From an uncultured Gammaproteobacteria bacterium (lineage in GTDB: Bacteria > Patescibacteriota > Patescibacteriia > UBA11705): 64,000 nt of DNA. The notes under the pieces are model-generated. The model worked only from the letters and a program-made list of their open reading frames with translations. It was not told the DNA's origin and ran no database searches. Both the position numbers and the translations under genes were made by a program. Below are positions 1-64,000 of this stretch, piece by piece. The stretch covers positions 4,398 through 68,397 of the forward strand of contig CAYPSS010000005.1 in the NCBI GenBank assembly GCA_964413735.1, written 5' to 3'. The number at the start of each line of letters is the position of its first letter. Position 1 is the first letter of the stretch.

Positions 1-1587
1 ACATGGATTGCCGATGAAGACCCGACCACTGAGGCTTTAGTTTGGTATCAGAATAACAACATCAAAGTCTCCACCAGAAAAGATGACCCTAATTATCATA
101 ATGACACCTGGCCACGCAAGAAAAAAACCAAAGAAGGCAATTTAGCTTACTTTTATGACAAATACGGTTATGAACAATATGATATTGTTGTCCAAATTGA
201 CGCTGACCACAACTTAAATGAAAATTATTTGGAATATGTTTTACGACCATTTAATGATCCGAAAGTCGGTTATGTCGCTGCTCCCAGTATGGGAGATCTA
301 AATTTCCAAGATTCTTGGGCCGCCCGAGCGCGAGTTCATGCGGAAGCGATTTTCCATGGTCCAATGCAATCAGGCGCTACGGATAAATGGGTGCCTTTAT
401 GCATTGGATCTCATTATGCGGTCAGAACCAAAGCATTAAAAGAAATCGGCGGAATCGGACCGGAACTGGCGGAGGATTATTCCACCACTTTAATGTTAAG
501 CGCTCAGGGCTGGAAGGGTGCTTGGGCATATCAGGCTGAGGCCCATGGCTTGGGTCCAAATTCTTTTAGTGCTTTGATTACTCAAGATTATCAATGGTCA
601 CGCAGTATCATGATTATCTTTACCTCATTATTTCCCAAACTGTTTACCAAATTGAATTGGCGCCAAAAAATTCATTTTTTAATTACTCAATTATGGTACC
701 CAATCAGTGGTGTCATCTGGCTAACCTCGCTCATTATTATTTTAAGCACAATTCTAATTGGTCATCCGGCGATAATTGTGCCCTTCTCTGATTTTTTGTT
801 ATATGTTGTACCACCATTTTCTTTGATAATCATTATCTATCAAATAATCAAACAATGCCACTGTCTTCGACCCAATTATGGAAACTTTTTAGCTTGGGAA
901 AACATTTTATTTGAATTTGCTCGCTGGCCATGGAATATTGTGGCCTGCATCGAAGGGATTGTTTATTCTTTACGAAAAAAATTCTCCACGGAAAATATCA
1001 TTACTTCAAAAAACAAACCGGCCAAAGAACAAATACCGTTAAGATACATTTTGCCTTACTTAACAATTGTTTTTATTTTTGTTCTAACCTTGATTATTGG
1101 ACATAAAACCATTGACCTCCTTGGTTATTATGTGTTTGCTTTCATTATAGTTTTGATTTACTTAACTTTACCGATCATTATCTTGAGCCTTCATATTATT
1201 GAGTCGAAATATGAGAATAAACTGGAATTCACCACCAACCATGTTCCGCATATTACTTCCACCGCCTCGTCATCAATCGCCGTATTACTAACCTTGGTGA
1301 TTATTGCTTATCAATTCATCATCCCATTAAACGCCGGAACAATTATTTTCCCGGAAATAAAAAAACCCGATTACGCGGATCTTCAAATAACCACCGAAGT
1401 TTTTCCGGAAAAAAATGCATCAAAAACCATTCACACTGTTATTCCCGGTGATTGTTTATGGCGCTTAGCGGAAAAATACTACGGCGACGGGAAAAAATGG
1501 CCGGAAATTTATCAAGCCAATAAAGAATTAATTGATAATCCGGACTTGATTTATCCTGAGCAAAAGTTCATTATTCCATCATTTTAA
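1..1587 (+). CDS. Family-2 glycosyltransferase, membrane-bound and processive (cellulose-synthase-like), with a C-terminal LysM domain. It is 5'-partial: the reading frame is open from base 1.
   Basis: The open frame runs from position 1 (the track ORF begins at 229, but the upstream codons have no stop). It has a DAD/DXD-like 'QIDADH' motif and a Q-x-x-(R/S)-W-like 'QDYQWSRS' motif, followed by several hydrophobic TM segments. The C-terminal ~45 aa (TVIPGDCLWRLAEKYYGDGKKWPEIYQANKELIDNPDLIYPEQKFIIP) match the LysM consensus. Confidence 0.65.
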   Translation, partial: TWIADEDPTTEALVWYQNNNIKVSTRKDDPNYHNDTWPRKKKTKEGNLAYFYDKYGYEQYDIVVQIDADHNLNENYLEYVLRPFNDPKVGYVAAPSMGDLNFQDSWAARARVHAEAIFHGPMQSGATDKWVPLCIGSHYAVRTKALKEIGGIGPELAEDYSTTLMLSAQGWKGAWAYQAEAHGLGPNSFSALITQDYQWSRSIMIIFTSLFPKLFTKLNWRQKIHFLITQLWYPISGVIWLTSLIIILSTILIGHPAIIVPFSDFLLYVVPPFSLIIIIYQIIKQCHCLRPNYGNFLAWENILFEFARWPWNIVACIEGIVYSLRKKFSTENIITSKNKPAKEQIPLRYILPYLTIVFIFVLTLIIGHKTIDLLGYYVFAFIIVLIYLTLPIIILSLHIIESKYENKLEFTTNHVPHITSTASSSIAVLLTLVIIAYQFIIPLNAGTIIFPEIKKPDYADLQITTEVFPEKNASKTIHTVIPGDCLWRLAEKYYGDGKKWPEIYQANKELIDNPDLIYPEQKFIIPSF

Positions 1588-1634
1588 TACACTCAACAAA
1601 AAAGAGTCAGCAATGACTCTTTTTATATTTTCAG

Positions 1635-4301
1635 TTATTTTTCTGTTTGGTGTCTGGCAATAAAATAATATTTAACCGCCTCAATTAGCATGACATTGAA
1701 AATGCCAAGAGCAACAATCATCGGCCAAACGGAAAATGGTAATGGAACAGTCCCCAAAAGTTTATTGAAAATAGGTATATAAATACCGGCAATTAAACTT
1801 ACCAAACCAAATAACCAAGCACTCAGTAAAATTTTATTATCAAAAATATTAATTTGCCAAATGTTTTTCCTCAAGCTTTTACATGAAAATACATATAACA
1901 AAGCACTAATTGTTAAGCATGTAAAGATTATAGTTTGGATATAATCTAACGATAAATCACTACTCAAAAGAATATAAAACAAACCGAATAATAATAAATT
2001 AGTAATCAATCCCACCGCCAAAATCATAACTTTCATTTCATTATTCAAAAGCGGGGCTTGATTGGAATGAGGAGGACGATTCATACTGCCGATTTCCCTT
2101 TTTTCAAATGACAAAGCCACGGCCGGCAAACTATCTTCAATCAAATTGATCCATAAAATTTGGACCGCTGTTATCGGCAGTGGTAAACCCAAAATTATGC
2201 TGCCACTGATTAAAAATATTTCCGTAAAACTATAAGCTAACAAATAGGAAATCACTTTTCGCACATTATCAATAATGGCCCGCCCTTCTTCCACCGCTGC
2301 CACAATTATGGAAAAATCATCGGATAAAAGAACCAAATCAGAAACACTTTTCGCCACTTCAGTACCTGATCCCAAAGCCACCCCAATGTTTGCTTGTTTG
2401 ATAGCCGGCGCATCATTAATACCATCACCGGTCATCGCCACCACTTCACCTTTTCTTTGCCAAGCTTCAATGATCCGCATCTTATGTTTTGGTTCAACAC
2501 GGGCGTAAATCTTAATTTTATTTAATATTTTACTTAATTGTTTATCAGACATCTTTTCCATTTCCCAGCCTTCCAATATATTGTCATCATTTACTTTTAA
2601 CCCCAACTTATTCGCCACCGCTTTGGCCGTTAATTTATGATCACCGGTAATAATAATTGGACGCATTCCGGCGCGGAAACAAGTTTTGATCGCTTCTTTG
2701 GCTTGCGGACGAATCGGGTCCTCCAAGTAAACAAAACCCACAAAAACCAACTCAGAAACCGCTTCTTTCAAGTCAAAAGAACCAAATGTCCAGCCTGGGA
2801 TTTTTTTATAAGCCACGCCCAAAACTCGATATCCCTGCCCGGTTAATTCTTGATACTTATTCATTAATTTTTGACGCTTTTCATGATCAAGGATCTGTTC
2901 ATCATGATTGTCCTTAACATACCTTGATTTTTCCAAAATAATTTCCGGGGCACCTTTAACATAAAGAACATGATCGGCATTTTGTTTGGCATCCAAACTT
3001 ACTTTATTATCAGTAATTTTTCGTAAACTGGCGGAATATTTATAAACCGAACTAAAAGGAATTTGATCAATTTGCGGTTCAATGATTTCCAGTTGATTTT
3101 TTAATAATTCAAATTTAAGGCCCTCCATTATTAACGCCTTTTCCGTCGGCATTCCTCGCACTTCCCAATTATCTGGGTGCTCTTCGGGATTTTCCACAAA
3201 AGCTTCACTGCTTAATATTGCTTGTTTTAAAGCCAATTTTTCTTCATCATCAGAAGAAAAAAAAGTATAAATACCAGCCACGGACATTTTCGCTTGAGTC
3301 AAGGTCCCGGTTTTATCAGTAGCAATAATCGTGGTACTCCCTAAAGTTTCAGCGGCCGCCAAACTTCTAACCAAGCCTTTTCTTTTTAAAATTCTTTGCA
3401 TCCCCAAAGCCAAAATCACCGTCATGGCAATTGGCAATCCTTCGGGAATAGACGCTACCGCCAAAGCAACCACCACCGTAAACATTTCGATAAAATCACC
3501 TCCCATTAACATTCCGCGAAGAAAAACAAATAAACAGATTAAACCAATGACAAGCACTAACCATTTTGAAAATTTGGCAATCTTCTGTTGATACGGTGTT
3601 TGTTCTTCCGTAGCATTGCGTACCAAATCTGTCACTTGACCAATCTCCGTATTACTTCCTGTCGCCACAATAATGGCGCGTGCCCGACCATCCTCAATCG
3701 CCGTTCCCATGTAAACCATATTATCTCGATCCGCCAGTGGTGTTTCGCGAGATAAAACATCCTCTTTTTTGGTGGCCGGTAACCATTCTCCGGTTAAAGC
3801 CGATTCATTAACCTTTAGATTATGACACTCAATTAACCGAGCATCTGCTGGGACCTTATCGCCTGCACGTAATAATACAATATCACCGGGAACTAAATCC
3901 TCAACCAGAACTTGTTTTTCGTGATTATCACGCACAACAATTGCTTGAACACTCAAAACTTTTTTTAATTCTTGTAATGCTTTGGAAGATTTACTTTCCT
4001 GAATAAACCCAACAAAACTATTTAATAATACGGCCAAGAAAATTACAATCGCATCGGTGTATTCTTTGAAGATAATAGTGATAATCCCGGCTAAAATCAA
4101 AATGTAAATCAAAGGACTTTTAAATTGCATTAAAAAAATCATTACTTGCGACAATGATTTTTCTTCCGGTAATTTATTAAAACCATATTTTTTCTGACGA
4201 TTCTTCACTTCTTGATTTGTCAAACCAACCAAATTATCAGAATTCAGGTTTTTTATCACTTCCTCTGAACTGAGATTATGCCATTTTGCTTTAATTTTCA
4301 T
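1635..4301 (-). CDS. P-type cation-transporting ATPase (P2-type Ca2+/Mg2+ ATPase family)
   Basis: 888 aa. It has the DKTGTLT phosphorylation motif, a TGDGINDAPAIKQANIGVALG hinge motif, the N-terminal cation-ATPase domain and about 10 TM helices. Confidence 0.9.
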   Translation of the reverse strand: MKIKAKWHNLSSEEVIKNLNSDNLVGLTNQEVKNRQKKYGFNKLPEEKSLSQVMIFLMQFKSPLIYILILAGIITIIFKEYTDAIVIFLAVLLNSFVGFIQESKSSKALQELKKVLSVQAIVVRDNHEKQVLVEDLVPGDIVLLRAGDKVPADARLIECHNLKVNESALTGEWLPATKKEDVLSRETPLADRDNMVYMGTAIEDGRARAIIVATGSNTEIGQVTDLVRNATEEQTPYQQKIAKFSKWLVLVIGLICLFVFLRGMLMGGDFIEMFTVVVALAVASIPEGLPIAMTVILALGMQRILKRKGLVRSLAAAETLGSTTIIATDKTGTLTQAKMSVAGIYTFFSSDDEEKLALKQAILSSEAFVENPEEHPDNWEVRGMPTEKALIMEGLKFELLKNQLEIIEPQIDQIPFSSVYKYSASLRKITDNKVSLDAKQNADHVLYVKGAPEIILEKSRYVKDNHDEQILDHEKRQKLMNKYQELTGQGYRVLGVAYKKIPGWTFGSFDLKEAVSELVFVGFVYLEDPIRPQAKEAIKTCFRAGMRPIIITGDHKLTAKAVANKLGLKVNDDNILEGWEMEKMSDKQLSKILNKIKIYARVEPKHKMRIIEAWQRKGEVVAMTGDGINDAPAIKQANIGVALGSGTEVAKSVSDLVLLSDDFSIIVAAVEEGRAIIDNVRKVISYLLAYSFTEIFLISGSIILGLPLPITAVQILWINLIEDSLPAVALSFEKREIGSMNRPPHSNQAPLLNNEMKVMILAVGLITNLLLFGLFYILLSSDLSLDYIQTIIFTCLTISALLYVFSCKSLRKNIWQINIFDNKILLSAWLFGLVSLIAGIYIPIFNKLLGTVPLPFSVWPMIVALGIFNVMLIEAVKYYFIARHQTEK

Positions 4302-4352
4302 GGGATTATAGTTATTTATTTTATTATAACATATTAATTACCACAAAAAAAT

Positions 4353-4392
4353 AAAAAAAGACGAATTTTCATTCCTCTTTTTTTATGGCTCG
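4353..4392. repeat. 40-bp direct repeat, copy 1 (aaaaaaagacgaattttcattcctctttttttatggctcg)
   Basis: An exact second copy lies at 4585-4624. Each copy ends in '..atggctcg', which resembles the first bases of the tRNA-Gln 3'-end att core (ttggctcgggga). Confidence 0.8.
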
Positions 4393-4521
4393 GGGACCCC
4401 GCACCGCTAAAGCTATTGCGGGGCAAGCAGGGTTCGAAGCCCTACACATCTCAAAGTGGTTTGATGCTATCCCAGAAAATTCAACAAAAGAAAAACCTCC
4501 ACGTTCAAGTGAAGATTTTTC

Positions 4522-4543
4522 TTTGGCTCGGGGACAGGGATTC
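4522..4543. repeat. attL-like 22-bp direct repeat of the tRNA-Gln 3' end (tttggctcggggacagggattc)
   Basis: Exact 22/22 match to 13417-13438, which is the 3'-terminal 20 nt of tRNA-Gln (minus strand) plus 2 flanking nt. The flanking bases on both sides differ between the two copies. Confidence 0.8.
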
Positions 4544-4584
4544 CCCGTAACAAGTACGGGGTAAACTTCTCATCCCTGGTATAT

Positions 4585-4624
4585 AAAAAAAGACGAATTT
4601 TCATTCCTCTTTTTTTATGGCTCG
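4585..4624. repeat. 40-bp direct repeat, copy 2
   Basis: Identical to 4353-4392. The two copies bracket the att-core copy at 4522-4543. Confidence 0.8.
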
Positions 4625-4740
4625 CTTGGAGGGACGCCTTTCGAACTTATGATTGGCGCAAGGCATTCCCTGTGCCAGAATTAGCTTTACAACAGATTAA
4701 CCACCTGTGCAGTTTAGCATAAGCTCTTAACTAACATCCT

Positions 4741-5292
4741 ATGCCAAAAGTAGCACAAAGCATTTTCGATGAATATGAAAAATACTACGTCGAGCAAGGA
4801 ATGACCTTGCAGGATGTTGCTTTGGAGTTTGGGCTAAACTACGGTTCTTTGCGCCAGTATTCAATGAAACAGAAATGGTCGGAGAAACAGAAAGAATACA
4901 GGGAAGCAACTCACAAAAAGCTAACACAAATCACTCAAATAAGAATAAACAAAGAAGCTGAGACACTGGATCACAAAAATCTGCGCCGTGCCGTGTATTG
5001 GAGGGCTTTCCAATCAAGCATAATGGATATGTTGGATGCACGTTCTGACGAGCTTAAACCGCAAGAAATAGCTGTTCTTGCAAGTGCCTTTGAGAAGGCC
5101 TGCCGTGGCGAACGTCTTGAAGATGGTCAGGCAGTCGAGATACACAAGGTAGAAACTCCAATTAAGCCCGATGCTGAATGCGCTATGATGGAAGAATATG
5201 AGATGCGCCTATTAAGACAACGGGGAGAAATTAAGAAACTTTCTGACGTGTTAGTAAAAAATAAAATTGATGGGTATTACAAAAATATCTAA
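4741..5292 (+). CDS. Phage terminase small-subunit-like / HTH DNA-binding protein
   Basis: 183 aa. The N-terminal ~60 aa (..QGMTLQDVALEFGLNYGSLRQYSMKQKWSEKQKEYRE) resemble the HTH + basic region of Terminase_2-type small subunits, and the rest is predicted helical/coiled. The similarity is weak. Confidence 0.35.
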   Translation: MPKVAQSIFDEYEKYYVEQGMTLQDVALEFGLNYGSLRQYSMKQKWSEKQKEYREATHKKLTQITQIRINKEAETLDHKNLRRAVYWRAFQSSIMDMLDARSDELKPQEIAVLASAFEKACRGERLEDGQAVEIHKVETPIKPDAECAMMEEYEMRLLRQRGEIKKLSDVLVKNKIDGYYKNI

Positions 5293-5312
5293 AAAACGGC
5301 TTAACGGCCGTT

Positions 5313-5810
5313 TTACTTTTTATAGGGATTTACAAAGGGACTGAAAGGTCTACCAAAATATAATGATAATTTATGACCGAGCCAGTGTCGCCCCAAATCG
5401 TTCAAACATTGTATTCTTTTGTCTTTATCAAGCACGCTTCTCGGCAATGATACTATTCTAGTAAAATCAACATAACTTGCTGGGAAAACACCTTCTTCTG
5501 GCAAGAAAAACCAATATCCATATTTTTGATCTGCCAATTGTGCAAGATCCACCTTTATTTGAGTTTGTTCAAGTTCTTCTACTGTGAGGACAGGGGCAAA
5601 AATTAAAAAATTGCGATTTTTGGGATTGTTAATATCGCAACTCTGGTTAAGAAGCATCATAGTCCGGCTCTGAACGTTGAATATGGACTTGGTTTCGGTT
5701 GCTCCGATTGGGTCAGGTGTAATTATAAAAGGAAGATCTTTTACTATATCACCCTGCAACCATTCATTTGTTGGAAGGTTGCTTGCATACATATAATTAC
5801 TACGTAGCAA
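5313..5810 (-). CDS. Hypothetical protein, last gene of the R-M/protease operon
   Basis: 165 aa with no recognisable motif. It overlaps the upstream 76-aa gene by 11 nt, so it is translationally coupled. Confidence 0.45.
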   Translation of the reverse strand: MLRSNYMYASNLPTNEWLQGDIVKDLPFIITPDPIGATETKSIFNVQSRTMMLLNQSCDINNPKNRNFLIFAPVLTVEELEQTQIKVDLAQLADQKYGYWFFLPEEGVFPASYVDFTRIVSLPRSVLDKDKRIQCLNDLGRHWLGHKLSLYFGRPFSPFVNPYKK

Positions 5811-6030
5811 GACCTAACTTTTTATAATAAGTATCCCAATCCTTAGGCGTTAAATCCTCCGGTTCTTTCTCGATTATTTCAGTCGCATAAACTTCACTGA
5901 TATCAGTAAAATGGACATTTGAGTATTGTTCTGTGGCAGTGAACTCTATGCCAGTTTGTTTAGCTTGAAAAACTTTTTTTTGAGTTTTTTCGTCTACTGG
6001 TTGAGCTTTGCAACTTGTTGAATATAACAT
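5800..6030 (-). CDS. Hypothetical small acidic protein (76 aa)
   Basis: Its stop lies 2 nt after the start of the downstream gene, and its start lies 1 nt after the SDH-protease gene stop. It is operonic. Confidence 0.4.
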   Translation of the reverse strand: MLYSTSCKAQPVDEKTQKKVFQAKQTGIEFTATEQYSNVHFTDISEVYATEIIEKEPEDLTPKDWDTYYKKLGLAT

Positions 6031-6031
6031 A

Positions 6032-6997
6032 TTATTCCCACTTATTATAGAAATTATGTATATTGAAATTAGGTAAAGGTGAATTACCGGGTAATTTCAT
6101 TACTTTATATTTCGAAACAAATTGGTCGGACAATTGTTCGCTCTGGATAATAGCTCTCGTTAAAGAGAAATCCTTTTCAACTTTGTTGCCAAGGAAATCA
6201 GCGGGGTTAAACTCATCATCGAGTTGTAAGATTTTTTTATAATGCATCATTAAATCGTTAATCAGCTTATCGTCTTTTGCATATTCGATTATGTCTCCAA
6301 AACCAATTTCATTTTTGGCTTCTTTTCGGTTGATTAAGTGTTCGTGAGAATATAATTTCTCTGTCAAATGATCGGTAATTTCCTTTAATTGTTTTTCTGT
6401 ATGATGATCTTGGTGTAATTTTAGCATTTGCAAAGACAATCTTCGTATCAGATGATGTGTTCTATTTATGGATCCGAGTATCTTTGGAGGTATGTGCTGG
6501 CTTAATTGATTTAGCACTTCTGTAAGAGAGTTTTGTTCAGCCAAGCCAATCTTTGACTTTGCAAACTCAATATAACCCAAAATATCTTCAATAGGTATTT
6601 GATCCTGTTTGTTTTCACCCATATTATATACACCTATTGGATCTATCGGCGAAAGCTGACTGTATGGCGTCATAATAATCCGGTCTGCCCCGAGGCATAT
6701 AAGGGTAGCGGCACTTAACGCCAAATGAGGAACAACAATTTCGAGTTCGTCGCAGTATTCCCTTATAAGATTAACTAATGGCCAAGGTGTATCTAAACGC
6801 CCTCCCTTACTGTAAAGAAATAGCGTAATCTTTTTTTGTTTTTTGATTTTTTGTAAGTGCTTATAAAAGATAGGCACTATATCCAATGCGATTTGAGTGT
6901 GAAAGTTCGGTTGCTTGTCTCCTGTGATATAAACAATAACCTTGCTTCCTCTCTCTTTTTCTAATTTTTTAATTAGATTTTCTATAATTTTTGACAT
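6032..6997 (-). CDS. SDH/S49-family ClpP-fold serine peptidase (SppA / phage-prohead-protease-like)
   Basis: 321 aa. The N-terminal ~140 aa carry the ClpP/S49 signature block 'YSKGGRLDTPWPLVNLIREYCDELEIVVPHLALSAATLICLGADRIIMTPYSQLSPIDP' (G-G..., a serine in an S-A-A-T-L context, then a '(A)D-x-I-x-M.P.S..PIDP' tail). This is as in Pfam SDH_sah / Peptidase_S49. A helical C-terminal extension of ~170 aa follows. Confidence 0.55.
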   Translation of the reverse strand: MSKIIENLIKKLEKERGSKVIVYITGDKQPNFHTQIALDIVPIFYKHLQKIKKQKKITLFLYSKGGRLDTPWPLVNLIREYCDELEIVVPHLALSAATLICLGADRIIMTPYSQLSPIDPIGVYNMGENKQDQIPIEDILGYIEFAKSKIGLAEQNSLTEVLNQLSQHIPPKILGSINRTHHLIRRLSLQMLKLHQDHHTEKQLKEITDHLTEKLYSHEHLINRKEAKNEIGFGDIIEYAKDDKLINDLMMHYKKILQLDDEFNPADFLGNKVEKDFSLTRAIIQSEQLSDQFVSKYKVMKLPGNSPLPNFNIHNFYNKWE

Positions 6998-7049
6998 ATT
7001 AGATTATTATATCCCTATATAATTATTATATTATAATGATAAAAAGACA

Positions 7050-8189
7050 TCAATCGCCAGCTTCGTCGTTTTCAAACTCCTCAAAGGAGCCGATTTTAGT
7101 GAAATCTATATCGTATTTTTTCTCTCCGACTTTGTAAATCACAACGCTGTCGACGCCTATTTCTTCCAGTTTTTCATAAGTGAGAAGCTCTCCTTCTTTT
7201 AAGTCGAAGATTTCCCTCAACAGCCACTTGCCAAGATCTGCGTTATGCTTGCTCATAAGCGCTTTGGAACCGTCTTGGCACACTTTTGCCTCCATCTTTT
7301 CTCCATTTGGCAAAAGCAATTCAAAATGAGTGTCTCTCGGAGGAAAGAAATCGGGGAAAGATCTGTGTAGCCACGCAGGGATAGGAATATAAACTTCGTT
7401 CGGATCTCTTGGGCGTCCGGATGCATTCCACTGATTAAGCCCGCTCTTTTCCGGAACATTCTTTTCACCGCCACGCATAGAATAAAGTGGAAGAAAAATA
7501 TGCGCCTGTTTCTTTATCGGTGCAAACTCTAATTTTTTAGCAACAGTAGCAAACATTCTTTCTAATTCAGAGAAAGGATCTTCCAGTATAGCTACTGACA
7601 AATCGAGAGCGACTTCTGGGGTTATAAATCTTTTATACAGGGTGCTTTTAGCAACATTAAAAGCATATTCATTGATGCCGTCGGTAAATGCTATTGTATT
7701 TCCGTTTGAAAGTTTTATGCGTGATATTTTATCAATCGCTATTCTGTCCATCGGAGTTTCATATACAAGTATGTTTTTTGGCTTTCTCGTGACGCAGTGA
7801 TAAATGATGTCGTTCAACCCAAACATTCTTTTGGTAGTATCTATTCTTTTATTGCGCATCTCTGCGATTTTTACGATCTTTTTTTCAGGATCAAGATGGC
7901 GGAATAAAGAATGCTCGCTGTTGAACTCGGCCACTTTCTGCATTGTGGCGCCGTTTTTTTCAAGAAATGTTTTTACGCCGATGCCGAGTTTGTCTTTTGA
8001 TGCATCTGCCGAACAGTCCGTGCGTGAAAGGTTCTCTGCATCAAACGCTTTGCAGAATAGATTTTCAGCAACCCTATAAGCAATATAAGGTTCATTGCTT
8101 TCTGAAAAAAGGCGTGAGAGCGAACCTATTGTTTCCAGCATCTTTGCGTAGTAGGTTTTGCTCGCTGTTTTTTGTGTTTCTATAAACAT
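7050..8189 (-). CDS. Putative Type II restriction endonuclease (partner of the adjacent C5-methyltransferase)
   Basis: 379 aa with no conserved-family motif that I can name. Its start is 2 nt downstream of the methyltransferase stop on the same strand, the classic M-R operon layout. Confidence 0.45.
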   Translation of the reverse strand: MFIETQKTASKTYYAKMLETIGSLSRLFSESNEPYIAYRVAENLFCKAFDAENLSRTDCSADASKDKLGIGVKTFLEKNGATMQKVAEFNSEHSLFRHLDPEKKIVKIAEMRNKRIDTTKRMFGLNDIIYHCVTRKPKNILVYETPMDRIAIDKISRIKLSNGNTIAFTDGINEYAFNVAKSTLYKRFITPEVALDLSVAILEDPFSELERMFATVAKKLEFAPIKKQAHIFLPLYSMRGGEKNVPEKSGLNQWNASGRPRDPNEVYIPIPAWLHRSFPDFFPPRDTHFELLLPNGEKMEAKVCQDGSKALMSKHNADLGKWLLREIFDLKEGELLTYEKLEEIGVDSVVIYKVGEKKYDIDFTKIGSFEEFENDEAGD

Positions 8190-8190
8190 A

Positions 8191-9144
8191 TTATGCTTGT
8201 ATAGCTTTCTTCATATTCACCGCAATGCGGTAAATGACCGGCACTGAAACCGAATTGCCGAATTGTTTATATAGCGCCGAGTCAGTAATGTTTTTAGGCA
8301 GTTTTATATTGGCAAACCCTTGCAATTTTGCGCATTCTTTTGGGGTTAATTTGCGGATGCCTTTTGCGTCCTTTATGATCGGAACGTTATGACCTCCCAT
8401 CCCCATATTCGCAGTAAGGGTCGGGCAAACTCCTTTTTTGTTTTCTCTAACATAAACCCTGCGCCACTGATAGACAGTGTTTTGGGATTTTATCTGTTCT
8501 TTCAGTTTATCGTATAACGGTTTGCCTTCATAGTAGTATTTTTCCGGGACGTCTTTTTCAAGAATATCTTTTATGCTTTTAGTAAGGGCGATTTTTTTTG
8601 GAAAGGAAAAAACATCATAGGATTTTTTCGACTTAAATCCAACAATATAAACACGCTCCCTGTTTTGAGGGACGTTGCCGTATTCCATTGTATTTAGTAT
8701 TTCAGTTTTGATGTGATAGCCCAGCTTTTCAAGCTCTGCTTTAATAACTTTGAAGGTGTTGCCTTTATCGTGAGAGTAAAGATTTTTTACATTTTCAAGC
8801 AAAAGTGCAGGAGGATTTTTTTCCTTCAAAATCCTGATAATATCCCAAAATAAGTTCCCACGGTTAGTATCTGAAAATCCTTTTCTATAACCTGCAATAG
8901 AAAATGGCTGACAAGGAAACCCTCCAAGAAGGACGCCGAACTTTTTAGGCAAATCGCTTGTCTTTACTTTTGTAATATCTGCAACGTGCAGTTTTGGTTC
9001 AGGAAAATTAAGATCGTATGTTATCTTGCAATTCGGTTCGAAATCATTTGCGTATAGCGTAGTGAAGCCGGCCTTCTCAAATCCTGCTCGAATACCGCCT
9101 ATTCCGGCGAAAAGATCAATGGTTGTTAAATCACTTTTTTGCAT
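8191..9144 (-). CDS. DNA (cytosine-5)-methyltransferase
   Basis: Motif I 'DLFAGIGGIRAGF', motif IV 'GGFPCQPFSIAG', motif VI 'ENVKNL' and motif X 'QFGNSVSVPVI' are all present. Confidence 0.9.
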   Translation of the reverse strand: MQKSDLTTIDLFAGIGGIRAGFEKAGFTTLYANDFEPNCKITYDLNFPEPKLHVADITKVKTSDLPKKFGVLLGGFPCQPFSIAGYRKGFSDTNRGNLFWDIIRILKEKNPPALLLENVKNLYSHDKGNTFKVIKAELEKLGYHIKTEILNTMEYGNVPQNRERVYIVGFKSKKSYDVFSFPKKIALTKSIKDILEKDVPEKYYYEGKPLYDKLKEQIKSQNTVYQWRRVYVRENKKGVCPTLTANMGMGGHNVPIIKDAKGIRKLTPKECAKLQGFANIKLPKNITDSALYKQFGNSVSVPVIYRIAVNMKKAIQA

Positions 9145-9447
9145 AATAAAAATTGGGTAAGTTTCGTGGTTATATTATACCTTGTTTAGGCCTGCATCGC
9201 AAGGCAAAATCTCATTGCAAAAAAGGCCTTGGTTTGTTATAATAATAGCGCTTACCCACAATCAATATAAATTATAACACGGGAAACGGGGTTCTGCCTC
9301 TCTTTGTCTGTTTGCGGCCAGAGATGGGGCAACAAACCTCCACAAACAGACACTCCCGTGTTTGCAACAGTGGGTAAGCAGGTTCTGCTGCCCCTTTTTT
9401 GTTTGTCTAAAAAGTCGGCGCAGTTTAATTATTAACTTATATAATTT

Positions 9448-10026
9448 ATGGCCGGCCTTTTCGCAATAATACTGCTTATAGCGTGTATTTTGCTCATCCT
9501 TGGGCTTATACAGCCCAAACTTGCCTTATACTGGGGCAAACACAAAAATCGTAAGCAAGTAGGAATAATTTACGGTTCACTCATCGCTGTATCCTTCATA
9601 GGCATCGGCATATTTGCACCTCCCGTTGAAAAAAAAGAATTGCCGAAAGAAGAAGAAAAACAACAAGTAGTTGATCAGCAAGTTCAAGTGTCCGTTGAAG
9701 ATAAACAGGAAGAACCTGAACAGATAAATCCAGAAGTAGAAAAGCTCGATGTGTGGGAGAAAATAATAATATCATTTGACGGGGGTTATTCCAAAAAAGA
9801 AATAAAAGAAAAAATGGATTTGGCAATGACCCTTTACGGGGTAGATCTTACTGATGAAAATTACAGCCGAACCGCAAGTTCGTTGATTTCTATGCGCCGG
9901 GAATATGGCTTCGAAGAAATGGAGATACTTAACTATGCAATATCTCTTTACACTCCAAAAGTTAAAATGACGTTGCCTGACGCAATCGGCATAGCAACTG
10001 CGGCTCTTGTGCAAGGAATAAAATAA
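9448..10026 (+). CDS. Hypothetical membrane-anchored protein
   Basis: 192 aa with two N-terminal TM helices, then a charged E/K/Q-rich linker and a C-terminal globular region. Confidence 0.45.
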   Translation: MAGLFAIILLIACILLILGLIQPKLALYWGKHKNRKQVGIIYGSLIAVSFIGIGIFAPPVEKKELPKEEEKQQVVDQQVQVSVEDKQEEPEQINPEVEKLDVWEKIIISFDGGYSKKEIKEKMDLAMTLYGVDLTDENYSRTASSLISMRREYGFEEMEILNYAISLYTPKVKMTLPDAIGIATAALVQGIK

Positions 10027-10101
10027 CAAAAACGCCGGCGAAAAGCCGGTTGTTTTTATACCCGATGAAAGGTATAATTATAGGCAAGAAGTGATGAAAC
10101 T

Positions 10102-10818
10102 ATGAAAGAAACAAGATCCTTTGCGCAGACACAGGAAAGATGGAAGCGCATTATCGAACACGACGTGTTCAAACACAATTTAGAGATTGTTAGGCAAGAT
10201 AAAGGCAAAATATCTTGGGCTGTTGCAGATACCCGAAAGAAACTAAATCTTTCTCCATATTGGGAGATGTTTTTTCTTCCTTTAAGTTTCGAATTAGGAT
10301 ACCCTATACCAAAAATCCGTCCGGCAGGTGCTTTGTATTTTAAGCCATTACTTGATCCAAAAACAGGGAAAATTATATACCCTGCGTTTATCTTTCCTGA
10401 AACCACAAAAAGAGATGTGTTGAGTTTTTATAAACGTTTTTGCAAAGTGAAGCGAGAAATAGGAAAAGAAGAAATACATCATCAAGGCAACTTGCCTTTA
10501 ATAAAAGCAGGAAAAGATATTATTACTCACAACTATTATTTTCAGGTTATACCGACCTCAAAGACAACACGGAAATCTATGTTAGAGGCATATTCAAATA
10601 TCTCAAAGTATTATGAGGCGTGCGGTCAAAAAGTCGTAAAAAGAAAATCGAGCAGACACGAAGAAGAATACCTTGCAAAGATGTTGTCCGAAGAAAAATA
10701 TACCTATTCTTATATAGCAAAAATTATTAACCAAAAAAGATCCAAGGATAACAGAATAGGCGTAGAAAATGTTTCATCTCTCATAAGGGGTGCAAAAAGA
10801 AAGCAAAAGAAACTCTAA
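10102..10818 (+). CDS. Hypothetical protein with a C-terminal HTH-like basic region (possible replication/regulatory protein of the element)
   Basis: 238 aa. The C-terminus '..YSYIAKIINQKRSKDNRIGVENVSSLIRGAKRKQKKL' resembles an HTH/DNA-binding tail. There is no firm family assignment. Confidence 0.4.
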   Translation: MKETRSFAQTQERWKRIIEHDVFKHNLEIVRQDKGKISWAVADTRKKLNLSPYWEMFFLPLSFELGYPIPKIRPAGALYFKPLLDPKTGKIIYPAFIFPETTKRDVLSFYKRFCKVKREIGKEEIHHQGNLPLIKAGKDIITHNYYFQVIPTSKTTRKSMLEAYSNISKYYEACGQKVVKRKSSRHEEEYLAKMLSEEKYTYSYIAKIINQKRSKDNRIGVENVSSLIRGAKRKQKKL

Positions 10819-10841
10819 AATGAACCCGCCAGAGGACTAAT

Positions 10842-11150
10842 TTGAACAATCAAAAAAATGATATGCTCATCACAGATAACGTGATGAGCTTTTTTATGAA
10901 AACAAAAATTGATGAAATTGAGTTTATTCCAGTAAAGCCCAAAAACGGCCTAATAGGTTTCGTTTCTTTTGTGCTTGATGAAAAGCTGTATTGCAGTTCT
11001 ATCGGCGTGCATACGAGGCCACAAGGCGGTATACGGCTTGTCTGGCCTCTGACAAGAACCGGAATGAAGGCAGTTTACCCGATTTCAAAGGAGCTATATT
11101 TTGAGACAGAAATTGCCGTAGCAGATAAAGTTCAAAGTTTTTTACAATAG
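10842..11150 (+). CDS. SpoVG-like protein
   Basis: 102 aa. The pattern 'IDEIEFIPVKPKNGLIGFVSFVLDEKLYCSSIGVHTRPQGGIRLVWPLTR...KAVYPISKE' parallels the SpoVG consensus (V.V.......GL.A.AS...D..F.V..I.V....GLFVAMPS.R...G...D.AHPI). Phage-borne SpoVG homologues are known. Confidence 0.4.
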   Translation: MNNQKNDMLITDNVMSFFMKTKIDEIEFIPVKPKNGLIGFVSFVLDEKLYCSSIGVHTRPQGGIRLVWPLTRTGMKAVYPISKELYFETEIAVADKVQSFLQ

Positions 11151-11405
11151 ACAGCCAAGACCGGCTTTTTAGTGGAGATCCGGGATAACAACTTAACCCT
11201 ACCGACAGTGCTTTACGCACGGGAGAGATAACTCGCTATGAAGGGCATAGCGGGGACAGATTGGCGGGCAGATCAATGTGGGAGCTACGCAGGCGTGCGT
11301 CTCCCGACCTAATCTGTTCGGCAGTTTTCTAACTTTAAGATTGTCTGCCTTACATAAGCTAATAATAGCTAAACAGGAAGTGTTTAGGGATCAAAACGCA
11401 TAAGT

Positions 11406-11618
11406 ATGACTATTGGTATTACAAAAAGTGAAAAAAATGTGCTGGGCGAGGAAAAGCCAAGAAACCACTATGATAGGCAATATCCGGCAGTAAGTTTTAG
11501 GATTGATCCAAAAACCAAGGAGATATTGCAATCAATAAAATCCGATCTTGGTAAAAGTTGGAACCAAACTTTCCTGCAACTTGCTCGTCTGTATAGCAAA
11601 AATCAAAAAGCTAAATAA
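11406..11618 (+). CDS. Small ribbon-helix-helix-like DNA-binding protein (candidate repressor or recombination directionality factor)
   Basis: 70 aa. 'AVSFRIDPKTKEILQSIKSDLGKSWNQTFLQLARLY' fits the beta-strand + two-helix CopG/Arc pattern. It lies just upstream of the integrase. Confidence 0.35.
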   Translation: MTIGITKSEKNVLGEEKPRNHYDRQYPAVSFRIDPKTKEILQSIKSDLGKSWNQTFLQLARLYSKNQKAK

Positions 11619-11633
11619 TTTTAATAAACGAAA

Positions 11634-11801
11634 ATGATCAGCCAAGCTCTAATACAAGAATTGAAGCAGATCCTCAAAGAAGAATACGGGGCTGATTTGA
11701 CTATGGAGCAAGTTTCAGAAATAGCGAACGGACAAGTCGCTTATTATCGCACGCTCGCTGAAATATACATTCGAGACAAACAAAAAATTGACAGTTCATA
11801 A
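11634..11801 (+). CDS. Small hypothetical protein (55 aa) absent from the ORF track (below its length cutoff)
   Basis: The uninterrupted reading ATG..TAA gives 'MISQALIQELKQILKEEYGADLTMEQVSEIANGQVAYYRTLAEIYIRDKQKIDSS'. It sits between the RHH gene and the integrase, with a TTGACA..TATAAT-like promoter for int immediately after it. Confidence 0.3.
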   Translation: MISQALIQELKQILKEEYGADLTMEQVSEIANGQVAYYRTLAEIYIRDKQKIDSS

Positions 11802-11858
11802 TCAAAATCTCTCCTTTAATTTAAGCAACTAATTTGATATAATTAACATAAGAAGTGT

Positions 11859-13481
11859 ATGAAACTACAAACACAACACAACCAAAAGCACTCTGTCATT
11901 TTGGCCAGAGTGTCGTCAAAAGAACAAGAAGAAACCGGATATTCTTTGCCAGCGCAGGAGAAATTGCTTCAAGATTATGCAGATAGAAAGCAGATGAACG
12001 TAAAAAAGGTTTTTTCGATAGCAGAGACAGCAAGCGGTTCAAAACAGCGTGAACAATTTTACGCTATGCTTGAATATGTCAAAAAACATAAAATCAACTG
12101 CATCCTTGTTGAGAAAGTAGACCGTCTGACAAGAAATATGCGTGATGCTCTCGTAGTCAATGAATGGATACAAGAAAATCCGAGCCACCAAGTCCATTTT
12201 GTGAAAAACAATCTTGTAGTAGACCAAAATACAAGATCCGACGATACTTTCAAATGGGACATCGAAGTTATTTTGGCAAAAAAGTATACTGCAAATCTTT
12301 CGGAAGAAGTAAAAAAAGGCCAAGAGGAAAAAATACAACAAGGCGGTTATCCTTCTCGTCCTCCTCTTGGATATAAGACAATCGGAGAAAAAGGCAGAAA
12401 GATGCACGTTATAAATCACGATATTGCGCCTTTAATCAGAAAGACCTTTGAATTGTATTCATCGGGTAATTATTCAGTAAAAGAATTAGTTAAAGTAATG
12501 AAGCGAGAGGGATTGCGAAACGAAAGCGGAAGCGAAGTTAAAAAAACTACAATGCACCGCCTTCTGACCAATCCATTTTACTACGGACAATTTAACTGGA
12601 ATGACAAGCTATGGGACGGCAAACACGAACCTATAATCACAAAGGAATTATTTGATCAGGTGAAAAGTAAACTCGAACGCAAAACTTCCAGTCCTACATA
12701 CAGAAAACATAATCCTGTTTTCAAGGCGGTTTTTCATTGCGGAGAATGTGGAAGCGTAATTAGCTGGGAAACACACAAAGGTCACTGGTATGGCTGTTGT
12801 AAGCATTACAAGCCCTGTTCTCAAAAAGGATCATTGCGGGAAGAAGATGTTGAAAAACAGCTTATGCCTCATTTTGATACGATTGCCCCGAAGAACGAAC
12901 GAGTTGTTAAGTGGCTCGAAAAAGCATTGAAGTCCGATCAAGCTGACGTCGTTGAAACCCACAACGCAAAAAAGAAAGAAATGAATGCCCAGATTGAAAG
13001 ATTGGACAGGCGTCTTGATGCAATGTATATGGACAAAATTGATCAGAAGATTGATTTGGATTATTACGAAAAGAAAAAACAGGAGTTTGAGGAGGAACGC
13101 AGTGCAATAAAAAGCGAACTCGCCAGATTGGATGACAGCAAAGCAGAATACTACGCAGTAGGAATTGCTATACACGAACTCGCACTTAAAGCGTGGAAGA
13201 TCTACAACAGCGAGAAAGCAACGATTGAAGAAAAGAGATTGCTTTTGAGCTATGTATTTTCGAACTCAACCATTAAAGAGCGAAAGTTAGCCATAAACTA
13301 CACTTTTGCCTTTGATTTTCTTCAAAATTGGATGCCGGCTGTAAATAAAACTTTCGAACCGGCAAAACTTGGCTTAACTAAAACAAAAAACACCTCTGAA
13401 AAAGAGATGTGTTCTGTTTGGCTCGGGGACAGGGATTCGAACCCCGATAGCCAGGACCAAAACCTGGAGTCCTACCATTAG
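11859..13481 (+). CDS. Large serine recombinase / serine integrase
   Basis: 540 aa. It has an N-terminal resolvase/invertase catalytic domain ('VILARVSSKEQEETGYSLPAQ', catalytic Ser), a recombinase domain, a zinc-ribbon Cys cluster (CGECGSV...CCKHYKPC) and a C-terminal coiled coil. The last ~20 codons are read from the complement of tRNA-Gln. Confidence 0.9.
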   Translation: MKLQTQHNQKHSVILARVSSKEQEETGYSLPAQEKLLQDYADRKQMNVKKVFSIAETASGSKQREQFYAMLEYVKKHKINCILVEKVDRLTRNMRDALVVNEWIQENPSHQVHFVKNNLVVDQNTRSDDTFKWDIEVILAKKYTANLSEEVKKGQEEKIQQGGYPSRPPLGYKTIGEKGRKMHVINHDIAPLIRKTFELYSSGNYSVKELVKVMKREGLRNESGSEVKKTTMHRLLTNPFYYGQFNWNDKLWDGKHEPIITKELFDQVKSKLERKTSSPTYRKHNPVFKAVFHCGECGSVISWETHKGHWYGCCKHYKPCSQKGSLREEDVEKQLMPHFDTIAPKNERVVKWLEKALKSDQADVVETHNAKKKEMNAQIERLDRRLDAMYMDKIDQKIDLDYYEKKKQEFEEERSAIKSELARLDDSKAEYYAVGIAIHELALKAWKIYNSEKATIEEKRLLLSYVFSNSTIKERKLAINYTFAFDFLQNWMPAVNKTFEPAKLGLTKTKNTSEKEMCSVWLGDRDSNPDSQDQNLESYH

Positions 13482-13492
13482 ACGATCCCCGA
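13419..13492 (-). tRNA. tRNA-Gln (anticodon UUG)
   Basis: The reverse complement folds as a cloverleaf. The acceptor stem is TCGGGGA/TCCCCGA. The D-arm is GTCT-AATGGTA-GGAC. The anticodon stem is CCAGG/CCTGG with loop TTTTGGT, giving anticodon TTG. The T-arm is CGGGG-TTCGAAT-CCCTG. The discriminator is G and CCA is encoded. Confidence 0.85.
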
Positions 13493-13535
13493 ATAATGTT
13501 TGAATTGTAAGGATCGTCGTTATAAGTCCATTACT

Positions 13536-13660
13536 TGTCCACCGTAGCTTTAGCGAAGGTGGAGCTAAGTTCACCGTAGCTTTAGCGAAGGTGAAACGAT
13601 CCCTGCCTACTCGTCTCGCCACACGGACGAAGCGGACCAGCAGGCAGACCTGTCCGACAA
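13536..13660. repeat. GC-rich structured region flanking tRNA-Gln. It contains a tandem 22-nt repeat (caccgtagctttagcgaaggtg, two copies) and a hairpin element homologous to 54750-54797.
   Basis: Copies of the 22-mer lie at 13540-13561 and 13571-13592. Segment 13591-13645 (ccctgcctactcgtctcgccacacggacgaagcggaccagcaggcagac) is about 85% identical to the reverse complement of 54752-54797. Long-range pairing GGATCGT/ACGATCC encloses the whole block. Confidence 0.6.
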
Positions 13661-13755
13661 AGCATCAAGCGAAGGCGGGCCTGAATAATCAAAATTGTAT
13701 AACCTTAGACTATCATAGATAAATACATTCGTCAATATCAAACTGGTGATATTTT

Positions 13756-14097
13756 TTGAAAAATGCTAAAATTAAACATATAATAAAAAATATGAAAAAA
13801 TCAACCCAAATTTTATTAATGACCCTAATTGTGGCCATTATTATCTTGATTATTGTGTTTTTCATCATTCCCCCCAAACAAACCACAGAAACACCGGCGG
13901 TCAATGACTTAGCCACTTCCTGTCAATCAGCCGGCGGTAATTGGATAGAACAATATCAAGAATGTGAAATGATTAATAATGATTGGTGTAAAGAAAATAA
14001 CGGTACTTTCAATGAATGCGCTTCCGCTTGTCGTCATGATTTGGAGGCGGAAATTTGCACTCTGCAATGTGTTTTTGTATGTGAGTTTAATCAATAA
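13756..14097 (+). CDS. Small Cys-rich secreted/membrane-anchored protein
   Basis: 113 aa with an N-terminal signal/TM helix, then a domain with 10 Cys residues (CQSAGGNW..CEMINNDWCKENNGTFNECASACRHDLEAEICTLQCVFVCEF). Confidence 0.45.
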   Translation: MKNAKIKHIIKNMKKSTQILLMTLIVAIIILIIVFFIIPPKQTTETPAVNDLATSCQSAGGNWIEQYQECEMINNDWCKENNGTFNECASACRHDLEAEICTLQCVFVCEFNQ

Positions 14098-14114
14098 ATT
14101 AAATAAGTAAATTT

Positions 14115-14546
14115 ATGACTGAAGAAAAAAATGTTATGGAAAAATCATTTGATGGCAGTGAACAATTACCCAAAATGGAAGAGAAAAAACTTTTAGATTC
14201 AGGGGAAATTACCATCAAAGAAATCAGTGAGCCACTCTTAAAAGCACGTGTCTGGATTTTAATTTTAGGGATAATCTCCATTATATCCGGCGTCGTAACT
14301 GTTTTGAGCATTACCGGAATTATTGTGGCCTGGCTCCCAATTTTATTGGGTGTATTTTTAATTCAATCTGCCGGTGAATTAAAAAAGTTTGAAGAAAACA
14401 AACAAGCCATCAACCTGGTCACCGCTATGGAAAAACTTAAAACTTACTTTAAGGTTTCCGCCATATCCACAATTGTTATTTTATCCATTATGATTTTATT
14501 TTTTTCTTTTCTTTATACTACCATTATTTCATTATTAAATAATTAA
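14115..14546 (+). CDS. Hypothetical membrane protein
   Basis: 143 aa with 3 predicted TM helices. Confidence 0.45.
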   Translation: MTEEKNVMEKSFDGSEQLPKMEEKKLLDSGEITIKEISEPLLKARVWILILGIISIISGVVTVLSITGIIVAWLPILLGVFLIQSAGELKKFEENKQAINLVTAMEKLKTYFKVSAISTIVILSIMILFFSFLYTTIISLLNN

Positions 14547-14557
14547 ACATAAATTCT

Positions 14558-14956
14558 ATGAAAGGTTATTGCCAAAATATCGAAAAATTAACCCTAGAAA
14601 ATGAAAATTTCCGTCAAATTATTTATACCGGAACCAAAAGTCAATTGGTATTAATGACTATCCAACCCGGCCAGGAAATTGGAACAGAGATTCATGATGA
14701 TCATGACCAATTTTTCCGAATTGAACAAGGCCAAGCCAAAGTGCAAATTGATGAAAATGAATATGAAGCAAAAGATGATTTTGCCATCATTGTTCCAGCC
14801 GGTGCCAAACATAATGTTATCAACACTTCAGAAACCGAAACATTGAAACTTTATACGATTTATTCGCCACCGGAACATCGCTATAATGTAGTTCATACCA
14901 CCAAAGAGCAAGCCCTAGCTGACGATGAACACTTTGACGGAACAACAACCGAATAA
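14558..14956 (+). CDS. Cupin-domain protein
   Basis: 132 aa. 'GTEIHDDHDQFFRIEQGQAKVQIDENEYEAKDDFAIIVPAGAKHNVIN' matches cupin motifs 1 and 2. Confidence 0.6.
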   Translation: MKGYCQNIEKLTLENENFRQIIYTGTKSQLVLMTIQPGQEIGTEIHDDHDQFFRIEQGQAKVQIDENEYEAKDDFAIIVPAGAKHNVINTSETETLKLYTIYSPPEHRYNVVHTTKEQALADDEHFDGTTTE

Positions 14957-15002
14957 TTGATTCAAACAAAAAAAGAGCCGATCAAAAAGCTCTTTTTTTA
15001 TA

Positions 15003-15380
15003 TTATAAAGATTTTCCGGCTAATAAAATACAGGCTTGCGCCTCATAATTCAAACCCCATTCTTTTACCAAATCGATTATTTGTTCATTAAAAGAACCAG
15101 GTTGAAACCAAACATTGTCCCAACCTAAATTTTTTACTTCACTTAAAATTAATAAAGTTATTTCCGGCGGAACAACAAAATTAATAATATCAGGCTTTTG
15201 CGGTAAATCCTGCAAACGAGCATAAGGCTTTAATCCTTGTATACAATCCGCTTTGCGATTAATGGGAAAAACCTTCACCCCCTTAGCTTTCAAAACTTGA
15301 ATAATTTTATAACCATATTTATCCGGATTATTTGAAGCACCAACCACAGCCACCACTTTATTTTTATCCAATAAAATCAT
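15003..15380 (-). CDS. CoA-binding-domain protein (YccU/YneT-like)
   Basis: 125 aa. 'VVAVVGASNNPDKYGYKIIQVLKAKGVKVFPINRK' is typical of CoA_binding_2. Confidence 0.7.
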   Translation of the reverse strand: MILLDKNKVVAVVGASNNPDKYGYKIIQVLKAKGVKVFPINRKADCIQGLKPYARLQDLPQKPDIINFVVPPEITLLILSEVKNLGWDNVWFQPGSFNEQIIDLVKEWGLNYEAQACILLAGKSL

Positions 15381-15382
15381 AA

Positions 15383-17026
15383 TTATAAATAATGTTTAAT
15401 TTGACTTTGCAATGATGCCGCAATAAAAGCATTAAACAATGGATGCCCCTTAATCGGACGAGACTTAAATTCCGGGTGAAATTGAGTAGCGACGAAAAAT
15501 GGATGATCGGGCAATTCAATGACTTCTACCAAACGATTGTCAGGTGAAGTGCCAGCAATCAGTAAACCGGCATTTTCCAATTTTTCTCGATACAAATTAT
15601 TAAATTCATAACGATGCCGATGACGCTCGGAAATATTCAAAGCATTATACGCTTTGGCCGAACGCGATTCCGGCTTTAGAACACAAGGGTAAGCACCCAA
15701 GCGCATCGTGGAACCATAATTTTTTTCCTCAATATTTTTCACTTGATCGTCCATAATATGAATGACCGGATCAGGTGTGCTTTCATTAACTTCCACACTA
15801 TTGGCCATATCCAGTCCAACTACATGACGCGCAAATTCGATAGTCGCCAATTGCATACCATAACATAAACCCAAAAATGGTATTTTATTTTCACGTAAAT
15901 ATCTAATGGCTTTAATTTTTCCTTCGACTCCACGATTACCAAATCCTCCGGGAACTATTACACCGGCATATTGACGCAATTCAATTAATTTCGCTTCATC
16001 ATTTTCATATTCTTCGGAGTTGAGCCAATCAATTTTCGGAATAACGTTATTCTTCCAACATGCATGTTTAACAGCTTCAATAACTGAAATATATGAATCC
16101 TTTAAAACAAAATCACCGGTTTTGAAATACTTCCCCACAATTCCGATTTTAATTTCTTTTTCCGCCCGTTTGATGGTATTTAATAAATATTCCCAATCTT
16201 GCAATCCCGGATTATCCATTTTTTCTGACCACCCGAAATGTTTAAGTAATAAATCACCCAATCGATCTTTCTCAAAATTTAAGGGCACTTCATAAATATA
16301 TTCAATATCAGGTGCGGAAATAATTTGATCTTTATAAACATTACCTTGAATAGCGATTTTTTTCTTTCGCACATCATCAAGGGGACGATCGGCTCGACAA
16401 ATCACAAAATCCGGTTGAATACCGGCGGAATTAAGGGTGCGAATCGCATATTGAGTTGGTTTGGTTTTCATTTCACCGATTTTTGACGGAATCGGCAAAT
16501 AAGACACCAAGACAAAAGCCACATCATGAGCATTATTCATTTTGAGCATTCGCGCCGCTTCCAAAAATAACATATTTTGATATTCTCCAACCGTCCCTCC
16601 AATTTCCACAATCGTAATTTCCGCTCGCGCCTTTTCCGCCGCTCTTTGAATACGACTGATAATTTCTTCCGGAATATGGGGCACCACTTCCACGCATCGT
16701 CCACCATATTCCAAGTTTCTTTCTTTTTCAATAACAGTCTTATAAACTCGTCCGGTAGTCATGTAGTTAATGGAATAAATGTTTTCATCCAAAAATCTTT
16801 CATAATTACCAATATCTTGATCGGTTTCATCACCATCTTCGGTCACAAAAACTTCTCCATGCTCAGTGGGATTCATGGTTCCGGCATCCACATTGATGTA
16901 TGGATCAATTTTCAAGGCCGTTACTCGATAACCTTTGCCTTTTAAAATTTTACCAATTGACGCGGCCGCAATCCCCTTTCCCACACCACTCATTACCCCT
17001 CCCACAACAAAAACATATTTAGACAT
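15383..17026 (-). CDS. pyrG: CTP synthase
   Basis: 547 aa. The N-terminal synthetase domain (VFVVGGVMSGVGKGIAAASIG) and the C-terminal class-I glutamine amidotransferase domain (GLCYGMQ, catalytic Cys/His) are both present. Confidence 0.95.
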   Translation of the reverse strand: MSKYVFVVGGVMSGVGKGIAAASIGKILKGKGYRVTALKIDPYINVDAGTMNPTEHGEVFVTEDGDETDQDIGNYERFLDENIYSINYMTTGRVYKTVIEKERNLEYGGRCVEVVPHIPEEIISRIQRAAEKARAEITIVEIGGTVGEYQNMLFLEAARMLKMNNAHDVAFVLVSYLPIPSKIGEMKTKPTQYAIRTLNSAGIQPDFVICRADRPLDDVRKKKIAIQGNVYKDQIISAPDIEYIYEVPLNFEKDRLGDLLLKHFGWSEKMDNPGLQDWEYLLNTIKRAEKEIKIGIVGKYFKTGDFVLKDSYISVIEAVKHACWKNNVIPKIDWLNSEEYENDEAKLIELRQYAGVIVPGGFGNRGVEGKIKAIRYLRENKIPFLGLCYGMQLATIEFARHVVGLDMANSVEVNESTPDPVIHIMDDQVKNIEEKNYGSTMRLGAYPCVLKPESRSAKAYNALNISERHRHRYEFNNLYREKLENAGLLIAGTSPDNRLVEVIELPDHPFFVATQFHPEFKSRPIKGHPLFNAFIAASLQSQIKHYL

Positions 17027-17029
17027 ATA

Positions 17030-17476
17030 TTAATGATTTGTTCGGGCATCAACATAAATGGTGACCGCCTCGGACAAAGATAAATTAATTATGATTGGAT
17101 ACACCCCACTTTTTTTAATCGGTTGTTCTAATTTGATTTGTTTTGCTTTAATGTTAAATCCTTTAAGTTGCAATTCGCGCGCTATTTTTTCCACCGTAAT
17201 CCCGGCAAAAAAAGTCCCATGTTCATCCGCTTTTTCCATTAATAACAAGGTATAATAATTCAAACGACTTAGCGGATTTTTTCTAGTTAATTCACCTTTA
17301 TTTTTTTGTTGTTGTTTTTGTGATTTTAATTGTTTGGCCAATTCAATATTTTTACCCGTTGCCGGTAAAGCGATTTTTTGGGGGATTAAATAATTAAGTC
17401 CATGCCCATTAGAAACATCCTTTGTATCCCCAATATTTCCCAACCCCATAACCGTTTTAATGAAAACCACTTTCAT
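17030..17476 (-). CDS. rplI: 50S ribosomal protein L9
   Basis: 148 aa. The N-terminal domain 'MKVVFIKTVMGLGNIGDTKDVSNGHGLNYLIPQKIALPATGKNIE' matches the bL9 consensus. Confidence 0.85.
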   Translation of the reverse strand: MKVVFIKTVMGLGNIGDTKDVSNGHGLNYLIPQKIALPATGKNIELAKQLKSQKQQQKNKGELTRKNPLSRLNYYTLLLMEKADEHGTFFAGITVEKIARELQLKGFNIKAKQIKLEQPIKKSGVYPIIINLSLSEAVTIYVDARTNH

Positions 17477-17602
17477 ATATTGAAAATTAATTTATTATTG
17501 TATTTTATCAAATTAAGCTGGATTTGCAAAACAAAAACTCTCCGTTTTGTGGAGAATTTTTGTTAAATAACAATTTAAGCAATTTATGGTAATTTTTGTC
17601 AA

Positions 17603-18832
17603 TTATTTAAGCATTTCCAAAGCTTTTTCCAATTGAGGATCCTGTTTTTTTTGCACGTCCTCAGCAGTATATTCCACTAATATATCCGGTTCAATGCCGA
17701 TTTTATCAATTGAATTTCCATTGGGAGTATACCAGGCGGCAGTCGTAACTTTCAAAGATGACCCATCAGGCAATAATTTCAATTCTTGCACCGACCCTTT
17801 ACCAAAAGTTTTTTCACCGACCAAAGTGGCTAAATCATGATCTTTCAACGCCCCAGCCACAATTTCCGAGGCTGAAGCTGAACCCCCATCAATTAAAATT
17901 ATTGTTGGGATATTTTTAAAATCAGGGGTATTTTTCGAGCGATAAATAATTTCTCGACCATCGGAAAACCGCTCAATCGCAATCACTTGCCCATTATCCA
18001 CCCAACGTGAAGCCACAAAATTAGCTTCAGTCAAAAGCCCACCCGGATCATTACGCAAATCCAAAATTATTCCGGTTATATTATGATTTTTTGCTTGTTT
18101 AATCATTTGATTGAAAAGTGGCGTCGTATCTTCATAAAAAGCGGACAATTCAATATATAAAATTCCATCATTGCGAAATTCCCACTTCATACTTTTAGTT
18201 TCAATCACATCTCGTTCAATGGAAATTTCCAATAATTCCTCGTCATTGCGCATTACAATTAAAGTAACCACCGTTCCTTTTGGACCACGAATCAACTTCA
18301 CCGCCTTGTCAACCGACATACCGGTGGTATCCAAATTATCAATCGCATAAATTTTATCCCCGGCCATTAAGCCGGCTTTTTCCGCCGGAGAATCAGGCAA
18401 TGGAGCAATAATGGTTAATCGATCATTACGCATTCCCACCTCCGCCCCAATACCGGTAAATTGTCCGTTAATATCTTCGGCAAATTCTTGGGTTTGATCC
18501 GGATTCATAAATACCGTATAAGGATCGTCCGCTCCGGCCACAAATCCGGTTAAAGCCGAATAAAACATTTTTTGCGGATCAATTGAATCTTTACCCACAA
18601 AATCCTTATTCAAATAACTCCAAACAACCTGAAATAAATCATGATTCAAGGTATCGGGCATATCAACCGTGGTTAAATCATTCAATTCATACCAACGTTG
18701 TTTATTATCCGTAACATGACCTAAGATAAAGCCTAAAAAAAAGATGGCGATAACAACAACCACCCAAACATAAATTTTAGCGACTTTTTTAATTTTTTGT
18801 TTTTCTAAGTTTATTTTTTGAAACGACTCCAT
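17603..18832 (-). CDS. ctpA: Carboxyl-terminal processing protease (S41 family)
   Basis: N-terminal TM, a PDZ domain (GIGAEVG...GDKIYAIDN), and the S41 catalytic region (LDLRNDPGGLL, GSASASEIVAGAL). Confidence 0.9.
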   Translation of the reverse strand: MESFQKINLEKQKIKKVAKIYVWVVVVIAIFFLGFILGHVTDNKQRWYELNDLTTVDMPDTLNHDLFQVVWSYLNKDFVGKDSIDPQKMFYSALTGFVAGADDPYTVFMNPDQTQEFAEDINGQFTGIGAEVGMRNDRLTIIAPLPDSPAEKAGLMAGDKIYAIDNLDTTGMSVDKAVKLIRGPKGTVVTLIVMRNDEELLEISIERDVIETKSMKWEFRNDGILYIELSAFYEDTTPLFNQMIKQAKNHNITGIILDLRNDPGGLLTEANFVASRWVDNGQVIAIERFSDGREIIYRSKNTPDFKNIPTIILIDGGSASASEIVAGALKDHDLATLVGEKTFGKGSVQELKLLPDGSSLKVTTAAWYTPNGNSIDKIGIEPDILVEYTAEDVQKKQDPQLEKALEMLK

Positions 18833-18846
18833 AATATATTTATTTC

Positions 18847-20070
18847 TTATTTTTTATCATTTTTCTCCGCTAACAAGCGTTCATATTCTCGTTGCAGACT
18901 AAGTAAAGCACTCTGAATTTCCTCTTGAGCAATTAATTTAATTTTATAGACCATAATAGTTCTTTTTATATGAGAGATATCTCGAATGGTATCCAGATCT
19001 AAAGGATCAATGTTTCTTTTTTTGCATTCTTGATCAATTCGCTTTTGCAAAGTATCAAATTGCAATTTTTCACGATTCCATTTGGCTCGTTTCACCAATT
19101 TTGCAATTTCCAATTCCGGAACACCTAAAGCCCGCAATCTGCCGAGCTGTTCATACGCCATAATAATTCGATCCCGATCAGTTGGGAAAATCATTAAATA
19201 TGATACTGTTTGTAAATGTTTGATCAAACTAATTAAATCAGGAGAATGCCTTTCTGGCATTTCAACCATCCCAGAAACAATCTCTGAATTATCAGCCATA
19301 GCTGTAGCTGTGTAAGCTTGAGTTTCAATCAAGGGGCGATTTTCTTTATATCTTTTTTCTTTGTTTTTTTTCGTAATTCGAGATAACGCTCGAAAAATTG
19401 CTCCACCAAACATTCCACCGGCAAATAAATTTTCTGATGAATTACCTACCAACCCTGCACCATAAGATCCAAGCAAAACACTTAATGATACCGCTAAATA
19501 TTCCGCATATTTCAACACTTCGGTTTCCACCTTACCGGGAAATTGATGACTATGAATTCTTTCATGCCAATAAGTTGAAAATTTCTCCGGAATACCTTGA
19601 AGCGCCAGAACAAAAAGCAATAACCTTGGATCGTTTAAATAAGTATCTTCAAGCAATAATATTTTGTTTGTTTCTTTTGAATATAATCCCTGCACACCAA
19701 AATCATCAGATTGAGAAACAAGATCATCTTGAATATCACAAACTTGTTTTTTGTGACCAGACCAATCCATTAGTAACTGAAAATTAATTAATTCACCAAG
19801 TTCTTGGTTAATTTCAGTTGAAAGCACAATGCGCCTTATGGCATTTTGTAAATGTTTTTGAAATATTTGCTTCTCGGCCTCGCGAAAATGTTTGTTTTGA
19901 AAATCAGCCGTGTGAATCAAATAATTTTCAATCTGATTCATCGTGTCTTTGACTTCGTTGGCATAATTTAGTTGCTTTTTCAATCGATCACGCTCTTGAA
20001 TCAAAGCATCAACATCCTCATCAATACCTGGCGGTTCCGGTGAAAATTGATAAACACCTTCTTTGAACAT
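18847..20070 (-). CDS. Hypothetical protein (contains an HExxH motif and a glycine-zipper segment)
   Basis: 407 aa. It has 'WHERIHSH' (an HExxH pattern), a Gly-rich hydrophobic stretch 'GSYGAGLVGNSSENLFAGGMFGGAIF' and a coiled-coil C-terminus. No family assigned. Confidence 0.45.
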   Translation of the reverse strand: MFKEGVYQFSPEPPGIDEDVDALIQERDRLKKQLNYANEVKDTMNQIENYLIHTADFQNKHFREAEKQIFQKHLQNAIRRIVLSTEINQELGELINFQLLMDWSGHKKQVCDIQDDLVSQSDDFGVQGLYSKETNKILLLEDTYLNDPRLLLFVLALQGIPEKFSTYWHERIHSHQFPGKVETEVLKYAEYLAVSLSVLLGSYGAGLVGNSSENLFAGGMFGGAIFRALSRITKKNKEKRYKENRPLIETQAYTATAMADNSEIVSGMVEMPERHSPDLISLIKHLQTVSYLMIFPTDRDRIIMAYEQLGRLRALGVPELEIAKLVKRAKWNREKLQFDTLQKRIDQECKKRNIDPLDLDTIRDISHIKRTIMVYKIKLIAQEEIQSALLSLQREYERLLAEKNDKK

Positions 20071-20072
20071 AA

Positions 20073-21332
20073 TTATTCAACTATTCGTTTAATATTAGCG
20101 CCAACCGCTTGCAAACGCTTTTCAATACTTTCATAACCACGATCAATTTGATAAATATTGTCAATTTCCGTTTGTCCCTCGGCCACCAACGCCGCTAAAA
20201 CCATGGCAAACCCGGCGCGTAAATCCGGGCTGGTTAATTTTCGACCACTTAAAGCAGTTGGACCATTAATAATCACTCGATGTGGATCACACATAATAAT
20301 TTGCGCACCCATTTGACTGAGCATGTCAGTATAAAAAAGTCGCCCTTCGAATATTGTTTCATGAACCAATGACATTCCTTGACATTGTGTTAACAAAACC
20401 GTGAAAGGAGCTTGTAAATCAGTCGGAAATCCGGGGTATTCATGGGTTTGAACATCAATGGCCTGTAAATTACCGCCACCAAAAATTTGAACATAATCTT
20501 CTCCCAATTGATACTTTACACCCATTTTATCAAACATTGCCCACAAAACATCCAAATGATCAGGTCGACAATTAGTTACCTTCAGATCTTCTCCGGCCAA
20601 AGCACCAAGAATGGCAAAACTCCCAGCTTCTACACGATCAGGAATCACATCATAAGTTCCACCGCTTAATTCTGACACCCCTTCAATGATAATCGTATGA
20701 GTACCGGCTCCGGAAATTTTCGCCCCAACTCGGTTCAAAAATTCCGCCAAAGCCGGAATTTCCGGTTCACAAGCAGCATTTTTCAATACCGTAGTTCCTT
20801 GCGCCAAAGTGGCGGTCATCATTAATGATTCAGTCACCGTGACCGATATTTTCGGGAAAATATAAGTCATTCCCGTTAATTGTTTTTTGGCTTTAAAAAT
20901 ATAAGCATCCTCATCTTCTTTAACCTCTGCTCCAAATTTTTTATACCCATCGACAAATAAATCAATCGGTCGTTTACCAATGGCGCAACCACCGGGATGA
21001 GGTAACTTCACTTGTCCGGTGCGCACCAACAATGGCCCAACCAATAAAACGGAAACTCTGATTTTTCGCACCAAATCAGGATCCAAATTATCCAAATTCA
21101 CTTCCGGAGTTTGCACATAAACCGTTTCACCTTCTCGACGATATTTGGTGCCCACCGCCTGCATCAAATCCAATAATCGATTAACTTCTTCGATGTTGGG
21201 ACAATTTTTAATAACTACTTCCTCCTTGGTAAGCAAAGAAGCCGCTAATATTTTCAAAGCCGCATTTTTGGCGCCTTTCACAGCAATTTCACCGTTTAAT
21301 TTCACCCCACCATTAATAACGAATTTTGACAT
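20073..21332 (-). CDS. murA: UDP-N-acetylglucosamine 1-carboxyvinyltransferase
   Basis: 419 aa with EPT-fold motifs and the active-site Cys in 'PGGCAIGKRPIDL'. Confidence 0.95.
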   Translation of the reverse strand: MSKFVINGGVKLNGEIAVKGAKNAALKILAASLLTKEEVVIKNCPNIEEVNRLLDLMQAVGTKYRREGETVYVQTPEVNLDNLDPDLVRKIRVSVLLVGPLLVRTGQVKLPHPGGCAIGKRPIDLFVDGYKKFGAEVKEDEDAYIFKAKKQLTGMTYIFPKISVTVTESLMMTATLAQGTTVLKNAACEPEIPALAEFLNRVGAKISGAGTHTIIIEGVSELSGGTYDVIPDRVEAGSFAILGALAGEDLKVTNCRPDHLDVLWAMFDKMGVKYQLGEDYVQIFGGGNLQAIDVQTHEYPGFPTDLQAPFTVLLTQCQGMSLVHETIFEGRLFYTDMLSQMGAQIIMCDPHRVIINGPTALSGRKLTSPDLRAGFAMVLAALVAEGQTEIDNIYQIDRGYESIEKRLQAVGANIKRIVE

Positions 21333-21489
21333 AAATTTTAAAAAATGATTATTTTTCTGATATATATCTAAAATAAGATTATCATACTTAACGAAAAAAA
21401 TAAAGTGAAACCAACCGCTTCAAAGCTTGAAAAAGTTGATTTTCCCCTTAATTTATGATACTTTAATATAGTATAAATTACCCTAAAAT

Positions 21490-22866
21490 ATGCATATTAA
21501 TATTCGTCGTGCGATTTCTTTCACGTTAATTATCGGTTTTATTATTTTAGCTCCGCTATTAATTCTTCATACGGCCGGCTATCGTTATAATTTCAAAAAA
21601 CAAAAAGTCACCTCTGCCGGATCATTAATTATCAAAACAGAACCTAAAAATGCCACCATCACCGTCAACGAACTGGGAATAACTCAAAATTCCCCGGGCA
21701 GAATCAATGATCTTCCGCAAAATGAATATACCATTTCCATAACTAAAGAAGGTTTTTTCCCTTGGATCAAGAAACTAACAGTCAAAGACATGGAAACCAC
21801 ATTTGCCGAAGATATTATGTTATTCAAAAATACTACGGAAATAAAAATTACCAATTTTACAATTGATCAAATTTTACCACTATCTGATCAATCAGGATTT
21901 GTTTTTATTAGTGAAAACAAAATACAATCTTTTGATTTTAGCACCAAACAAAATATCACCTTATACGAATTACCCGCCAATGAGGTTTTAACCAACTGGC
22001 AGTTATCCAAAAATAACGATTTTTTACTTATTACCGCTTCAAAAAACAATACCCTCCCAACCTTAGAAAAAAATATTATCATCAGTCGACATTCCCCACA
22101 AAACATCATTAATCTTAATGAAAAATTAAACACAACAGACCAAGTGCAAATACACTGGAGCATAGATAACAGTGACACTCTCTACCTAAAAAACAATAAT
22201 TCAATTTTACTGGCCAAAATCAACGGCAATACCATTAACATTAATCCTCTTTACACTTTTACTCCCGCCCAAAAAATTAATGATTTTTATGTTATTAACA
22301 ATAATTTATTTTTTCTGGAAAATAGCGCTGATAAATTTTTCATCAAACGATTATTACTGACCACTTCTGAAATGGATAAATATTCTCCAAAATTGGAACT
22401 CCCCAATTCTTCATACACCATTACCGGACAAATAGGCGGAAATTTAATTTTAAATGATATTTTGAAAAAAGAAACTTATATCATCAGCCAAGATTTGAAT
22501 AATATATTATTTCGGCAAACAAATTTAATTACCAAATCAATCTCATCAAAAAACAATCTCTGGGCTGTCACCGATGGCACGGAAATAATGTTGCTTGACC
22601 AAAAAACCACTCCATTTAACAAAAGTACCATTAATCGTGTCAGTCGTGGCATAAGTGGCGTGGTTTGGACTTCCTCCAGTAACTATTTACTATATAATCA
22701 TGAAGGGAAATTAAATATTATCGAACTGGATCCTCGAGAAAAAAGAAATATCATCGAATTAAACGCCGATAATGTTAATGAATTTATCTTGGATAATGAC
22801 GGTCAAAATATTTACTTTACTAAAAATAATGAACCGGGAGTTTTTCAATTATCTCTGACCGAATAA
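21490..22866 (+). CDS. PEGA-domain-containing membrane-anchored protein
   Basis: N-terminal TM, then a PEGA domain ('GSLIIKTEPKNATITVNELGITQNSPGRINDLPQNEYTISITKEGFFPWIKKLTV'), then an N/T/S-rich repeat region that looks like a beta-rich fold. Confidence 0.6.
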   Translation: MHINIRRAISFTLIIGFIILAPLLILHTAGYRYNFKKQKVTSAGSLIIKTEPKNATITVNELGITQNSPGRINDLPQNEYTISITKEGFFPWIKKLTVKDMETTFAEDIMLFKNTTEIKITNFTIDQILPLSDQSGFVFISENKIQSFDFSTKQNITLYELPANEVLTNWQLSKNNDFLLITASKNNTLPTLEKNIIISRHSPQNIINLNEKLNTTDQVQIHWSIDNSDTLYLKNNNSILLAKINGNTININPLYTFTPAQKINDFYVINNNLFFLENSADKFFIKRLLLTTSEMDKYSPKLELPNSSYTITGQIGGNLILNDILKKETYIISQDLNNILFRQTNLITKSISSKNNLWAVTDGTEIMLLDQKTTPFNKSTINRVSRGISGVVWTSSSNYLLYNHEGKLNIIELDPREKRNIIELNADNVNEFILDNDGQNIYFTKNNEPGVFQLSLTE

Positions 22867-22915
22867 AAACAAACAAAAAAACGATTGTCTGAAAATCGTT
22901 TTTTTTATTATAAAA

Positions 22916-23773
22916 CTACTTCAATTGCTCGAATGATTGAGAAAAAAGTAAATATACATAAGCGGTTTTAAAACCTTTTAACAAGAATATTAAAAACACA
23001 AGCGCTAATCCACCAAAAATCGCCACAATAATCGACAGCCAAATAAGACCAATATAATACAACAAAAAAGCCAACAAAACAAAAGGAATCAAAGCCAAGA
23101 AAACCGCAATTACATTAACAATAAACATTGCCAAATAAACCAACATTCGAATCACATTGATTATTATCACATCTGTAAATTTTACGATAAATAATCGCCA
23201 CCCGCTCTTCAAAGCTTCCCAGGGAGTTTGTTGTTCATTGACAATATAATGATAACAAAAAATATTAAACAACATGATTAAAACATTATAAGAAAGCATC
23301 AATAATCCAGTAATAATATCAACCGTTAAACTATCAATAGTTCGAGCGTTGATCAAGAAAATCAAAAATAACAAAATATTAGGAATCAAAAAATAAATTT
23401 CCAAAACCAACATGGGTAAAAACTTTTTAACCCCTTTATAAAATGTTTGTTTAAATGACATTTTTTGTCCCGCCAAAGAGGCTTTAACCACCGACACCAA
23501 GCCGGCCTTAAAAACCAAAGCGAAAAAAGAAACCGCCAACACAAACAAAATCATCAATAACATCAGAAGAAACGCGGAAAATTTACTAAAAAATTGATAA
23601 AAGTAAAATAACGCATCATTACTGCTGGCAATGTATAAGAAAATATCATTTCGTGAATTAAACGTTAAGAAAAAACTTAGTTCGGTAACAAACAGACCAA
23701 CAAACCACAGTACTTTATACTTCCAAACCAAACGCCACGATTGGAGAATCAATGACATGTATGATTGAATCAT
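22916..23773 (-). CDS. Polytopic membrane protein, function unknown
   Basis: 285 aa with about 7 TM helices. Confidence 0.45.
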   Translation of the reverse strand: MIQSYMSLILQSWRLVWKYKVLWFVGLFVTELSFFLTFNSRNDIFLYIASSNDALFYFYQFFSKFSAFLLMLLMILFVLAVSFFALVFKAGLVSVVKASLAGQKMSFKQTFYKGVKKFLPMLVLEIYFLIPNILLFLIFLINARTIDSLTVDIITGLLMLSYNVLIMLFNIFCYHYIVNEQQTPWEALKSGWRLFIVKFTDVIIINVIRMLVYLAMFIVNVIAVFLALIPFVLLAFLLYYIGLIWLSIIVAIFGGLALVFLIFLLKGFKTAYVYLLFSQSFEQLK

Positions 23774-23778
23774 AATTT

Positions 23779-24507
23779 TTATTTTTCATTTTTAATTTTT
23801 TTTTGCGCAATTAAAGTGGAAGCACGATACAGCGATTCGATTGTTCCGGCATCGGTCCACCAACCATCCAAAATACCAAAGGACATGGTTCCTTGCTGGA
23901 CATAATAATTATTAACATCGGTTATTTCCAATTCACCGCGACCGGATGGTTTAAGCGTGCGAATCACATCCCAAACTTGGGAATCATACATATACAAACC
24001 GGTAACCGCCAAATTACTTTTCGGTTGAGTGGGTTTTTCTTCAATTGATAAAATCCGATCACCGGCCAATTCCGCCACCCCAAAGCGATGTGGATCAGCC
24101 ACTTCCTTCAATAATATTTTAGCACCTTTTTCTTGAGATTTAAAATCTTCTACAATTGGGGCAATCCCATGCTCAAAAAGATTATCACCCAAAATCACCA
24201 CCACCTTTTCATAATCGGAAAATTTTTCACACAAACTTAAAGCTTGGGCAATACCTCCGGCCTCTTCTTGAACTTCATAGGAAACTTTAGCGCCAAATTC
24301 ACGGCCAGACCCTAATAATTCAACAAAATGCCCGGCATGCCCACGTCCGGAAACAATTAAAATATCCTTGATCCCGGCTTGGACCAATGTATTAAGCGGA
24401 TAATAAATCATCGGCTTGTCATAAACCGGTAATAAATGTTTATTTGTCACCTTAGTCATCGGTGCTAATCGAGTACCACTGCCTCCCGCCAAAATAATTC
24501 CCTTCAT
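23779..24507 (-). CDS. Sugar-phosphate nucleotidyltransferase (glucose-1-phosphate thymidylyltransferase-like, short form)
   Basis: 'MKGIILAGGSGTRLAPMTKVTNKHLLPVYDKPMIYYPL' is the RmlA/G1P-nucleotidyltransferase signature. Confidence 0.8.
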   Translation of the reverse strand: MKGIILAGGSGTRLAPMTKVTNKHLLPVYDKPMIYYPLNTLVQAGIKDILIVSGRGHAGHFVELLGSGREFGAKVSYEVQEEAGGIAQALSLCEKFSDYEKVVVILGDNLFEHGIAPIVEDFKSQEKGAKILLKEVADPHRFGVAELAGDRILSIEEKPTQPKSNLAVTGLYMYDSQVWDVIRTLKPSGRGELEITDVNNYYVQQGTMSFGILDGWWTDAGTIESLYRASTLIAQKKIKNEK

Positions 24508-24513
24508 ATTTTT

Positions 24514-25359
24514 TTAGGTATGATATTTTTTTATATATTCTTGCAAAGCATCTTGCCAAGCGCGTTGTAATGGCAATTTGGTATTTAGTAATTGAGAATA
24601 TTTGGGACGCTGAGCTGGACGGGGAAAATGATCAGCCAAAACCGGAATCAAATTAATTTTTTTATTAATAATTTTGAATATTTCTTGACCAAAACCATAC
24701 CAAGTACAAGCACCATCATTGGCGCCATGATAAACACCAAAGGTCGGTCTTTGCTCAACCAAATTTTTCGTCAATAATGCCAAGTCAGGCGCATAGGTGG
24801 GACAAGAATATTCTTCATCTACCAACTGCAATTCCTGTTTTTCTTTTGACAAGGCGACCATCACATCCACAAAACTTTTTTTCGCCCCTGCGGAAATTGC
24901 CGGAAAACCAAAAATACGCGACGGACGAATGACATAAAAACGACCACCAATTTCTCGAACCGCTTTTTCACCTAACCACTTGGAACGACCATACTTATTT
25001 ATGGGATCAGCTTCACTGTCTTCGGTATATCCTTTTTTATTTTGACCATTAAAAATATAGTCCGTGGAATAATGAATCAAAATTGAATTTAATTCTTGCG
25101 AAATCTCTGCCAAATTTTTCGGACCGTAAAAATTAACTTTTAATGCCAGCGTATCATCTTTTTCCGCTTCATCTACCGCATTATAAGCAGCCGCATTAAT
25201 AATCAATTCTGGTTTAATTTCTTTAATCAAAGACCATGACTGATCTTTATCAATAATATCAATCTGTTCTTTGTCCCACAAATATAGTTGTTCAGTCGCA
25301 AACTGCTTAGCCAATTCTTGCCCCAGCATACCTTTTGCGCCTAAAATAAGTATTTTCAT
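24514..25359 (-). CDS. rmlD: dTDP-4-dehydrorhamnose reductase
   Basis: 281 aa with the Rossmann motif 'MKILILGAKGMLGQEL' and an RmlD substrate-binding domain. Confidence 0.8.
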   Translation of the reverse strand: MKILILGAKGMLGQELAKQFATEQLYLWDKEQIDIIDKDQSWSLIKEIKPELIINAAAYNAVDEAEKDDTLALKVNFYGPKNLAEISQELNSILIHYSTDYIFNGQNKKGYTEDSEADPINKYGRSKWLGEKAVREIGGRFYVIRPSRIFGFPAISAGAKKSFVDVMVALSKEKQELQLVDEEYSCPTYAPDLALLTKNLVEQRPTFGVYHGANDGACTWYGFGQEIFKIINKKINLIPVLADHFPRPAQRPKYSQLLNTKLPLQRAWQDALQEYIKKYHT

Positions 25360-25439
25360 AATATCTTTAAGTTTAGCAAAGCTCTGGTTAATGTCAACCT
25401 AAATAAAAAAACCCCATATTATGAGGTTTTGTCAAATTG

Positions 25440-26690
25440 TTAGCCTAAAAGCACACCAACCAAATTTTCTTTCAACAAAGGAAATCTGGTCCACGGATTG
25501 CAACATTCATCCAAATCACAAACCAATCTACTGGACCATTGTTCATAATTCCGACGAATCGCATTAAAACCATAAATCCAAGCCACCTGACTTTCATTGG
25601 GCAAACTCTTGAACATTTTTTCCAATTTTTCCGCTGCTTCAGCCCCAGCTTCAGACGGTTCAATTTTTTCTTGCAAAAACTTTTCCCACACACCATCAAC
25701 TTCCAACGCAAAATGCTTCGTATTTTCACTAACTACCCGAATAATATCAAGAAGATAGCCTGTATATTCATCTCGCAAAGTCACCATATAACCATAATCA
25801 TGCTTACCATACGGTGAATTGTTATTCATGGAATTAGCAAACATCTGCAAATGTTCCAACATCGTACGCGGACCAACAATTTCTTGGCGCAATAACGGGC
25901 GCATATGTTGTTCAAACTCAACATCGTAAAACCCATGACTTGAAGAAAAATCTTTATGAGGATCGACCAAAGTCAAATAATGTCGTGCCGGAAAACACGG
26001 TCCCGTGCAATCCAAACGATCCACCCAACGGGTATACCACACGAAAAACCAGGGAGTCCCATCATCTTCCGTGTCTTTGTAAGGCATAATGACTTTCGTC
26101 TGACCATCAGCCAAAGTCACAGTTTGCGATTTCAGGTAATGCGTATGCGCCATCACCGCGTATTGCAACAACTTTTGTTCACCCGGATTCAAACCGCAAT
26201 CGTCTTCTTGAAAAATCAAATGCAAAGCAATGGCGGACATTTCTGCGTGGCGAAAAACCAAGTGACTTTCAGAATAACGATCCACAATCGCACAACCCAG
26301 ATCATGCAAAACGCCACCAAGCAAACCAATGAAAATCTGGCGTTCATCACCTTCCAAGCGAGAAAACAACCGCAAAGCATTCAAATAATCACGCATCATA
26401 TGACCCTTACCATGGCCGGGATCAACTTTGCCGGCAAACAAACCCATTTTCGTTGCCTGATCCAAGACTTGATCAATGACAAAAATGGCCCGCGTCAACA
26501 AAGATCGACGATTATTGCCAAACATCGGCGTATTCACAACATCGAGCAAGCGCAAATCAACTGATTGTAAAAGATCCGTAATAATTGCTTGTTTTTCCGC
26601 TTCACCACAACTTTTCAATCTCTCAGCCATTGACATTGTTCCCCTCCGTGGGAAAAGAAATAAACACTGTTCAATCTTAACAAAAATCAA
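25440..26690 (-). CDS. HD-domain protein, function unknown (GC-richer than its neighbours)
   Basis: 416 aa with an H..HD metal-binding pattern ('GKGHMMRDY...GGVLHDLG'). The true start may be the internal Met at about 26636 (MSMAERL). Confidence 0.45.
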   Translation of the reverse strand: MIFVKIEQCLFLFPRRGTMSMAERLKSCGEAEKQAIITDLLQSVDLRLLDVVNTPMFGNNRRSLLTRAIFVIDQVLDQATKMGLFAGKVDPGHGKGHMMRDYLNALRLFSRLEGDERQIFIGLLGGVLHDLGCAIVDRYSESHLVFRHAEMSAIALHLIFQEDDCGLNPGEQKLLQYAVMAHTHYLKSQTVTLADGQTKVIMPYKDTEDDGTPWFFVWYTRWVDRLDCTGPCFPARHYLTLVDPHKDFSSSHGFYDVEFEQHMRPLLRQEIVGPRTMLEHLQMFANSMNNNSPYGKHDYGYMVTLRDEYTGYLLDIIRVVSENTKHFALEVDGVWEKFLQEKIEPSEAGAEAAEKLEKMFKSLPNESQVAWIYGFNAIRRNYEQWSSRLVCDLDECCNPWTRFPLLKENLVGVLLG

Positions 26691-26754
26691 CCATTTGTCA
26701 AGGTAATAAAAAAAAGAAGCTCTAACCCATCTTCTTTTTTATCTAATTATTAAT

Positions 26755-27312
26755 TCATTTTAATAATAACATTATTGCTTCATATTTGGGCCTGATAATT
26801 TCTTTTGATTTGTCAAAAATTAATTGAGCCCATTTATTTTCCAATTTTTTTCTAACCGATTCTTTAGCTGTTCCTTGATCTAAATTTTCGTATATAAAAG
26901 CGGCTTTAAATAAACCGGCAATACTTTCAAAAGCACTCAAAGCATCCGCCTCGGCAATGATTTTCTCCTCCAGACTTTTACGAATACATGGCTGAGAACC
27001 TCTGTGATTTTGAATACATTTTTTCACCATCTCAATTTTTTCAACCGGATATCCAAATTCATTCAATTTATCTTCCGCTATTTTTGCGCTCGTTATATGA
27101 TGATCATGTCTTCCATAAATAATAGAACCAATATCATGTAACCAAGCGGCCAGCAACACAACCTCTTTATCGCCACCAAGTTCATCCACCAACTCTTCCG
27201 CATATTGAACAACTGGAATAAAGTGAAAAAGAAAAGGCTCATAACCATATTTACTGCTTGGCTTTTTACATTCTTTTTCAACAAACGTTCTAATTTCATC
27301 AACAATATCCAT
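26755..27312 (-). CDS. HD-superfamily phosphohydrolase
   Basis: 185 aa. 'LLAAWLHDIGSI..GRHDHH' matches the HD motif. Confidence 0.7.
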   Translation of the reverse strand: MDIVDEIRTFVEKECKKPSSKYGYEPFLFHFIPVVQYAEELVDELGGDKEVVLLAAWLHDIGSIIYGRHDHHITSAKIAEDKLNEFGYPVEKIEMVKKCIQNHRGSQPCIRKSLEEKIIAEADALSAFESIAGLFKAAFIYENLDQGTAKESVRKKLENKWAQLIFDKSKEIIRPKYEAIMLLLK

Positions 27313-27315
27313 AAC

Positions 27316-28332
27316 CTAAATAGTCATTGATTTTTTCTGATACTGCTGATCATAATACTTCTGATAATCACCACTTTTCACATTCCTCCACCATGGTTCA
27401 TTTTCCTGATACCACATAATGGTTTTCTCGATTCCGGTGGCAAAATTGGTCTTGGGACGCCAACCAAGCTCAGCCATAATTTTATACGGCTTAATGGCAT
27501 AACGACGATCATGTCCTTTGCGATCTTCCACATATTCAATCATTTCTTCACCAAAACCCATTTTCCCTAAAATCATTTCCGTTAATTGTTGATTACTCAA
27601 TTCCTCTCGACCACTGATACAATAAGTTTCCCCCACTTTGCCTTCATGCAAAATAATATCCACCGCTTCATTGTGATCATCAACATAAATCCAATCACGC
27701 ACATTTTTACCTGTACCATACAACGGAACACGTTTACCTTCCATTAAATTGGTCACAAACAAAGGAATCACTTTTTCCGGAAATTGATACGGGCCATAAT
27801 TATTAGAACAATTGGAAATGGTAATCGGTAAACCATGGGTATGATAATAAGCGCGAACCAAATGATCGGAAGCCGCCTTAGAGGCCGAATATGGACTACG
27901 CGGATCATAGGAGGTTTCTTCGTGAAAATATCCTTCTTCACCCAACGAGCCGAAAACTTCATCTGTGGAAATATGGTGGAATCTTTTCACTTGATGTTTT
28001 CGCGCCACTTCTAACAAAACTTGGGTACCAATCACATTGGTTTTGATAAATTCTTCGGCATTTAAAATTGAACGATCAACGTGCGATTCAGCCGCAAAAT
28101 GCACCACCACCTCCACCCCATCCATCACATGATCGAGTAATTCAAAATTCAAAATATCCCCTTTAACAAACTTATAATTCGGATGACTTTCAATGTCTCG
28201 TAAATTTTCCAAATTACCGGCATAAGTCAATTTATCATAATTGATAATATCATAAAAAGGATACCGTCTCAGCATGTATCTGATAAAATTCGAACCAATG
28301 AATCCCGCCCCTCCGGTTACCAACATTTTCAT
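27316..28332 (-). CDS. rmlB: dTDP-glucose 4,6-dehydratase
   Basis: 338 aa with 'MKMLVTGGAGFIGSNF', the YxxxK catalytic pair (YSASKAASD) and the extended SDR fold. Confidence 0.95.
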   Translation of the reverse strand: MKMLVTGGAGFIGSNFIRYMLRRYPFYDIINYDKLTYAGNLENLRDIESHPNYKFVKGDILNFELLDHVMDGVEVVVHFAAESHVDRSILNAEEFIKTNVIGTQVLLEVARKHQVKRFHHISTDEVFGSLGEEGYFHEETSYDPRSPYSASKAASDHLVRAYYHTHGLPITISNCSNNYGPYQFPEKVIPLFVTNLMEGKRVPLYGTGKNVRDWIYVDDHNEAVDIILHEGKVGETYCISGREELSNQQLTEMILGKMGFGEEMIEYVEDRKGHDRRYAIKPYKIMAELGWRPKTNFATGIEKTIMWYQENEPWWRNVKSGDYQKYYDQQYQKKSMTI

Positions 28333-28470
28333 ATTTATTTTGTTATTTTCATCTATAGCTTAATAAATTGACTGATAAAGTCAATAGCACTTATTTAATT
28401 TTAAGCCAATTACGATTTAATTTATTCAAAACCAACAAATCATCTATCATGTCAAATATCAGATGCGTAA

Positions 28471-28848
28471 TCATAGCGCCCATGAAAACAAATACCCCCC
28501 CCCATTTCCTTGGCTGAAAAATAACATTATTTCCAAAAACAAAACAAAATAAATGTTATGGGTCAAGAAAAAAGTGTTGCTTTTATGAGTATTGAGTCCA
28601 TACTCCATCGCTTGGATCCACTGCCATTTCTTCACATATTGACGCAACACGAGATTATTTGGCTGTTGTCGATCATAAAAAAAAGCCGCCAATAAATGAT
28701 CCAAGTCAATTATAAATGCTCCGATTAAAACAAGTACTAGAAATTCCCAGCGCCAAATTTGTGATAAAAACGAAAATAATAACCACCAAAAGGTGGCCAC
28801 ATAAAAATGCCAAGCAATATGCTCATTAATAATTTTAATTATTTTCAT
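28471..28848 (-). CDS. Small membrane protein
   Basis: 125 aa with 3-4 TM helices. It overlaps the upstream NUDIX gene by 14 nt. Confidence 0.4.
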   Translation of the reverse strand: MKIIKIINEHIAWHFYVATFWWLLFSFLSQIWRWEFLVLVLIGAFIIDLDHLLAAFFYDRQQPNNLVLRQYVKKWQWIQAMEYGLNTHKSNTFFLTHNIYFVLFLEIMLFFSQGNGGGYLFSWAL

Positions 28849-29392
28849 TGTTTTTCAAATAAGTTTGCAATAAAGACAACGCACAAAGCGATGGACTATC
28901 CATCATTTCACCATTGATAATCATTTGATTAATTTCAGCTAAATTTACTTTTTTCCCAGTTAAAAATTCCGTATAATCAGGCTGAGCGATTTTCACTTCC
29001 AACTCTTGGGCCAAAAAAACATGCCCCTTTTGATTGCTTAACCCGGCACAATAATAAAACTCACCGATCATCGTCCATTTTTTCGCTTCCGCCCCCACCT
29101 CTTCACGCAATTCTCGTTTCGCTGCCTCCAATAAATCTGACTCTCCGGACTCCAATGTTCCCATGGGCAATTCCCAAGTTAATTTTTGAATCGGATACCG
29201 ATATTGACCAACCAAATAAATATTTTTATTTTCATCAATCGCCGCAATAATCACGCCCGGCGAACGATCAATATAAGTATACTTACCCATTTGACCGCTG
29301 GGCATTAAAACATTATCCTGCATAATTTTATACCAGGGATTACGATGAATTTCTTGACTATCTATTTTTTTCCAAATTAAATCATTGTTCAT
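28835..29392 (-). CDS. NUDIX hydrolase
   Basis: It has the Nudix box 'GTLESGESDLLEAAKRELREEVG' (GX5EX7REUXEEXGU). Confidence 0.85.
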   Translation of the reverse strand: MNNDLIWKKIDSQEIHRNPWYKIMQDNVLMPSGQMGKYTYIDRSPGVIIAAIDENKNIYLVGQYRYPIQKLTWELPMGTLESGESDLLEAAKRELREEVGAEAKKWTMIGEFYYCAGLSNQKGHVFLAQELEVKIAQPDYTEFLTGKKVNLAEINQMIINGEMMDSPSLCALSLLQTYLKNNENN

Positions 29393-29787
29393 AAATTTTG
29401 AATCACCTTTTTTACCACTTCATTAAATTGATCAGTTGATAATTTTTTTCGATTATTAAAATTAAGCGCTTCACCATGACCATCATTTTCCGTGCGCGGA
29501 ATCAACTGCAAATGCGCGTGCGGGACCGCTTCACCAATTACTACGGACACAACCCAATCCGTATTAAAAGCTTTTTGTAAAGCCTTGGCAATTTTCTGAG
29601 CAATTAAAAAATATTCACCACCATTTTCCACTTCCCAAACCCACCGATAATGTTTTTTGGGAATTAAAAGCGTATGGCCGGAATTAAACGGCGAAATGTC
29701 CAGAAAAGCCAAGAAATCAGCATCTTCGTAAATTTTATAACAAGGGATTTCACCTTTCACAATTTTACAAAAAATACAATCATTCAT
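29389..29787 (-). CDS. HIT-family nucleotide hydrolase
   Basis: It has the histidine-triad motif 'HAHLQLIP' and an N-terminal Cys pair. Confidence 0.85.
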   Translation of the reverse strand: MNDCIFCKIVKGEIPCYKIYEDADFLAFLDISPFNSGHTLLIPKKHYRWVWEVENGGEYFLIAQKIAKALQKAFNTDWVVSVVIGEAVPHAHLQLIPRTENDGHGEALNFNNRKKLSTDQFNEVVKKVIQNL

Positions 29788-29798
29788 ATTTTTTAATT

Positions 29799-30437
29799 TT
29801 AAGCCCCACCATTAATGGCACTAAATACCGCAAAACCAACCGAAGTCCACAAAACGATTTGCGCCACCATCAATAAAATCGGCGCATTCAATAATAAACC
29901 CAAAAAAATCAGGCCAACACCCAAAACTTGTAAATTAAGTTTTATTTTTCCCCACAAATTGGCCTTAAAGGATAATTTCATCCCGGCTAATTTGGAAATA
30001 ACGGCAATTAACATTACCAATAAATCCAATCCAATAATCACGATCGCTAGGGTAAAATTAACTTTAATCAACAAAACAATAATCGCCGAAGCCACCAAAA
30101 TTTTATCCGCCACCGGATCTAACAAAGTCCCTAATTCCGTCACCTGATTACGACGTCTCGCCATCGTGCCATCAACCATATCAGTTAAAGCCAATAAAAC
30201 AAACATAATCAGCGAAACCAAGTAATGACCGTTCCATAAATAATAAACAAAAAACGGCACACCGAGCAAACGAATCAAAGTCAAGTGATTTGGCAAAACC
30301 CAAGGAGGAATAATGTGCCGAAAAATCGCATAACAAAACGGATCATAAAAATTGGAATACTCTTTTTCCATTTTTTCTTTGGAATGAATAATTTTAGTAC
30401 TGATTTTCATTTTATTTAACGATTTTTTGTTGCCCAA
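29799..30437 (-). CDS. CDP-alcohol phosphatidyltransferase-family protein
   Basis: It has 'DMVDGTMARRRNQVTELGTLLDPVADK' (the D-G-x-x-A-R...G...D...D signature) and about 6 TM helices. Confidence 0.8.
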   Translation of the reverse strand: MGNKKSLNKMKISTKIIHSKEKMEKEYSNFYDPFCYAIFRHIIPPWVLPNHLTLIRLLGVPFFVYYLWNGHYLVSLIMFVLLALTDMVDGTMARRRNQVTELGTLLDPVADKILVASAIIVLLIKVNFTLAIVIIGLDLLVMLIAVISKLAGMKLSFKANLWGKIKLNLQVLGVGLIFLGLLLNAPILLMVAQIVLWTSVGFAVFSAINGGA

Positions 30438-30871
30438 TCAAAATTAATTTGAGGATCATCAAAAGCAATCCTCTCTTCATCCGGATTAGCCGGATCATAA
30501 GCTTCGCTGGTATGGTAAAACAAACAAACTTTTTCATTTCCCAAAACTCGATAGCCATGCGCCACAAACGGTGGAATAGCAATTAATACCGGATTATCCG
30601 CACCGGCATAAATCACTTGAGTTTCGCCTTTAGTGGGAGAATCTTCTCGCATATCATGCAACACCACTTGCGCCATTCCGCGTACCACAAACCAAACATC
30701 CCATTGTTTTTTGTGCCAATGAAAAGCTTTGATTACTCCCGGGTGAGTTTCCGTATAACTGGTTTGCTTGATTGGATGAAAAGTTGTCTCACCTTCCTTC
30801 ATAATTTCCGCAAAAAAACCGCGATCATCCGCATATTTTTTAATCATCTTTATTTCCACATCTTTGATCAT
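30416..30871 (-). CDS. dTDP-4-dehydrorhamnose 3,5-epimerase-like cupin (RmlC-related)
   Basis: 151 aa. 'AFHWHKKQWDVWFVVRGMAQVVLHDMR' is the RmlC-like cupin core. Confidence 0.65.
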   Translation of the reverse strand: MIKDVEIKMIKKYADDRGFFAEIMKEGETTFHPIKQTSYTETHPGVIKAFHWHKKQWDVWFVVRGMAQVVLHDMREDSPTKGETQVIYAGADNPVLIAIPPFVAHGYRVLGNEKVCLFYHTSEAYDPANPDEERIAFDDPQINFDWATKNR

Positions 30872-30922
30872 AAATTCAATCTATTATTTCTTATATTTTA
30901 TCAAATTACGATAATTTGTCCA

Positions 30923-32917
30923 CTAACGCACCACCACTTGAATACCGGCGGTGAAACTGGCCCACAAAGCAAAAAATTCCGCTTTCATTTGACCATTAAT
31001 ATCCCAAATTCGCACATGTGGACCACCGGTTGGTCCGGGAACGGTAATAATTTCCCTTTGACCATCACCATCAAAATCACCGGCACTCAATCTCACGCCA
31101 CCGCGAAAATTGGAATTATAAGCAAAAAAACTGGCAAGCACCTGTCCTGAATATTTAAACACTCTGACTTGCGGACCGCCACCTTGACCAACACCAACTA
31201 AAATTTCAGCGTATTTATCATCATCCATATTTTCCGCCAAAACATTCACCCCACCGCGAAAATTTTCCGCATAGACCATTATGGTTTTCAATAAATTACC
31301 GGCGTAATCAAAAACTTTTACTTCCGGTAAAGCCCCGGTCGGAGCGCCCACAATTATCTCGTCTTTTTCATCCCCTGTCACATTACCAACCGCCACCGTT
31401 AATCCTTGATTATACTTTGAATCAAAAGCTGAAAACTCTTTTATTAATTGACCATTAAACGAAAAAATTCTTACTACCGGTTGTCGTCCACTTTGCGGAA
31501 CCACCACATATTCCACTATACCATCACCATTAACATCACCGGCCACGGCTCGAACACCACCGCGAAATTCACTTTCAAACCCCAAAAAACTGGAATACAT
31601 CAAACCCTCCGGAGACAAACCTCGAACAAAAGGCATAGCTCCATGACGCGCCCCAACTACCAAATCATTCAAATTATCACCATCCAAATCCGCTCCCGCA
31701 ATATTAAGGCCACTAAATTCTCCGCCCAAAGCTTCCACATCAGCGCGTAATTTAAAATTAGAATCATACTGTAAAATATTAGCATGCAATTCACGGTCAG
31801 CGCTAAAAAAATAACTTAAACCGCGATAAGAACCATTATCCTGTAATAATAAATCCAAGGCCCCTTTAATATTAAGCAAACCGGCCCCAATCTGTGACTC
31901 ATAATTTAAGTTAACGCCGGAAATATCAGTCGCGGATTGCTGAATCATTTCAATAATTTGATTAACGCTCAAAGAACGATTAACGCTTTTTAACATTGCG
32001 ACTGCGCCGGAAACCAGAGCGGTGGAAAATGAAGTTCCTTCATAACCGGAATCAATATATAATTGCAAATCAGGAAATTTTTCACTTTGGAAAACTGTAC
32101 CAATTAAATTTCTACCCGGCGCCAAAATATCCAAACAAGGACCAAAATTGGAAAAAAACGATAACTCATTATCTTCATCAGATGATCCCACGCCAATCAC
32201 CACATTTTGCGCCCATTCTAAATCATAACAAATGGGATAAACTTTTTTTTGTTCCAAATCTATTCCTCCAACCGCATTATTACCAGCTCCGGCCACTATC
32301 ACCACATTTTGTTTATAAGCCTTCCAAATAGCGTCCTTCAAAGTATAATCTGTTTGAAACCCCCCAAAACTTAAATTAATCACATCGGCGCCTTTGTTCA
32401 CCGCATAATCAATGGCCTTGGCCACTGCTCGAGAATCACCAAAACCATTTTCATCAAGAGCAATAAGAGGCATTATTTTTACCTGACCGACCACTCCTTT
32501 GATACCAAAATCATTATTATGAATCGCACCAATTAAGCCGGCTAAAAATGTCCCGTGATTAACAGCCGAAACATCATAATCACCCGTCAAAGATGGTTCC
32601 ACCTCATTATTATTTCGAATAAAATTCCAACCATAATAATCATCCACATAACCATTGTTGTCATTATCCACTCCATCGCCTGATATTTCCAGATTATTAA
32701 TCCATATATTTTCTTGTAAATCAGGATGATCGAAATCAATACCCGTATCAATAATTGCTACAATCACCTCCGGATCACCGGTAGTGGTCAACCAAGCCTC
32801 CGGAGCTTTAATTTTTTCCAAATACCATTGTTGTCCCTCATACGGGTCAAAAGCATAAGTCGGAAAACAAAAAAACAAAACTAACAAAAAAATAACTATT
32901 TGCTTTAATTTAACCAT
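30923..32917 (-). CDS. Secreted subtilisin-like serine protease (S8) with C-terminal FG-GAP/VCBS repeats
   Basis: Signal peptide, the catalytic triad in 'AIIDTGIDFDHPDL', 'HGTFLAGLIGA' and 'GTSFSTALVSGAVAML', then repeated 'GD.NGDG..E' FG-GAP units. Confidence 0.9.
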   Translation of the reverse strand: MVKLKQIVIFLLVLFFCFPTYAFDPYEGQQWYLEKIKAPEAWLTTTGDPEVIVAIIDTGIDFDHPDLQENIWINNLEISGDGVDNDNNGYVDDYYGWNFIRNNNEVEPSLTGDYDVSAVNHGTFLAGLIGAIHNNDFGIKGVVGQVKIMPLIALDENGFGDSRAVAKAIDYAVNKGADVINLSFGGFQTDYTLKDAIWKAYKQNVVIVAGAGNNAVGGIDLEQKKVYPICYDLEWAQNVVIGVGSSDEDNELSFFSNFGPCLDILAPGRNLIGTVFQSEKFPDLQLYIDSGYEGTSFSTALVSGAVAMLKSVNRSLSVNQIIEMIQQSATDISGVNLNYESQIGAGLLNIKGALDLLLQDNGSYRGLSYFFSADRELHANILQYDSNFKLRADVEALGGEFSGLNIAGADLDGDNLNDLVVGARHGAMPFVRGLSPEGLMYSSFLGFESEFRGGVRAVAGDVNGDGIVEYVVVPQSGRQPVVRIFSFNGQLIKEFSAFDSKYNQGLTVAVGNVTGDEKDEIIVGAPTGALPEVKVFDYAGNLLKTIMVYAENFRGGVNVLAENMDDDKYAEILVGVGQGGGPQVRVFKYSGQVLASFFAYNSNFRGGVRLSAGDFDGDGQREIITVPGPTGGPHVRIWDINGQMKAEFFALWASFTAGIQVVVR

Positions 32918-32940
32918 AGATTTGACAACTCTATATAATT

Positions 32941-33552
32941 ATGTTAAATTTAATTGTTCACCCCTCAGGAGAACACCCAATGAGTAAACCCGGAACCATT
33001 TATTACTTTGATGGAATCAATCGACGAATGGTCGCCGAAGATGTTTCTTCACAAACCGATCGTTTTCGTTTGAAGGCCATTAAATTCATGCATACTTTGC
33101 ATCCTTTAGCCTCGCTCATTCAAAGATTGTTTGACAATGAAAAAATTGATGCCCAACAGCGTGATGTTTTGTTTGTTTGGGTGGGAACATTTGCATTCAG
33201 GACTAACATTTCCGAATCCCTGGTGATTGAACAAGAGAAAGAATTCCACAGTCAAGAACCTACCACCATTATAGCAAATGAAATGAGTTATTGGCAGTCA
33301 ATGTCAGCCAAGGAAAGAGATTGGTGGGGACCTTACAATTTCCCGGAATATGCCCAGCGAATTCAGGAAGACTTTCCTCTGGATACCAGTAAAATTCTAA
33401 TTCTACACCCGAGTCAACGCCAGCAAATTCTGGAAGGACTTTCCGGTTTGGTCAATCAGCGCGCATCGATTTTGATTCAATGTCTGGCGCTGTGTTTCCG
33501 AATTGCCCGACTGGCGGAAAAACAAAATCAATCGCGCAAAGGCTTTTTCTAA
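32941..33552 (+). CDS. Hypothetical protein
   Basis: 203 aa with no recognised motif. Confidence 0.4.
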   Translation: MLNLIVHPSGEHPMSKPGTIYYFDGINRRMVAEDVSSQTDRFRLKAIKFMHTLHPLASLIQRLFDNEKIDAQQRDVLFVWVGTFAFRTNISESLVIEQEKEFHSQEPTTIIANEMSYWQSMSAKERDWWGPYNFPEYAQRIQEDFPLDTSKILILHPSQRQQILEGLSGLVNQRASILIQCLALCFRIARLAEKQNQSRKGFF

Positions 33553-33582
33553 AACTTCGATGCTGAAAACTCAGCATCTTTT

Positions 33583-35343
33583 TTATTGACGCTGAGCATT
33601 CTTTTCTTTGATTTCCGCTATCAAATCATTAACCGTTAAATTAACTTGATCGTCTTGTCCTTTAATTCGTACCGACAAATCACCGCCACCCACTTCTTTA
33701 TCACCAATCACCACCATATACGGCACCTTTTCCTTTTCCGCTTTTCTGATTTTATAGCCAACCGTTTCATCACACTGATCAATTTCCACGCGAATTTTAT
33801 TTTCTTTTAATTTACTGGATAATTCCTGACAAAACTCAATATGCGCTTCGCCTACCGCAATTAATTTAACTTGAACCGGTGCCAGCCACACCGGGAAATT
33901 TCCACCATAATGTTCAAGTAAAATTCCCAAGAAACGATCAGGTGACCCAACAATAGCACGATGAATCATGACCGGTGTTTTTTCCGAACCGTCTTTATCA
34001 ACATATTTTAATCCAAAACGAGTCGGCATATTCAAATCCAATTGAATGGTAGAAATTTGCCATTCACGTTTTAACGCGTCACGCACCATAATATCCATTT
34101 TGGGACCGTAGAAAGCCGCTTCACCCAAACCAACCACATAATCAATTTTCTGTTTTTTTAATAAATCCTCCAATACATTTTGCGCCTTTTCCCAGACTTC
34201 ATCAGAACCAATATAACCTTCCTTTTTCTCTGGATCCCGTAATGATAAACGCACATAATAATTCATCCCATAAGTATTCAACGCTTCATTAATTACTTGC
34301 AAAACCGCTAAAAATTCTTGTTCTATTTGATCTTCACGACAAAAGGAATGCCCATCATCTTGCGCAAAACAACGTAGTCTGGTTAAACCGCTCAATTCTC
34401 CGGGTTTTTCATCACGATACAAATTGGCAAAATCACAATAGCGAATCGGCAAATCTTTATAACTACGCAACTCGGAAGCAAACAATTGAGTGTGTTGCGG
34501 ACAATTCATTGGTTTTAAATAATACTCTTCATCCGTATAATTGGAAACAACACGCAACATATCTTCTTTATACTTATCATAATGACCGGAAACTTTGAAA
34601 AGTTCCGCCTTATTCATATTAGGTGTATGCACCTTGCCATAACCGATTTTTTGATTTAACTCATCGGAATAATCAACGACCATTTGACGCAAAATATTAC
34701 CTTTTGGCGTGTACAAAGGCATCCCCGGTCCAACCAACTCAGAAAATACAAACAATCCCAATTCTTTGCCGAGCTTGCGATGATCGCGCTTAATCGCTTC
34801 TTCGCGCAATTGCACAAACTCTTTCAACTCATCTTTGGTAGAAAAAGCCAAACCGTAAATTCTTTGCAACATTTTGTTTTTTTCATTACCGCGCCAATAG
34901 GCACCGGCCACTTTGTCCAATTTGAAAAAACCAACTTCACCGGTATTTTCCAAATGTGGGCCGGAACACATATCTTCAAACATTACCTCACCGTTTTTAT
35001 TTATATTACGATAAAAACTGACGTTAACTTCACCTTTTTGCTCCAGTTCATCAATCAATTCCAATTTATAAGGATTATTTTTTAATTTTTCTCGCGCTTC
35101 TACCAACGTTAATTCAAATTTTTCAAATTCTTGCTTTTGTTTCACAATGTCTTGCATTTGCTTTTCAATTTTCTTCAAATCATCAGCGGAAAAACTCTCC
35201 TCAGCCAAATCAAAATCATAATAAAAACCATCGTCAATCGCCGGACCAATGGCTAATTTTGCTTCAGGGAAAAATTTCAAAACCGCTTGCGCCATGATAT
35301 GACTCAAAGAATGTCGCATGTCATGTAAATTTTGTTCTTTCAT
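33583..35343 (-). CDS. thrS: Threonine--tRNA ligase (lacks the N-terminal TGS domain)
   Basis: 586 aa. It has the second-additional/editing domain with 'RHSLSH', the class-II core motifs (..YYLKPMNCPQH.., FRDE.., GLGEAAFYGPKMD) and a C-terminal anticodon-binding domain. Confidence 0.95.
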   Translation of the reverse strand: MKEQNLHDMRHSLSHIMAQAVLKFFPEAKLAIGPAIDDGFYYDFDLAEESFSADDLKKIEKQMQDIVKQKQEFEKFELTLVEAREKLKNNPYKLELIDELEQKGEVNVSFYRNINKNGEVMFEDMCSGPHLENTGEVGFFKLDKVAGAYWRGNEKNKMLQRIYGLAFSTKDELKEFVQLREEAIKRDHRKLGKELGLFVFSELVGPGMPLYTPKGNILRQMVVDYSDELNQKIGYGKVHTPNMNKAELFKVSGHYDKYKEDMLRVVSNYTDEEYYLKPMNCPQHTQLFASELRSYKDLPIRYCDFANLYRDEKPGELSGLTRLRCFAQDDGHSFCREDQIEQEFLAVLQVINEALNTYGMNYYVRLSLRDPEKKEGYIGSDEVWEKAQNVLEDLLKKQKIDYVVGLGEAAFYGPKMDIMVRDALKREWQISTIQLDLNMPTRFGLKYVDKDGSEKTPVMIHRAIVGSPDRFLGILLEHYGGNFPVWLAPVQVKLIAVGEAHIEFCQELSSKLKENKIRVEIDQCDETVGYKIRKAEKEKVPYMVVIGDKEVGGGDLSVRIKGQDDQVNLTVNDLIAEIKEKNAQRQ

Positions 35344-35397
35344 ATTTTTTATTAAATTATTATATTGAGTAAAGAATTATGAATATAGAATATGGAA

Positions 35398-35781
35398 TTA
35401 AAATTTTTTTATCTTATTTGTACTTTTTATGATACCATTTAATAATTTATGGACATCAACCGTTTTTTTATAAATATTTTGATATTCATCATTCACTATA
35501 AAACTCAAATCTTTTGCTATTTCAATCTGATTTTGCACTTCTGTTAGAGATCCTAGAGAAATCACATAAAACCTTGTTTTATCTTTAGAGGTAATTCGGC
35601 TAAAACCTTCTGCGATGTTTGAAGTTATTGAGACAACAGCTCTTCTCAACTGCATTATTAATCCGAAAGTTTCATTTTCAGGAAAGACTTTCGTTGCTTT
35701 ATATATCATAAGAACCAATTTATGCCCTTCCTGCCAAACATACAAATCTTTGAATGTCCTGATTTTCCCCTCATCATTCAT
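35398..35781 (-). CDS. Four-helix-bundle protein (TIGR02436-like)
   Basis: 'FKDLYVWQEGHKLVLMIYKATKVFPENETFGLIMQLRRAVVSITSNIAEGFSR' matches the family consensus. Confidence 0.75.
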   Translation of the reverse strand: MNDEGKIRTFKDLYVWQEGHKLVLMIYKATKVFPENETFGLIMQLRRAVVSITSNIAEGFSRITSKDKTRFYVISLGSLTEVQNQIEIAKDLSFIVNDEYQNIYKKTVDVHKLLNGIIKSTNKIKKF

Positions 35782-35835
35782 AATTAATTATTCTAATTTC
35801 TAAATTCTAACTTCTAACTTCTTAATTCTAACTTC

Positions 35836-36273
35836 TTATTTCTCAATTAATATTGTCAGCGGACCATCATTTTCCAACTCAACCTTCATCGTCTTTTGAA
35901 ACTCGCCACTGGCAACAATTAAACCATTTTGTTTCATTTGTTTTAAAAAATATTCATACAAAGGTTGCGCTATTTCCGGTTTAGCCGCTTGAGTAAAATC
36001 AGGCCGTCGTCCCCGTTGACTATCAGCATAAAGCGTAAATTGCGACACCACCAACAGTTCCCCTTTTACATCAAGCACTGATTGATCCAATTTATCATTG
36101 TCATTGGGGAAAATTCTCAGATTCAAAATTTTTTCCACCAAATAATCGGCTTGTTTTTGAATATCATCTTCATGAATCCCCAAAAAAATCAAAAGCCCCC
36201 GACCAATTTGCCCAACAATTCTTCCCTCCACCTTAACACAAGCATAATTAACTCGTTGAATTAAAGCTTTCAT
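35836..36273 (-). CDS. dtd: D-aminoacyl-tRNA deacylase
   Basis: 145 aa. It has 'MKALIQRV...VEGRIVGQIGRGLLIFLGI' and the SQFTL motif. Confidence 0.9.
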   Translation of the reverse strand: MKALIQRVNYACVKVEGRIVGQIGRGLLIFLGIHEDDIQKQADYLVEKILNLRIFPNDNDKLDQSVLDVKGELLVVSQFTLYADSQRGRRPDFTQAAKPEIAQPLYEYFLKQMKQNGLIVASGEFQKTMKVELENDGPLTILIEK

Positions 36274-36280
36274 ATTAACA

Positions 36281-36440
36281 AAAAAGACTAAGTAATTCTT
36301 AGTCTTGGGGTCCTTTCACAATTCAAGGACGGTTCCACCCAAGTTTCTGCCAGAGGCAGACCCTTAATAAATTGTCAGTTGATTTAGTCAAAAATGAATC
36401 TGTTCGATAGTTAGTTGGTAGCTAACTCAATCATCAACTT
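36281..36440 (-). promoter_or_regulatory. T-box riboswitch-like leader (Thr-specific candidate) controlling the dtd/four-helix-bundle/thrS operon
   Basis: On the minus strand a near-consensus sigma70 promoter (36445-36472) is followed by a ~160-nt leader. The leader has a long stem I (AGTTGAT...ATCAACT) containing ACC-A and ACU-A candidate specifier triplets. The T-box core 'cuuGGGUGGAACCGucc' (plus-strand 36328-36345) fits the AGGGUGGNACCGCG consensus. The intrinsic terminator 'AGACTAAGaattaCTTAGTCT' + T6 (36284-36305) ends 8 nt before the dtd ATG. The T-box sequence can alternatively pair with the terminator 5' strand (cccaag), as expected for an antiterminator. Confidence 0.6.
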
Positions 36441-36444
36441 GTTA

Positions 36445-36472
36445 ATTATACAACCCTCGGGAAATTTGTCAA
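36445..36472 (-). promoter_or_regulatory. Sigma70-type promoter for the T-box leader / dtd operon
   Basis: On the minus strand: TTGACA, a 16-nt spacer, then TATAAT. Confidence 0.55.
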
Positions 36473-36478
36473 ATAAAA

Positions 36479-36499
36479 AACCAACTTTTTAAGTTGGTT
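36479..36499 (-). terminator. Intrinsic terminator of the upstream minus-strand gene (36504..37034)
   Basis: Minus strand: AACCAACTT-aaaa-AGTTGGTT followed by a T-run. Confidence 0.6.
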
Positions 36500-36503
36500 G
36501 TTA

Positions 36504-37034
36504 TTATTCAATGAAAACGGTAGGCTCCAAGCAAATATACTGAATTTCGGGTGGAAACATCTCATCGGCCGAAATATTTTCGAGCAAACAACGGCCATTA
36601 CCCAAATTCAGCGGACAGTCTTGATAGCTGTAGCTATGTTCAATTTTACAATCATTCCAAAAGTATTCGAACAAATACAAACGATACGCCCAAGAATAAT
36701 CTGATTGAAAATACAACTCCACCTGAATTGACTGATCTTCCGGCAACCAGACCAGTTCGATTTTTTGCAAATCAGTCGATTGCAAATTACCGATTTCGGC
36801 ATTTTCCAACTGATCTTCAGTTTCCACTAAGGCCTTGGTTTCCATTCCATCCTGGAAAAATCTTTCCAAATCTTCCTGAGTAAAAGAACCATCAAACCAA
36901 GCGGCTGATGCTTGAATAGCAATAATCAAAAAAATTGTAAATACCGCCCAATCGGTTTTCCTCATCTTCCCCTCCTTTAGGGTCAAACCATGAAATAATA
37001 TATTATCAGATTTAATACTTCTTGTCAACAACAA
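36504..37034 (-). CDS. Secreted hypothetical protein
   Basis: 176 aa with an N-terminal signal/TM (WAVFTIFLIIAIQASA), several Cys, and an acidic character. Confidence 0.45.
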   Translation of the reverse strand: MLLTRSIKSDNILFHGLTLKEGKMRKTDWAVFTIFLIIAIQASAAWFDGSFTQEDLERFFQDGMETKALVETEDQLENAEIGNLQSTDLQKIELVWLPEDQSIQVELYFQSDYSWAYRLYLFEYFWNDCKIEHSYSYQDCPLNLGNGRCLLENISADEMFPPEIQYICLEPTVFIE

Positions 37035-37072
37035 AAAACCCCCGGTAAAAGGGGGCTTTTTATCAAATTATA

Positions 37073-38212
37073 TTAATCAGTTAAAATATTTATGGTAATA
37101 TGATCGATCAATGAAGGGACTCGCTTCACCCAAAATGGCGTTAAACTGATAGATACGCTTTCAATTTCATCAAAACTTGATAAATATAGCTCGACACCAC
37201 GCACACTTAAACCGGCAATTTTTTCTTTGTTCAAAATATCACTATCTTCCCGTAAAACGGTTTCTCCCTCAGCGTGAATTTTCACATTGGCAGTTTTGTT
37301 TTCCGCATTATAATTTTGCACCACATAAGAGAAATTTTCCATTTTCATCTTACTAAGCTCACGCTCACCCGTAACCAATTTTTTCAAACGATCGATTGAT
37401 AGTTGAACAATGTCAGTTTGTTTTATCCCCATGATTGTCACTTCAACCGTTTGTTCCACCTCAAAAGAATCCACCGTATCATCCACTCCGGCCGAAACCT
37501 TTTCATCGGTTAATTTTTGGGCCACCACCACCGCGGCATAATCTTCTCCCACTTCTTGATGAAAACGCGCAATCGCTTCCTGATAAATTTTGTTGGTTAA
37601 TATTTCCTTGGCTTGTGCAATATCCACGGCTTTTACCACTTTGATATCACCCGGCTTACTGTTAATCACAGATAAACTTTCCGCATAAACGATTTTTTGC
37701 AATTCCAATGACAACCCGGGAATAGTAAATTTCATGGGCGCTAAAGATTCAAATGCCGAAGGGTCATCGGCATAAACTTCCGCTTCCACACTACCATTAG
37801 CCGGAACTGTAATTCGATTCTTTAATCTCAATAAAACATTATCAGCGGTTAATAATCGAGTGGTGGCCACCAAAGGCTGATCAACGGTTTGCTCATTATA
37901 AACCTTTACCACACCAATAACATCATTATCCAAACTTTTTGTGCCGGTGGCTCTGGCCGTTTCCGTTAAGGAAACTTTGGTTTCAAAAATAAAACCAGCT
38001 AATGCTCCGGGCGACAAATTATCAGATTGCGTTTCCAAATCCGCAATAAAATCCGTAGCGATGGTTGCTTTTTGCGGTTTAATTTCAATCAAAGCTCGAG
38101 AAAAAGAAAAATAAAAAATCACCCCCAACAATATAACCGTTAAAACAACAAAAATAATGATGAATTTAACATATAAACTTGAAACTCCAACTCGTGGTTG
38201 TCCTGTCATCAT
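37073..38212 (-). CDS. Membrane-anchored hypothetical protein
   Basis: 379 aa with a single N-terminal TM followed by a large extracytoplasmic domain. Confidence 0.45.
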   Translation of the reverse strand: MMTGQPRVGVSSLYVKFIIIFVVLTVILLGVIFYFSFSRALIEIKPQKATIATDFIADLETQSDNLSPGALAGFIFETKVSLTETARATGTKSLDNDVIGVVKVYNEQTVDQPLVATTRLLTADNVLLRLKNRITVPANGSVEAEVYADDPSAFESLAPMKFTIPGLSLELQKIVYAESLSVINSKPGDIKVVKAVDIAQAKEILTNKIYQEAIARFHQEVGEDYAAVVVAQKLTDEKVSAGVDDTVDSFEVEQTVEVTIMGIKQTDIVQLSIDRLKKLVTGERELSKMKMENFSYVVQNYNAENKTANVKIHAEGETVLREDSDILNKEKIAGLSVRGVELYLSSFDEIESVSISLTPFWVKRVPSLIDHITINILTD

Positions 38213-38303
38213 AAAATTAATTTATTTGGATATAATTATATTATTAATAATATTTATGGTACTAAACAATTATATTATACCAAAAAAATGAACATCCACC
38301 AAA

Positions 38304-41300
38304 TCATTTCAATTCCACACTGGACTCCCCCAATAATTGATTGATCACATCGACCAAAGACAAACAATATTTGACCCGAAAATTGGTTTTGACCATTTTA
38401 TTGTCGATTTTAAGAAATACTTGATTGTCTCCACGATATTGATTAAAAATAGTTTTCAATTTCTCGGCCAAAATCAAATCCGCGCCTTTGGGATACTTGA
38501 TCAAAACGGTTTTCTTATTTAATCCTTGAGGTTGAAACTGTTTGGCTTTTTGATTCACTTCATTAACATTGTTGATCGTCAAATCCCAAATCGCGTTAGC
38601 CAAAATTTTTGGTTCATTGTCCTTCAAACTCACTTGACCATGAATAACAATGAATTTTTCCGGCTGCAACATACTTTCCGTTTCCTTGAATAATTTGGGA
38701 AAGACAATCAATTCTACGCCCGTTAAATTATCTTCTATTCGCACAAAAAGCATAGGTTCACCTTTGGCGGTAATGATTTTTTTTATTGAAGTAATCACCC
38801 CACTAACCACCACTGGCGCGCGGTCAATAAATTCTTCATGTAAAATTCGAGACGGAGTATAAAAATTTTCATCCAATTTACCAATAAATTCCGTAAACGG
38901 GTGTTCGGAAACATAAAGACCCAAGAATTCTTTTTCCCAAGACAACCGTTGCGCCTTACTGGCGGTCTCCACTTCGATTAAGGAAAGTGTCGGTAAATTA
39001 CTGGCGCCATTCAAACTAAACAAATTAGCTTGTTTTTTGTTTTCTTCTTCATCAATGGCCTTAATAAATCTAATAATCCGATCAATATTTTCCAGAGCAC
39101 TGTTTCTTTCCACCAATTTATCCAAAGCTCCGCTTTTGGCCAACCCTTCAATTGACTTTTTATTCAAATCTTTTGACTTTACTCGAATTAATAAATCTTC
39201 CAAATTTTCAAATCGACCAAACCTTTTTCTTTCATGGATAATTTCTTTGACAATATTTTCACCTAAATTTCGTATCGCTTGCAAACCAAAACGAATTGTG
39301 GGTTTATTGTTTTTTAATGATTCCGCCACCACCGTAAAAGTGGTGAAACTTTCATTAATATCCGGTGGCAAAACTTCTATCCCCACTTGTTTACATTCAT
39401 CAATTTCAATAGCCACCCGATCCATATCTTGTTGATCACTGGTCAAAAGAGACGCCATAAATTCTACCGGATAATTAGCTTTCAAATAAGCGGTTTGATA
39501 AGCAATCAAAGCATAACAAGCAGCATGAGATTTATTAAAACCATATTCAGCAAACTTTTCCATACTGGAAAAAGTTTCTTCTGCCAATTTGCGGGGTAAA
39601 TGTCGAGATACACAACCATCAACAAAATCTTTTTTCATTTTGGCCATTAAATCCGCAATTTTCTTACCCATAGCCTTACGCAAAGTATCTGCCTGACCAC
39701 CGGTAAACCCCGCCATATCCTTTGACAATTGCATTACTTGTTCTTGATAGACAATTACGCCATAAGTATTTTTCAAGGCATTTTCCATAATCGGATGCGG
39801 ATATGATACTGTCTTGCGACCATGTTTACGATCAATAAATTCTTCCACCATACCGGAATTTAATGGACCGGGACGATACAATGAAACCATCGCAATCAAA
39901 TCTTCAAATTGCGTTGGTTTTAATTGACGCAAATATCTTTTCATCCCACTTGATTCAAATTGAAAAACTCCAGTAGTTTTTCCTTGTTGAAACAATTTAA
40001 AAGCTTTTTCATCATCTTGCGGAATTTTATCAATATCAATTTTTACTTGATGAATTTTTTCAATCACTTCACAAGCATGTTGGATAATAGTTAAGTTTTT
40101 TAATCCCAAAAAGTCCATTTTCAATAAACCTAAATCTTCTACCGGATGCAAAGAATATTGTGAAACAATATCTTGATCAGAAGTGGCGGAATATTGGACC
40201 GGCGTATATTCTGTCAGTGCTTTGGGAGTAATTAAAACACCACAAGCATGGGTCGAACTATGTCGTGCCACACCTTCCAATTTCAAAGAAAAATCAAGTA
40301 ATCGTTTGGCGTCAGAATTTGCCTTATATAAATCATTTAATTCAATATTTTGATTAATGGCATTTTCCAAAGTCATCCCCATTGGCACCATTTTTGCCAC
40401 TTTATCACAAAATGAATATGGCATATCCAAAACTCGACCCACATCACGCACCGCGGCACGTGCCGCCATTGTCCCAAATGTTATAATTTGCGCCACTTTA
40501 TCTTTGCCATATTTATTTTCCACATATCGCAACACATCGGCCCGTCGAACATCGGCAAAATCAGTATCAATATCAGGCATTGATATTCGATCGGGATTCA
40601 AAAATCGTTCAAACAACAAATCATAATCAAGCGGATTTAGATTGGTAATTTTGGTTAGATAAGCCACCAAACTTCCGGCCGCCGAACCACGTCCCGGGCC
40701 AACCACAATACCGTTGTTTTTCGCCCACACAATAAAATCTTGAACAATCAAAAAATAAGAAGCGTATCCGGTTTTTTCAATAACACTGAGTTCATAAGAT
40801 AAACGATCAATGATTTGTTTTTGTTCTTCAGTAGTAACATTTGAAGCCTCAAATCCAAAACGCTCCTTAATTCCCAAATGACAAAGATGGGTTAAATATT
40901 CAAAATCAGTTTGTCCCTCCGGTACGGCAAATTCCGGCAATTGAATTACACCTAAAGGAATCTCCAAATTACATTTTTGCGCCACCGTCAAAGTATTTTC
41001 AAGCACTTCTTTGTTTCCTCGGAAAAAACCGGCCATTTGCGCACTGGTGTAAAGAGAAAAATCTTCCCCCAAATAACTCATGCGATTTTCATCGGTAATT
41101 TTTTTCTTAGTCTGCAAACAAATTAAAATATCATGAGCTTCCGCATCTTGAGTATTTAAGTAATGCACATCATTGGTCGCCACCACCGGAATATTTAATT
41201 TTTTGCCCAATTCAAAAATTTTATCATTAACGATTTTTTGCTCGGGCAAATTTGGATGATGTTGCACTTCCAAATAATAATTACCTTCCCCAAATAAATT

Positions 41301-41786
41301 TAAATATTTTTTCGCGAGTGCTTCAAGTTGATCATCTTTTTGTTGATTTAATATCGCTCGTGGCAATTCTCCTTGCTGACAAGCGGACAAACAAATCAAA
41401 CCTTCATGGTATTGCTCTAATACTTCCCAATCAATTCGCGGTTTATAATAAAAGCCTTCCAAATAAGCAATACTGGTTAATTTAATCAAATTTTGATAAC
41501 CCTGATAATCTTTGGCTAATAAAATCACGTGAAAACGACGCTCTGTAGCATGTTCTTTTTTCAATCGTCCATTTTCCGCAATATAGGCCTCAACTCCGAT
41601 AATCGGTTTGATTCCTGCTTTTTTGCATTTTTGGTAAAACTCAATTGCCCCATACATGGAACCATGATCAGTCAACGCCAAAGCCGGCATCCCGTCCGAA
41701 GCTGCTTTTTGCACTAAATCATCGATTTTTGCCAAGCCATCAAGTAATGAATAATGACTATGGACATGAAGGTGAACAAAACTCAT
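38304..41786 (-). CDS. dnaE: DNA polymerase III alpha subunit
   Basis: 1160 aa with an N-terminal PHP domain (HLHVHSHYSLLDG), the polymerase core and an OB-fold tail. Confidence 0.95.
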   Translation of the reverse strand: MSFVHLHVHSHYSLLDGLAKIDDLVQKAASDGMPALALTDHGSMYGAIEFYQKCKKAGIKPIIGVEAYIAENGRLKKEHATERRFHVILLAKDYQGYQNLIKLTSIAYLEGFYYKPRIDWEVLEQYHEGLICLSACQQGELPRAILNQQKDDQLEALAKKYLNLFGEGNYYLEVQHHPNLPEQKIVNDKIFELGKKLNIPVVATNDVHYLNTQDAEAHDILICLQTKKKITDENRMSYLGEDFSLYTSAQMAGFFRGNKEVLENTLTVAQKCNLEIPLGVIQLPEFAVPEGQTDFEYLTHLCHLGIKERFGFEASNVTTEEQKQIIDRLSYELSVIEKTGYASYFLIVQDFIVWAKNNGIVVGPGRGSAAGSLVAYLTKITNLNPLDYDLLFERFLNPDRISMPDIDTDFADVRRADVLRYVENKYGKDKVAQIITFGTMAARAAVRDVGRVLDMPYSFCDKVAKMVPMGMTLENAINQNIELNDLYKANSDAKRLLDFSLKLEGVARHSSTHACGVLITPKALTEYTPVQYSATSDQDIVSQYSLHPVEDLGLLKMDFLGLKNLTIIQHACEVIEKIHQVKIDIDKIPQDDEKAFKLFQQGKTTGVFQFESSGMKRYLRQLKPTQFEDLIAMVSLYRPGPLNSGMVEEFIDRKHGRKTVSYPHPIMENALKNTYGVIVYQEQVMQLSKDMAGFTGGQADTLRKAMGKKIADLMAKMKKDFVDGCVSRHLPRKLAEETFSSMEKFAEYGFNKSHAACYALIAYQTAYLKANYPVEFMASLLTSDQQDMDRVAIEIDECKQVGIEVLPPDINESFTTFTVVAESLKNNKPTIRFGLQAIRNLGENIVKEIIHERKRFGRFENLEDLLIRVKSKDLNKKSIEGLAKSGALDKLVERNSALENIDRIIRFIKAIDEEENKKQANLFSLNGASNLPTLSLIEVETASKAQRLSWEKEFLGLYVSEHPFTEFIGKLDENFYTPSRILHEEFIDRAPVVVSGVITSIKKIITAKGEPMLFVRIEDNLTGVELIVFPKLFKETESMLQPEKFIVIHGQVSLKDNEPKILANAIWDLTINNVNEVNQKAKQFQPQGLNKKTVLIKYPKGADLILAEKLKTIFNQYRGDNQVFLKIDNKMVKTNFRVKYCLSLVDVINQLLGESSVELK

Positions 41787-41851
41787 AATAATTTATTGAT
41801 TCCTTCACCAGTTTAACAAATTTTTATCCGCAAAACAAACTGACTTTTCAA

Positions 41852-41882
41852 CAAAAAAGCACTTTGCATTGCAAAGTGCTTG
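41852..41882 (-). terminator. Intrinsic terminator after a small GC-rich locus
   Basis: Minus strand: AAGCACTTTGCA-atg-CAAAGTGCTT followed by T6. Confidence 0.55.
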
Positions 41883-41888
41883 AGGCCC

Positions 41889-42113
41889 TACTGAGCCTCC
41901 TTCTTTTCGAAAACATCAATCTCATCATCCTCAGCTTCCTCGAAGGCCTTCTTGGTCTTCTTCGAAGTAACGATCGGATAGTCGAGACCTAGTCATGGTC
42001 GAACGATTTTTCAGTGTTTGGCGGAATTCCAATGGTAAGCGTTGGCAAATCGTTGAGTCCTCGTTGTTGTCCATTGAACAGATCGTGTTCATGACATCAA
42101 TGATTCTAATCAT
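41889..42113 (-). other. Small GC-rich locus with coding potential in two overlapping minus-strand frames (frameshifted small gene or sRNA)
   Basis: The track ORF 41931..42113 (60 aa) ends in '..SDRYFEEDQEGLRGS'. A second frame continues as '..SKKTKKAFEEAEDDEIDVFEKKEAQ*' (stop at about 41889). That frame has no start codon but strong codon structure, and its stop directly abuts the terminator hairpin. The locus is bracketed by terminators at 41852-41882 and 42128-42160. Confidence 0.3.
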
Positions 42114-42165
42114 GCTTTTATGAAACTTAAAACCGGATCAAATTGACCGGTTTTTTTAATTCAAA

Positions 42166-44145
42166 TTATTCTATCGTTAAAGTATATAGTTGATCCTTGG
42201 TAATTTTTTCAGAAAACTGTATTTGATCGATTTTTTTTTCCGAACCAACCGCGGATATTTTTCTACCCAAATTAAGATTTAAATTAACCAACAGTTCCGA
42301 CACGCCAGATTGCTTTTGAATCAATAACTGATAATTACCATTATTCAAAGATTGATAAACACTATCCGGCAAATCATAAACATATTTCAAAGTTTTACTT
42401 TGTTTGGGTTCCACTTCAAAAAAATAACCAAAAACCGTTTTCCCCGACTCTTGAGAAAAATCAATTTCTTTGAAATCAATTTCCCGATTATTAAGTTCCA
42501 GTTTCTTCAATTGACTGCCAAGCGGAACATAAATTCTGGTGTAGCTACGATAACGCGTTGTTCGCCAATCAAAATATCCATCATTGGTGTACTTAACCGT
42601 TAATTCAGCCTGCAAACCATTGACGCGCGGTTTAACAACATATGAAATTTCTCGTTTCACCAACCGATCGGTTTTCAAAGCCGCTAAATTCGCATCCACC
42701 ACTTGCAAATAATCACCCAAAGTTTCAATCACCCGACCGGCCCAATACTTATTTTCAATATAATTCTGAACATCACTGTTTTTACTGTATAGTAAAATTG
42801 ATTTGTTATTTAAATTTTGTTCCAAAACATTTAAAAATTCCGGCCAACGTGAAACCGGCGTAGCATATAAACGCGCTTCCAATTCCTTGGCTAACTTACC
42901 AATAATTTCTTTTCTTTGTGTTAAATCAATCCCGGCTTTTAAATATCCCAATTCCACTTGATACTCCAATTCATCAACAAAATTATTTTGATCAAATGTT
43001 AAATCCTCAATGGTAATCGGCCCGAAAAAACCCAACAAACTGGCAATCACATCTGGGTTAATGGCAATTACACCATGAATGTTGTTTTCCATTCCGCCCT
43101 GCCAATGATAAAAATCCTCAACATTTTTCGCGGAAGTGGGAAAATCCGGCCACCAATTGGAATCACGCATATACCAATTTGGTTGTGCCATATATTTGGT
43201 AATTGGCGCTGGTGGTTGACGCGAAGGCAAATCCAAAGCTTTCACATCAATATTATAAATATTATCCGTAACAAAAGAAATCAAATCACCATTTTTTATT
43301 TTCACAATTCCATATTGCCCTAAAAATCCACCGCTGGGACGAAGTTCATGATTATTTTGCAACAAAAACAAATATGTTTTTTCTTGATCCAACCCGGCCA
43401 CTTCCGGCAATATTTTGGAAGCTTGAGCAAACTGTTTCACCCCACCGATAACCGCTGGTAAATATTGGGACAAAGGCTGAATAATTGAACCGAAATACTT
43501 GGAATTTTTGTGCGGTTGCAGTCGCGCATAAGCTTGCTCCACTTCAATAATTTTATTTTCATTTTTCTGTAAATAGTCACCTAATTCCACTAACTTTTCC
43601 AATAACATTTTCCTGTTTTCGCCGGAAATATCCGCCAAAACAATTGAATCAGTATGCAACACATTTAACAATTCCTCGCCAAAACCAGAAATCTCCACCA
43701 GCATCTCAGTCAAATTATTTGCCACAATCAAAAGATCATCCACTATTTGCAATTGTTCATTGATCGGAGTAAATCGAGTAAACCCCAAAGAACGGATTTG
43801 TCCGATTATTTGACTGATTAAGAAAAAATTTTCATTGGCGGCGGAAAACTCGGTTTGCGCCAAAGAAAATCTTTGTTCAACAAAAAGATTTTGTCCTTGA
43901 TCCAAATGTTGAAGCGCTTGATCAGCGTTTTGTGTAATTTGCTTGACCGGCGTAGCAAAATAATAAAAAGCGCCTCCGATAATAAGCGCTCCCAAAATAA
44001 TTAAAACTAAAATTGACCACAAAATCGCCGGCCACACATGTAAAAATAAATTCAATAAATTTTTTGGCCCATTACCAACATTTTTCCAAGTATTTTGATT
44101 TTTTTCTTTTTTTAACTGCTGTAAAAAATTTTGTTCTCCCTCCAT
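42166..44145 (-). CDS. Large membrane-anchored extracytoplasmic protein, function unknown (adjacent to the glycosyltransferase cluster)
   Basis: 659 aa with an N-terminal TM (ILWSILVLIILGALIIGGAFYYF) and no catalytic motif recognised. It resembles the DUF-type accessory proteins found beside polysaccharide-synthesis genes. Confidence 0.45.
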   Translation of the reverse strand: MEGEQNFLQQLKKEKNQNTWKNVGNGPKNLLNLFLHVWPAILWSILVLIILGALIIGGAFYYFATPVKQITQNADQALQHLDQGQNLFVEQRFSLAQTEFSAANENFFLISQIIGQIRSLGFTRFTPINEQLQIVDDLLIVANNLTEMLVEISGFGEELLNVLHTDSIVLADISGENRKMLLEKLVELGDYLQKNENKIIEVEQAYARLQPHKNSKYFGSIIQPLSQYLPAVIGGVKQFAQASKILPEVAGLDQEKTYLFLLQNNHELRPSGGFLGQYGIVKIKNGDLISFVTDNIYNIDVKALDLPSRQPPAPITKYMAQPNWYMRDSNWWPDFPTSAKNVEDFYHWQGGMENNIHGVIAINPDVIASLLGFFGPITIEDLTFDQNNFVDELEYQVELGYLKAGIDLTQRKEIIGKLAKELEARLYATPVSRWPEFLNVLEQNLNNKSILLYSKNSDVQNYIENKYWAGRVIETLGDYLQVVDANLAALKTDRLVKREISYVVKPRVNGLQAELTVKYTNDGYFDWRTTRYRSYTRIYVPLGSQLKKLELNNREIDFKEIDFSQESGKTVFGYFFEVEPKQSKTLKYVYDLPDSVYQSLNNGNYQLLIQKQSGVSELLVNLNLNLGRKISAVGSEKKIDQIQFSEKITKDQLYTLTIE

Positions 44146-44151
44146 ATTTTT

Positions 44152-44931
44152 TTAGCGATATTTCCATAAGTAACGACCCCAACTTTTGACATGACTACGC
44201 GTTAGTTTGTTGGTAAAAATTTGCCATAAACCGCCACCGCTCATTCGCATATGCATATGAATTACCGCCACTTCCCCCAAATAAACTACTTTATATCCCG
44301 CCAGCCAAATTCGACGACACAAATCAGTATCCTCAAAATACATAAAAAAACTCTCATCAAACAACCCGACTTCCTGGAAAATTCGCGCCGGCAACATCAT
44401 ACATGATCCTTGCACCCAATCAACATCTTTTACTCCCTGATGATCATAATCAAGCATTAAAAATTTATCAATTTTCTTTTTAATAAACGGAATTTTTTGC
44501 AAACCGGTTCGACGATACAAAGGGGTTAAAGTTTCATGCCATCGATAACAAGTATATTGCAATGAATGATCGGGATTTAGAAGTTTTGGAGCAATCAAAC
44601 CAATCTTTTGATGATTTTTTAAATATTGGAGCATTGCTTTAATACTATCACCGGTAATATAAATATCCGGATTAAGAATCAATATATATTCACCGCGTGC
44701 CACTTTGATGCCAGCATTGTTTCCGGCGCCCATACCCGAATTTTTACCGGTCTGAATAAATTTTACACTGGGGAAATCCGTTTTGATCAGCTGTTCCAAA
44801 TCATCACCCGAGTTATTATCAACTACAATAATTTCAAAATTCAAATCCGGTGGATTTTCCTGCAAATATCGTAAACAATTGCGAACCAATCGTTTCATTT
44901 TATAACTGAGAATGACAATTGATAATTCCAT
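44152..44931 (-). CDS. Family-2 glycosyltransferase
   Basis: 259 aa with 'IVILSYKM', 'VVDNNSGDD' and a DxD region. Confidence 0.8.
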   Translation of the reverse strand: MELSIVILSYKMKRLVRNCLRYLQENPPDLNFEIIVVDNNSGDDLEQLIKTDFPSVKFIQTGKNSGMGAGNNAGIKVARGEYILILNPDIYITGDSIKAMLQYLKNHQKIGLIAPKLLNPDHSLQYTCYRWHETLTPLYRRTGLQKIPFIKKKIDKFLMLDYDHQGVKDVDWVQGSCMMLPARIFQEVGLFDESFFMYFEDTDLCRRIWLAGYKVVYLGEVAVIHMHMRMSGGGLWQIFTNKLTRSHVKSWGRYLWKYR

Positions 44932-44935
44932 ATGA

Positions 44936-45958
44936 TTATTTTAACCACCGCTCAATTTGTATCAGATCAATTTTTTTCTGTTCCATGATAATTTTTCTTT
45001 TGGCTAATAATGATTGGCGATTTTGATAAATCATTTTCCAAGCTTTCAATGTCCGCGGTTCTAAAAATAAAACATAAAAAAACTTCAATAGTTCATAACC
45101 AAATACCGGAGAAAAATAATGCCAATTAAAAATCGGTAAATTTTTAATCAATAAATACCAGTGGTTGCGATATGACAAATAATTGATAAACTTTGATTTT
45201 CGTCGACGATTCCTAATAATGGATTTGTTTTTCCCCTTTACCGGTTCCGCGGTGGTACGATCATGATAAGCAATCGCGGAGGGGACTTTATAAGACTCCC
45301 AGCCCTGATAACGCAATCGATAAGCCAAATCAACATCTTCCTTGTAAACCGGAGAAAAATCTTCATCAAAAAATTGATTATTGATTTTGATAGATTCCAA
45401 GGCTGAGCGACGATAAATTCCAATCGCACCGGATACACCGAAAATTTCTTCAATCGCATCATATTGCATTTCATCCAATTCACCGGATCCAATTTCCGAA
45501 AAACAATGATTTCGTTTAATTTGCAAGCCTAATGAATCAATGTATTTGGTTTTGTTCCCCTCTTGCAAGCGTAAAATTTTACCGGTAACTGATCCAACCT
45601 TGGGATGTTCATCTAAAAATTCAATGGTTTTTGCCAAAAAATCAGGTTCAAGCACAACATCTTGATTCAAAACTACCACATAATCGCTCTTTGACCAATG
45701 AATCGCCTGATTATGCGCTTTGGAAAATCCCAAATTTTCCCGATGTCGCACCACTTTCAAATGAGGATATTTTTCCAAAATTATTTCCACCGTATCATCA
45801 GCGGAATTATTATCAATAACCAATATTGAAAAATCAGTCATTGTTTGAGCAAACAATGATTGTAAACAATCATTAATATATTTGGCCCCATTCCAAGTGA
45901 CCAAATTAATAGAAACCTTCATAATAAAATAATTTATCTTTTTTTCGGTGTAACCCAA
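44936..45958 (-). CDS. Family-2 glycosyltransferase
   Basis: 340 aa with 'VSINLVTWNGAKY' and 'IDNNSADDT'. It overlaps the upstream GT2 gene by 25 nt. Confidence 0.8.
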   Translation of the reverse strand: MGYTEKKINYFIMKVSINLVTWNGAKYINDCLQSLFAQTMTDFSILVIDNNSADDTVEIILEKYPHLKVVRHRENLGFSKAHNQAIHWSKSDYVVVLNQDVVLEPDFLAKTIEFLDEHPKVGSVTGKILRLQEGNKTKYIDSLGLQIKRNHCFSEIGSGELDEMQYDAIEEIFGVSGAIGIYRRSALESIKINNQFFDEDFSPVYKEDVDLAYRLRYQGWESYKVPSAIAYHDRTTAEPVKGKNKSIIRNRRRKSKFINYLSYRNHWYLLIKNLPIFNWHYFSPVFGYELLKFFYVLFLEPRTLKAWKMIYQNRQSLLAKRKIIMEQKKIDLIQIERWLK

Positions 45959-47421
45959 AAACCCAAATGATATTTTTTGCCCAGCATTAATCTGGTTTGC
46001 GATTCAATGGCCGGAATCGATCCAAACAAAATCAAAGTCACCGGCAACATTAACCATTGTAAAACCATCACCAACCATTTTTTTCGCGACTGCGATTGCG
46101 GTCGTGGCGGTAATACCTTCAAACTGAAAAAGGCGGAAAAGAAAATACCGATCATGGAAATTCCCATCAATTTCTCCAAAACATAAGGAGTGTTTTGAAT
46201 CAAAACCGATGATGAAAACTCCGACAATCCGGCAATAAACAATGGCAAACGACCTAAAACAAAAATCAAAATCGGTGCCGCTGCCCAAGAAAACATCCCC
46301 TCAATTGAATTAAAAGCATGCTTAAATTTAACCCATTTAGGAATTTCCGGATGATTTCTGAATTGCGCCATTAAATAAGGGAAATGCTCCACCCCCCACG
46401 CCCAACGACGTTGTTGCTTATATAAATTTTTCGCACTTTGCTTCAAAGTATCAGCACTGACATTATCCATGGAAACCGGAATATATAAAGGCACTACGGA
46501 AAAATTGCCATTATAACGGAAAAAACCTTGTAAAAAAATTCGAGAATCATCAGTCACAATGTCTTTTTGCCAAAAACCAATATCGACCAATGCTTTATAT
46601 GGCATAGAGTGTGAAGAAAAGGTATACATTCTTTCCGGTCGCGTTAACTCCGCCATTAACCAAAAAACCGTACCAAAAGCCGTAATACGCGCAATGGCCG
46701 GTGCTTCCCAAATATTATTATTATAAACCACCGCCGGTTGATAAGCTTTGTGAATCGGATCGTCCGTGGTTAAATATTTATAAGTCAAATATGAAAAATA
46801 ATCAGGATGAACACAAGTATCAGAATCAAAATACGAACACATAATATTTTCATAAGACAGTCCCATTTGATCAATCACTTTTCGCCCTTCATGTCCGGCG
46901 TAATGCGCATTAGCCCCCTTCCCCTTCATTTCATCCGGCAAACCATCGGGGTGAACGGTAAAAATTAATTTATAAAATATTTTTTCGTATTTTTCCTTTA
47001 ATAATTTTTCATTAGGCGCAAAACTATCCAAACAACGTTCTTCACCGGCCAAATGAATAATCATCTTATCTTTCGGATAAGTACTTTCCCTTAAACTTTT
47101 CAAAGTATTATCCAAAACTTCAAAAGGCTCTCCAGCTGTTGGTAATAAAATGTAATGATAAATTTCCGTCCATTTTGGTTGATCTTTTTCCAATTTTTGG
47201 AGCCAATTAACTTTATTGTCTTGACGGAAACGACGCCAAGAATAAATAACCAAAATAATAAAATAAACGATTCTAAATAACCACAACAAATCAAAAGCAA
47301 TAATAAAAAATATCACCCACAAAGGTCTAATAAATGACAAAACCAAAGAAGCGATAAAAACCGTCCACAAAATAGCGCCGGGTATAATTTCATGAATTCT
47401 TTTTTTGGTTTCCGGGGTCAT
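45934..47421 (-). CDS. Membrane-integrated processive family-2 glycosyltransferase (cellulose-synthase-like)
   Basis: 495 aa with N- and C-terminal TM helices, a DxD motif ('DSDTCVHPD') and the Q-x-x-R-W motif 'YKQQRRWAWG'. Confidence 0.75.
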   Translation of the reverse strand: MTPETKKRIHEIIPGAILWTVFIASLVLSFIRPLWVIFFIIAFDLLWLFRIVYFIILVIYSWRRFRQDNKVNWLQKLEKDQPKWTEIYHYILLPTAGEPFEVLDNTLKSLRESTYPKDKMIIHLAGEERCLDSFAPNEKLLKEKYEKIFYKLIFTVHPDGLPDEMKGKGANAHYAGHEGRKVIDQMGLSYENIMCSYFDSDTCVHPDYFSYLTYKYLTTDDPIHKAYQPAVVYNNNIWEAPAIARITAFGTVFWLMAELTRPERMYTFSSHSMPYKALVDIGFWQKDIVTDDSRIFLQGFFRYNGNFSVVPLYIPVSMDNVSADTLKQSAKNLYKQQRRWAWGVEHFPYLMAQFRNHPEIPKWVKFKHAFNSIEGMFSWAAAPILIFVLGRLPLFIAGLSEFSSSVLIQNTPYVLEKLMGISMIGIFFSAFFSLKVLPPRPQSQSRKKWLVMVLQWLMLPVTLILFGSIPAIESQTRLMLGKKYHLGFWVTPKKR

Positions 47422-47491
47422 AACACTAAACTTGGTTGATTAAAAATTAAAATCAAATTCATTGATATATTAGCGAAAAAATCATTTTTCG

Positions 47492-48649
47492 TCAATGTAC
47501 CAATTCATAAACAGCGTGCCCAAACCCAACCACAAACATAATAATCAAACCCCAGCCAATTAAGTGTAATTTAGGCAAAGAAAAAGCCGGCTTTTGATCA
47601 CCACTTTTTTTTGCTCGCCAAAAAGTGGCCACAATTAATACACCAGACAAACCAAAGGTTAAACTTCCGGCAATTTCAATGATTTTGATAAAATCTCGAC
47701 TGATAAACATAAATATCGCAAAGGGCACCGACACCACCAATAGCCAAGACAACCACAAAGGTATATGCATATCAAAGTGAAACATCTGGCGCAATGAAAG
47801 ACCAATGGTTATAAAACAAGTACTCATAGCCAAAGCCGCGAAAATATTTCCCAGAAGCAAAGCAAACTCTCCTAAACTTTCACCTATTCCAATGGTGGCG
47901 ATTTGCGTTGTTTGCAAACCGGTCACGCCAACCACCACGACTGCAAATATCGTGTACAAAATAATAGGAATGGAACTCCCTACAATAATCGCTCGATGCA
48001 CCAAGGCTTCTCGACCACGCAAAATTTCTCGTACAACAAAAATTGCGTTTATGCCACTAAAAGCAAACAACAATACACCATAGGTTAAAAAAATATTTTT
48101 CAAATCCATTGTTTGATAATTGGCAAAATCAATATGCGGAGCGCTGTAAAAAGATAAAATAATAATTACCGTCACCACCATTAAAACCATCCAAACATCA
48201 ATTACTTTAATGATTTTTATACCAATGAATAAAACCACTGCCGCGATTAAATAAAAAATTACACTAAATGTAAAAGCATTTTCCGGTTGATTAAACATTT
48301 CACTTAACACTCTTCCCTGCCCAATCAAATAAGCGGTTAACGCTCCAAAGGCCGCAATCGCAAAACTAACAAACTCCAAATAAGCCCATTTTTTCCCTAG
48401 ATATTTTTTCACCACGCCAACCACTTGATGTCTGAATTTGGTTCGCAAAAAAATTTCCGCCATCATTAAATGAATCATCATTATCGCCAAACCAATTAAA
48501 ATTAAAACCACCAATCCGGGGATTAACCCTGTTTGAGCAATCACATAAGGAATACCCAACACACCGGCCCCAATAATTGTACCCATCAAAGCGGCTACCG
48601 CCTGCCAAAATTGTTTTATTTTCCAAAAACTTTCTTTTTCTTGAAGCAT
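47492..48649 (-). CDS. Amino-acid permease-like transporter (HAAAP/aromatic amino-acid permease-like)
   Basis: 385 aa with about 11 TM helices. The N-terminal 'AVAALMGTIIGAGVLGIPYVIAQTG' resembles the amino-acid permease signature. Confidence 0.5.
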   Translation of the reverse strand: MLQEKESFWKIKQFWQAVAALMGTIIGAGVLGIPYVIAQTGLIPGLVVLILIGLAIMMIHLMMAEIFLRTKFRHQVVGVVKKYLGKKWAYLEFVSFAIAAFGALTAYLIGQGRVLSEMFNQPENAFTFSVIFYLIAAVVLFIGIKIIKVIDVWMVLMVVTVIIILSFYSAPHIDFANYQTMDLKNIFLTYGVLLFAFSGINAIFVVREILRGREALVHRAIIVGSSIPIILYTIFAVVVVGVTGLQTTQIATIGIGESLGEFALLLGNIFAALAMSTCFITIGLSLRQMFHFDMHIPLWLSWLLVVSVPFAIFMFISRDFIKIIEIAGSLTFGLSGVLIVATFWRAKKSGDQKPAFSLPKLHLIGWGLIIMFVVGFGHAVYELVH

Positions 48650-48671
48650 TTTGTTTTTATTATCAATTAAT

Positions 48672-50126
48672 TTATTTTTGTTTTACTTCACGCATTTCCA
48701 GCAGATTAATTGCTTCATTATTTTCATGTGATTCACCGGAAATCACAATTATTTCATCGCCGGAATGAACAATTTTTTCTTTTTTCAAGTAACGCAAAGC
48801 GCGCATAATTAAATTTTCCAAATCATTTCCTCGAGGCAAAACAATTGGTGTCACGCCCCAAGATAAAATCAATTGACGAGAAATCCGCTTATCATCACAA
48901 GTGACAATAATCGGCACGGCCGGACGATAACGACTGACCATTCGCGCCAAATAACCGTTAAAAGAAATCGCTAAAATCGCTTGCGCTTCAACATTATTGG
49001 CCAAAAAACTGGCCATCTGACTAAAAGCTTTATTATTTTCCTCAATTAACGTCGGTTCAGTGATTTTTATAATTAAATCATCATAACTGGAAGCTTCGGT
49101 TTTCTCAATTATTTTTTTCATCATCAAGACCGCTTCCGCCGGATATTTACCATTAGCCGTTTCTCCGCTCAACATCAATGCATCGGCATGATCAATCACC
49201 GCATTGGCCACATCACTGACTTCCGCGCGCGTGGGACGAGGATTTTTTATCATGGAATCAAGCATTTGCGTGGCCACAATCACAGGCTTAAATTTTTCCA
49301 AACATTTATTAATAATCATTTTTTGCATTAATGGAACATCTTCAGCCGGCAATTCAATGCCCAAATCACCACGCGCCACCATTACCGCATCACAAGCCTC
49401 AATTATTTCATCAATATTTTCAATGGCTTCGCGTCTTTCAATTTTCACAATAATTTTTATTGATGAGGGGTTTTTGGTATTTATTTTTTTTTCATATTGC
49501 TCAATCACCTGGCGCAATTCTTGCACATCATTAGCACTACGAACAAAAGACATTGCCACAAAATCAACTTTGTTTTTCACTCCGAATTCCACGTCTAAAC
49601 GATCTTTTTCCGACAAAGAATTCAAACTTAATTTTGTATCCGGCAAATTTATTCCTTTATGCGTTTCCAATAATCCCCCAATATCAACTCGACAATGAAT
49701 GTTTTTTTGGAGCACTTTTTCAATCGTTAATCCAATCAAACCATCAACCAACAAAATTCGCTCCCCCTTTTCCACATCACGATGCATATTACGATAAGTT
49801 ACCGGGATTTTATGTCCATCAAAAATTTCCGTTTCGGTAGTTAAAATCACTTTTTCACCGGCGCGCAATACTAAACCGGACGGGCCCAAATCACCCACTC
49901 TGATTCTCGGTCCTTGTAAATCCTGAATTATTGCCACCACTTTTTTTTCCTTAGCTGCCGCACTTTGTACATTTTTCAAAAGTTTATAATGATCTTTTTG
50001 AGTCCCATGCGAAAAATTCAGACGCGCCAAATTCATTCCGTTTTTCATTAAACGACGCAACTTGATAATGGAAGATGATGCCGGCCCAATAGTACAAACT
50101 ATTTTTGTATTATTCATAATTAACAA
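48672..50126 (-). CDS. pyk: Pyruvate kinase
   Basis: 484 aa with 'KIVCTIGPAS', 'NFSHG' and 'MVARGDLGIE' in the barrel/A domain, plus a C-terminal regulatory domain. Confidence 0.95.
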   Translation of the reverse strand: MLIMNNTKIVCTIGPASSSIIKLRRLMKNGMNLARLNFSHGTQKDHYKLLKNVQSAAAKEKKVVAIIQDLQGPRIRVGDLGPSGLVLRAGEKVILTTETEIFDGHKIPVTYRNMHRDVEKGERILLVDGLIGLTIEKVLQKNIHCRVDIGGLLETHKGINLPDTKLSLNSLSEKDRLDVEFGVKNKVDFVAMSFVRSANDVQELRQVIEQYEKKINTKNPSSIKIIVKIERREAIENIDEIIEACDAVMVARGDLGIELPAEDVPLMQKMIINKCLEKFKPVIVATQMLDSMIKNPRPTRAEVSDVANAVIDHADALMLSGETANGKYPAEAVLMMKKIIEKTEASSYDDLIIKITEPTLIEENNKAFSQMASFLANNVEAQAILAISFNGYLARMVSRYRPAVPIIVTCDDKRISRQLILSWGVTPIVLPRGNDLENLIMRALRYLKKEKIVHSGDEIIVISGESHENNEAINLLEMREVKQK

Positions 50127-50198
50127 TTAAATACCGTATATTTGTTTTTATAATCAAAGCAATGCTTCAAACAAACTATTTTCCAATTAACCCCGATT

Positions 50199-50516
50199 CT
50201 ATATTTCAATTTTATCGGCGTATTTACCCAATATTGGCACTTCCCATTTTTCACCGTTCAAGGCTTTTAACAATCCCATAATCGACATAATAAAAAAGAA
50301 AATCATTGCCAAAGTGAAAATAATTTGACCCAAAATCGGAATGATATTTACAAAAAATACAATGGCTTCGGCAATAAACAATACCAAACCTTGTTTACCA
50401 TGATGTTTGGCATAAGCACTATCCTTGGCCAAAAGTAAAGGCAAAAAGCACAAAATACCGAAATAACCAACCGCGGCTAAAACTTTATTATTTTTTACAT
50501 CTTGAGGATCAAACAT
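50199..50516 (-). CDS. Small membrane protein (DUF4870-like)
   Basis: 105 aa with 3 TM helices. Confidence 0.4.
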   Translation of the reverse strand: MFDPQDVKNNKVLAAVGYFGILCFLPLLLAKDSAYAKHHGKQGLVLFIAEAIVFFVNIIPILGQIIFTLAMIFFFIMSIMGLLKALNGEKWEVPILGKYADKIEI

Positions 50517-50587
50517 AATGTTAAATTAAAGAATTAAATTTTAATAATTTCAATTTCATTATACCACTAATTACGAAATTTTAATAA

Positions 50588-50947
50588 TCAAAAACTAATA
50601 TTTTCATAATGAGTAAATTTAGGACGCAAGCCGACAATTTCCACCACCATCACATCAAAGCGCGGTTCCAGGCTTATTTGTTTTTCAAACAAATATTTTT
50701 CCATTGTTTGTTTGAGATGTTGTTTTTTCCGTTCATTGATACTGTCTTCCGGAAAACCAAAACAACAGCTGGTACGCGTCTTTACTTCCACAAAAATAAT
50801 TTGATCTTTATAGGAAAAAATTAAATCAATTTCACCGCCGCGTCGACGCCAATTTTCCTCCATCAAAAGCCAATCTTTGGACGCCAAAAAGCGAACCGTT
50901 AATTGTTCGCCCCATTGACCGATTTTTTTGTTATAAAGTGAGCTCAT
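50588..50947 (-). CDS. YraN-family (UPF0102) endonuclease-like protein
   Basis: 'GEQLTVRFLASKDWLLMEENWRRRGGEIDLIFSYKDQIIFVEVKTRTS' matches the YraN signature. The start was moved to the internal Met (MSSLYNKK...) because the track ORF's 5' extension is a hydrophobic read-through that would overlap the next gene. Confidence 0.7.
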   Translation of the reverse strand: MSSLYNKKIGQWGEQLTVRFLASKDWLLMEENWRRRGGEIDLIFSYKDQIIFVEVKTRTSCCFGFPEDSINERKKQHLKQTMEKYLFEKQISLEPRFDVMVVEIVGLRPKFTHYENISF

Positions 50948-50948
50948 G

Positions 50949-51185
50949 CTAAAACAATAAATTACCCAAAGTAGCTTGAATAAAATTATTATGAAGATTG
51001 GTAATGGCCAATACACCCAAGAAAATGACAATAATCCCAATCAGTTTGTAAATCAACCGACTACCCCCAGAAAAAAATCTGCCGATTTGCAATTCACCGA
51101 TCAAACCATAAGGAATATCGGTTTTCCAGACAAAGAAAAAACCAATTCCGATCATAATGATACCAATAATAATTCGTCCAATCAT
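50949..51185 (-). CDS. Small membrane protein
   Basis: 78 aa with two TM helices. Confidence 0.35.
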   Translation of the reverse strand: MIGRIIIGIIMIGIGFFFVWKTDIPYGLIGELQIGRFFSGGSRLIYKLIGIIVIFLGVLAITNLHNNFIQATLGNLLF

Positions 51186-51380
51186 AAATGTTTATTTTTA
51201 ATATTATAGCACAATAAAATTTTTTTAAAAAATTTAAATTCTTTCATACAAATAAAAATCGGCAAGCCCTAATATCCACAATATGAAATTTTCCCACTAT
51301 CAAAGATGACGGGCTATAAACATTATATTTCAACCAACTTGAATTTATTAAGAAATTTTCAAACACATAGCAATATTCAA

Positions 51381-51462
51381 ATAATTCTTGGCTCCCCGAC
51401 CAGGATTCTCCGCCGGAGGCGGATGCGCCTTTGGCGCAGAACCCTCGAGGGTTTTTACGCCC
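51381..51462. repeat. GC-rich cluster of three consecutive palindromic hairpins (CCGCC-gga-GGCGG, GCGCC-ttt-GGCGC, AACCCTCGAGGGTT) beginning with a tRNA-3'-end-like 'tggctccccgacc'
   Basis: Seen directly in the sequence. It lies immediately left of the start of duplicated segment A. The track ORF 51244..51468 across it is judged spurious. Confidence 0.5.
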
Positions 51463-51798
51463 TGCCACGTTAACAGCGCAGTGTTATACCAATTTTACTA
51501 TCAGGGATTAATATAAATAAAACAACCGGCTTCTACGCCGGCCTTTTTGTTATCTAGATCAGACAAAATAATCAAGCCGACGCTAACCGGTTATTATTAT
51601 TGTTTGATTGGATACCTCTGATTATCATATGATTTAATTATAGCACACTTTGAATAAAATGTCAAATAAAAAACCGATTGTATAACAATCGGTCAAATTA
51701 ATATCAGGCAAAAACGACTAACACAAAGAACCGTTCAAAATAATGATAAATAAAATCTGCGTAGCGAATAGGCAATCTTTCTTTTTTCTTTCGTCAGC
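51463..51798. repeat. Duplicated non-coding segment, copy A (upstream part of the NUDIX module). Includes two terminator-like hairpins.
   Basis: Near-identical to 54904-55096 plus 55430-55566 (for example 'cacgttaacagcgcagtgttataccaattttactatcagggattaatataaataaaacaaccggcttctacgccggcc', 'ccgattgtataacaatcggtcaaattaatatcaggcaaaaacgact.acacaaagaaccgttcaaaataatgataaataaaatctgcgtagcgaataggcaatctttcttttttctttcgtc'). Confidence 0.8.
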
Positions 51799-51926
51799 GT
51801 TTCATATTCGCCCTCTTGGTAAAGGATTTAACTCAAATCATTATCAGGATTAATTAGCAATGTTAACAAATTATTATATTTTTGTCAAACATAAAACAGA
51901 CCTTCGAAGATCTGTTTTAATGTATT

Positions 51927-52448
51927 TTACAAGTAAAAATATTTCACGATTTTTAATAAGTCACTCTTGGCTTTTTCACCGGCCTCTATCTTTTCCCTCA
52001 ATTTTTCCGGTGTTAGCCAATAATATTCAATAAAATCATCCGGGTTAAAATTCGGCGCTTCATCAGACTGAATCTCATAAATTTGCATAAAGGCGGAAAC
52101 TTGATTTTCATGCGGTATTAACTTACCTAATAATTTCCAAGAAACTTGATTAATATCAATATTTAATTCCTCAGCCGTTTCTCGCTCAAAAGTTGTCTGA
52201 TAATCCTCCCCACTTTCCACATGACCACCCACACTCATATCCAGACATAATGGATAAATCCTCTTATTCGCTGTACGACGCGGAATCCACAATTCGCCCT
52301 TAGAGTTTTTCACAAAAGCATTAATTACCCGAAAATTGGATAAACCTTCTGCATAAATCTCAGATCTCAATTTTTTTCCAATTACTTGATCATGTTCATT
52401 TACTAAATCTAGCCATTCATCTTGCATATAAAAAATTAGTAAAGGCAC
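51927..52448 (-). CDS. NUDIX hydrolase (copy A of a duplicated gene)
   Basis: It has the Nudix box 'GGHVESGEDYQTTFERETAEELNI'. It is about 95% identical to the ORF at 56219..56719. Confidence 0.8.
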   Translation of the reverse strand: MPLLIFYMQDEWLDLVNEHDQVIGKKLRSEIYAEGLSNFRVINAFVKNSKGELWIPRRTANKRIYPLCLDMSVGGHVESGEDYQTTFERETAEELNIDINQVSWKLLGKLIPHENQVSAFMQIYEIQSDEAPNFNPDDFIEYYWLTPEKLREKIEAGEKAKSDLLKIVKYFYL

Positions 52449-52539
52449 TTTGAATAAAAAACTTGCAAACTTATAAATTAATAATGGTGCGTTTATTTAA
52501 CGAAATCCGAACCTTTTTTGAACAAAACTAATGACTCGC

Positions 52540-52670
52540 TTCGCGCGCCAAACTGAACGATCGGGCGGGCAAAAAGGAAGGGAGTTTGGGGGAAGGAATT
52601 TTTGTTTGTTTTTGTTTTCCACTGCCGCCGAATTTCGTGCCAACGAAGTTGGCGCGCCGCCATCTTAAAT
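52540..52670. repeat. GC-rich inverted-repeat element (ttcgcgcgccaa ... ttggcgcgcc, with an inner GCCAAC-gaa-GTTGGC hairpin)
   Basis: Seen in the sequence. It is a marked GC island between NUDIX copy A and the 3' end of the 536-aa gene. Confidence 0.45.
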
Positions 52671-52694
52671 TACATTAACTCGTTAAACACAAAG

Positions 52695-54305
52695 CTATCC
52701 CAAAGCACTGATGGTCTTTTCAATTCTTTCTTGTAGTGTTCTGTCGTAATAAACATTAGCACCGTTAATTTCCATGAAATTTAATAATTTAGCAATTTTT
52801 TTGTCGGGTTCATAAATTCCTCTAGGTATTGGGACTTTCCTTTTGGTTTCTGACCTATCAGATTTTTCGAAATTTATATTTTCGATTCTATAACGACCTT
52901 CATAGTCATATCCTTCATCAAAACTTACCGTAAGTGATTCTCCACCAACATGGACGATTGTAAATGTGCCTTTTTCTTGACTATTCAAGGCTAATTGTGC
53001 AAGTTCCTTTTCACTTAGAGATGCAAGGTCAGCGCTCAAAGCCTTATTCGCGAGTTCTAAAGCATTTAACACTTGCTTCTTTTGTTCTGGTGTAAAAGAA
53101 TCAATTTGTTCTGAGAAATTTTCTAGTCTTTTTTCTTCCAAAGTATCTATCGCTGATTGGAGCGTTGCCTTCGTTTCATCTTTCCGGATGAGTTCAGGAT
53201 AATTTTCCGAGCGAAAATCAAATGACGCTAACCGAGCCCTCAGAAATCGTATAGCTCCCAATAAATAAGCTTGCGTTGCATCTTTAATTTCCTCAACCGT
53301 CATTGGTAGTGGCCAGCCCACTGCTTCCGCAGCTTCAACAGAAGCAAAAGTTTTGCCTTTTCCTTGCATTTCTCTCAAGGAAACAAACGATGTTCCAGTC
53401 CAAACCTTACGATCCTCAATAGCTTTTTGCAATTCTCCATCAACATCCTTCGCAACATGCTCTGCAAATTTATTCGGTCCTAGAATTTCGAAAAATGCCC
53501 TACAGCGGGGATTCATATCGATCGAACTATCATAAAAACCCTCTAATTCTAGTTTCAATTTTCGGACATCTGCTGTATCATCATTAGCAATACTAATTGC
53601 GTATTCTTTTCCAAATAAATCTCTAACCAATTCATAGTTCAATCTTTCCTGGTGGATAGCATCTTTAGCGAAATGCCAATCCCGGACCTTTACACCTCTA
53701 TAATCCTCTGTAACTCTCGGCTCAAGATAGCTTTTTACTTGAGCTAGAATGATATCACGATCCACACCTTCCACAGAGGAAGCTGTTCTTAAAAGTAGAT
53801 TCGTCTTAAATGATGATTGATCACCATCGCTGGTTGGTAAGTTTTTGACTATCTCCACAATTTCGCTTGAATGCCCGTGACCCGCCATTTCTTGAGCGAG
53901 TTGTTCTAACGCGCGCCTGAAATGCTCAAATGAATCGTTTGGCCGACTATCATAGTAAAAATAGGTGTCTGCTGCATATAGTGCAAACTCCTTAGCTTTA
54001 TTGGGATCGGTTTCATATAGCTGTGTAGCCTTTTCGGCAAATTCTGCATATAGTTCTGCGTATTCTTCCTCTTGTTTATAGTACAAACCAGATTGATACA
54101 GTTCGCTCAATACTTCGCCCCCTTCTTCATAAAATTTTTCGTTCTCTTCCCAATGTTTTCGTGCAAGATTTTCTAATCTTGCATTTATTTCCCCAACAAT
54201 AATTGCGCGCCTTTCAGATAATTCTATTTGTTCCGGCGTCATCATACCCTCGGCTTTTTTAATTTCTTTTTCGCTTGATTGATAGCCCTCTGGTGATTTT
54301 GGCAT
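52695..54305 (-). CDS. Orphan 536-aa protein of unknown function, conspicuously GC-richer than the surrounding genome
   Basis: Long uninterrupted ORF with codon structure and predicted mostly helical. It has no motif I can assign. It lies downstream of a decayed XRE-HTH gene and between the two copies of the duplicated NUDIX module. Confidence 0.55.
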   Translation of the reverse strand: MPKSPEGYQSSEKEIKKAEGMMTPEQIELSERRAIIVGEINARLENLARKHWEENEKFYEEGGEVLSELYQSGLYYKQEEEYAELYAEFAEKATQLYETDPNKAKEFALYAADTYFYYDSRPNDSFEHFRRALEQLAQEMAGHGHSSEIVEIVKNLPTSDGDQSSFKTNLLLRTASSVEGVDRDIILAQVKSYLEPRVTEDYRGVKVRDWHFAKDAIHQERLNYELVRDLFGKEYAISIANDDTADVRKLKLELEGFYDSSIDMNPRCRAFFEILGPNKFAEHVAKDVDGELQKAIEDRKVWTGTSFVSLREMQGKGKTFASVEAAEAVGWPLPMTVEEIKDATQAYLLGAIRFLRARLASFDFRSENYPELIRKDETKATLQSAIDTLEEKRLENFSEQIDSFTPEQKKQVLNALELANKALSADLASLSEKELAQLALNSQEKGTFTIVHVGGESLTVSFDEGYDYEGRYRIENINFEKSDRSETKRKVPIPRGIYEPDKKIAKLLNFMEINGANVYYDRTLQERIEKTISALG

Positions 54306-54418
54306 ATTTTCCTTCCCTTTTCTTATATGGCGTTCGCCAATTTCGAAAAGTTAAATGAAGTTAATAATTATTAACCAGTTTGATTACTTGTAGTTTACCC
54401 CCCCAACACTTTTTACAA

Positions 54419-54646
54419 TAGCCATAGTTATTTAACAAATCCTCTATGTTAACATTAAGCGCTTTAGCAATCTTTGCCATAGTTTGGACGCTTTACTTAT
54501 TCACTGTGCTGCTTTCGACCTTCATAAGCGTTGTGTATTTTATATCCGCTTTCTTGGTTAAATCGTCTTGCGTCAAGCCAAGTTTAGTGCGGAGTTTCTT
54601 AATGTTTTTGCTGATAATTTTTCCACTTGTTATATAAATAAAGTTT
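54419..54646 (-). pseudogene. XRE-family (Cro/C1-type) HTH regulator gene interrupted by an in-frame TAA and lacking an ATG start
   Basis: The minus-strand translation '..GKIISKNIKKLRTKLGLTQDDLTKKADIKYTTLMKVESSTVNK*SVQTMAKIAKALNVNIEDLLNNYG' follows the canonical XRE HTH pattern (..L..LGLTQ..LA.K.G.S..T...E.G...PS...L.KIAKAL.V..D.L). The stop replaces the residue before the conserved S/L-E-T-L block. The track ORF on the plus strand here (54446..54637) is spurious. Confidence 0.5.
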
Positions 54647-54749
54647 TAGCAGTATTATAGTATATGCGTTTGTTATCTGTATTTTAATATTACCAAATAA
54701 AATAAAATTAGACAAACAAAATTTCTGAAAGTTTAATTCTGATGCCCAA

Positions 54750-54797
54750 GAGAGCCTGTCTGCCGGTCCGCTTCGTCCGCGAAGCGAGACGAGCAGA
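54750..54797. repeat. GC-rich two-tier hairpin (CCTGTCTGC-cggtc-CGCTTCG-tccg-CGAAGCG-agacga-GCAGACAGG), homologous to 13591-13645 in reverse complement
   Basis: Perfect nested inverted repeats seen in the sequence. About 85% identity to the tRNA-Gln-flanking element. Confidence 0.6.
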
Positions 54798-54875
54798 CAG
54801 GGACTTCCTTCGCTTCACTCAGGATAAACTTTTCGTCCTATTATGTGTATTCCTATTATTATTCAATAATGGTGC

Positions 54876-54905
54876 CCAGGAGAGGACTCGAACCTGGAAC
54901 TCCAC
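54876..54905 (-). other. tRNA 3'-end-like fragment (CCA/discriminator/acceptor 3' strand/T-loop, no 5' half): candidate att remnant
   Basis: The plus strand 'tggtgcccaggagaggactcgaacc' is the reverse complement of a canonical tRNA 3' terminus (GGTTCGAGTCC TCTCC TGGGCA CCA). No matching acceptor 5' strand or anticodon arm follows. It abuts the left boundary of duplicated segment B. Confidence 0.5.
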
Positions 54906-55096
54906 GTTAACAGCGCAGTGTTATACCAATTTTACTATCAGGGATTAATATAAATAAAACAACCGGCTTCTACGCCGGCCTTTTGTTATCTAGATCAAAC
55001 AAAATAACCAAGCCGACGCTAACCGGTTATTATTATTATTTGATTTGATCACTCTGATTATCATATGATTGCATTATAGCATACTTTGAATAAAAT
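54904..55096. repeat. Duplicated non-coding segment, copy B (part 1)
   Basis: Matches 51463-51660. Confidence 0.8.
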
Positions 55097-55429
55097 GTCA
55101 AACAAAAAACATCCTCTCGTTGGCGGATGCTTTATTACTTTCATTCAATCACCAACTTTACGACGGTGACCAAGGGGGCGAAATGACAATGATGGGACCA
55201 ACCGATGATCTAATTTAGACTTTGTTTCTGGATCGACTAATTCATCGTCAATCGCCAAAGACAGCAAATGATCACCACAACGATAAAATCGTTTACGCTT
55301 ATCAGCCTGCAATGCTACTGGTGGATCATCTAATGGAGCACAAGAACAGCCCCGATGCTTAGACATTGTTATTCTCCGATAAAGAACCTACTAGTAAATT
55401 AACATAAATCATCATTAAAAAGCAAATTA
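55097..55429. mobile_element. ~330-bp insertion specific to copy B, flanked by an 11-bp direct repeat (aaacaaaaaac). It carries a small gene and its own terminator.
   Basis: Copy A is contiguous across this point ('tgtcaaataaaaaaccgattgtataacaatcgg'). Copy B has 'tgtcaaacaaaaaac|atcctctcg...ggaaacaaaaaac|cgactgtataacaatcgg'. Confidence 0.45.
55145..55366 (-). CDS. Small GC-rich hypothetical protein (73 aa) inside the copy-B insertion
   Basis: 'MSKHRGCSCAPLDDPPVALQADKRKRFYRCGDHLLSLAIDDELVDPETKSK...'. It is followed on the minus strand by the hairpin GCATCC..GGATG plus T6 (55100-55135), a terminator. It has a weak Trm112/zinc-ribbon-like look only. Confidence 0.35.
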   Translation of the reverse strand: MSKHRGCSCAPLDDPPVALQADKRKRFYRCGDHLLSLAIDDELVDPETKSKLDHRLVPSLSFRPLGHRRKVGD

Positions 55430-55566
55430 TCGGAAACAAAAAACCGACTGTATAACAATCGGTCAAATTAATATCAGGCAAAAACGACTGACACAAAGAA
55501 CCGTTCAAAATAATGATAAATAAAATCTGCGTAGCGAATAGGCAATCTTTCTTTTTTCTTTCGTCG
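55430..55566. repeat. Duplicated non-coding segment, copy B (part 2)
   Basis: Matches 51662-51798 with 1-2 substitutions. Confidence 0.8.
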
Positions 55567-55585
55567 CCGACGCATCAACACCATC

Positions 55586-56098
55586 TCAGATCTCCTTTGG
55601 TTGAGGTGATTTATTCCATAATTCATCAAACTGTTCTTGAGTCAAATAAATATCGGCTTTTTGCAATAGTTCATAACAAGGATACCAAAGTGAGCACATT
55701 AACAACATGTTCACATCTTCATTAATCATTCTCTTAACAGCTTTAAAAATTCGACGGTGGACATTAATTGAGACAAGTTGGTATTTCACAGCCATTGCAG
55801 TAGAATTGTTACTTGCAATAATGAATTGCACCTTACTAAGGGGTAAAGTAGTAATAATCATTTTTTGACGATCAAAGGTCCAAATAACCTGAATTTTTTG
55901 TTCAATATTTAAGCTACCCGATGAACCTTGAAATGTTCCAGTCTCTAAATTTCCACTACCAAGAGATAAAATTTGGACATTAACCACCTGAAATGGTTGA
56001 TCCATGTTATTTTGAATCCACAAAGTCTGAAAAGTATTGATTTTCATGCACCCGGAAAAAATCATTACAACCATCAATATTCCCAACTTAAATTTCAT
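55586..56098 (-). CDS. Putative lipoprotein, specific to copy B
   Basis: The start is taken at the internal Met, giving 'MKFKLGILMVVMIFSGC' (signal peptide + lipobox-like FSGC). The track ORF extends to 56170. Confidence 0.4.
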   Translation of the reverse strand: MKFKLGILMVVMIFSGCMKINTFQTLWIQNNMDQPFQVVNVQILSLGSGNLETGTFQGSSGSLNIEQKIQVIWTFDRQKMIITTLPLSKVQFIIASNNSTAMAVKYQLVSINVHRRIFKAVKRMINEDVNMLLMCSLWYPCYELLQKADIYLTQEQFDELWNKSPQPKEI

Positions 56099-56218
56099 AG
56101 TGCCTCCCATTGGGAAAGGACATAAAAAGAACTTGATGGTAGATATTAACACAATTCCAGGAAAAGTCAATAGTAAAAAATGGGCATTTAACCCATTTAA
56201 TTAGTATCTAAATTTTGA

Positions 56219-56719
56219 TTAAGAGTAAAAATATTTCACTATTTTCAATAAATCACTCTTGGCTTTTTCACCGGCCTCAATCTTTTCCCTCAATTGTTCC
56301 GGTGTTAACCAATAATATTCAATAAAATCATCCAGGTTAAAATTCGGCGCTTCATCAGACTGAATCTCATAAATTTGCATAAAGGCGGAAACTTGATTTT
56401 CATGCGGTATTAACTTACCTAATAATTTCCAAGAAACTTGATTAATATCAATATTTAATTCCTCAGCCGTTTCTCGCTCAAAAGTTGTCTGATAATTCTC
56501 ACCGCTTTCCACATGACCACCCACACTCATATCCAAACACAATGGATAAATTATTTTGTGTGCTGTGCGTCGGGGAATCCATAATTCACCCTTAGAATTT
56601 TTCACAAAAGCATTAATTACGCGAAAATTAGACAAACCTTCCGCATAAATCTCCGATCGTAATTTCTTCCCAATTACTTGGTCATTTTCATTAACCAAAT
56701 CAAGCCATTCGTCTTGCAT
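56219..56719 (-). CDS. NUDIX hydrolase (copy B)
   Basis: It has the Nudix box 'GGHVESGENYQTTFERETAEELNI'. It is near-identical to 51927..52448 (the copy-A ORF has a 7-aa longer N-terminus). Confidence 0.8.
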   Translation of the reverse strand: MQDEWLDLVNENDQVIGKKLRSEIYAEGLSNFRVINAFVKNSKGELWIPRRTAHKIIYPLCLDMSVGGHVESGENYQTTFERETAEELNIDINQVSWKLLGKLIPHENQVSAFMQIYEIQSDEAPNFNLDDFIEYYWLTPEQLREKIEAGEKAKSDLLKIVKYFYS

Positions 56720-56927
56720 ATTTTGATATAAATTGATTTAAATCTGATTACCAAACCACATTAAAATTATCTTTAATATTACAATATATTATTTCCCGTA
56801 TTTTATCAAATATTCACTTAAAATAAAATATTTTCCACTAATTAAGCCCTGATTATTTAATAAAATTTCCTTTTTGATATTTGAAAATAAAGATGTATAC
56901 TGGTTATATCTATAACTATCAAATAAT

Positions 56928-57875
56928 ATGAATTCCAACCAACTTTATTTATCGATTGTCGTCCCGGTTTATAATGAAGAAGGCGCGATTGCCAATCTAC
57001 ATCATGAAATCAAAACCGTTTGCGAAAAACTCAACCGACCTTATGAAATTATTTTTGTTAATGATGGCTCTCAAGATAAAACTTTTGATGTTATGAAAAC
57101 TTTGGCCCCGTTAAAAATAATAAACTTCCGCCGCAACTTTGGCCAAACCGCGGCCATGGATGCAGGGATCAAAGCCGCCCAAGGAATTTATATTGCCACG
57201 CTAGATGGTGATGGTCAAAATGATCCTCATGATATTCCTCCAATGATTGAATATCTCCAAACTCAAGATCTTGATGTGGTTTCCGGCTGGCGAAAAAATC
57301 GCAAAGATACTTTTTTCAAAAAATTATCTTCTCGCTGTGCCGCTTTTGTTCGTAAACTTTTAATTAATGATGGAATTCATGATAGTGGCTGCTCACTTAA
57401 AATTTATAAAAAAGAATGCTTTCATAATGTTACTTTATCAGGTGAAATGCATCGTTTTATTCCCGCCACCCTAAAAATCAAAGGATTTAAAATTGGAGAA
57501 ATGGTAGTTAACCATCGTCCTAGAACAACCGGTTCAACCAAATATAACTGGAAACGCGGAATTAAGGGAATTTTGGATATGTTCTCGGTCTGGTTTTGGA
57601 AAAAATACTCCAATCGCCCCTTACATTTATTTGGTGGTGTGGGGATTTTCTTAATCCTTATTTCCGGATTGGCCGGTTTATGGGCGATTTATTTAAAAAT
57701 CTTCTTAAATCGTAGTCTTTCAGACACCGCGCTTACCATGTTGGCCTTGTTTGGTTTTATGACTGGTATTCAATTTATTGTTTTCGGCCTACTGGCTGAC
57801 ATTTCCGCCAAAAATTATTACACCATTCATCGTGAGGAAACTTATAATATAAAAGAAATAATAACCAATGAATAA
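56928..57875 (+). CDS. Family-2 glycosyltransferase, polyprenyl-phosphate sugar synthase type (Dpm1/GtrB/ArnC-like)
   Basis: It has 'LSIVVPVYNEEG', 'VNDGSQDKT', 'DGDGQNDP' and two C-terminal TM helices. Confidence 0.85.
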   Translation: MNSNQLYLSIVVPVYNEEGAIANLHHEIKTVCEKLNRPYEIIFVNDGSQDKTFDVMKTLAPLKIINFRRNFGQTAAMDAGIKAAQGIYIATLDGDGQNDPHDIPPMIEYLQTQDLDVVSGWRKNRKDTFFKKLSSRCAAFVRKLLINDGIHDSGCSLKIYKKECFHNVTLSGEMHRFIPATLKIKGFKIGEMVVNHRPRTTGSTKYNWKRGIKGILDMFSVWFWKKYSNRPLHLFGGVGIFLILISGLAGLWAIYLKIFLNRSLSDTALTMLALFGFMTGIQFIVFGLLADISAKNYYTIHREETYNIKEIITNE

Positions 57876-58839
57876 TTTTAATCACAAAACCATTTTAGTC
57901 ACCGGTAGCGCTGGCTTTATTGGTTTTCATACCACCAAAAAACTTTTAGAATTAGGGGTTAAAGTTATTGGAGCTGACAACTTTAATAATTATTATGACC
58001 CAAAATTAAAAGAAGATCGCAACGCGATTTTAGAAAAAAATTCCCAATATCATTTATATCGCGGTGATTTAAGTGAGGAATCATTTGTTAATAAAATATT
58101 TAAGGAGAATAAAATTGATCAAATTTGTCATTTAGCCGCTCAGCCTGGGGTGCGTTATAGTTTAGTTAATCCTCGCGCTTATATTAAAAGTAATATTGAT
58201 GCTTTTCTCAATATTTTAGAGGCGGCTCGAAATTTCCAGATCAAAGATGTAGTTTATGCGTCATCCAGTTCAGTTTACGGAAATAACAAAAAAACCCCTT
58301 TTAGTGTCAACGATCCCGTTGATAAACCGATCTCCCTTTATGCGGCGACGAAAAAAGCCGATGAGTTAATGGCCCATACTTATCATCACTTGTTTGGAAT
58401 AAATACTACCGGCCTACGATTTTTCACCGTCATGGGACCTTGGGGCCGACCGGATATGTCCCCCATCTTATTCACCGATGCAATTATTAAAAATGAACCC
58501 ATAAAAGTTTTTAACTTTGGCAAAATGCGACGCGACTTCACTTACGTCGCTGATATTGTGGAGGGAATTATCCTCGCATTGGGGAAAATGAACGGTTATC
58601 AAATTTTCAATCTCGGAAACAACAAACCAGTAGAACTCGAATACTTTATTTCTTGCCTGGAAAAAGAACTCAGGCAACAAGCAAAAAAAAATTATTTAGA
58701 AATGCAACCCGGAGATGTGCTGGAAACTTATGCTGACATTGAAACGACAAAACAAATATTAGGTTGGGAACCTAAAACCACGATAGAAGAAGCGGTGAAA
58801 AAATTTATTCTCTGGTATAAAAATTACCATAAAATATAA
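57868..58839 (+). CDS. NAD-dependent nucleotide-sugar epimerase (UDP-glucuronate/UDP-GlcNAc 4-epimerase-like)
   Basis: It has 'ILVTGSAGFIGFHTTKKLLELG', the catalytic 'YAATKKADE' (YxxxK) and the extended SDR fold. Confidence 0.8.
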   Translation: MNNFNHKTILVTGSAGFIGFHTTKKLLELGVKVIGADNFNNYYDPKLKEDRNAILEKNSQYHLYRGDLSEESFVNKIFKENKIDQICHLAAQPGVRYSLVNPRAYIKSNIDAFLNILEAARNFQIKDVVYASSSSVYGNNKKTPFSVNDPVDKPISLYAATKKADELMAHTYHHLFGINTTGLRFFTVMGPWGRPDMSPILFTDAIIKNEPIKVFNFGKMRRDFTYVADIVEGIILALGKMNGYQIFNLGNNKPVELEYFISCLEKELRQQAKKNYLEMQPGDVLETYADIETTKQILGWEPKTTIEEAVKKFILWYKNYHKI

Positions 58840-58850
58840 TCAAATAATTT

Positions 58851-60161
58851 ATGAAAATTTGCGTCTTAGGTGTTGGCTATGTGGGGTTGGTCAGCGCCGC
58901 GTGTTTTGCTGAGCTGGGACATGAAGTAATGGGAATTGATGTTGACCCGGAAAAAATAACTAAATTACAACAAGGCATTTCTCCTATTTACGAACCGGGA
59001 TTAGATGAAATATTGAAGCGAAATTTGGAATCCGGACAACTAACTTTTAATCAAGATTTAACCCAAGGATTGAAAAATGCTTCGGTGGTTCTAAATGCTG
59101 TCGGTACACCGCCGGACGAACAACGACGCGTTGACCTACGTTTCGTCAGACAAGTAGCTGAAGCGGTCGGTAAATCATTAAATAATTACCTAGTTTTTGT
59201 AAATAAATCAACGGTTCCGGTAGGAACCGCCACTGCGGTAAAAAGTATTATTTCTTCCAACCTGAAACAACCGATAAATTTTGATGTTGCCTCTAATCCG
59301 GAATTTTTAAGAGAAGGATCCGCGGTAACTGACTTTATGAATCCTGACCGAATTATCGTGGGCGTTGATTCACCCCAAGCGGAAAAAGTGTTACGCGAAC
59401 TCTATCAACCTTTAATTGATCAAGGTGCTAATTTTATGGTTACCGACATCAAGAGTGCTGAATTAACCAAATACGCCTCCAATTCATTTTTGGCCACCAA
59501 AATATCATTTATCAATGAAGTGGCAAATTTATGTGATGCCGTCGGGGCTGATATAACTCAAGTGGCCAAAGGCATGGGCTTAGATACTCGCATTAATAAT
59601 AAATTTTTAGAAGCCGGTCCGGGATATGGTGGTAGTTGTTTTCCTAAAGACGTAGATGAATTTATTCATACCGCCGCTGACAATGGAATTGAAATGCGCA
59701 TCCTGGAATCAGTAGTAAAAGCCAATCAATTTCAACGTTCAATTGTTATCCAGAAATTACAAAAACATTTACCTAATTTAAACGGTAAAACCATTGCCAT
59801 GTGGGGCTTGGCCTTTAAACCGGAAACTGATGATGTTCGCGAATCAGCTTCATTGGATATTATCAAATCACTAATTCAAAAAGGGGCCAAAGTTAGAGCT
59901 TACGATCCACTGGCCATGGAAAATGTAAAAAAAATTATGAACCTAAACGGAGGAAACAAAGAATTGGAACTGTGTGAAAATAAAATTGATGCTTTAGATA
60001 GAAGTGATGCTTTAATTCTAATGACACATTGGGATGAATTCAAAAATGTTACACCTGAAGAATTACAAACCAAAATCAAAATTATTATTGATACACGTAA
60101 TATTTGGGATCGTCATAATTGTGAATCGGTTGGAATAATTTATGAGGGAATGGGAAAATAA
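58851..60161 (+). CDS. ugd: UDP-glucose 6-dehydrogenase
   Basis: It has 'MKICVLGVGYVGLVSAACFAELGHEV', the catalytic Cys in 'GGSCFPKD', and the UDPG_MGDP_dh N/central/C domains. Confidence 0.9.
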   Translation: MKICVLGVGYVGLVSAACFAELGHEVMGIDVDPEKITKLQQGISPIYEPGLDEILKRNLESGQLTFNQDLTQGLKNASVVLNAVGTPPDEQRRVDLRFVRQVAEAVGKSLNNYLVFVNKSTVPVGTATAVKSIISSNLKQPINFDVASNPEFLREGSAVTDFMNPDRIIVGVDSPQAEKVLRELYQPLIDQGANFMVTDIKSAELTKYASNSFLATKISFINEVANLCDAVGADITQVAKGMGLDTRINNKFLEAGPGYGGSCFPKDVDEFIHTAADNGIEMRILESVVKANQFQRSIVIQKLQKHLPNLNGKTIAMWGLAFKPETDDVRESASLDIIKSLIQKGAKVRAYDPLAMENVKKIMNLNGGNKELELCENKIDALDRSDALILMTHWDEFKNVTPEELQTKIKIIIDTRNIWDRHNCESVGIIYEGMGK

Positions 60162-60165
60162 AAAA

Positions 60166-61299
60166 ATGAAAAGAATTTTATTACTAAATTATGAATTTCC
60201 TCCATTGGGTGGCGGGGCCAGTCCGGTCAGTTATGAGATAGCTGATCGTTTATCAAAAACCAATGATTTTTGCATTGATGTCATAACAATGGGATATAAA
60301 AATCTTCCGCGATATGAAGAAGTAAATAATAATTTCAAAATTCATCGCGTTAAATGTTTAAGAAGCAAGAAAGAATTATGTCATCCATGGGAACAAGCCA
60401 CTTATTTGTTTTTCGCTTGGCAAAAATGCAAAAAACTTCTTAAGTTAAATCACTATGATCTTTGTCATTGTCATTTTATTATTCCCACCGGGATTCTAGC
60501 TGCAAAAATCAAAGAAAAATATCATTTACCATACATCATCACCACCCATGGCAGTGATGTGCTTGGATACAATGCACGCTTCAAATGGCTTTATCCTTTT
60601 TTGATTAAAACATGGAAAAATATTTTAAATAATGCTAATGAAATAATTTCACCTTCCAATTTTCTCAAATCGGAAATTATGAAAGTTTACTCGCAATTTG
60701 AGGAAAATAAAATAAAAGTGATCCCAAATGGCTTTGACACAAACCAATTTAAACCTCAAGAAAAAAAGAAATATATATTTTCATCCGGCAGACTTCTTGT
60801 TAATAAAGGCTTTCAATATCTAATCAAAGCGGTCTCAAAAATAAATATCCAATATGAAGTTCATATTGCAGGCGACGGACCAATGCTAAATGAGCTAAAA
60901 CAACTGGCCGAAAAATCCAAAACACCTGTTATTTTTCATGGTTGGCTGAATAATAAAAGCGAAAAATATAAAAACTTACTGGAACAAGCTTCAATTTTTG
61001 TCTTAGCTTCTGAAAAGGAAAACGCCAGCATTTCACTTCTTGAAGCGATGAGTGCCGGATGTGTTGTTATAACCACCAATCAATCAGGTTGCGCGGAAAC
61101 TATCGGAGATACCGGCATATTAATAAAACCAAAAAACGAAGAGGATCTAAGATTATCTTTACTTAATATTATAAATGATCAAAATTTACAGAATAATAAA
61201 CAAGCAGAAACCAGGAAAAGAATACTAAACACTTATAATTGGGAAACGGTCTTACTCAAATATAAACAGGCATATGAAAGAAATATCACCCCTTCATAA
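60166..61299 (+). CDS. Family-4 glycosyltransferase
   Basis: The start is taken at 'MKRILLLNYEFPPLGGGAS' (the track ORF begins at 60142 and would overlap ugd). It has the GT4 C-terminal E-x7-E region '..ASEKENASISLLEAMSAGCVVITT'. Confidence 0.8.
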   Translation: MKRILLLNYEFPPLGGGASPVSYEIADRLSKTNDFCIDVITMGYKNLPRYEEVNNNFKIHRVKCLRSKKELCHPWEQATYLFFAWQKCKKLLKLNHYDLCHCHFIIPTGILAAKIKEKYHLPYIITTHGSDVLGYNARFKWLYPFLIKTWKNILNNANEIISPSNFLKSEIMKVYSQFEENKIKVIPNGFDTNQFKPQEKKKYIFSSGRLLVNKGFQYLIKAVSKINIQYEVHIAGDGPMLNELKQLAEKSKTPVIFHGWLNNKSEKYKNLLEQASIFVLASEKENASISLLEAMSAGCVVITTNQSGCAETIGDTGILIKPKNEEDLRLSLLNIINDQNLQNNKQAETRKRILNTYNWETVLLKYKQAYERNITPS

Positions 61300-61996
61300 T
61301 AAAAATAATATCATAACGCAACCGCATGAGCTGGGAAACATCCAAGCATCATTGGATTACTTTTTAAAATTTAATATCCCCCAAAATGCCAAGATACTTG
61401 ATCTTGGTTGTAATTATGGAAGTTTGATTTTCAATTTATACTCGATAGGTTATCAAAACGTTTATGGGATTGATATTAACCCTGATTCGATCGAAAAAGG
61501 GAAAAATAATTACTCCCTGATAGCCGATAAACTTAATGTTCATCAACCAGGGACAACCCCATTTTATAACAACGAATTTGACGTTATTTTAATGTTTGAT
61601 GTAATTGAGCATGTCCCGAATATCAAGACTTTTATCAAAAATGAAGTTTGGCGCATTTTAAAACCTGGAGGATTGTTTATTTTCCAAACACCAAACAAAT
61701 TAATCAATATCCCCTGGGAAATTATCAGCAAAAAGTCTTGGACAAAATGGAAAGAATATCACTGTTCTCTTCAAACAATTTTCACATTACAACAACTATT
61801 ATCCAATGCTGATTTCAATGATTTAGCGATCGAAAAAGGCAATGTTTTAACGCAACACAATATTACAAAAGTTAATAAAATATTTGGACCCATCGGTGCA
61901 TACTTTCTTCATATGCTACAAAAATTTCCACTTACGATATATCCGAATTTTTGGGGAAGTGCCAAAAAACCATTGACCAATACCACTATTTTATGA
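61274..61996 (+). CDS. Class I SAM-dependent methyltransferase
   Basis: It has motif I 'ILDLGCNYGSLIF' and a post-I acidic/'ILMFDVIEHV' motif. Confidence 0.7.
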   Translation: MKEISPLHNKNNIITQPHELGNIQASLDYFLKFNIPQNAKILDLGCNYGSLIFNLYSIGYQNVYGIDINPDSIEKGKNNYSLIADKLNVHQPGTTPFYNNEFDVILMFDVIEHVPNIKTFIKNEVWRILKPGGLFIFQTPNKLINIPWEIISKKSWTKWKEYHCSLQTIFTLQQLLSNADFNDLAIEKGNVLTQHNITKVNKIFGPIGAYFLHMLQKFPLTIYPNFWGSAKKPLTNTTIL

Positions 61997-63075
61997 AAAT
62001 TTGCTTCATCGCGCCAAAAGCTTACCAATTATTTAATCCCAAAGTTAAATCAACCTTTGGCGGTGCTGAAGTACAATTATTTTTATTGGCAACGGAATTA
62101 GCGCAAAGGCACGATCTGGATATTCATTTTATGGTGGCGGACTATAATCAATCTTTTATTGAAAATTATCATAATGTAAATATCTGGAAAGCCATTAATT
62201 TTAAAAATAATTTCATCCTTCAAAGTTTTACTTTTTTTAAAGTGTTTAATAAAATAAATGCTGATATATACATTCAAAGAACTTTAACTTTGCAATCAGG
62301 ATTAATCGCCCTATACTGCAAATTAAAAAGAAAAAAATTTATTTATATGGTTGCCCACGATTCAGAAGTCGATGGGACTCACAAACTTTATCGGAATAAA
62401 ATCACAAACTTTCTGGCAAAAATCAATTTCAAATTTGCACATAAAATTGTTGTTCAAAATAATTATCAAAATGAAAAATTATTAGCACAAAAATTCAATC
62501 CTCATATTGTAAAATCAAGCTATCCAATTGAAAAAAATTTCAAAAAACCAAACTACCCTAAAATATTATGGGTTGGACGATCCGAACCATGGAAAAGACC
62601 GGAATTATTTTTGGAAATCGCCAAATTATTTCCACTGGAAAAATTTATTATGATCTGCGCTCCATCAACCGATACCCCTGAACTGGCAAAAAAAATAAAA
62701 GCTGAATCAACTCATATCAAAAATCTAGAATTTATCGAATTTGTCCCATTTAAAGATATAAACCAGTATTTTCTTAACGCAAAGATCTATATTAACACCT
62801 CTGTTAAAGAAGGATTCCCAAATACCTTTATTCAGGCAACCAAAAATCGTACGCCCATCTTATCTCTAAATGTTAATCCTGACAATTTCATTGTCGAATA
62901 TGATTGTGGCTTTTTTTGCAACAATAATCTCAATACAATGATAAAAAATATTCAAAATATTTTAATTAACCCCATGTTATATAACCGCCTTGCTCAAAAT
63001 GCATATCAATATGCCATAAAAAATCATGATATAACAGTAAATGCAAATAAATTTATTGACATCATAACAAAATGA
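61993..63075 (+). CDS. Glycosyltransferase (GT4-like)
   Basis: The start is taken at 'MKICFIAPKAYQLFNPKVKSTFGGAEVQ' (an ATGA overlap with the preceding stop; the track ORF begins at 61951). It has the GT-B C-terminal pattern '..INTSVKEGFPNTFIQATKNRTPILS'. Confidence 0.6.
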   Translation: MKICFIAPKAYQLFNPKVKSTFGGAEVQLFLLATELAQRHDLDIHFMVADYNQSFIENYHNVNIWKAINFKNNFILQSFTFFKVFNKINADIYIQRTLTLQSGLIALYCKLKRKKFIYMVAHDSEVDGTHKLYRNKITNFLAKINFKFAHKIVVQNNYQNEKLLAQKFNPHIVKSSYPIEKNFKKPNYPKILWVGRSEPWKRPELFLEIAKLFPLEKFIMICAPSTDTPELAKKIKAESTHIKNLEFIEFVPFKDINQYFLNAKIYINTSVKEGFPNTFIQATKNRTPILSLNVNPDNFIVEYDCGFFCNNNLNTMIKNIQNILINPMLYNRLAQNAYQYAIKNHDITVNANKFIDIITK

Positions 63076-64000
63076 AAAACATCTTATTACAACTTGGTCT
63101 AACTCTATCCGGAAAAAATATTTTTTCTGAATTTTATCGATTGAAAAGTCTTGAATTCAATAATTTGGAAAATAATCTCGAAATCCAAAAAAAAAGTCTC
63201 AAAGAAATTTTACTGCATGCCTGGCAACATGTCCCCTACTATACAAAAATTTTACATGATCACGATGTCGTTGTTAATGGCGTTATTAATCTAAACAACT
63301 TCAATAAAATTCCTATTTTGACAAAAAAAATAATTCGAGAAAATTTTTCTGAGCTCAAATCAAATGATACCGGATATTCAAAACGAAAACCTTTTCAAAA
63401 CACCTCGGGTGGTTCTACCGGTGAACCCATAAAATTCATTCAAGACAAAAAAACTTGGACCACCGGCATGGCGGGTAAATGGTGGTTTTATTCATTTATT
63501 ACAAAATATCCATGTAAAATGATCAAGCTTTGGGGCTCAGAAAAAGAATTTTTGAGTGGTAACATGGGAAGCAAAGCTTTGATAAAAAATTATTTCAGCC
63601 AAAGACTTTTATTAAATACCTTTCGTATGTCTGACCTTGATATGGCTAAATATGTTAATAAGATAAATCTCTTCCACCCCGCAATTATTGAAGCTTATGT
63701 TCAATCAATCTATGAATTAAGTAAATTTATCATTGATAATCGCCTGGAAGTATTTTCTCCAAAAGGAATAATTACCTCGGCCGGTACTCTGTATCCTGAA
63801 ATGAAAATGATAATTGAAAAAGCTTTCAAAACAAAGGTTTTTAATCGTTACGGATCAAGAGAAGTTGGTGACATGGCTTGTTCCTGTGATAAAAATGAAG
63901 GTTTACATTTAAATATTTTTCAACATTACTTGGAAATATTAAACGACAAACTTGAACCTTGTCAACCAAATGAATTGGGGAAAATTTATATCACGACTTT
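63072..64000 (+). CDS. CapK / coenzyme-F390-synthetase-like adenylate-forming enzyme (phenylacetate-CoA-ligase family), 3'-partial
   Basis: ATG at 63072 overlaps the previous stop (ATGA), and the frame is open to the end of the window. The AMP-binding motif is 'NTSGGSTGEP'. It is not in the ORF track because no stop is reached. Confidence 0.65.
   Translation, partial: MKNILLQLGLTLSGKNIFSEFYRLKSLEFNNLENNLEIQKKSLKEILLHAWQHVPYYTKILHDHDVVVNGVINLNNFNKIPILTKKIIRENFSELKSNDTGYSKRKPFQNTSGGSTGEPIKFIQDKKTWTTGMAGKWWFYSFITKYPCKMIKLWGSEKEFLSGNMGSKALIKNYFSQRLLLNTFRMSDLDMAKYVNKINLFHPAIIEAYVQSIYELSKFIIDNRLEVFSPKGIITSAGTLYPEMKMIIEKAFKTKVFNRYGSREVGDMACSCDKNEGLHLNIFQHYLEILNDKLEPCQPNELGKIYITT

Follow-up and report, generated by a model that had tools for sequence, protein, structure and literature searches.

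An 8.8-kb island at the 3' end of a tRNA-Gln gene in a Patescibacteria genome, and a family of large serine recombinases with the attachment site inside the integrase gene

The window examined here, meaning the whole stretch of 64,000 nucleotides that was analyzed, comes from a CPR/Patescibacteria genome and carries, at ~4618-13425, an island of 8.8 kb at the 3' end of a gene for tRNA-Gln(UUG). A first-pass annotation of this DNA had placed an accessory segment at this tRNA end together with a serine, rather than a tyrosine, recombinase, and this description stands with the true size set at ~8.8 kb. The tRNA gene was correctly located (ARAGORN and Rfam both call tRNA-Gln(ttg), the latter at 57.9 bits), as were the flanks, a P-type ATPase versus cupin/pyrG; the order found is P-type ATPase, then DUF5362, cupin, a CoA-binding protein and pyrG. 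The features of the locus are as follows (LSR, large serine recombinase).

4351-4386, no strand: host palindromic terminator T1, copy 1, beside the ATPase promoter region; first part of a 42-bp repeat (4351-4392)
4386-4475, minus: decayed full-length tRNA-Gln pseudogene, beginning TGGCTCGGGGAC (alignment score 38)
4487-4524, minus: T0, a terminator-like hairpin that follows the 22-mer fragment on the minus strand
4522-4552, minus: 22-mer (4522-4543) extending to a 31-nt copy of the tRNA-Gln 3' end with a 4-nt T-loop deletion
4583-4617, no strand: host terminator T1, copy 2, read as B arm of attL and displaced native terminator of tRNA-Gln (42-bp identity with 4351-4392)
4618-4624, plus: attL core TGGCTCG, being CCA, discriminator and tRNA positions 72-70 in antisense (junction anatomy)
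4621-4722, plus: 3' end of the LSR gene, separated from the gene body; 33 codons (LAWRDAFRTYDWRKAFPVPELALQQINHLCSLA) and a stop (blastx E 4e-9)
4741-5292, plus: 183-aa protein with N-terminal HTH and weak small-terminase/DNA-binding similarity only (PHROG E ~3e-4)
5313-6030, minus: two small proteins downstream of the protease gene, 165 aa (matches phrog_4575, unknown function) and 76 aa
6032-6997, minus: SDH-type Clp-fold serine protease, 321 aa (PF01972 4e-13; phrog_11747 3e-41; NCBIfam Clp_like_SDH)
7050-8189, minus: NgoFVII-like type II restriction endonuclease (PF20731; PADLOC REase_II 3e-109)
8191-9144, minus: C5 cytosine DNA methyltransferase of the restriction-modification pair (PF00145 1e-87; PADLOC MTase_II 1e-118)
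9448-11618, plus: four ORFs without assigned function (192 aa, membrane-like; 238 aa; 102 aa; 70 aa)
11634-11801, plus: 55-aa helical protein just upstream of the LSR (conserved in ~45 family loci)
11859-13481, plus: LSR gene, integrated form, 540 aa (Resolvase, Recombinase and Zn_ribbon_recom domains)
13390-13410, minus: intrinsic terminator of tRNA-Gln that the element supplies; lies within the LSR ORF, in the attR P arm
13419-13425, plus: attR core TGGCTCG, in which CTC (13422-13424) is a Leu codon in the LSR frame
13419-13492, minus: intact tRNA-Gln(UUG), target gene and B' arm

Most of the cargo had been recognized beforehand: both members of the restriction-modification pair and the ClpP-fold protease were recovered, and capsid, portal and large terminase genes are indeed absent from the island. 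The gene read as terS-like does carry the N-terminal HTH match, but its identity as a terminase is weak, the similarity falling in the HTH region, and neither the SpoVG-like gene nor the RHH regulator of the first-pass annotation found support in Pfam or NCBIfam. We considered a prophage or a phage satellite (PICI-like) and rejected both, as there are no packaging or hijack genes, the terS-like HTH matches are weak (~3e-4) and the best PHROG of the protease is of unknown function. The cargo, with its type II restriction-modification pair, its Clp-like protease module and its genes of unknown function, suggests a defence-type island. The 102-aa ORF is shared by the window and two related loci (L080 and L076). 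Excision by an LSR needs a recombination directionality factor; the 55-aa protein, which has no relatives in Pfam or PDB, is a candidate for such a factor or for a regulator.

As had been noted, the LSR reads through the tRNA gene, which its ORF overlaps by 63 nt. The protein matches PF00239 (4e-20), PF07508 (1e-17) and PF13408 (3e-5), carries the RVSS..Q active-site motif with R17, V18, S19, S20 and Q23 in invariant columns of a 26-sequence family alignment, and retains every family-invariant residue. Its conserved body ends near ..NKTFEP (~residue 505), the remainder being read from the terminator hairpin and the antisense tRNA-Gln. The 120 nearest homologues, which are 50-57% identical to it, derive from CPR bins, and a search of GTDB species genomes gave 331 relatives; the enzyme belongs to a large, apparently undescribed group with its docking site inside the integrase gene.

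The left end of the island has a more complicated anatomy than had been supposed. The 22-mer TTTGGCTCGGGGACAGGGATTC does exist in exactly two copies, at 4522-4543 and 13417-13438, where 100 shuffles lead one to expect none, and its left copy does reproduce the tRNA-Gln 3' end exactly; the right copy takes in 2 nt past the tRNA and runs through the encoded CCA and the discriminator G into the acceptor stem (7 nt), the T-stem (5 nt) and the T-loop (4 nt). Overlooked earlier was that the tRNA 3' end recurs here in three partial copies, of 12 nt (4386), 22 nt (4522) and 7 nt (4618), and that a 42-bp sequence is present in two exact copies only, at 4351-4392 and 4583-4624. The first copy of this 42-bp repeat lies in host DNA, as a relative (L081) is 99.1% identical to the window up to 4382. 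The second copy leads directly into the junction at 4618-4624, where host terminator, TGGCTCG and an attP-type half-site follow one another in the manner of an LSR junction. The 22-bp repeat had been taken for the attachment-site duplication; it lies ~75 bp outside the real left junction, the DNA to its right is tRNA-type (B'-type) with no attP-type half-site, and it is a tRNA-Gln pseudogene or relic fragment, not an LSR attachment site.

Directly behind the left core, and on the LSR strand, lies a tail-coding segment that matches the C-termini of five family LSRs in blastx (P0056, P0020, P0038, P0057 and P0025). Its first ~12 codons (~4624-4650) also form the P' half-site of attP. The identity between attL and attR amounts to 7 bp in the window and to 4-6 bp (GCTC, in some cases extended by flanking bases) in most relatives, the family-wide core being GCTC, at 4620-4623 here. 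The pairing of a serine integrase with a ~20-bp duplication, earlier regarded as an anomaly, therefore dissolves, since an identity of 4-7 bp is what is expected of an enzyme with a 2-bp crossover. The real peculiarity is a whole LSR clade that has specialised in tRNA 3' ends and has its attP within the integrase ORF. A further signature is found in the spacing of the motif TTCGAAC, which was counted on the tRNA and P' arms, with the left arms inspected by eye only: it lies 11 nt from the core in 23/24 tRNA arms (as in the T-loop of the window tRNA-Gln) and 16 nt from it in 24/28 P' arms, the window included. In LSR sites generally, a zinc-ribbon-domain motif of 7-8 bp is common to attB and attP half-sites and stands 5 bp nearer the centre in attB (Rutherford 2013, PMC3783163), and the 11 versus 16 nt observed here fit this shift rule.

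The same arrangement recurs across the family. The LSR ORF ends inside a tRNA gene (Asn, Gln, Asp or Arg) in at least 49 of 79 species-level loci; in 37 of the 79 it stops inside a convergent tRNA called by ARAGORN, and 12 further loci abut tRNA-Asn genes with a group I intron, which Rfam confirmed in 8/8 tested. In the window and in ~25 loci, a tail-coding segment is found 6-11 kb upstream of the LSR, on the LSR strand. What precedes it is each time a host hairpin followed by 4-7 bp of tRNA-end sequence. JGI metagenomes yielded five more tail-type attL junctions. The detached tail is present in ~30 loci, always in frame, and all 33 homologous tails lie in LSR orientation. The core CTC falls in LSR frame 0 at 36/37 attR sites and the attL side always reads CTC-GCN-TGG; as such, the fused products align without gaps to contiguous LSRs (e.g. 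P0056). A hairpin and A-run equivalent to 13390-13410 are present in all relatives. The tail itself is under purifying, protein-level selection in the family (pN/pS 0.16 in codons 1-12, where pS is only 0.25, and 0.41 in codons 13-33, where pS is 0.77); AlphaFold2 gave no confident structure for it. Contiguous P-core-P' genes occur on four contigs without a tRNA (L088, and L089-L091 from three samples), for none of which could circularity be demonstrated. The design with attP inside the integrase gene is thus family-wide in CPR/Patescibacteria.

These observations lead us to read window ~4618-13425 as an integrative island that was inserted by its own LSR at the extreme 3' end of tRNA-Gln, an enzyme of a CPR-wide clade whose attP lies inside the integrase gene, and we put the probability of this reading at roughly 85%. 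The attP would occupy the last ~50 integrase codons, with a P arm made of codons that also form the intrinsic terminator hairpin, a core GCTC(G) equivalent to tRNA positions 74-71 in antisense, and a P' arm formed by the first ~12 codons of the conserved 33-aa tail; the crossover dinucleotide would be CT or TC within GCTC. On integration, the CCA, the terminator and the final few nucleotides of the tRNA would be exchanged for element copies, and as the element supplies its own versions of all three the tRNA would stay intact. Because the docking site lies inside the integrase gene, the same event would detach the last 33 aa of the enzyme, carrying the tail codons 8.8 kb away to attL beside the displaced host terminator; the integrated ORF continues across the antisense tRNA until it meets a stop by chance. 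On excision the two parts of the gene would be joined again, with a product of 554 aa. The junction anatomy, the conserved frame, the 5-bp motif shift, the selection on the tail at protein level and the fused forms in other loci are direct observations; that this copy is still mobile, which dinucleotide exactly is exchanged, what the 55-aa partner does and whether the tail swap has any functional effect are inferences. The excised circle is expected to read ..GTTCTGTT-TGGCTCG-CTTGGAGGGAC.. (formed at the 7-bp core, it would carry TGGCTCG-CTTGGAGGG) and the island-free junction T1-TGGCTCG-GGGACAGGG.

Several points count against this reading. The left junction is untidy, with a duplicated terminator and two tRNA-Gln relics; B arms vary between hosts and are not conserved, which is unusual for an LSR attB; and in three loci (L003, L038, L077) a fused-type gene stands within a chromosomal contig, a situation that calls for tandem arrays or some other explanation. 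In most tRNA-Gln-type relatives no tail was found within the 10 kb available. An unoccupied attB or an excised attP of the window island was not found, the related-strain contigs breaking before the tRNA. The first-pass annotation had proposed that an empty site should show the ATPase directly next to tRNA-Gln; the ATPase flank of a 99%-identical relative continues into other genes, and the right-flank contigs break at repeats before reaching the tRNA.

The earlier model, in which the element spans 4544-13416 between the 22-bp repeats, with exchange in or near the T-loop and an attP carrying 20 nt of the tRNA 3' end, appears to us very improbable. The repeat is exact (22/22) and in the right orientation, and two relatives (L021 and L047) also have 18-20-nt copies of the tRNA end upstream; however, the long identity in L021 is the P' arm itself resembling a T-arm, the L047 copy lies ~97 nt outside the tail-coding junction just as the 22-mer lies outside it in the window, and a repeat of at least 11 bp is absent in most relatives. 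Furthermore, the DNA right of the 22-mer contains neither an attP-type half-site nor codons of the tail, and in a circle closed at that point the LSR would terminate at ..DSP*. The P' half-site, which is in frame and shows the motif at 16 nt, is found at 4618-4650, preceded by an exact host-terminator copy. The 22-mer and the other tRNA-end copies may be attL relics of earlier occupants (e.g. a tyrosine-integrase island with a T-loop crossover) in an accretion hotspot, and not decayed tandem tRNA-Gln paralogues, a possibility that we regard as somewhat doubtful. Tyrosine-integrase tRNA islands typically show such an extent (22 nt, reaching from the 3' end into the T-loop), and the T0 region, with its hairpin left of the 22-mer, is 72% similar over 58 nt to the element-type terminator region at 13381-13438; against this, no second integrase or island body is left, and the ~94 nt between successive cores equals one terminator-plus-tRNA unit. 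Moreover, 4386-4475 aligns to the whole of tRNA-Gln, with a 27-nt GC-rich hairpin insertion at 4399-4425 and a score well above shuffled sequences (mean 17.7, sd 3.7, maximum 34), and is therefore a pseudogene copy rather than a displaced 3' fragment; L081 has an 88% copy of it.

Insertion by the LSR could also have been terminal, the tail-less enzyme being inactive ("suicidal" integration as with SSV-type integrases) and the locus now merely inherited. The lack of any empty site or circle, the recurrence of the junction in a second sample and the loss from the integrated ORF of a tail that the family keeps under purifying selection are all compatible with such a fixed remnant. We nevertheless think it improbable, given that all element ORFs are intact, the detached tail included, that the core repeat and P' arm are canonical, and that the locus L080, from another sample, has a 97%-identical LSR at the same tRNA-Gln with a different internal gene, pointing to recent mosaic exchange inside the element. 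Detached tails are conserved family-wide, which implies that the fused state is passed through often. Under the preferred reading of an LSR-inserted island, this copy may still be mobile. It is conceivable, if rather unlikely in our estimation, that the position of attP provides a built-in directionality switch, in which the fused 554-aa enzyme, made from the excised circle only, would be integration-proficient and the tail-less integrated form excision-prone, or inactive until the 55-aa partner helps. Were this so, the state of recombination would be recorded in the recombinase's own C-terminus, and serine recombinases would have their own version of the archaeal SSV strategy, one that is widespread in CPR bacteria.

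SSV-type tyrosine integrases of archaeal viruses and plasmids have an attP within the ORF, and their integration into a tRNA gene partitions the integrase gene (PMC7253208). The likeness to the window family (attP inside the ORF and a split gene, in ~30 split arrangements in frame and four fused) is one of mechanism, not of membership: the enzymes are unrelated, tyrosine versus serine recombinase, and whereas integration leaves the SSV gene as two pseudogenes, both inactive, the window family loses only the last ~33 of ~550 codons and keeps an intact catalytic body. With the LSRs of phages and ICEs (A118/LI, Bxb1, phiC31, SPbeta) the family shares its domain architecture, the short att identity around a central dinucleotide and the 7-bp motif shifted by 5 bp between attB and attP half-sites. 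It differs from them in targeting tRNA 3' ends, in a P arm that also serves as terminator of the target tRNA, in its CPR host, and in an attP wholly inside the integrase ORF, such that the C-terminus of the protein differs between excised and integrated states.

Islander-type islands and tycheposons resemble the window island in abutting an intact tRNA gene, restoring the tRNA 3' end and carrying defence-type cargo, but the window island lacks a tyrosine integrase and shows 4-7 bp of identity in place of a displaced fragment of 15-50 bp. No ORF of at least 50 aa between 4385 and 13481 matched Phage_integrase, on which an Islander-type assignment turns, and the 22-mer was rejected as an Islander-type boundary (a displaced tRNA fragment at the distal end) because it lies outside the junction that carries the recombinase half-site. 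Among tycheposons, 27/937 have an LSR, and Mageeney et al. 2020 described the use of tRNA genes by serine integrases as hitherto unreported and in need of proof. SCCmec/Ccr elements offer a parallel in that there, too, an LSR integrates at the very 3' end of a conserved host gene, which is not inactivated; in contrast to the window family, their ccr genes have an internal position and stay whole on integration. The SCCmec/Ccr target is the protein-coding gene rlmH. The best named NCBIfam match of the window LSR is CcrB, at 3e-32 and below the cut-off.

The first-pass annotation had described an integrative element bounded by a 22-bp direct repeat of a tRNA-Gln 3' end, with a large serine recombinase (LSR) reading through the tRNA. 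The repeat itself is real: the 22-mer, TTTGGCTCGGGGACAGGGATTC, occurs exactly twice (4522-4543 and 13417-13438), where none is expected by chance, and its right copy takes in, besides 2 nt beyond the tRNA end, the encoded CCA, the discriminator base, the 3' strands of acceptor stem and T-stem, and 4 nt of T-loop. The read-through is equally clear, the last 63 nt of the LSR frame being tRNA antisense. The two genes that meet at this end are:

11859-13481, plus strand: LSR, 540 aa, with Resolvase, Recombinase and zinc-ribbon domains
13419-13492, minus strand: tRNA-Gln(UUG), called by ARAGORN and Rfam

As a boundary of the island the 22-mer had to be given up, for its right flank is of tRNA type and lacks the features of P' (P and P' being the element arms of the att sites). 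On the left side the tRNA 3' end is partially copied three times: as TGGCTCGGGGAC (4386), as the 22-mer (4522) and as TGGCTCG (4618). Exactly at the third copy, which is preceded by a copy of a host terminator, begins a segment (4621-4722) that encodes LAWRDAFRTYDWRKAFPVPELALQQINHLCSLA and then a stop. When 4300-4760 was compared with the LSR set by blastx, this segment proved homologous (E 4e-9) to the C-terminal end of those LSRs, a minority, that have a long tail (P0056, P0020, P0038, P0057 and P0025). The same layout, a host hairpin, then a 4-7-bp tRNA-end copy and then the tail-coding segment (DNA consensus GCTCGCTTGGAGGGACGCATTTCGAACTTTTGATTGG), recurs at ~25 genome loci, on the strand of the LSR and 6-11 kb upstream of it; a metagenome pattern scan added five JGI contigs with this attL layout and gave no attP. 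Most relatives of the tRNA-Gln type, with 10 kb available, have no detectable tail.

Identity between attL and attR extends over 7 bp in the window and 4-6 bp in most relatives. The T-loop motif TTCGAAC is separated from the GCTC core by 11 nt in 23 of 24 tRNA arms and by 16 nt in 24 of 28 element arms, that of the window included. This 5-bp difference is the signature of Rutherford et al., by which attB has its zinc-ribbon-domain motif 5 bp nearer the centre than attP does (PMC3783163), and it marks the tRNA as attB and 4618-4650 as a half-site of attP type. Within the P arm a TTCG-containing hairpin loop stands, by eye, at a roughly symmetric distance, which points to CT (or TC) within GCTC as the probable crossover dinucleotide; a crossover in the T-loop, first inferred from the repeat edges, was dropped once the P' arm was found. 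In the respects tested, the enzyme and its sites are those of a serine integrase.

In 36 of 37 attR sites the core CTC, antisense to tRNA positions 73-71, falls in frame as an LSR codon, and the attL side always reads CTC-GCN-TGG, with TGG encoding the tail's conserved Trp. As the frame is kept on both sides, the joined halves give uninterrupted proteins of ~545-560 aa, which align gap-free with contiguous long-tail proteins; the predicted fused product of the window has 554 aa (..EKEMCSVWLAWRDAFRTYDW...SLA, then a stop). The fused arrangement of P arm, core and P' arm, with no tRNA, is found on contigs of relatives, in which a circularity test detected no terminal overlap:

L088, 11.7 kb: fused form, with methylase, SLFN/AlbA and ART as cargo
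L089-L091: fused form, the same LSR in three samples, adjoining Prim-Pol

Just upstream of the latter LSR, Prim-Pol (752 aa) is accompanied by a 52-aa protein (L089 7427-9685, L090 1827-4085, L091 1193-3451), and this cargo suggests episomal replication of some members.

What the sequences show directly is the anatomy of the junctions, a split that keeps the frame, the 5-bp shift of the motif and the recurrence of these features across the family, fused forms included. From these it is reasonable to propose that the excised circle would have attP inside the integrase frame (predicted junction ...AAGAGATGTGTTCTGTT-TGGCTCG-CTTGGAGGGACGCCTTTCGAAC...), to be recombined with an attB predicted as ...TTCATTCCTCTTTTTTTA-TGGCTCG-GGGACAGGGATTCGAACCCC.... 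On integration, element copies would take the place of the tRNA's last nucleotides, its CCA and its terminator, and the 33-aa tail would be detached, to be restored by excision. Extra tail copies, and fused-type genes inside chromosomal contigs, occur in some relatives. These loci, with two tail junctions or a fused-short-tail LSR in a chromosomal contig, are not predicted by simple attP x attB chemistry and suggest tandem or nested islands:

L003: 548-649, 1168-1254, 11507-11641
L038: 1603-1686, with tRNA-Asn at 2446-2518
L071: 53-151, 645-743
L077: 3929-4027, 11564-11614

Tails are open in 33 of 33 cases, all with a stop at equal distance from the core. Among 13 gap-free tails, codons 1-12 (the P' arm) have a pS of 0.25 and a pN of 0.04, which shows constraint on DNA as well as on protein; codons 13-33 have a pS of 0.77 (saturated), a pN of 0.31 and a pN/pS of 0.41. 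By these comparisons the tail is selected as protein and is more than a binding site, and since its coding is constrained and open throughout, the fused form must be expressed often enough for selection to act. An AlphaFold2 model of P0056 is confident for the LSR body and uninformative for the tail (residues 503-556, pLDDT < 50). In ~45 loci a conserved 55-aa protein is encoded upstream of the LSR; it is a candidate directionality factor, and profile searches of PDB and Pfam gave no relatives for it.

Related proteins of the window LSR number in the thousands, the closest 120 at 50-57% identity, and a GTDB scan with one genome per species gave 331 relatives, for which 79 loci were fetched. 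At 37 of the 79 the stop codon of the LSR lies within a tRNA gene of convergent orientation (Asn-GTT at 21, Gln at 13, the others Arg and Asp). At 12 more the frame reaches the 3' half of a tRNA-Asn split by a group I intron (confirmed by Rfam in 8 of 8 tested), and 9 are truncated at contig ends. The peptide K.K...F....P..LLRG(W)DSNP, which looks like a conserved C-terminus, results from translating an A-run, a terminator hairpin and the antisense of the tRNA's acceptor and T-arm; in the window a terminator is called at this hairpin on the minus strand (13410-13390), immediately downstream of the tRNA. A scan of viral_contigs gave three close relatives only, all at contig ends, and hence no sign of phage nature.

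A direct-repeat search of the tRNA end in 37 relatives found a long repeat in L021 and L047 only. This first suggested larger elements and afterwards led to the short-core model; long tRNA-end copies are almost never present within 10 kb upstream in relatives. The 22-mer is neither required for the LSR reaction nor made by it. Its left copy reaches 31 nt if a 4-nt T-loop deletion is allowed, and 4386-4475, minus a 27-nt GC-rich hairpin insertion, aligns with the entire tRNA-Gln (score 38; shuffles: mean 17.7, sd 3.7, max 34). Successive tRNA-end cores are ~94-138 nt apart, and in L047 a comparable fragment lies outside attL, at a distance of ~97 nt. It is simplest to suppose that several tRNA-Gln copies in decay, or older att relics, form a short array upstream of the active gene. 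A perfect direct repeat of 42 bp (4351-4392 and 4583-4624) is made up of the palindromic terminator T1 and, after it, ATGGCTCG. T1 is host DNA, since the related-strain contig L081 (ATPase protein 100% identical) matches the window at 99.1% DNA identity up to 4382. Past 4382, L081 (1-2936 against window 4346-4436) has a 2.9-kb segment encoding a radical SAM protein, a methyltransferase, a NUDIX protein and guanylate kinase, then a second T1 and TGGCTCGGGGAC; this segment between T1 copies does not occur in the 64-kb window.

A search for an empty site found none: L081 on the ATPase flank diverges at 4382, and right-flank contigs (L097-L100) end at GC-rich repeats near 13610-13624. No excised circle of the window's island was found. 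GC-rich palindromic REP-like repeats (4399-4425, 13537-13593, 13600-13660 and 54755-54801; for example CACCGTAGCTTTAGCGAAGGTG, in two copies, and the hairpin CCTGTCTGCCGG..CAGACAGG) flank both tRNA genes of the window, and related-strain assemblies end at them. GC content has no step, and the GC-skew change at ~4.5 and ~14.5 kb tracks gene orientation.

Between the 22-mer copies lie, as annotated, a C5 methyltransferase paired with an NgoFVII-like type II restriction enzyme and an SDH/Clp-fold protease, together with several ORFs without known function; a tyrosine integrase is absent. The proposed terS-like gene encodes an HTH protein with only weak similarity to small terminases, and the SpoVG-like and RHH regulator labels found no support. 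PADLOC matched solely the restriction-modification pair, the protease module not being among its listed defence systems. Housekeeping genes occupy both flanks. The LSR and the ATPase have their homologues in bins of the Candidate Phyla Radiation (CPR)/Patescibacteria, so that the host is a CPR bacterium; exact-protein look-ups (DUF5362, LSR, cupin, CoA-binding protein, pyrG and P0241) returned nothing on record. The island may still be mobile, judging from its intact parts and from a mosaic relative (L080) at the same site.

When large cargo is to be inserted into genomes, serine integrases are the principal tools. The mobile elements of CPR/Patescibacteria are poorly known, and the islands are a first defined integrative family for this group, with restriction-modification and other defence genes as cargo. 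Because attP is written in the integrase gene and attB is a tRNA end, att sites can be read straight from sequence, and a clade of this size (331 matches in GTDB species genomes, thousands of proteins) supplies many natural attP/attB/integrase triplets from one architecture, as well as an example, open to test, of an integrase with a C-terminal end that varies with recombination state. Annotators should note that the C-termini of these integrases are artefacts of tRNA read-through, the true 3' end lying kilobases upstream. That serine integrases naturally use tRNA genes has counted as unreported or unproven (PMC7192596); Mageeney et al. (2020) found such use rare (14/297, 'not reported previously'), and 27 tycheposons bear an LSR. 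Full-text literature searches gave no CPR LSR clade at tRNA genes and no serine integrase split by its own attP. With respect to an attP placed within the integrase gene, the nearest functional analogue is the archaeal SSV-type 'suicidal' tyrosine integrase (PMC7253208), which belongs to an unrelated enzyme family and whose gene is inactivated by the split.

Group I introns (Rfam RF00028, 58-81 bits) occupy the tRNA-Asn anticodon loop in many CPR genomes, and as ARAGORN misses such genes, tRNA-adjacent islands are under-counted:

L014: 2912-3236
L016: 11595-11902
L049: 5351-5602
L050: 10726-10969
L062: 1663-1954
L065: 3692-3950
L067: 11597-11884
L072: 11579-11804

The window's own tRNA-Asn(GUU) (54870-54944) ends ..GGGCACCA, with a core of GTGC versus the family's GCTC, and is unoccupied though tRNA-Asn is the family's commonest target. 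LOOT RNA motifs (RF03000, above gathering score) are present upstream of the LSR and may belong to the islands (L050 2959-3081, L049 1694-1812, L067 7725-7840, L065 1-103). Finally, LSRs of the clade occur on contigs binned as archaea (L061, L078, L027 and L051; Methanodesulfokora, Methanoperedens, Pacearchaeota and Woesearchaeota), reflecting either misbinning or a host range that reaches archaea.

Follow-up and report, generated by a model that had tools for sequence, protein, structure and literature searches.

A small mobile island carries, side by side but as separate units, a restriction-modification pair and an apparent toxin–antitoxin system with a dedicated protease

[quoted passage not shown] Among defence systems, FS_HP_SDH_sah reportedly combines a hypothetical protein with an SDH protease; its description, from PICIs, is attributed to Fillol-Salom et al. 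(2022, Cell). To our knowledge it has a phenotype but no known mechanism. The idea that a protease acts on a linked TA system or MazF-fold protein has precedents. The orthocaspase MaOC1 of Microcystis cleaves the antitoxin of a ParDE-like TA system, and co-expression halts growth (PMC7935541). In CRISPR-Lon, the dedicated protease CalpL cuts the genetically linked MazF-fold complex CalpT, which launches defence (10.1101/2021.12.06.471393). TAC, with its antitoxin extension, is a third: its operons are tripartite, an extra segment ties the antitoxin to the third component, toxins are interchangeable and an antiphage role is reported (10.1101/2024.02.24.581848).

We analysed a window of 64,000 nt (contig CAYPSS010000005.1) in which five minus-strand genes encode a C5 cytosine DNA methyltransferase (MTase), a Type II restriction endonuclease (REase), an SDH-type ClpP-fold serine protease and two small proteins. 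The restriction-modification (R-M) pair and the other three genes (the trio) adjoin on a small mobile island but are separate units, and the trio looks like a TA system with a dedicated protease. The island covers about 8.9 kb at a tRNA-Gln gene (tRNA-Gln(ttg), 13419..13492, minus strand; ARAGORN, Rfam tRNA 57.9 bits). Its boundaries are the two copies of a 20-nt direct repeat: on the right, the 3' end of this tRNA (13419-13438), and on the left TGGCTCGGGGACAGGGATTC (4524..4543, repeat family D1), a duplicate of that end. The island integrase is a large serine recombinase (11859..13481, plus strand) matching the Pfam families Resolvase, Recombinase and Zn_ribbon_recom and the integrase family phrog_95 (1e-80). 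The cargo also includes a 183-aa HTH protein (4741..5292, plus strand), convergent with the trio, which has no match in Pfam and, in PHROG, weakly resembles families of terminase small subunits and of DNA-binding proteins (E about 3e-4).

The five minus-strand open reading frames (ORFs) had the coordinates and lengths of the original prediction: 8191-9144 (317 aa), 7050-8189 (379 aa), 6032-6997 (321 aa), 5800-6030 (76 aa) and 5313-5810 (165 aa). Its labels for the first three were confirmed by Pfam and PADLOC profile searches. The MTase is M.HhaI-like, with matches to Pfam DNA_methylase (PF00145, 1.3e-87), TIGR00675 (8.7e-97), PADLOC MTase_II (1.4e-118) and M.HhaI in the PDB (9.5e-56). The REase is matched over its full length by PADLOC REase_II (PDLC03479, 3.2e-109) and has a C-terminal NgoFVII-type B3-like DNA-binding domain (Pfam RE_NgoFVII_C, 1.5e-15); a search of PDB sequences returned no relative. 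The two genes, of cognate types, adjoin as in Type II R-M systems, with a single base (8190) between MTase stop and REase start where 2 nt had been reported; the spacings of 52 nt between REase and protease and of 1 nt between protease and 76-aa ORF were correct. From these profile matches, they are predicted to be an ordinary R-M pair, next to the trio and not part of it.

The five genes had been proposed to form one transcription unit and a composite defence operon, with the protease module backing up or regulating the R-M system. Their common strand, their tight spacing and the lack of a predicted terminator-like site between REase and protease agree with this, as does the recurrent co-localisation with R-M, since DNA methylases often adjoin the trio elsewhere. 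However, neither this MTase nor this REase had a homologue in the 22 genome loci, and the trio is self-contained in MAGs of Patescibacteria, Clostridia, Ignavibacteria and Proteobacteria (many loci are in Patescibacteria). Moreover, a promoter-like site (TTGATG-17-TATAAT, 7053..7025, minus strand, 10 of 12 matches in a consensus scan) lies in and beside the AT-rich 52-nt spacer. The absence of these R-M genes from those loci and the presence of the promoter-like site argue for independence of the trio; a single transcription unit is thus not established, and the five-gene operon is very improbable. The site at 7025..7053 is possibly the trio's own promoter, a reading weakened by the number of promoter-like sites across the region, which equals the expectation from shuffled sequences. 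The sole strong terminator-like hairpin of the region, the GC-rich AAAACGGCTTAACGGCCGTTTT (5293..5314), is located past the last gene, where it separates the toxin-like gene from the convergent 183-aa gene, and is likely a bidirectional terminator ending the trio transcript.

The protease (6032..6997, minus strand) is a member of Pfam PF01972 (49.4 bits for a gathering score of 31.3, with only residues 6-120 aligned) but falls outside the NCBIfam equivalog NF047768 (56.6 bits for a cut-off of 250). S95 of the motif LSAAT is its predicted nucleophile, accompanied by an oxyanion GG (65-66). All 83 homologues examined carry the nucleophile motif, and S95, GG65-66, D119, D138 and H218 are invariant, suggesting that the protease is probably catalytically active. 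The helical extension of ~170 aa noticed previously is helical at about residues 155-270 and is followed by a beta-sheet (274-320). This C-terminal domain and the partner genes distinguish the protein from NfeD/1510-N and SppA, which are self-standing ClpP-fold serine peptidases, and no membrane segments were noted in it. We detected no ATPase domain in the protease, which is therefore presumably ATP-independent. Neither a SAVED/CARF sensor domain nor a link of the trio to CRISPR was detected.

The original prediction had also considered that the gene might be the relic of a decayed prophage, encoding a prohead protease or scaffold. The protease does score against the NCBIfam head-maturation model NF045542, below threshold (36.9 bits for a cut-off of 120), and against PHROG head-protease families (1e-6 to 1e-2), and the weakly terminase-small-subunit-like gene adjoins the trio. 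Yet its best PHROG match is a family of unknown function (phrog_11747, 3e-41), and among viral structures it best matches giant-virus SDH proteinases (TMq 0.54-0.60), with phage Clp and prohead proteases scoring far lower. There was no match in IMG/VR viral contigs and one partial match in 50,697 phage genomes, and the gene, which is intact, shows tight linkage with genes of TA type. Capsid, portal and terminase families are absent from the 25 most frequent Pfam families of the neighbourhood (123 neighbours, 22 genome loci); in the window the protease gene lies among R-M and TA-type genes, and elsewhere its neighbours include DNA methylases, ResIII/SNF2 helicases, resolvases and STAND NTPases. 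We therefore reject the prohead-protease reading, which is extremely improbable given these neighbourhoods and the sub-threshold head-maturation scores. Together with the two small genes, the protease makes up a recurrent module among defence-type and mobile genes; neither consistent head-gene neighbours nor a confinement of the trio to this locus, each of which would have spoken against such a module, was observed.

The composition of the module was studied in 65 non-redundant protease loci, each with at least 800 nt downstream, in which ORFs were called mechanically. A small same-strand ORF abuts the protease in 59 loci (start -70 to +110 nt from the protease stop) and a third ORF abuts in 49. 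The third gene is a homologue of the window's 159-aa protein in 38 of the 65 loci, PIN in four, RelE-like in three, PemK in three and Doc in two, and is unclassified or absent in 15. The PemK/MazF matches (L051, L062 and L095) range from 1e-27 to 1e-14; the same slot holds PIN at L007 and L049, Fic/Doc at L067 and L069, and a protein with weak ParE/HigB-like matches at L041.

In the window, the third gene encodes a protein that had been deemed unannotatable (5313..5792, minus strand). It has 159 aa from the ATG at 5792, or 165 aa from the TTG at 5810. We prefer the ATG because all homologues open with "MY..." and the identical entry P0121 of the protein collection (NCBI source, 159 aa) begins there; the reported overlap of 11 nt with the 76-aa ORF applies to the TTG only and becomes a gap of 7 nt with the ATG. 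The protein had no match in Pfam (including PemK_toxin PF02452 and CcdB), NCBIfam or PADLOC, and a profile search of PDB sequences returned nothing. Structure comparison revealed a MazF/CcdB/Kid fold, and the motifs QGD, SQxCD, FYLP, GRH and FGRP are conserved. This fold shifts the reading from a protease effector to a TA pair with a dedicated protease. The family counts 2,995 representative clusters, making it a large, so far unannotated MazF/CcdB-fold toxin-like family. Since many polar residues are conserved, RNase activity is plausible for what would be a divergent toxin. The conserved residues could not be mapped onto the catalytic residues of MazF and no PemK or CcdB model matches, so the protein might be, by analogy with CalpT, a non-toxic MazF-fold binder. 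Such a role is reportedly what the published paper established for CalpT.

The small acidic 76-aa protein (5800..6030, minus strand; identical to entry P0309 of the protein collection, NCBI source) is a putative antitoxin and protease substrate, as suggested by synteny and motifs. Its gene lies upstream of the toxin gene in the same orientation, with the stop 7 nt before the toxin ATG, and this arrangement is kept in 49 of the 65 loci. The small proteins had no significant match to Pfam antitoxin models; beside MazF, RelE or PIN toxins their C-termini resemble, by eye, ordinary antitoxin tails. These tails sort exactly by toxin cluster (NYKxVLTPAL, FYKKxFKTSLI and YYKKxGL), and YYKKLGLAT in the window is particular to its toxin subfamily. 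At the other end, the middle proteins share a segment of the Y-[ST]-G / SQTG type, including where the third gene is PIN, and the N-terminus of the 76-aa protein resembles this family-recurrent motif.

We consider it reasonably probable that 6997-5313 is a protease–antitoxin–toxin cassette, independent of the R-M pair, in which the protease cleaves the antitoxin and frees a divergent MazF/CcdB-fold toxin. What the data show is a conserved order of genes, the folds of the proteins, the swapping of toxins and the co-variation of small-protein tails with toxins; toxicity, neutralisation, the roles of cutter and substrate, the trigger and an antiphage function are what we infer. The C-terminal tail of the antitoxin would bind and neutralise the toxin, and its N-terminal segment would take the place of the usual DNA-binding domain, serving the protease as a handle or cleavage site. 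Cleavage by the 321-aa protease could be constitutive, giving a labile antitoxin without need for host Lon/Clp, or could occur upon a trigger, e.g., phage infection, so that the freed toxin arrests the cell. The cassette might thus act in abortive infection, as an addiction module stabilising the 8.9-kb tRNA-Gln island, or both.

The original claim that no described system resembles this arrangement was too strong, since DefenseFinder lists FS_HP_SDH_sah, with its SDH_sah gene (PADLOC 2.0.0 has no model for it). Compared by description, both are carried on a small integrative element and join an SDH-type protease (PF01972) to a small partner protein that is uncharacterised, and E. coli relatives of the window's protease occupy defence or moron positions in prophages. 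That system has two genes, whereas here there are three, including a MazF-fold toxin, and the host is not an enterobacterium. The core could nevertheless be the protease and the small protein, as in FS_HP_SDH_sah, with the protease as effector or sensor (e.g., cleaving a phage or host protein), the small protein as inhibitor or pro-peptide, and toxins as optional add-ons. Besides the listing of an SDH_sah-containing system in DefenseFinder, this would fit the small ORF being more conserved (59 of 65 loci) than any single toxin. Seven loci have only the protease and the small ORF (L081, L082, L085, L088, L093, L104 and L106), and solo proteases occur too, such as a 331-aa relative that E. coli prophages carry in a moron position, flanked by Q and the holin gene; these forms suggest that the protease may have a toxin-independent role. 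But a two-gene core leaves unexplained both the small-protein tail that tracks the toxin subfamily and the near-constant presence of a classical TA toxin as third gene, and we regard it as unlikely. It is largely compatible with the protease–antitoxin–toxin reading, the two not being exclusive.

The likeness to TAC, drawn by analogy only, lies in the tripartite operon, the extra antitoxin segment and the swappable toxin families. The locus is not a TAC system: its third component is a ClpP-fold serine protease instead of a SecB-like chaperone, and the antitoxin extension is N-terminal, whereas the ChAD of TAC is C-terminal. The protease could still behave like SecB, i.e., bind and protect (or mature) the antitoxin via the N-terminal extension until a trigger titrates it away and host proteases remove the antitoxin. 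This parallels the TAC architecture of third gene, antitoxin extension and interchangeable toxins (10.1101/2024.02.24.581848), and the large non-catalytic C-terminal domain could provide a binding platform. However, the strict conservation of the catalytic Ser and other polar residues in all homologues favours catalysis over mere binding, which makes a SecB-like role quite improbable.

The protease–antitoxin–toxin cassette also differs from the other precedents. The gene of MaOC1 directly precedes a TA pair, as here, but encodes a caspase-fold cysteine protease reported from a single locus (PMC7935541), whereas the present proteases form a family with swapping toxins. CalpL, a protease of the Lon-SAVED type, is switched on by the cA4 of type III CRISPR, and its target carries the MazF-like domain and the inhibitor in one polypeptide. 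Relative to type II systems such as MazEF, CcdAB and Kid-Kis, the toxin lies outside the PemK and CcdB sequence models and has its own motifs (QGD, SQxCD, GRH, FGRP), no DNA-binding domain is recognisable in the antitoxin, and a dedicated protease gene precedes the pair. In the literature searched, we found no description of a TA system carrying its own ClpP-fold protease. None of the PADLOC 2.0.0 models recognises the three proteins of the trio, and such loci therefore go uncounted by it.

More broadly, and with more doubt than conviction, we propose that SDH-type ClpP-fold proteases may be the portable trigger of a large unrecognised class of tripartite TA systems. They would cut N-terminally tagged antitoxins, possibly on sensing phage proteins, and free interchangeable toxins (MazF, PIN, Doc, RelE and the MazF/CcdB-fold family of ~3,000 clusters). 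If true, this would supply a mechanism for FS_HP_SDH_sah and explain TA function in hosts with a reduced or incompatible Lon/Clp repertoire. A TA family with its own small protease beside a tagged antitoxin, and no ATPase partner detected, would offer a self-contained model of activation, in which three small proteins would suffice to study the cleavage site, the trigger and the release of the toxin.

All five minus-strand ORFs of the original prediction were found at the positions it had given. Two of them form a Type II restriction-modification (R-M) pair, as had been proposed: the 317-aa C5 methyltransferase (8191-9144) is M.HhaI-like (Pfam 1e-87; M.HhaI in the PDB, 1e-55), and the 379-aa endonuclease (7050-8189) matches the PADLOC model REase_II (3e-109) and has an NgoFVII-type B3-like C-terminal domain. 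The call of an SDH-type protease for the 321-aa protein (6032-6997) is also borne out, since it passes the threshold of Pfam PF01972 (49.4 bits vs 31.3). It falls below the NCBIfam SDH equivalog cut-off, and we class it from its sequence as an SDH proteinase at the Pfam level. The 76-aa (5800-6030) and 165-aa (5313-5810) proteins had been described as unannotatable, and neither has a match in Pfam, NCBIfam or PADLOC. Yet the larger one has a MazF/CcdB fold and matches phrog_4575; this family and phrog_11747, matched by the protease, are PHROG families of unknown function. The predicted spacings were generally correct, except for an 11-nt overlap between the last two ORFs. The 165-aa ORF opens at a TTG, its homologues all start with 'MY...', and a protein-collection entry of the same sequence (P0121, NCBI source) has 159 aa and starts at the ATG at 5792. 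With this start, a 7-nt gap follows the stop of the 76-aa ORF and replaces the overlap.

The last three genes (hereafter the trio) recur outside the window. Homologues of the protease, of about 330 aa and aligned over their full length at roughly 50% identity, number at least 666, and many of them are from Patescibacteria MAGs. We gathered 22 genome and 80 metagenome loci encoding such homologues, called their ORFs mechanically, and counted synteny in 65 non-redundant loci, each with 800 nt or more of sequence beyond the 3' end of the protease gene. In 59 of the 65, an ORF of 50-180 aa on the same strand starts between -70 and +110 nt from the protease stop; a third ORF abuts the small one in 49, and in 38 this third ORF encodes a homologue of the 159-aa protein. 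That the core consists of the protease and the small protein, with toxins as optional additions, is unlikely. Around two thirds of the trio-bearing genome loci (L001-L022) are from Patescibacteria/CPR MAGs (Saccharibacteria, Moranbacteria, Parcubacteria, Minisyncoccia, Peribacteria). The highest identities to the proteins of the window in a collection of 5.8 billion proteins were 60% for the protease and 74% for the toxin.

The original prediction took the five genes for a single unit, a composite of the R-M pair and the trio. This is poorly supported, because the trio recurs without homologues of the window's methyltransferase and endonuclease, none of which was found in the 22 genome loci. 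The window itself has a promoter-like site in the AT-rich 52-nt spacer upstream of the protease gene, and the sole strong terminator-like hairpin (5293-5314) lies just beyond the last gene of the trio. Hence, we reject a conserved five-gene operon: the R-M pair and the trio are two adjacent systems, which may be co-transcribed by read-through.

The 159-aa protein goes unrecognised by sequence models and is toxin-like by its MazF/CcdB fold. Its family includes 2,995 representative clusters (E ≤ 1e-3); the family profile had no significant match among PDB sequences, and a tblastn search with the toxin against 50,697 phage genomes gave no match. Polar motifs particular to the family are conserved (QGD, SQxCD, FYLP, E..D, GRH, FGRP) and point to an enzyme more than to a protein that only binds. 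Where the protease loci lack a homologue of this protein, classical type II toxins occupy the third position: PemK/MazF in loci L051, L062 and L095 (Pfam 1e-27 to 1e-14), PIN in L007 and L049 (4e-10 and 6e-6), Fic/Doc in L067 and L069 (about 1e-12) and, with a weak match, a ParE/HigB-like protein in L041 (about 5e-3). Besides the 38 homologues of the 159-aa protein, the 65 loci have in this position PIN (four), RelE-like (three), PemK (three), Doc (two), and other or no proteins (15). Two further pairs are candidate new toxin/antitoxin pairs, judged by position: a retropepsin-like aspartyl protease with a DUF5678 partner (L072, 1246-2173; Pfam 3e-5), and a DUF7689 protein with an uncharacterised 154-aa protein (L063, 5361-6295; Pfam 1e-31).

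The small proteins in second position appear from their sequences to behave as modular antitoxins. They have in common a short N-terminal segment of the Y-[ST]-G / SQTG type, found also in both PIN-linked loci aligned. Their C-termini resemble by eye the antitoxin tails that fit each toxin type, a likeness that Pfam does not confirm: a scan of ten of these proteins gave no more than weak UPF0150 and DUF5678 matches. Among the loci with homologues of the 159-aa protein, the C-tails sort exactly by toxin sub-cluster, with NYKxVLTPAL in cluster 1, FYKKxFKTSLI in cluster 2, and YYKKxGL in cluster 3, which includes the window. A RiPP-like precursor paired with a protease is a disfavoured reading of the small ORF, because a classical toxin is repeatedly found in third place.

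In the AF2 model of the protease (pLDDT 91.3), the ClpP/crotonase core is followed by a helical region (~155-270), and a beta-sheet (274-320) forms the C-terminus. The helical extension noted originally is thus real, but its end is a sheet. S95 (LSAAT) aligns with the nucleophile motif AASAGT of 1510-N, and all 83 full-length homologues examined carry the serine motif, those that depart from a stricter pattern in the form xS[AS][AG]T. G65, G66, D119, D138 and H218 are invariant. That the protease acts in the manner of a chaperone and not by degradation is very unlikely.

The original prediction had alternatively considered that this gene could be a leftover prohead protease of a decayed phage. 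We reject this poorly supported reading: capsid, portal and terminase are absent from the 25 commonest Pfam families of the trio's immediate neighbours in the 22 genomes, and phage Clp and prohead proteases score structurally much lower than the best viral matches, the giant-virus 'serine dehydrogenase proteinases'. Among the commonest neighbour families are DNA methylases, ResIII/SNF2 helicases, resolvases and STAND NTPases. The island that carries the trio had no megablast match in the 50,697 phage genomes, where the protease had a single partial tblastn match (Gordonia phage), and a protease profile scan of IMG/VR gave no confirmed locus.

Other relatives of the protease occur in Escherichia coli. 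A solo 331-aa relative (34% identity over 90%) occurs in L023 (5956-6951, plasmid NZ_CP081794.1) and in 47 of the 5,426 complete genomes of this species. In a lambdoid prophage or phage-plasmid, its gene, on the strand opposite to theirs, separates the Q antiterminator gene from the holin gene, which is a classic place for a moron, with no small ORF or toxin gene downstream. In plasmid pSM107_MCR (L104, 2806-3879, NZ_CP130669.1), a 300-aa SDH-like protein and a 56-aa hypothetical protein are encoded directly downstream of a cI/LexA-family repressor, the place of rexAB in lambda. Here the protease and the small protein make up a two-gene form, situated in a prophage defence hotspot.

In the window, an exact 20-nt direct repeat (TGGCTCGGGGACAGGGATTC, 4524-4543 and 13419-13438) copies the 3' end of tRNA-Gln(ttg) and bounds an element of ~8.9 kb (about 4544-13418). 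This island contains the R-M pair, the trio, a large serine recombinase (11859-13481), whose ORF enters the tRNA-Gln gene on the opposite strand by 63 nt, and a plus-strand 183-aa HTH protein (4741-5292). A small integrative element thus carries the trio as cargo. The weak PHROG likeness of the HTH protein to small subunits of terminases (E about 3e-4) and the integrase hint at a phage-satellite-like element; no further gene for packaging or replication could be recognised in the island, where an Rfam scan found the tRNA alone. On either side of the left att copy is a perfect 42-nt direct repeat (4351-4392 and 4583-4624), each copy with a hairpin and then TGGCTCG, the bases with which the att core derived from the tRNA begins. 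Neither Rfam nor ARAGORN called a tRNA at these repeats, which may be left over from previous or tandem insertions into this tRNA site. Just outside the tRNA-Gln gene lie two tandem near-identical 25-nt repeats (GTCCACCGTAGCTTTAGCGAAGGTG, 13537-13561 and 13569-13593).

[quoted passage not shown] DefenseFinder lists a system with an SDH_sah gene, FS_HP_SDH_sah, reportedly a two-gene system from PICIs made of a hypothetical protein and an SDH protease. PADLOC, which has no such model, matched neither the trio nor the E. coli, Klebsiella and Chlorohelix relatives. The Tai system, which comes from the same laboratory, is unrelated; its paper makes no mention of a protease. Our search of the literature, whose coverage was incomplete, turned up no report of TA modules linked to an SDH protease, so an earlier description may exist.

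A protease–antitoxin–toxin cassette is the most economical reading of the trio. The C-tail of the 76-aa protein would neutralise the MazF/CcdB-fold toxin, and the SDH protease would cleave the 76-aa protein via its N-terminal segment. Cleavage might be constitutive, so that the antitoxin is labile without any help from host proteases, or might follow a trigger, e.g., infection. Once freed, the toxin would arrest the cell, with the effect that infection is aborted, the island is stabilised, or both. Comparable arrangements include the MaOC1 orthocaspase, which cleaves the antitoxin of a TA pair 3' of its own gene (PMC7935541), CRISPR-Lon, which cleaves a MazF-fold partner (10.1101/2021.12.06.471393), and TAC systems, where an antitoxin extension is tied to a third component (10.1101/2024.02.24.581848). 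The trio would thus be a tripartite, protease-controlled TA system, directly testable and of considerable interest to specialists.

Follow-up and report, generated by a model that had tools for sequence, protein, structure and literature searches.

Here we ask what kind of element stands in front of the threonyl-tRNA synthetase gene (thrS) on the minus strand of a 64,000-nt stretch of DNA (the window), for which a preliminary description from the sequence had proposed a textbook T-box riboswitch in a CPR-like host. T-boxes are regarded as a Gram-positive feature, and gene regulation in Patescibacteria, whose genomes are reduced, has to our knowledge hardly been studied. The proposed host lineage holds, since the best named matches of the ThrRS are to Falkowbacteria and Buchananbacteria (64-65% identity), homologues that place the host within the Patescibacteria (CPR). 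Our reading, to which we assign a probability of about 0.8, is that the leader is a predicted threonine-specific, T-box-type transcription attenuator acting on an operon of dtd, a four-helix-bundle (4HB) gene and thrS, with a canonical discriminator and a non-canonical, minimal decoding domain. The dtd/thrS leader belongs, as a structural variant, to a riboswitch class already known, and the earlier interpretation was right in kind and wrong in anatomy.

The controlled operon consists of three co-directional minus-strand genes separated by 54-nt spacers, with no predicted internal terminator. The first gene is dtd, encoding a D-aminoacyl-tRNA deacylase (PF02580; 35836-36273), followed by the 4HB gene (PF05635, with a weak bAvd match; 35398-35781) and by thrS (33583-35343), the cognate regulated gene, which encodes a 586-aa ThrRS with no TGS domain. 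No other aminoacyl-tRNA synthetase (aaRS) gene was found among ten large ORFs tested in the window. At the upstream boundary, a sequence scan located the terminator hairpin of the preceding gene (AACCAACUUAAAAAGUUGGUU followed by a U-run) at 36499-36479 on the minus strand; its position there sets the leader apart as a transcription unit of its own. It is followed on the same strand by a sigma-70-type promoter (36472-36445), with TTGACA at 36472-36467, a 16-nt spacer and TATAAT at 36450-36445, as the preliminary description had reported; this promoter matches the consensus at 12 of 12 positions and was the sole 12/12 match in a promoter scan of 33000-38500. The predicted transcription start falls at about 36439-36437, a few nucleotides 5′ of the first helix of the leader, P1. 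The distance from the end of a sigma-70-like -10 box to the junction motif GAUUG is 10-16 nt in 17 of 19 leaders of the same architecture (class A, described below), and since this distance is fixed the RNA is predicted to begin at P1. The claim of a structured minus-strand leader of about 160 nt is likewise borne out, its fold having a z-score of -3.7 relative to shuffled sequences, with 1 of 200 shuffles equally good. Every sequence feature listed at the outset is present on the minus strand, and the observation as such is confirmed.

The 3′ half of the leader is a canonical T-box discriminator domain, comprising stem III, helix A1, the bulge UGGAACC and helix A2 (all on the minus strand). 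The T-box core that had been described, CUUGGGUGGAACCG, is found at 36343-36330. The Rfam alignment and the fold define stem III (UCUGCC-UCU-GGCAGA, 36360-36346) and the conserved AA that follows it (36345-36344); with the AAGGG (36365-36361) that ends the preceding linker, the whole of 36365-36344 fits the RRRxG-stem III-AA motif of PMC7583486. The antiterminator occupies 36343-36304, where A1 pairs CUUGGG (36343-36338) with CCCAAG (36309-36304) and the 7-nt bulge UGGAACC (36337-36331), which aligns to the Rfam model, separates A1 from A2. Helix A2, identified by the Rfam alignment and a helix scan, pairs GUCCUU (36330-36325) with AAGGAC (36315-36310) and is closed by G36330-C36310, not by a G.U wobble. 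Across 30 CPR leaders this closing pair is G-C in 15, G.U in 8, A-U in 6 and C-G in one.

The Rfam T-box model RF00230 aligned locally to the leader with 31.4 bits, so that the covariance-model check suggested in the preliminary description came out far under the gathering score of 93; the match is nevertheless non-random, with an E-value of 2e-5 for a search of 361 nt, or about 3.5e-3 under an inferred scaling to the whole window. At the gathering score the model had no match across the whole window and none in the leaders of 15 relatives, and the leaders of three relatives scored 30-41 bits. Within the alignment, stem III, the AA, A1, the 7-nt bulge and A2 are placed with posterior probabilities close to 1. 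The segment aligned as “stem I” covers the promoter and the terminator of the upstream gene and contains many non-canonical pairs; because its path crosses these two elements, we regard it as an artefact.

Comparative evidence was drawn from 80 Patescibacteria thrS loci together with four closer relatives of the window. The motif GGGUGGAACC, or its variant GGGUGGAAAC, occurs upstream of thrS or dtd-thrS in approximately 30 of 85 Patescibacteria loci, with UGGA as the first four bulge bases in every such leader, and this conservation upstream of thrS/dtd is the strongest evidence against a chance occurrence. About 22 of these roughly 30 leaders have the 5′ architecture of the window (class A), namely P1, GAUUG, P2, P3, YUAA and the 3′ strand of P1. 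In the window this domain opens with the 5′ strand of the outer helix P1 (GUUGAU, 36438-36433), followed by the junction GAUUG (36432-36428), which is near-invariant across class A (A8, T9 and G11 invariant; G7 and T10 at least 90%). The specifier hairpin P2 (36427-36409) comes next, its strands AGUUAG (36427-36422) and CUAACU (36414-36409) closing a 7-nt loop, CUACCAA (36421-36415). The variable P3 region AUCGAACAGAUUCAUUUUUGA (36408-36388) corresponds in relatives to one or two hairpins whose sequences are unrelated, and the domain is completed (36387-36378) by the junction CUAA (36387-36384) and the P1 3′ strand AUCAAC (36383-36378). A linker, UGACAAUUUAUUAAGGG (36377-36361), then leads to stem III; its CAAUU (36374-36370) is complementary to the junction GAUUG, and GAUUG:CAAUU pairing is possible in 12 of 19 leaders.

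Both P1 and P2 were examined for covariation in blocks from 14 leaders that were cut on sequence motifs only, so that the alignment was not fitted to structure. Several YUAA candidates were available in some leaders, and there complementarity was used to choose among them, which introduces a small bias; six leaders had a single candidate. Standard pairs fill 91.1% of P1 and P2 cells, compared with 49.3% after shuffling, where 0 of 500 replicates came as high, and with 24-37% when the registers are slid, and the covariation score is 1.09, compared with 0.25 and 0.05-0.17, respectively. Double, compensatory changes are seen in all 12 pairs of the two helices, including the six of the P2 stem. 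Cognate P2 strands pair at 5.9 of 6 positions versus 3.0 for non-cognate strands, and cognate P1 strands at 4.4 of 5 versus 2.3. Given a plain MAFFT alignment, RNAalifold independently recovered P2 and showed covariation at each of its six pairs; the full-length MAFFT alignment misaligns the variable P3 and P1 3′ region, and motif-anchored blocks and a descriptor search were used instead. Run over 795 kb on both strands, the descriptor search returned 18 ACC-loop matches, all on the thrS strand and upstream of thrS or dtd, as well as 10 further matches with miscellaneous triplets, which are at background level because shuffled replicates yield 6-26 each.

This anatomy differs from the one originally proposed. 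The long stem I is absent, and in its place covariation supports a P1 helix enclosing a 6-bp P2 with a 7-nt terminal loop; across class A the specifier is placed in the terminal heptaloop of a 6-9-bp hairpin, without an internal specifier loop. On inspection of the sequence there is no K-turn at the base of stem I, as GAUUG/CUAA lacks the tandem G.A/A.G arrangement, and a K-turn reading of these two junctions was rejected on that ground. There is no distal AG bulge or distal-loop elbow platform, P2 terminating in a heptaloop with no distal stem, and no stem II S-turn or IIA/B pseudoknot is recognisable in the post-P2 region, which is variable in sequence and hairpin number. The fold examined for a K-turn, an internal specifier loop and a distal platform therefore contains none of the three. 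Elsewhere in the survey, inspection showed a K-turn-like loop in two divergent leaders, L058 and L059, and in no others. Two candidate specifiers had been put forward: ACC-A survives, in the P2 heptaloop and with an invariant ACC, and ACU-A was rejected, since its bases are paired, as part of the 3′ strand of P2, and show no conservation.

A textbook RF00230 T-box would combine a long stem I and its K-turn with a distal elbow platform and an internal specifier loop displaying ACC-A or ACU-A; such a reading is in keeping with the T-box core, antiterminator and terminator, all of which are present. However, it is at odds with the Rfam score, with the equally sub-threshold scores of the 15 relatives, with a stem I alignment that enters the promoter and upstream terminator, with a paired and unconserved ACU-A, with junctions outside the tandem G.A K-turn pattern, and with covariation that backs a 6-bp hairpin and 7-nt terminal loop. 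The “textbook” layout thus fails both on the Rfam score and on the missing stem I features; it is refuted by the Rfam scores and covariation together, and we leave it scarcely any probability.

The reading of P2 as a specifier hairpin depends on its loop, which places ACC (36419-36417), a Thr codon, and then A (36416) upstream of thrS. Throughout class A the P2 loop has 7 nt and the consensus CUACCAA; ACC never varies within it and is followed in every case by a purine, which is G in L023 and L055. Assignment of ACC as the putative specifier rests on this invariance, on the cognate gene, on the purine rule and on the class B relatives (L012, L013, L034 and L075), in which ACC-A occupies an internal specifier-type loop. 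The cognate tRNA-Thr is predicted to have the anticodon GGU and U73, and UACCA of the loop is fully complementary to U33-G34-G35-U36-A37 of this predicted tRNA-Thr(GGU). A U73 is plausible because position 73 adds little to the threonine identity of tRNA (PMC9976931). ARAGORN detected no tRNA-Thr gene in the window or in any surveyed locus, the only tRNAs of the window being tRNA-Gln and tRNA-Asn. Metagenome-wide, a scan for the class A layout with a loop triplet not beginning with A gave no true instance; five of its six matches lie in coding sequence, and the sixth (L093) belongs to a T-box of the ordinary kind that lacks the class A fold. Every class A leader recovered carries ACC, and codon-to-gene covariation therefore does not enter into the specifier assignment. 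The class A design appears to be threonine-specific.

Other functions for the P2 loop can be weighed against the same data. Its ACCA might mimic a tRNA 3′ end and pair with UGG of the T-box bulge, to which the loop CCA is complementary; or the hairpin might be a ThrRS-binding operator, given that in E. coli ThrRS autoregulates through a thrS leader hairpin that mimics the anticodon arm and binds the enzyme. However, a CCA mimic has no need of the first A of ACC, which is invariant and would face the bulge A, and for either function the purine after ACC, including the two cases of G, fits the T-box specifier rule instead, as does the ACC-A in the internal specifier-type loop of class B. Furthermore, mimicry of the anticodon arm by which ThrRS reads tRNA-Thr is excluded, because the loop carries the codon ACC and not an NGU anticodon. 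We consider a mimic or operator function very improbable, and ACC is retained below as the predicted specifier.

The setting of the element is preserved in the four nearest relatives, all of which (4/4) have a class A leader before dtd and thrS downstream. The closest, L084 (ThrRS identity 85%), has the loop CCACCAA, the bulge UGGAACC and a dtd-thrS gap of 14 nt with no gene between, and relative to the window its stem III shows a compensatory change from U-A to C-G. L085 (68%) has the loop CUACCAA and the bulge UGGAACC, and L087 (64%) has CUACCAU and UGGAAAC, each with two unknown genes between dtd and thrS; L004 (64%) has CUACCAC and UGGAAAC. Because these relatives keep the arrangement, we regard dtd-thrS under one T-box as a conserved lineage trait, and the earlier proposal of a dtd-led thrS operon under T-box control is supported by the retained order of leader, dtd and thrS. 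The operon content had been called unusual; the linkage of dtd to thrS is conserved in the lineage, and the 4HB gene is a recent, strain-specific insertion between the two.

As claimed, an intrinsic terminator (36306-36278, minus strand) precedes dtd. It comprises AAGACUAAG (36306-36298), the loop AAUUA, CUUAGUCUU (36292-36284) and the tail UUUUGUU, and its 9-bp stem ends 10 nt from the dtd ATG (36273); most relatives also have a U-run 3′ of the hairpin. CCCAAG had been described as the switch strand, and its pairing with CUUGGG of the T-box stands, but AAG alone (36306-36304), and not the whole strand, is shared between A1 and the terminator. This 3-nt overlap is common to the window, L084 and L085, and a classic overlap of 10-11 nt is found in L007 and L041; strict contiguous-helix scans missed bulged leaders, and such overlaps are reliable for simple cases only. 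The conformation with the terminator, A2 and GGG/CCC has a calculated energy of -27.2 kcal/mol, and the full antiterminator with the 6-bp terminator remnant -26.6 kcal/mol. With so short an overlap and with two states of almost equal energy, control could be leaky.

As a transcription attenuator the leader would operate as follows. The P2 heptaloop CUACCAA displays ACC and the adjacent purine in an anticodon-loop-like context, where it may pair with the GGU anticodon loop of tRNA-Thr. If that tRNA is uncharged, its free 3′ end UCCA would pair with UGGA of the bulge and stabilise A1 (CUUGGG/CCCAAG), which in turn would withhold AAG from the base of the terminator stem. Deprived of these three nucleotides, the terminator would be left with 6 bp (-3.5 kcal/mol alone) and would fall short of the U-tract, and RNA polymerase would read into dtd and thrS. 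With charged tRNA-Thr, A1 would not be stabilised, the full 9-bp terminator (-8.9 kcal/mol alone) would form, and transcription would stop about 10 nt before the dtd start.

The same hairpin could instead, or additionally, act on translation, blocking the ribosome at the dtd start unless the antiterminator is stabilised, much as in actinobacterial ileS. Short or “ultrashort” stem I elements are otherwise typical of translational T-boxes (PMC7583486), and both the 10-nt distance from the terminator stem to the ATG and the small overlap with the antiterminator would suit such a switch. However, no Shine-Dalgarno sequence is found before dtd, the 4HB gene or thrS, which leaves nothing to sequester and argues against this mode of control. 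The U-run after the hairpin here and in most relatives, the long terminators of classic type in several relatives, which in L007 and L041 overlap the antiterminator by 10-11 nt, and the position of the T-box element 160-380 nt upstream of the first ORF in some relatives also speak for termination. Translational output is thus unlikely, and attenuation of transcription remains our reading.

It may also be asked whether the element is still a switch in this lineage, or a decaying or constitutive relic that may not discriminate tRNA charging and serves as a fixed partial terminator. The near-isoenergetic conformations, a 3-nt overlap that recurs in L084 and L085, and the closure of A2 by G-C where a G.U wobble would be expected are compatible with decay. 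Against this, the parts are kept in relatives at 64-85% ThrRS identity, with compensatory changes in P1, P2 and stem III and with ACC and UGGA invariant, and their maintenance through compensatory substitution points to purifying selection on the tRNA-binding parts. Moreover, the AAG shared with A1 forms the basal pairs that adjoin the U-tract, and closing these matters most for intrinsic termination. A relic is in our judgement quite unlikely, and we retain a functional attenuator as the preferred interpretation.

Beyond this, and at slightly less than even odds, we suggest that these leaders may represent a new T-box structural class in Patescibacteria, in which the codon would be offered by an anticodon-loop-like heptaloop within a P1-closed junction and tRNA-Thr would be held co-transcriptionally by kissing and NCCA contacts alone, without a K-turn, an elbow platform or a stem II S-turn. 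If true, a terminator-type element that presents its specifier in a heptaloop and makes no contact with the tRNA elbow would offer a natural minimal system for studying what co-transcriptional tRNA capture needs of stem I and stem II, and would be an exception to the generalisation that terminator-type T-boxes need a long stem I. On a broader level, a conserved tRNA-sensing attenuator on thrS, as predicted here, would mean that Patescibacteria monitor tRNA charging directly. The finding, which is entirely computational, is a variant of a well-understood mechanism and introduces no new principle.

On a practical level, there is an annotation gap, as pipelines that apply the Rfam gathering score overlook the whole leader group. 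TBDB was built from Rfam-model matches and an Actinobacteria-only class II search, and for that reason probably lacks these leaders. A literature search combining T-box with CPR, Patescibacteria and older phylum names found no paper in the library searched, which is incomplete, and an earlier description is possible; a 2024 perspective on CPR covers synthetic riboswitches as tools only (PMC11665869).

Comparison with known systems places the leader closest, in its 3′ half and its logic, to the class I transcriptional T-boxes of Firmicutes (B. subtilis tyrS and glyQS; RF00230). Like them it has its own promoter and an antiterminator and terminator, here predicted to compete, a 7-nt bulge (UGGNACC in Firmicutes) between A1 and A2 that reads the tRNA 3′ end, a stem III with RRRxG and AA flanks, a C-ending specifier followed by a purine, and control of a cognate aaRS gene. 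In contrast, the Firmicutes elements have a long stem I with a K-turn, an internal specifier loop with an S-turn and a T-loop elbow platform, none of which the leader described here possesses, and a stem II and IIA/B pseudoknot that are not recognisable in it. Transcriptional T-boxes generally need a long stem I, and they sense the aminoacyl group sterically, chiefly through the G.U wobble that closes A2 (PMC7583486); here P1 closes a multi-helix junction within which a terminal heptaloop carries the codon, A2 is closed by G-C in place of G.U, and the terminator overlaps the antiterminator by only 3 nt.

For the truncated decoder, the closest likeness is to the actinobacterial ileS T-boxes with an “ultrashort” stem I (in M. 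tuberculosis and M. smegmatis; Sherwood et al. 2015, according to the accounts in PMC7583486, PMC12990946 and PMC7913692). Those elements, too, combine a conserved discriminator with the lack of an elbow platform, and hold the tRNA by the codon-anticodon and NCCA-bulge contacts only. However, they are translational and act by Shine-Dalgarno sequestration, whereas the leader described here ends in a terminator and is associated with no Shine-Dalgarno sequence. They have also retained a K-turn and rely on an S-turn in stem II together with the IIA/B pseudoknot, whereas here the K-turn pattern is absent and the post-P2 region is variable. The Patescibacteria design differs further in that P1 encloses both P2 and P3, in its specificity for Thr rather than Ile, and in its occurrence in another phylum. 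Finally, the E. coli thrS operator also places a structured hairpin in the leader before thrS, its 7-nt loop resembling an anticodon loop; that operator mimics the anticodon of tRNA-Thr and binds ThrRS, whereas the loop of the present leader carries the codon ACC and is coupled to a T-box discriminator and a terminator.

Among the 85 thrS loci of Patescibacteria (CPR) compared here, descriptor searches detected no T-box in approximately 55. A T-box discriminator was located upstream of thrS in four loci whose decoding domains were counted under neither class A nor class B (L017, position 3681; L018, 3623; L066, 3933; L082, 3895). Within class A, in which helix P1 encloses the junction GAUUG and a P2 hairpin with the heptaloop CUACCAA, 12 of 19 leaders carry the linker motif CAAU[UC] immediately 3′ of P1′, the 3′ strand of P1. 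This motif (window 36374-36370) is complementary to the junction (window 36432-36428), and the two elements could pair as a pseudoknot that positions the discriminator, a pairing on which covariation is uninformative because GAUUG is invariant.

The bulge UGGNACC, near-universal in T-boxes and credited with stabilising the fold of the discriminator through its trinucleotide ACC, is replaced by UGGAAAC in two Falkowbacteria-like relatives (L004, 2721-2727; L087, 2007-2013). Stem III, described as indispensable for the discriminator, is absent between P1′ and the T-box in two class A leaders (L023, ∼3860-3890; L041, ∼3885-3912). By one description, T-boxes sense the aminoacyl group sterically, mainly through a G.U wobble that closes helix A2 of the antiterminator (PMC7583486). 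This wobble occurs in only 8 of 30 CPR T-boxes, and the corresponding pair in the window (36330/36310) is G-C. The A2 loop of L085, a relative with 68% ThrRS identity, contains a structured insertion of ∼90 nt (∼2045-2135).

Downstream of the leader, the four-helix-bundle gene (PF05635, 23S_rRNA_IVP, with a weak match to bAvd) is an insertion between dtd and thrS, occupying window 35398-35835 together with its preceding spacer, a degenerate tandem repeat (35835-35782; AGAAGTTAGAA...). The gene is missing in L084, where dtd and thrS are separated by 14 nt, and two other genes of unknown kind take its position in L085 and L087. No Shine-Dalgarno-like sequence precedes dtd, the four-helix-bundle gene or thrS (window 36265-36285, 35782-35800 and 35344-35360, respectively), and A/U-rich stretches lie directly 5′ of all three start codons. 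The ThrRS of the window organism and its CPR relatives (window 33583-35343; homologues P0001-P0120) is ∼586 aa long and comprises tRNA_SAD, tRNA-synt_2b and HGTP_anticodon domains, with no N-terminal TGS domain.

In a second, Magasanikbacteria-like class of thrS T-box from CPR, class B, ACC-A lies in an asymmetric internal loop, AUGGUACCAC, within a longer stem (L012, ∼3760-3990; L013, ∼3780-4000; L034, ∼3280-3470; L075, ∼1320-1490). The L015 leader is a hybrid that combines the CUACCAA heptaloop with a 3′ half of the class B type. In two divergent leaders (L058, ∼1970-2000; L059, ∼3785-3815) an internal loop beneath the CUACCAA hairpin shows a K-turn-like pattern, GGAGC-GCU-GA-C ... C-GA-GCUCC, and this arrangement may be a form partway between a canonical stem I and the class A layout. 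Measured against the canonical specifier loop, the class B internal loop is nearer in form than the class A heptaloop.

Follow-up and report, generated by a model that had tools for sequence, protein, structure and literature searches.

A strain-variable 3.4-kb segment bounded by direct repeats at a split tRNA-Asn gene

The window (the whole 64-kb stretch of DNA analysed) contains two copies, A and B, of a unit comprising a NUDIX gene, non-coding blocks (nc1 and nc2) and part of a tRNA-Asn gene. The copies lie in direct orientation, and 2.4 kb of additional DNA, among it a foreign tRNA-Leu end, lie at their junction. The features of the locus are as follows.

51188-51387, no strand: AT-rich spacer reaching a 78-aa ORF; strain breakpoint at 51187
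51388-51507, minus: insert-bearing tRNA-Asn remnant (positions 1-43, a 57-nt insert, positions 57-76)
51508-51816, minus: nc1 and nc2 of copy A, contiguous, without the 73-aa block
51817-51926, minus: NUDIX_A terminator, promoter-like TTGACA and degenerate 3' remnant of a lipoprotein gene
51927-52427, minus: NUDIX_A, second, diverged copy, linked to ORF536 (PF00293, E 1.4e-12)
52449-52694, no strand: spacer with GC-rich stretches (52530-52665)
52695-54305, minus: ORF536, intact cargo gene of unassigned function, always partnered with an XRE gene in relatives
54364-54633, minus: XRE-family HTH pseudogene (ATG-to-ATA start loss and an in-frame TAA)
54738-54869, no strand: GC-rich palindrome (54738-54816) and a 53-nt flank next to the tRNA-Leu end
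54870-54944, minus: chimeric tRNA joining tRNA-Asn(GUU) 1-58, within the T-loop, to a tRNA-Leu 3' end (GUCCUCUCCUGGGCACCA)
54945-55110, minus: nc2 of copy B (promoter, structured leader, hairpin/terminator at 54961-54980)
55111-55433, minus: block with a conserved 73-aa Cys-rich ORF (55145-55366) and its own terminator; missing in copy A
55434-55585, minus: nc1 of copy B (intrinsic terminator at 55442-55464, from a terminator scan)
55586-56098, minus: lipoprotein-like gene (MKFKLGILMVVMIFSGC signal and lipobox), ancestral at this position
56219-56719, minus: NUDIX_B, resident copy beside a glycosyltransferase operon (PF00293, E 1.7e-11)

Comparison of the window with itself recovered the direct repeats in the NUDIX genes (51932-52429 versus 56224-56721; 92.2% over 498 nt), nc1 (51664-51795 versus 55434-55565; 97.7%) and nc2 together with the adjoining tRNA-Asn part (51465-51674 versus 54902-55110; 94.8%, with the first 83 nt at 100%). 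Exact stretches of 83 and 162 nt are shared between the copies, and the only other long repeat in the window is a 42-nt pair near 4.4 kb. The duplication reported by the initial annotation is real, but its description of the NUDIX genes as near-identical was too strong: they are 92% identical, with 41 differences in 501 nt (dS 0.45, dN 0.02). The shared non-coding DNA, placed upstream of these genes in that account, lies downstream instead, the NUDIX genes being on the minus strand. Both proteins score well above the PF00293 gathering threshold of 21.1 bits (NUDIX_A 48.2, NUDIX_B 44.7), and the Nudix box GHVESGEDYQTTFERETAEELNI is legible in the sequence; some sources give relatives the predicted name isopentenyl-diphosphate isomerase.

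NUDIX_B occupies the same position, adjoining a GT2 gene, in contig L013, and differs from its orthologue there at dS 0.33. Within the first 125 nt of the gene, 18 sites set copy A apart, and at every one of them copy B agrees with L013; here copy A is the outgroup of the pair formed by copy B and the L013 orthologue, which contradicts the simple local segmental duplication proposed earlier; over nucleotides 1-200, A and B differ at 29 sites, B and L013 at 18. A and B are not mutual closest relatives along their whole length, but only in nc1 and nc2. Since dS between A and B (0.45) exceeds that between B and L013 (0.33), the A lineage diverged earlier than the window and L013 lineages separated from each other. 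On these comparisons, copy A is not a recent local duplicate.

In nc2, copy B carries a perfect sigma70 promoter (55101 to 55073, 12/12 with TG) followed by a structured leader or sRNA of ~115 nt (fold z = -5.6), and copy A has a perfect promoter (51665 to 51637), a structured leader and a hairpin at 51524-51543. The 330-bp block and the lipoprotein gene of copy B had been taken for private insertions. Although the indels and the 11-bp AAACAAAAAAC are present, the blocks are neither private nor insertions: both occur at the same place in other samples (L013, ~89% identity; L017, ~98%), and the presumed 11-bp target-site duplication corresponds to the T-tracts of two successive intrinsic terminators. 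The lipoprotein gene, for which no Pfam family was found, has a 173-aa counterpart in L013 and is 100% identical in L017, and the 73-aa ORF shows dN/dS of 0.15-0.5 in L013 and L017. In copy A, the remnant at 51817-51926 aligns to the C-terminal region of the lipoprotein, and the NUDIX_A-side terminator and TTGACAAAA are common to L013. Both genes are thus ancestral at the copy B position and lost from copy A.

The intervening gene, initially described as a GC-rich 536-aa orphan, is indeed a near-orphan: seven relatives were found among 1.84 billion representatives, searches of Pfam, PADLOC and PHROG assigned it to no family, and fold comparison gave no match. It is not GC-rich, however (its GC of 0.389 ranks 11th of 55 genes, the gene mean being 0.365 with sd 0.030; GC3 0.296, under the mean), nor compositionally foreign as the cargo had been called; short non-coding hairpins alone are GC-rich. 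Its 44-48% homologues sit behind intact XRE genes. The decayed XRE regulator noted previously was borne out, with ATA in place of the ATG start and a TAA at 54493-54495 where the intact L008 homologue (68 aa, HTH_3/HTH_31 on record) has Pro; the L007 gene shares the same two defects. Also confirmed was the GC-rich palindromic element at 54738-54816, which has paralogues at 13600-13647 and at L007 6284-6370. A domain search of all ORFs from 51.2 to 56.9 kb identified no recombinase gene or remnant.

The repeat terminates within a minus-strand tRNA-Asn gene. This end had been overlooked in the initial annotation. What it termed tRNA-like att fragments are of tRNA identity and, more specifically, represent a tRNA-Asn gene split in the T-loop together with a tRNA-Leu 3' end. 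In copy A, positions 1-43 (51465-51507) are followed by a GC-rich hairpin insert (51408-51464) and positions 57-76 (51388-51407), with G73 and CCA present. Copy B retains Asn positions 1-58 (54887-54944), and the tRNA-3'-end fragment reported there, at 54870-54894, is the 3' end of tRNA-Leu. Joining positions 1-56 of B to positions 57-76 of A yields a canonical tRNA-Asn. Positions 44-56 of copy B match natural tRNA-Asn genes; the 3' 20-mer GAATCCTGGTCGGGGAGCCA is a standard tRNA-Asn end, found as tRNA-Asn(GUU) in 96 ARAGORN calls; and CCAGGTTC stands directly upstream of that end in 108 of 114 natural tRNA-Asn contigs and likewise occurs in copy B. Three other contigs show the same break ahead of GAATCC. 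These matches show that a single ancestral tRNA-Asn(GUU) gene has been divided into two pieces, with the break in the T-loop between C56 and G57; an insertion breakpoint inside a tRNA gene T-loop is a feature of tRNA-targeted islands.

Neither remnant qualifies as a canonical tRNA by the Rfam RF00005 threshold and paired acceptor and T stems. ARAGORN called the copy B chimera tRNA-Asn, but it scored 23.7 bits against the RF00005 threshold of 29, with mismatches in three acceptor and two T-stem pairs. The copy A remnant was detected neither by ARAGORN nor by Rfam at E up to 10. It folds with a perfect acceptor stem (z = -3.4) and cannot form a canonical T arm, since other sequence has taken the place of the T-stem 5' strand and variable loop rather than simply interrupting them. 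ARAGORN found no further tRNA-Asn in the 64-kb window. Both remnants are probably non-functional, so that a functional tRNA-Asn would be expected at another place in the genome.

The tRNA-Leu end of copy B matches tRNA-Leu in 28 viral contigs, often as partial att-like copies, and is the kind of att-type fragment borne by tRNA-targeting elements. There is no att-core repeat of the same tRNA 3' segment at both ends: one end is Leu, the other Asn, and GGUUCGA alone is common to them. Because neither 3' segment duplicates the other, a classical att duplication is absent. The TGGTGC at 52485-52490 may be a 6-nt remnant of a tRNA end. A candidate flank repeat (52471 and 54856-54875, 17 of 20 nt) fell within chance expectation by our own estimate.

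Among the relatives compared for presence or absence of the cargo, contig L017, which comes from another sample, has just one unit and lacks the ~3.44-kb segment. From 56334 to 55082 it has the copy B state at all 77 informative sites, and from 55072 on, including the tRNA continuation, it shows mostly copy A states, placing the crossover at ~55072-55082, inside the -10 box of the leader promoter. This switch is not a k=31 artefact, since copies A and B share no 31-mer there. The locus is thus polymorphic for presence and absence, with the exchange point in nc2 and not at the tRNA junctions, which upholds the earlier view of a mosaic accessory locus whose cargo, flanked by long direct repeats, is gained or lost by recombination. 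L017 does not represent a pristine pre-integration state, because it too carries the Asn(1-43)|CAGGGCG... junction of copy A; it also has a CT-to-TC change in the acceptor 5' strand that still pairs with UCGGGGA. Contig L016 is 99.1% identical to the window below 51187 and unrelated above. In L007, ORF536 is linked to NUDIX_A as in the window (99.4% identity, the same value as for ORF536 itself), the breakpoint relative to the window lies at ~54801-54820, and the XRE-ORF536-NUDIX_A block adjoins dnaX. This last junction fits the model developed below only if it arose by an independent rearrangement or by a k=31 join at a GC repeat.

We interpret the locus as a strain-variable islet at the tRNA-Asn gene of a low-GC, small-genome, groundwater-type Patescibacteria-like (CPR) bacterium, and assign the full account a probability of roughly 60%. 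The 3.44-kb unit consists of decayed cargo and a diverged copy of the tRNA-upstream chromosomal segment (NUDIX, leader, tRNA 1-43). In the proposed history, an element with an attachment site of tRNA-Leu origin would have integrated off-target, by site-specific recombination, into the T-loop of tRNA-Asn, and its recombinase would since have been lost. The second NUDIX-leader-tRNA(1-43) copy may derive from a related lineage through flank capture or a circular intermediate, and Campbell-type homologous recombination would have brought it in. Recombination takes place between the two direct repeats, which are ~1 kb long and interrupted, L017 having exactly the structure of the single-unit product; present gain and loss could thus proceed through a ~3.44-kb circle by ordinary homologous recombination, with no dedicated recombinase. 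The difference between L017 and the window may be either an integration or a deletion. A GGUUCGA microhomology accident without an integrase could be an alternative source of the Asn::Leu fusion. Elsewhere in the window, a tRNA-Gln island encodes the only recombinase of the 64 kb, a large serine recombinase (11859-13481), and has a 20-nt att repeat that also begins at G57 of the T-loop and directly adjoins a GC hairpin.

A plain local duplication, in which unequal crossing-over of the NUDIX-to-tRNA unit was followed by divergence, loss of two genes in A and later cargo insertion, would explain the direct orientation of the copies, the lipoprotein-gene remnant retained in A and the non-coding blocks that are 95-98% identical between A and B, closer than either is to L013 (88.6%). 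We nevertheless consider it unlikely: the grouping of copy B with L013 at 18/18 sites and by dS (0.33 versus 0.45) speaks against it, as do the foreign tRNA-Leu end at the duplication junction and the tRNA downstream of copy A, which a simple tandem duplication should have left intact. The contig is metagenome-assembled and contains exact repeats of 83 and 162 nt, through which an L017-like chromosome could have been merged with a separate ~3.4-kb circular or other molecule; indeed, the alternative pairing produces precisely two molecules, a chromosome like L017 and a 3,437-bp circle. Such an assembly artefact is quite improbable, given that ORF536 and NUDIX_A are joined across the 162-nt repeat independently in L007, that in L017, as in the window, the A-type distal nc2 runs into the insert-bearing tRNA end, and that reads of 150 nt are long enough to span an 83-nt repeat. 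Even then the biology would be the same, an integrated versus an excised form, because every junction sequence must exist in nature.

The tRNA-Gln att repeat, which starts at the same G57 and abuts a GC hairpin like the Asn remnant, would be expected if the segment were a still-active small mobilisable element, excised and integrated at the T-loop by a recombinase acting in trans, such as the serine recombinase at 11859-13481. We regard this as very unlikely, since the two ends (Asn::Leu and hairpin::Asn 57-76) share just ~7 nt, the XRE regulator is a pseudogene, and the only loss or gain allele seen, that of L017, has its exchange ~130 nt away from the tRNA junctions, in nc2. Least probable in our view, with only a slight chance of being correct, is that the organism relies on the insert-bearing gene (51388-51507) for its functional tRNA-Asn, the 57-nt insert being removed or tolerated like an intron. 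The perfect acceptor stem, G73, CCA, intact D and anticodon arms, perfect upstream promoter and compensated CT-to-TC acceptor change in L017 would all suit a functional gene, as would the fact that the window has no second tRNA-Asn and that all alleles seen (copy A, copy B and L017) are non-canonical. However, just 64 kb of the genome is visible, and the location of the missing positions 44-56 in copy B points to rearrangement. We know of no bacterial mechanism for excising a short insert at this tRNA position.

The strain-variable islet has close parallels in known systems. Direct repeats mediate Campbell-type integration and excision, and specialised transducing phages (lambda gal/bio) capture flanking host DNA. 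The present unit is likewise bounded by repeats, present or absent through a single reciprocal exchange within them, and carries a copy of host flank; unlike those elements, it has no phage or plasmid functions, and its capture step is inferred. Integration into the T-loop reportedly forms 'class II' in the classification of Williams 2002. The T-loop is an established integrase sublocation, as exemplified by mycobacteriophage Ms6 in the T-loop of tRNA-Ala (PMC1762012). Such T-loop-targeted islands and prophages share with our locus the break in the 7-nt T-loop, the supply of a tRNA 3' end by the inserted DNA and strain variability. In contrast, the locus has no integrase and duplicates the tRNA 5' part with ~1 kb of upstream flank, not a 3' att core; and the tRNA is not restored, because the 3' end that the insert provides belongs to another tRNA (Leu). 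Asparagine tDNAs are hotspots for genomic islands in Klebsiella pneumoniae, where the islands span tens of kb and possess integrases and intact att repeats (PMC4891358). In both cases a tRNA-Asn gene is the site of repeated island gain and loss, but here a 3.4-kb decayed remnant resides in a CPR-type genome. Islands of streamlined genomes similarly place strain-specific DNA and arrays of repeat remnants at one tRNA-like gene, as does the tRNA-Gln locus of the window, although those islands keep recombinases and restore the target gene.

Overall, the locus is a tRNA-associated variable islet, an ordinary and well-documented kind of genome remodelling that requires no new mechanism. Its value lies in independent metagenome contigs that document such remodelling in a very small genome of the host-dependent type: in the picture that emerges, tRNA genes would be the targets of incoming DNA, of which decayed cargo remains, and ordinary homologous recombination between captured flanks would toggle a 3.4-kb unit that varies between strains ~98-99% identical. 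A real surprise would arise only in the unlikely case that one broken tRNA-Asn gene is functional. If the genome had no other tRNA-Asn, 51388-51507 would have to give a working one, implying a previously undescribed bacterial removal or tolerance of a structured ~57-nt insertion in the variable/T-arm region. tRNA gene fragments from integrated elements are known to be miscalled as tRNA genes (PMC9897764), and the ARAGORN tRNA-Asn call on the sub-threshold 54870-54944 is of this kind, except that it concerns a fusion of two different tRNAs and not a simple partial copy. As this Asn::Leu fusion is reported as tRNA-Asn, the tRNA inventories of such metagenome-assembled genomes can err in both directions.

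The direct repeats described in the initial annotation proved genuine. The two NUDIX genes, NUDIX_A (51927-52427) and NUDIX_B (56219-56719), lie in a 498-nt repeat (51932-52429 versus 56224-56721) with 92.2% identity, and a NUDIX domain is present in both ORFs. Two further blocks are non-coding, one at 51465-51674 and 54902-55110 (94.8% identity), whose first 83 nt (51465-51547 and 54902-54984) show no differences, and another at 51664-51795 and 55434-55565 (97.7% identity). This shared DNA had been placed upstream of the NUDIX genes; as all genes of the repeat locus are on the minus strand, it is actually downstream. Apart from this set and a 42-nt pair near 4.4 kb, the window (36% GC) holds no long repeats. 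The genomes with the nearest NUDIX relatives bear the labels Lloydbacteria, Paceibacteria, Parcubacteria and Minisyncoccia; these relatives and the GC content make a host of Patescibacteria (candidate phyla radiation, CPR) type most likely. In six GTDB relatives (L001-L006), NUDIX identity is only 61-67% and no tRNA-Asn lies nearby, and they are therefore uninformative on synteny. Exact-protein look-ups returned no match for NUDIX_B, ORF536 (the 536-aa cargo gene), P0004, the 78-aa ORF, the 73-aa ORF or two spurious junction-spanning ORFs.

The ancestral layout is seen in related contigs from other samples. L013, ~89% identical to window 60215-55087, carries in order a glycosyltransferase operon, NUDIX, a terminator, the lipoprotein gene, the shared non-coding block nc1, the 73-aa ORF with its terminator and the second shared block nc2; L017 (~98% identical) has the same gene order. 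The lipoprotein gene and the 330-bp block, previously taken for private insertions of copy B, are therefore ancestral at the copy B position. Both are missing from copy A, which keeps the NUDIX terminator of L013 and a degenerate remnant of the lipoprotein gene 3' end. What had been interpreted as an 11-bp target-site duplication corresponds to the T-tracts of two successive terminators, both in L013; the simpler reading is that copy A lost the 73-aa block when these tracts recombined. Conservation of the 73-aa ORF extends over 3 samples (dN/dS 0.15-0.5). This Cys-rich ORF (CSC...YRCGDH; 55145-55366, minus strand) has its own terminator, is under purifying selection and falls into no Pfam, PADLOC or PHROGs family.

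L017 also supplied the recombinant junction anticipated in the initial annotation, being a single-unit allele without ~3.44 kb. It tracks copy B through the NUDIX 3' end, lipoprotein gene, nc1, 73-aa ORF and nc2 start, with the copy B base at 77/77 informative sites between 56334 and 55082. Starting at 55072, L017 has the copy A base at most sites (two exceptions, 55071 and 54998), and it runs beyond tRNA position 43 into the copy A insert (CAGGGCGTAAAAACCCTCGAGG). Since copies A and B have no 31-mer in common around the switch, the junction is not a k=31 assembly artefact from window-like copies, and the B-to-A switch implies that the window and L017 differ by one reciprocal homologous exchange. 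The exchange point falls within the -10 box of a promoter with a perfect consensus, and the exchange adds or removes ~3.44 kb. As the tRNA of L017 already bears the insert, this contig does not represent the pristine state.

Two other contigs show further differences between strains. L007 shares 99.4% identity with window 54801-51884, spanning the palindrome, XRE pseudogene, ORF536 and NUDIX_A with its terminator; past the palindrome it carries dnaX and other genes not in the window. This dnaX junction is less secure, because it falls in a member of a GC-rich repeat family and Logan contigs are assembled with k=31. In L016, identity to the window is 99.1% below 51187, and the sequence above this point is unrelated. 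The 99.1% identity holds from the 78-aa ORF on, and a different gene and spacer stand immediately upstream (L016 1-355; window 51187), so that the tRNA-Asn locus and the 78-aa ORF are not neighbours in this strain. The foreign left part of L016 had no match in the window or in the remaining contigs.

Copy A is of mosaic ancestry. NUDIX_A and NUDIX_B differ at 41 of 501 nt and ~7 residues (dN 0.02, dS 0.45), and dS between NUDIX_B and its L013 orthologue is 0.33; copy A is not a recent local duplicate. Within the first 125 nt of NUDIX, copy B equals L013 at all of the 18 sites that set copy A and L007 apart from these two. The pattern in nc1 is the opposite: A and B are 97.7% identical, L013 and A 88.6%. 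A single duplication followed by steady divergence of A and B does not fit, being contradicted by this NUDIX/nc1 mosaic, which instead points to recombination or gene conversion between the resident copy and one with another ancestry. The core of the mosaic locus proposed initially is upheld by the repeats and the recombinant L017 allele, with indel polarity, ORF536 GC content and the side of the non-coding DNA among the details corrected.

The repeat boundary at 54902 falls within a tRNA-Asn(GUU) called by ARAGORN at 54870-54944 (minus strand), which scores 23.7 bits against an Rfam threshold of 29 and is mispaired at 3 acceptor and 2 T-stem positions. Its last 25 nt, GGUUCGAGUCCUCUCCUGGGCACCA, are a tRNA-Leu 3' end, found exactly in 28 viral contigs, where they form the end of either a full tRNA-Leu gene (18 ARAGORN calls) or a partial att-like copy. 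On copy A ARAGORN found no tRNA; the gene lies there in pieces.

Pieces of the tRNA-Asn gene in copy A
51465-51507, tRNA-Asn positions 1-43, same as in copy B
51408-51464, 57-nt insert with small GC-rich hairpins
51388-51407, tRNA 3' piece GAAUCCUGGUCGGGGAGCCA, with perfect acceptor pairing to the 5' strand, then G73 and CCA

When copy B as far as the T-loop is joined to the last 20 nt of copy A, a canonical tRNA-Asn results. At least 120 metagenome contigs contain this 20-mer, with an ARAGORN tRNA-Asn(GUU) on 96, and CCAGGTTC, which follows position 43 in copy B, stands directly 5' of it in 108/114 contigs. In 3 further contigs unrelated DNA is up against GAATCC, the same break point as in the window. 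A metagenome scan with the 38-nt tRNA-Asn 5' part gave no match. Because the reconstruction is canonical and matches natural tRNA-Asn genes, one ancestral tRNA-Asn has been split in the T-loop, between C56 and G57, with a tRNA-Leu end on the 5' piece; all DNA from 54887 to 51407 sits inside the ancestral gene. The unusual aspect is that every tRNA-Asn allele observed at the locus is broken, and a working copy most likely lies elsewhere in the genome for this reason. In L017 (~1434-1440) the 5' strand of the acceptor stem is TCCTCGA, against TCCCTGA in the window (51501-51507, 54938-54944), and both pair with the 3' strand UCGGGGA via a G-U/G-C swap. The 57-nt insert was considered as a dispersed hairpin element and rejected, as the window holds no second copy with up to 3 mismatches allowed.

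A parallel is found in the 8.9-kb tRNA-Gln island (~4544-13438; region 4351-13492), which has a large serine recombinase gene at its end.

Features of the tRNA-Gln island
4351-4392 and 4583-4624, perfect 42-nt repeat
4386 (12 nt) and 4618 (7 nt), older att remnants
4524-4543 and 13419-13438, 20-nt direct repeat TGGCTCGGGGACAGGGATTC, tRNA positions 57-76
6032-6997, SDH/ClpP-like protease
7050-8189, NgoFVII-like restriction enzyme
8191-9144, C5 methylase
11859-13481, plus strand, large serine recombinase, overlapping tRNA-Gln
13419-13492, minus strand, tRNA-Gln

Between two small ORFs of the island lies a 93-nt GC-rich, apparently structured non-coding block (11232-11324) with no Rfam match at the gathering threshold.

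The tRNA-Asn locus is a tRNA-associated variable islet of known kind. It probably arose when an element carrying an attachment site of tRNA-Leu origin integrated site-specifically, but off-target, at tRNA-Asn; the recombinase of the element would have been lost afterwards, and the A-type flank copy would have entered by Campbell-type recombination. Such integration is supported by the tRNA-Gln island, because its att repeat, like the tRNA-Asn remnant, starts at G57 of the T-loop and is abutted by a GC hairpin, and integrase targeting of the T-loop is an established class (PMC1762012). Counting against it, the locus contains no recombinase gene and no true att duplication, and the junction between tRNA-Asn positions 1-43 and the insert is not accounted for. 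The 'aataaTGGTGC' repeats (52480, 54865) were rejected as att sites: they match at 17/20 and are AT-rich, and chance is estimated to give many per 10 kb.

A perfect sigma70 promoter (12/12, TTGACA-17-TATAAT with TG) is found in both copies (54945-55101 and 51508-51665, minus strand). Downstream of each promoter comes an RNA of ~115 nt with strong structure (fold z = -5.6 and -4.5), whose end, just before the tRNA, is a hairpin with a T-tract. This RNA, which matches no Rfam family, may serve as a tRNA leader or act as a small RNA. Rfam MicF and Hrs13 hits in the non-coding blocks were dismissed as sub-threshold, terminator-driven matches.

Within the cargo, the XRE regulator (54364-54633, minus strand) is indeed decayed, a pseudogene both here and in L007. 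ORF536 (52695-54305, minus strand) is intact and has 7 relatives among 1.84 billion representatives. Described earlier as GC-rich, it is ordinary for the window (GC 0.389, GC3 0.296). It belongs to no family in four libraries (Pfam, PADLOC and PHROG among them) and is without a match among phages, plasmids and IMG/VR entries; its AlphaFold model is of low confidence (pLDDT 57), and Foldseek against the PDB returned only generic helical-repeat matches (E > 0.01, TM < 0.25). In distant relatives the XRE-ORF536 pair lies between 106-nt perfect GC-rich inverted repeats. In a groundwater organism these surround the homologous XRE-ORF579 pair (L008, 52-157 and 2459-2564; also L009-L012) and end the contigs, which points to a cassette that can invert or move, or to assembly limited by the repeats. 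A GC-rich palindrome family (13530-13683, 54738-54816 and L007 6284-6370) shows ~81-87% identity between copies; one copy is upstream of tRNA-Gln, another is beside the XRE pseudogene, and the L007 strain breakpoint is at a palindrome edge.
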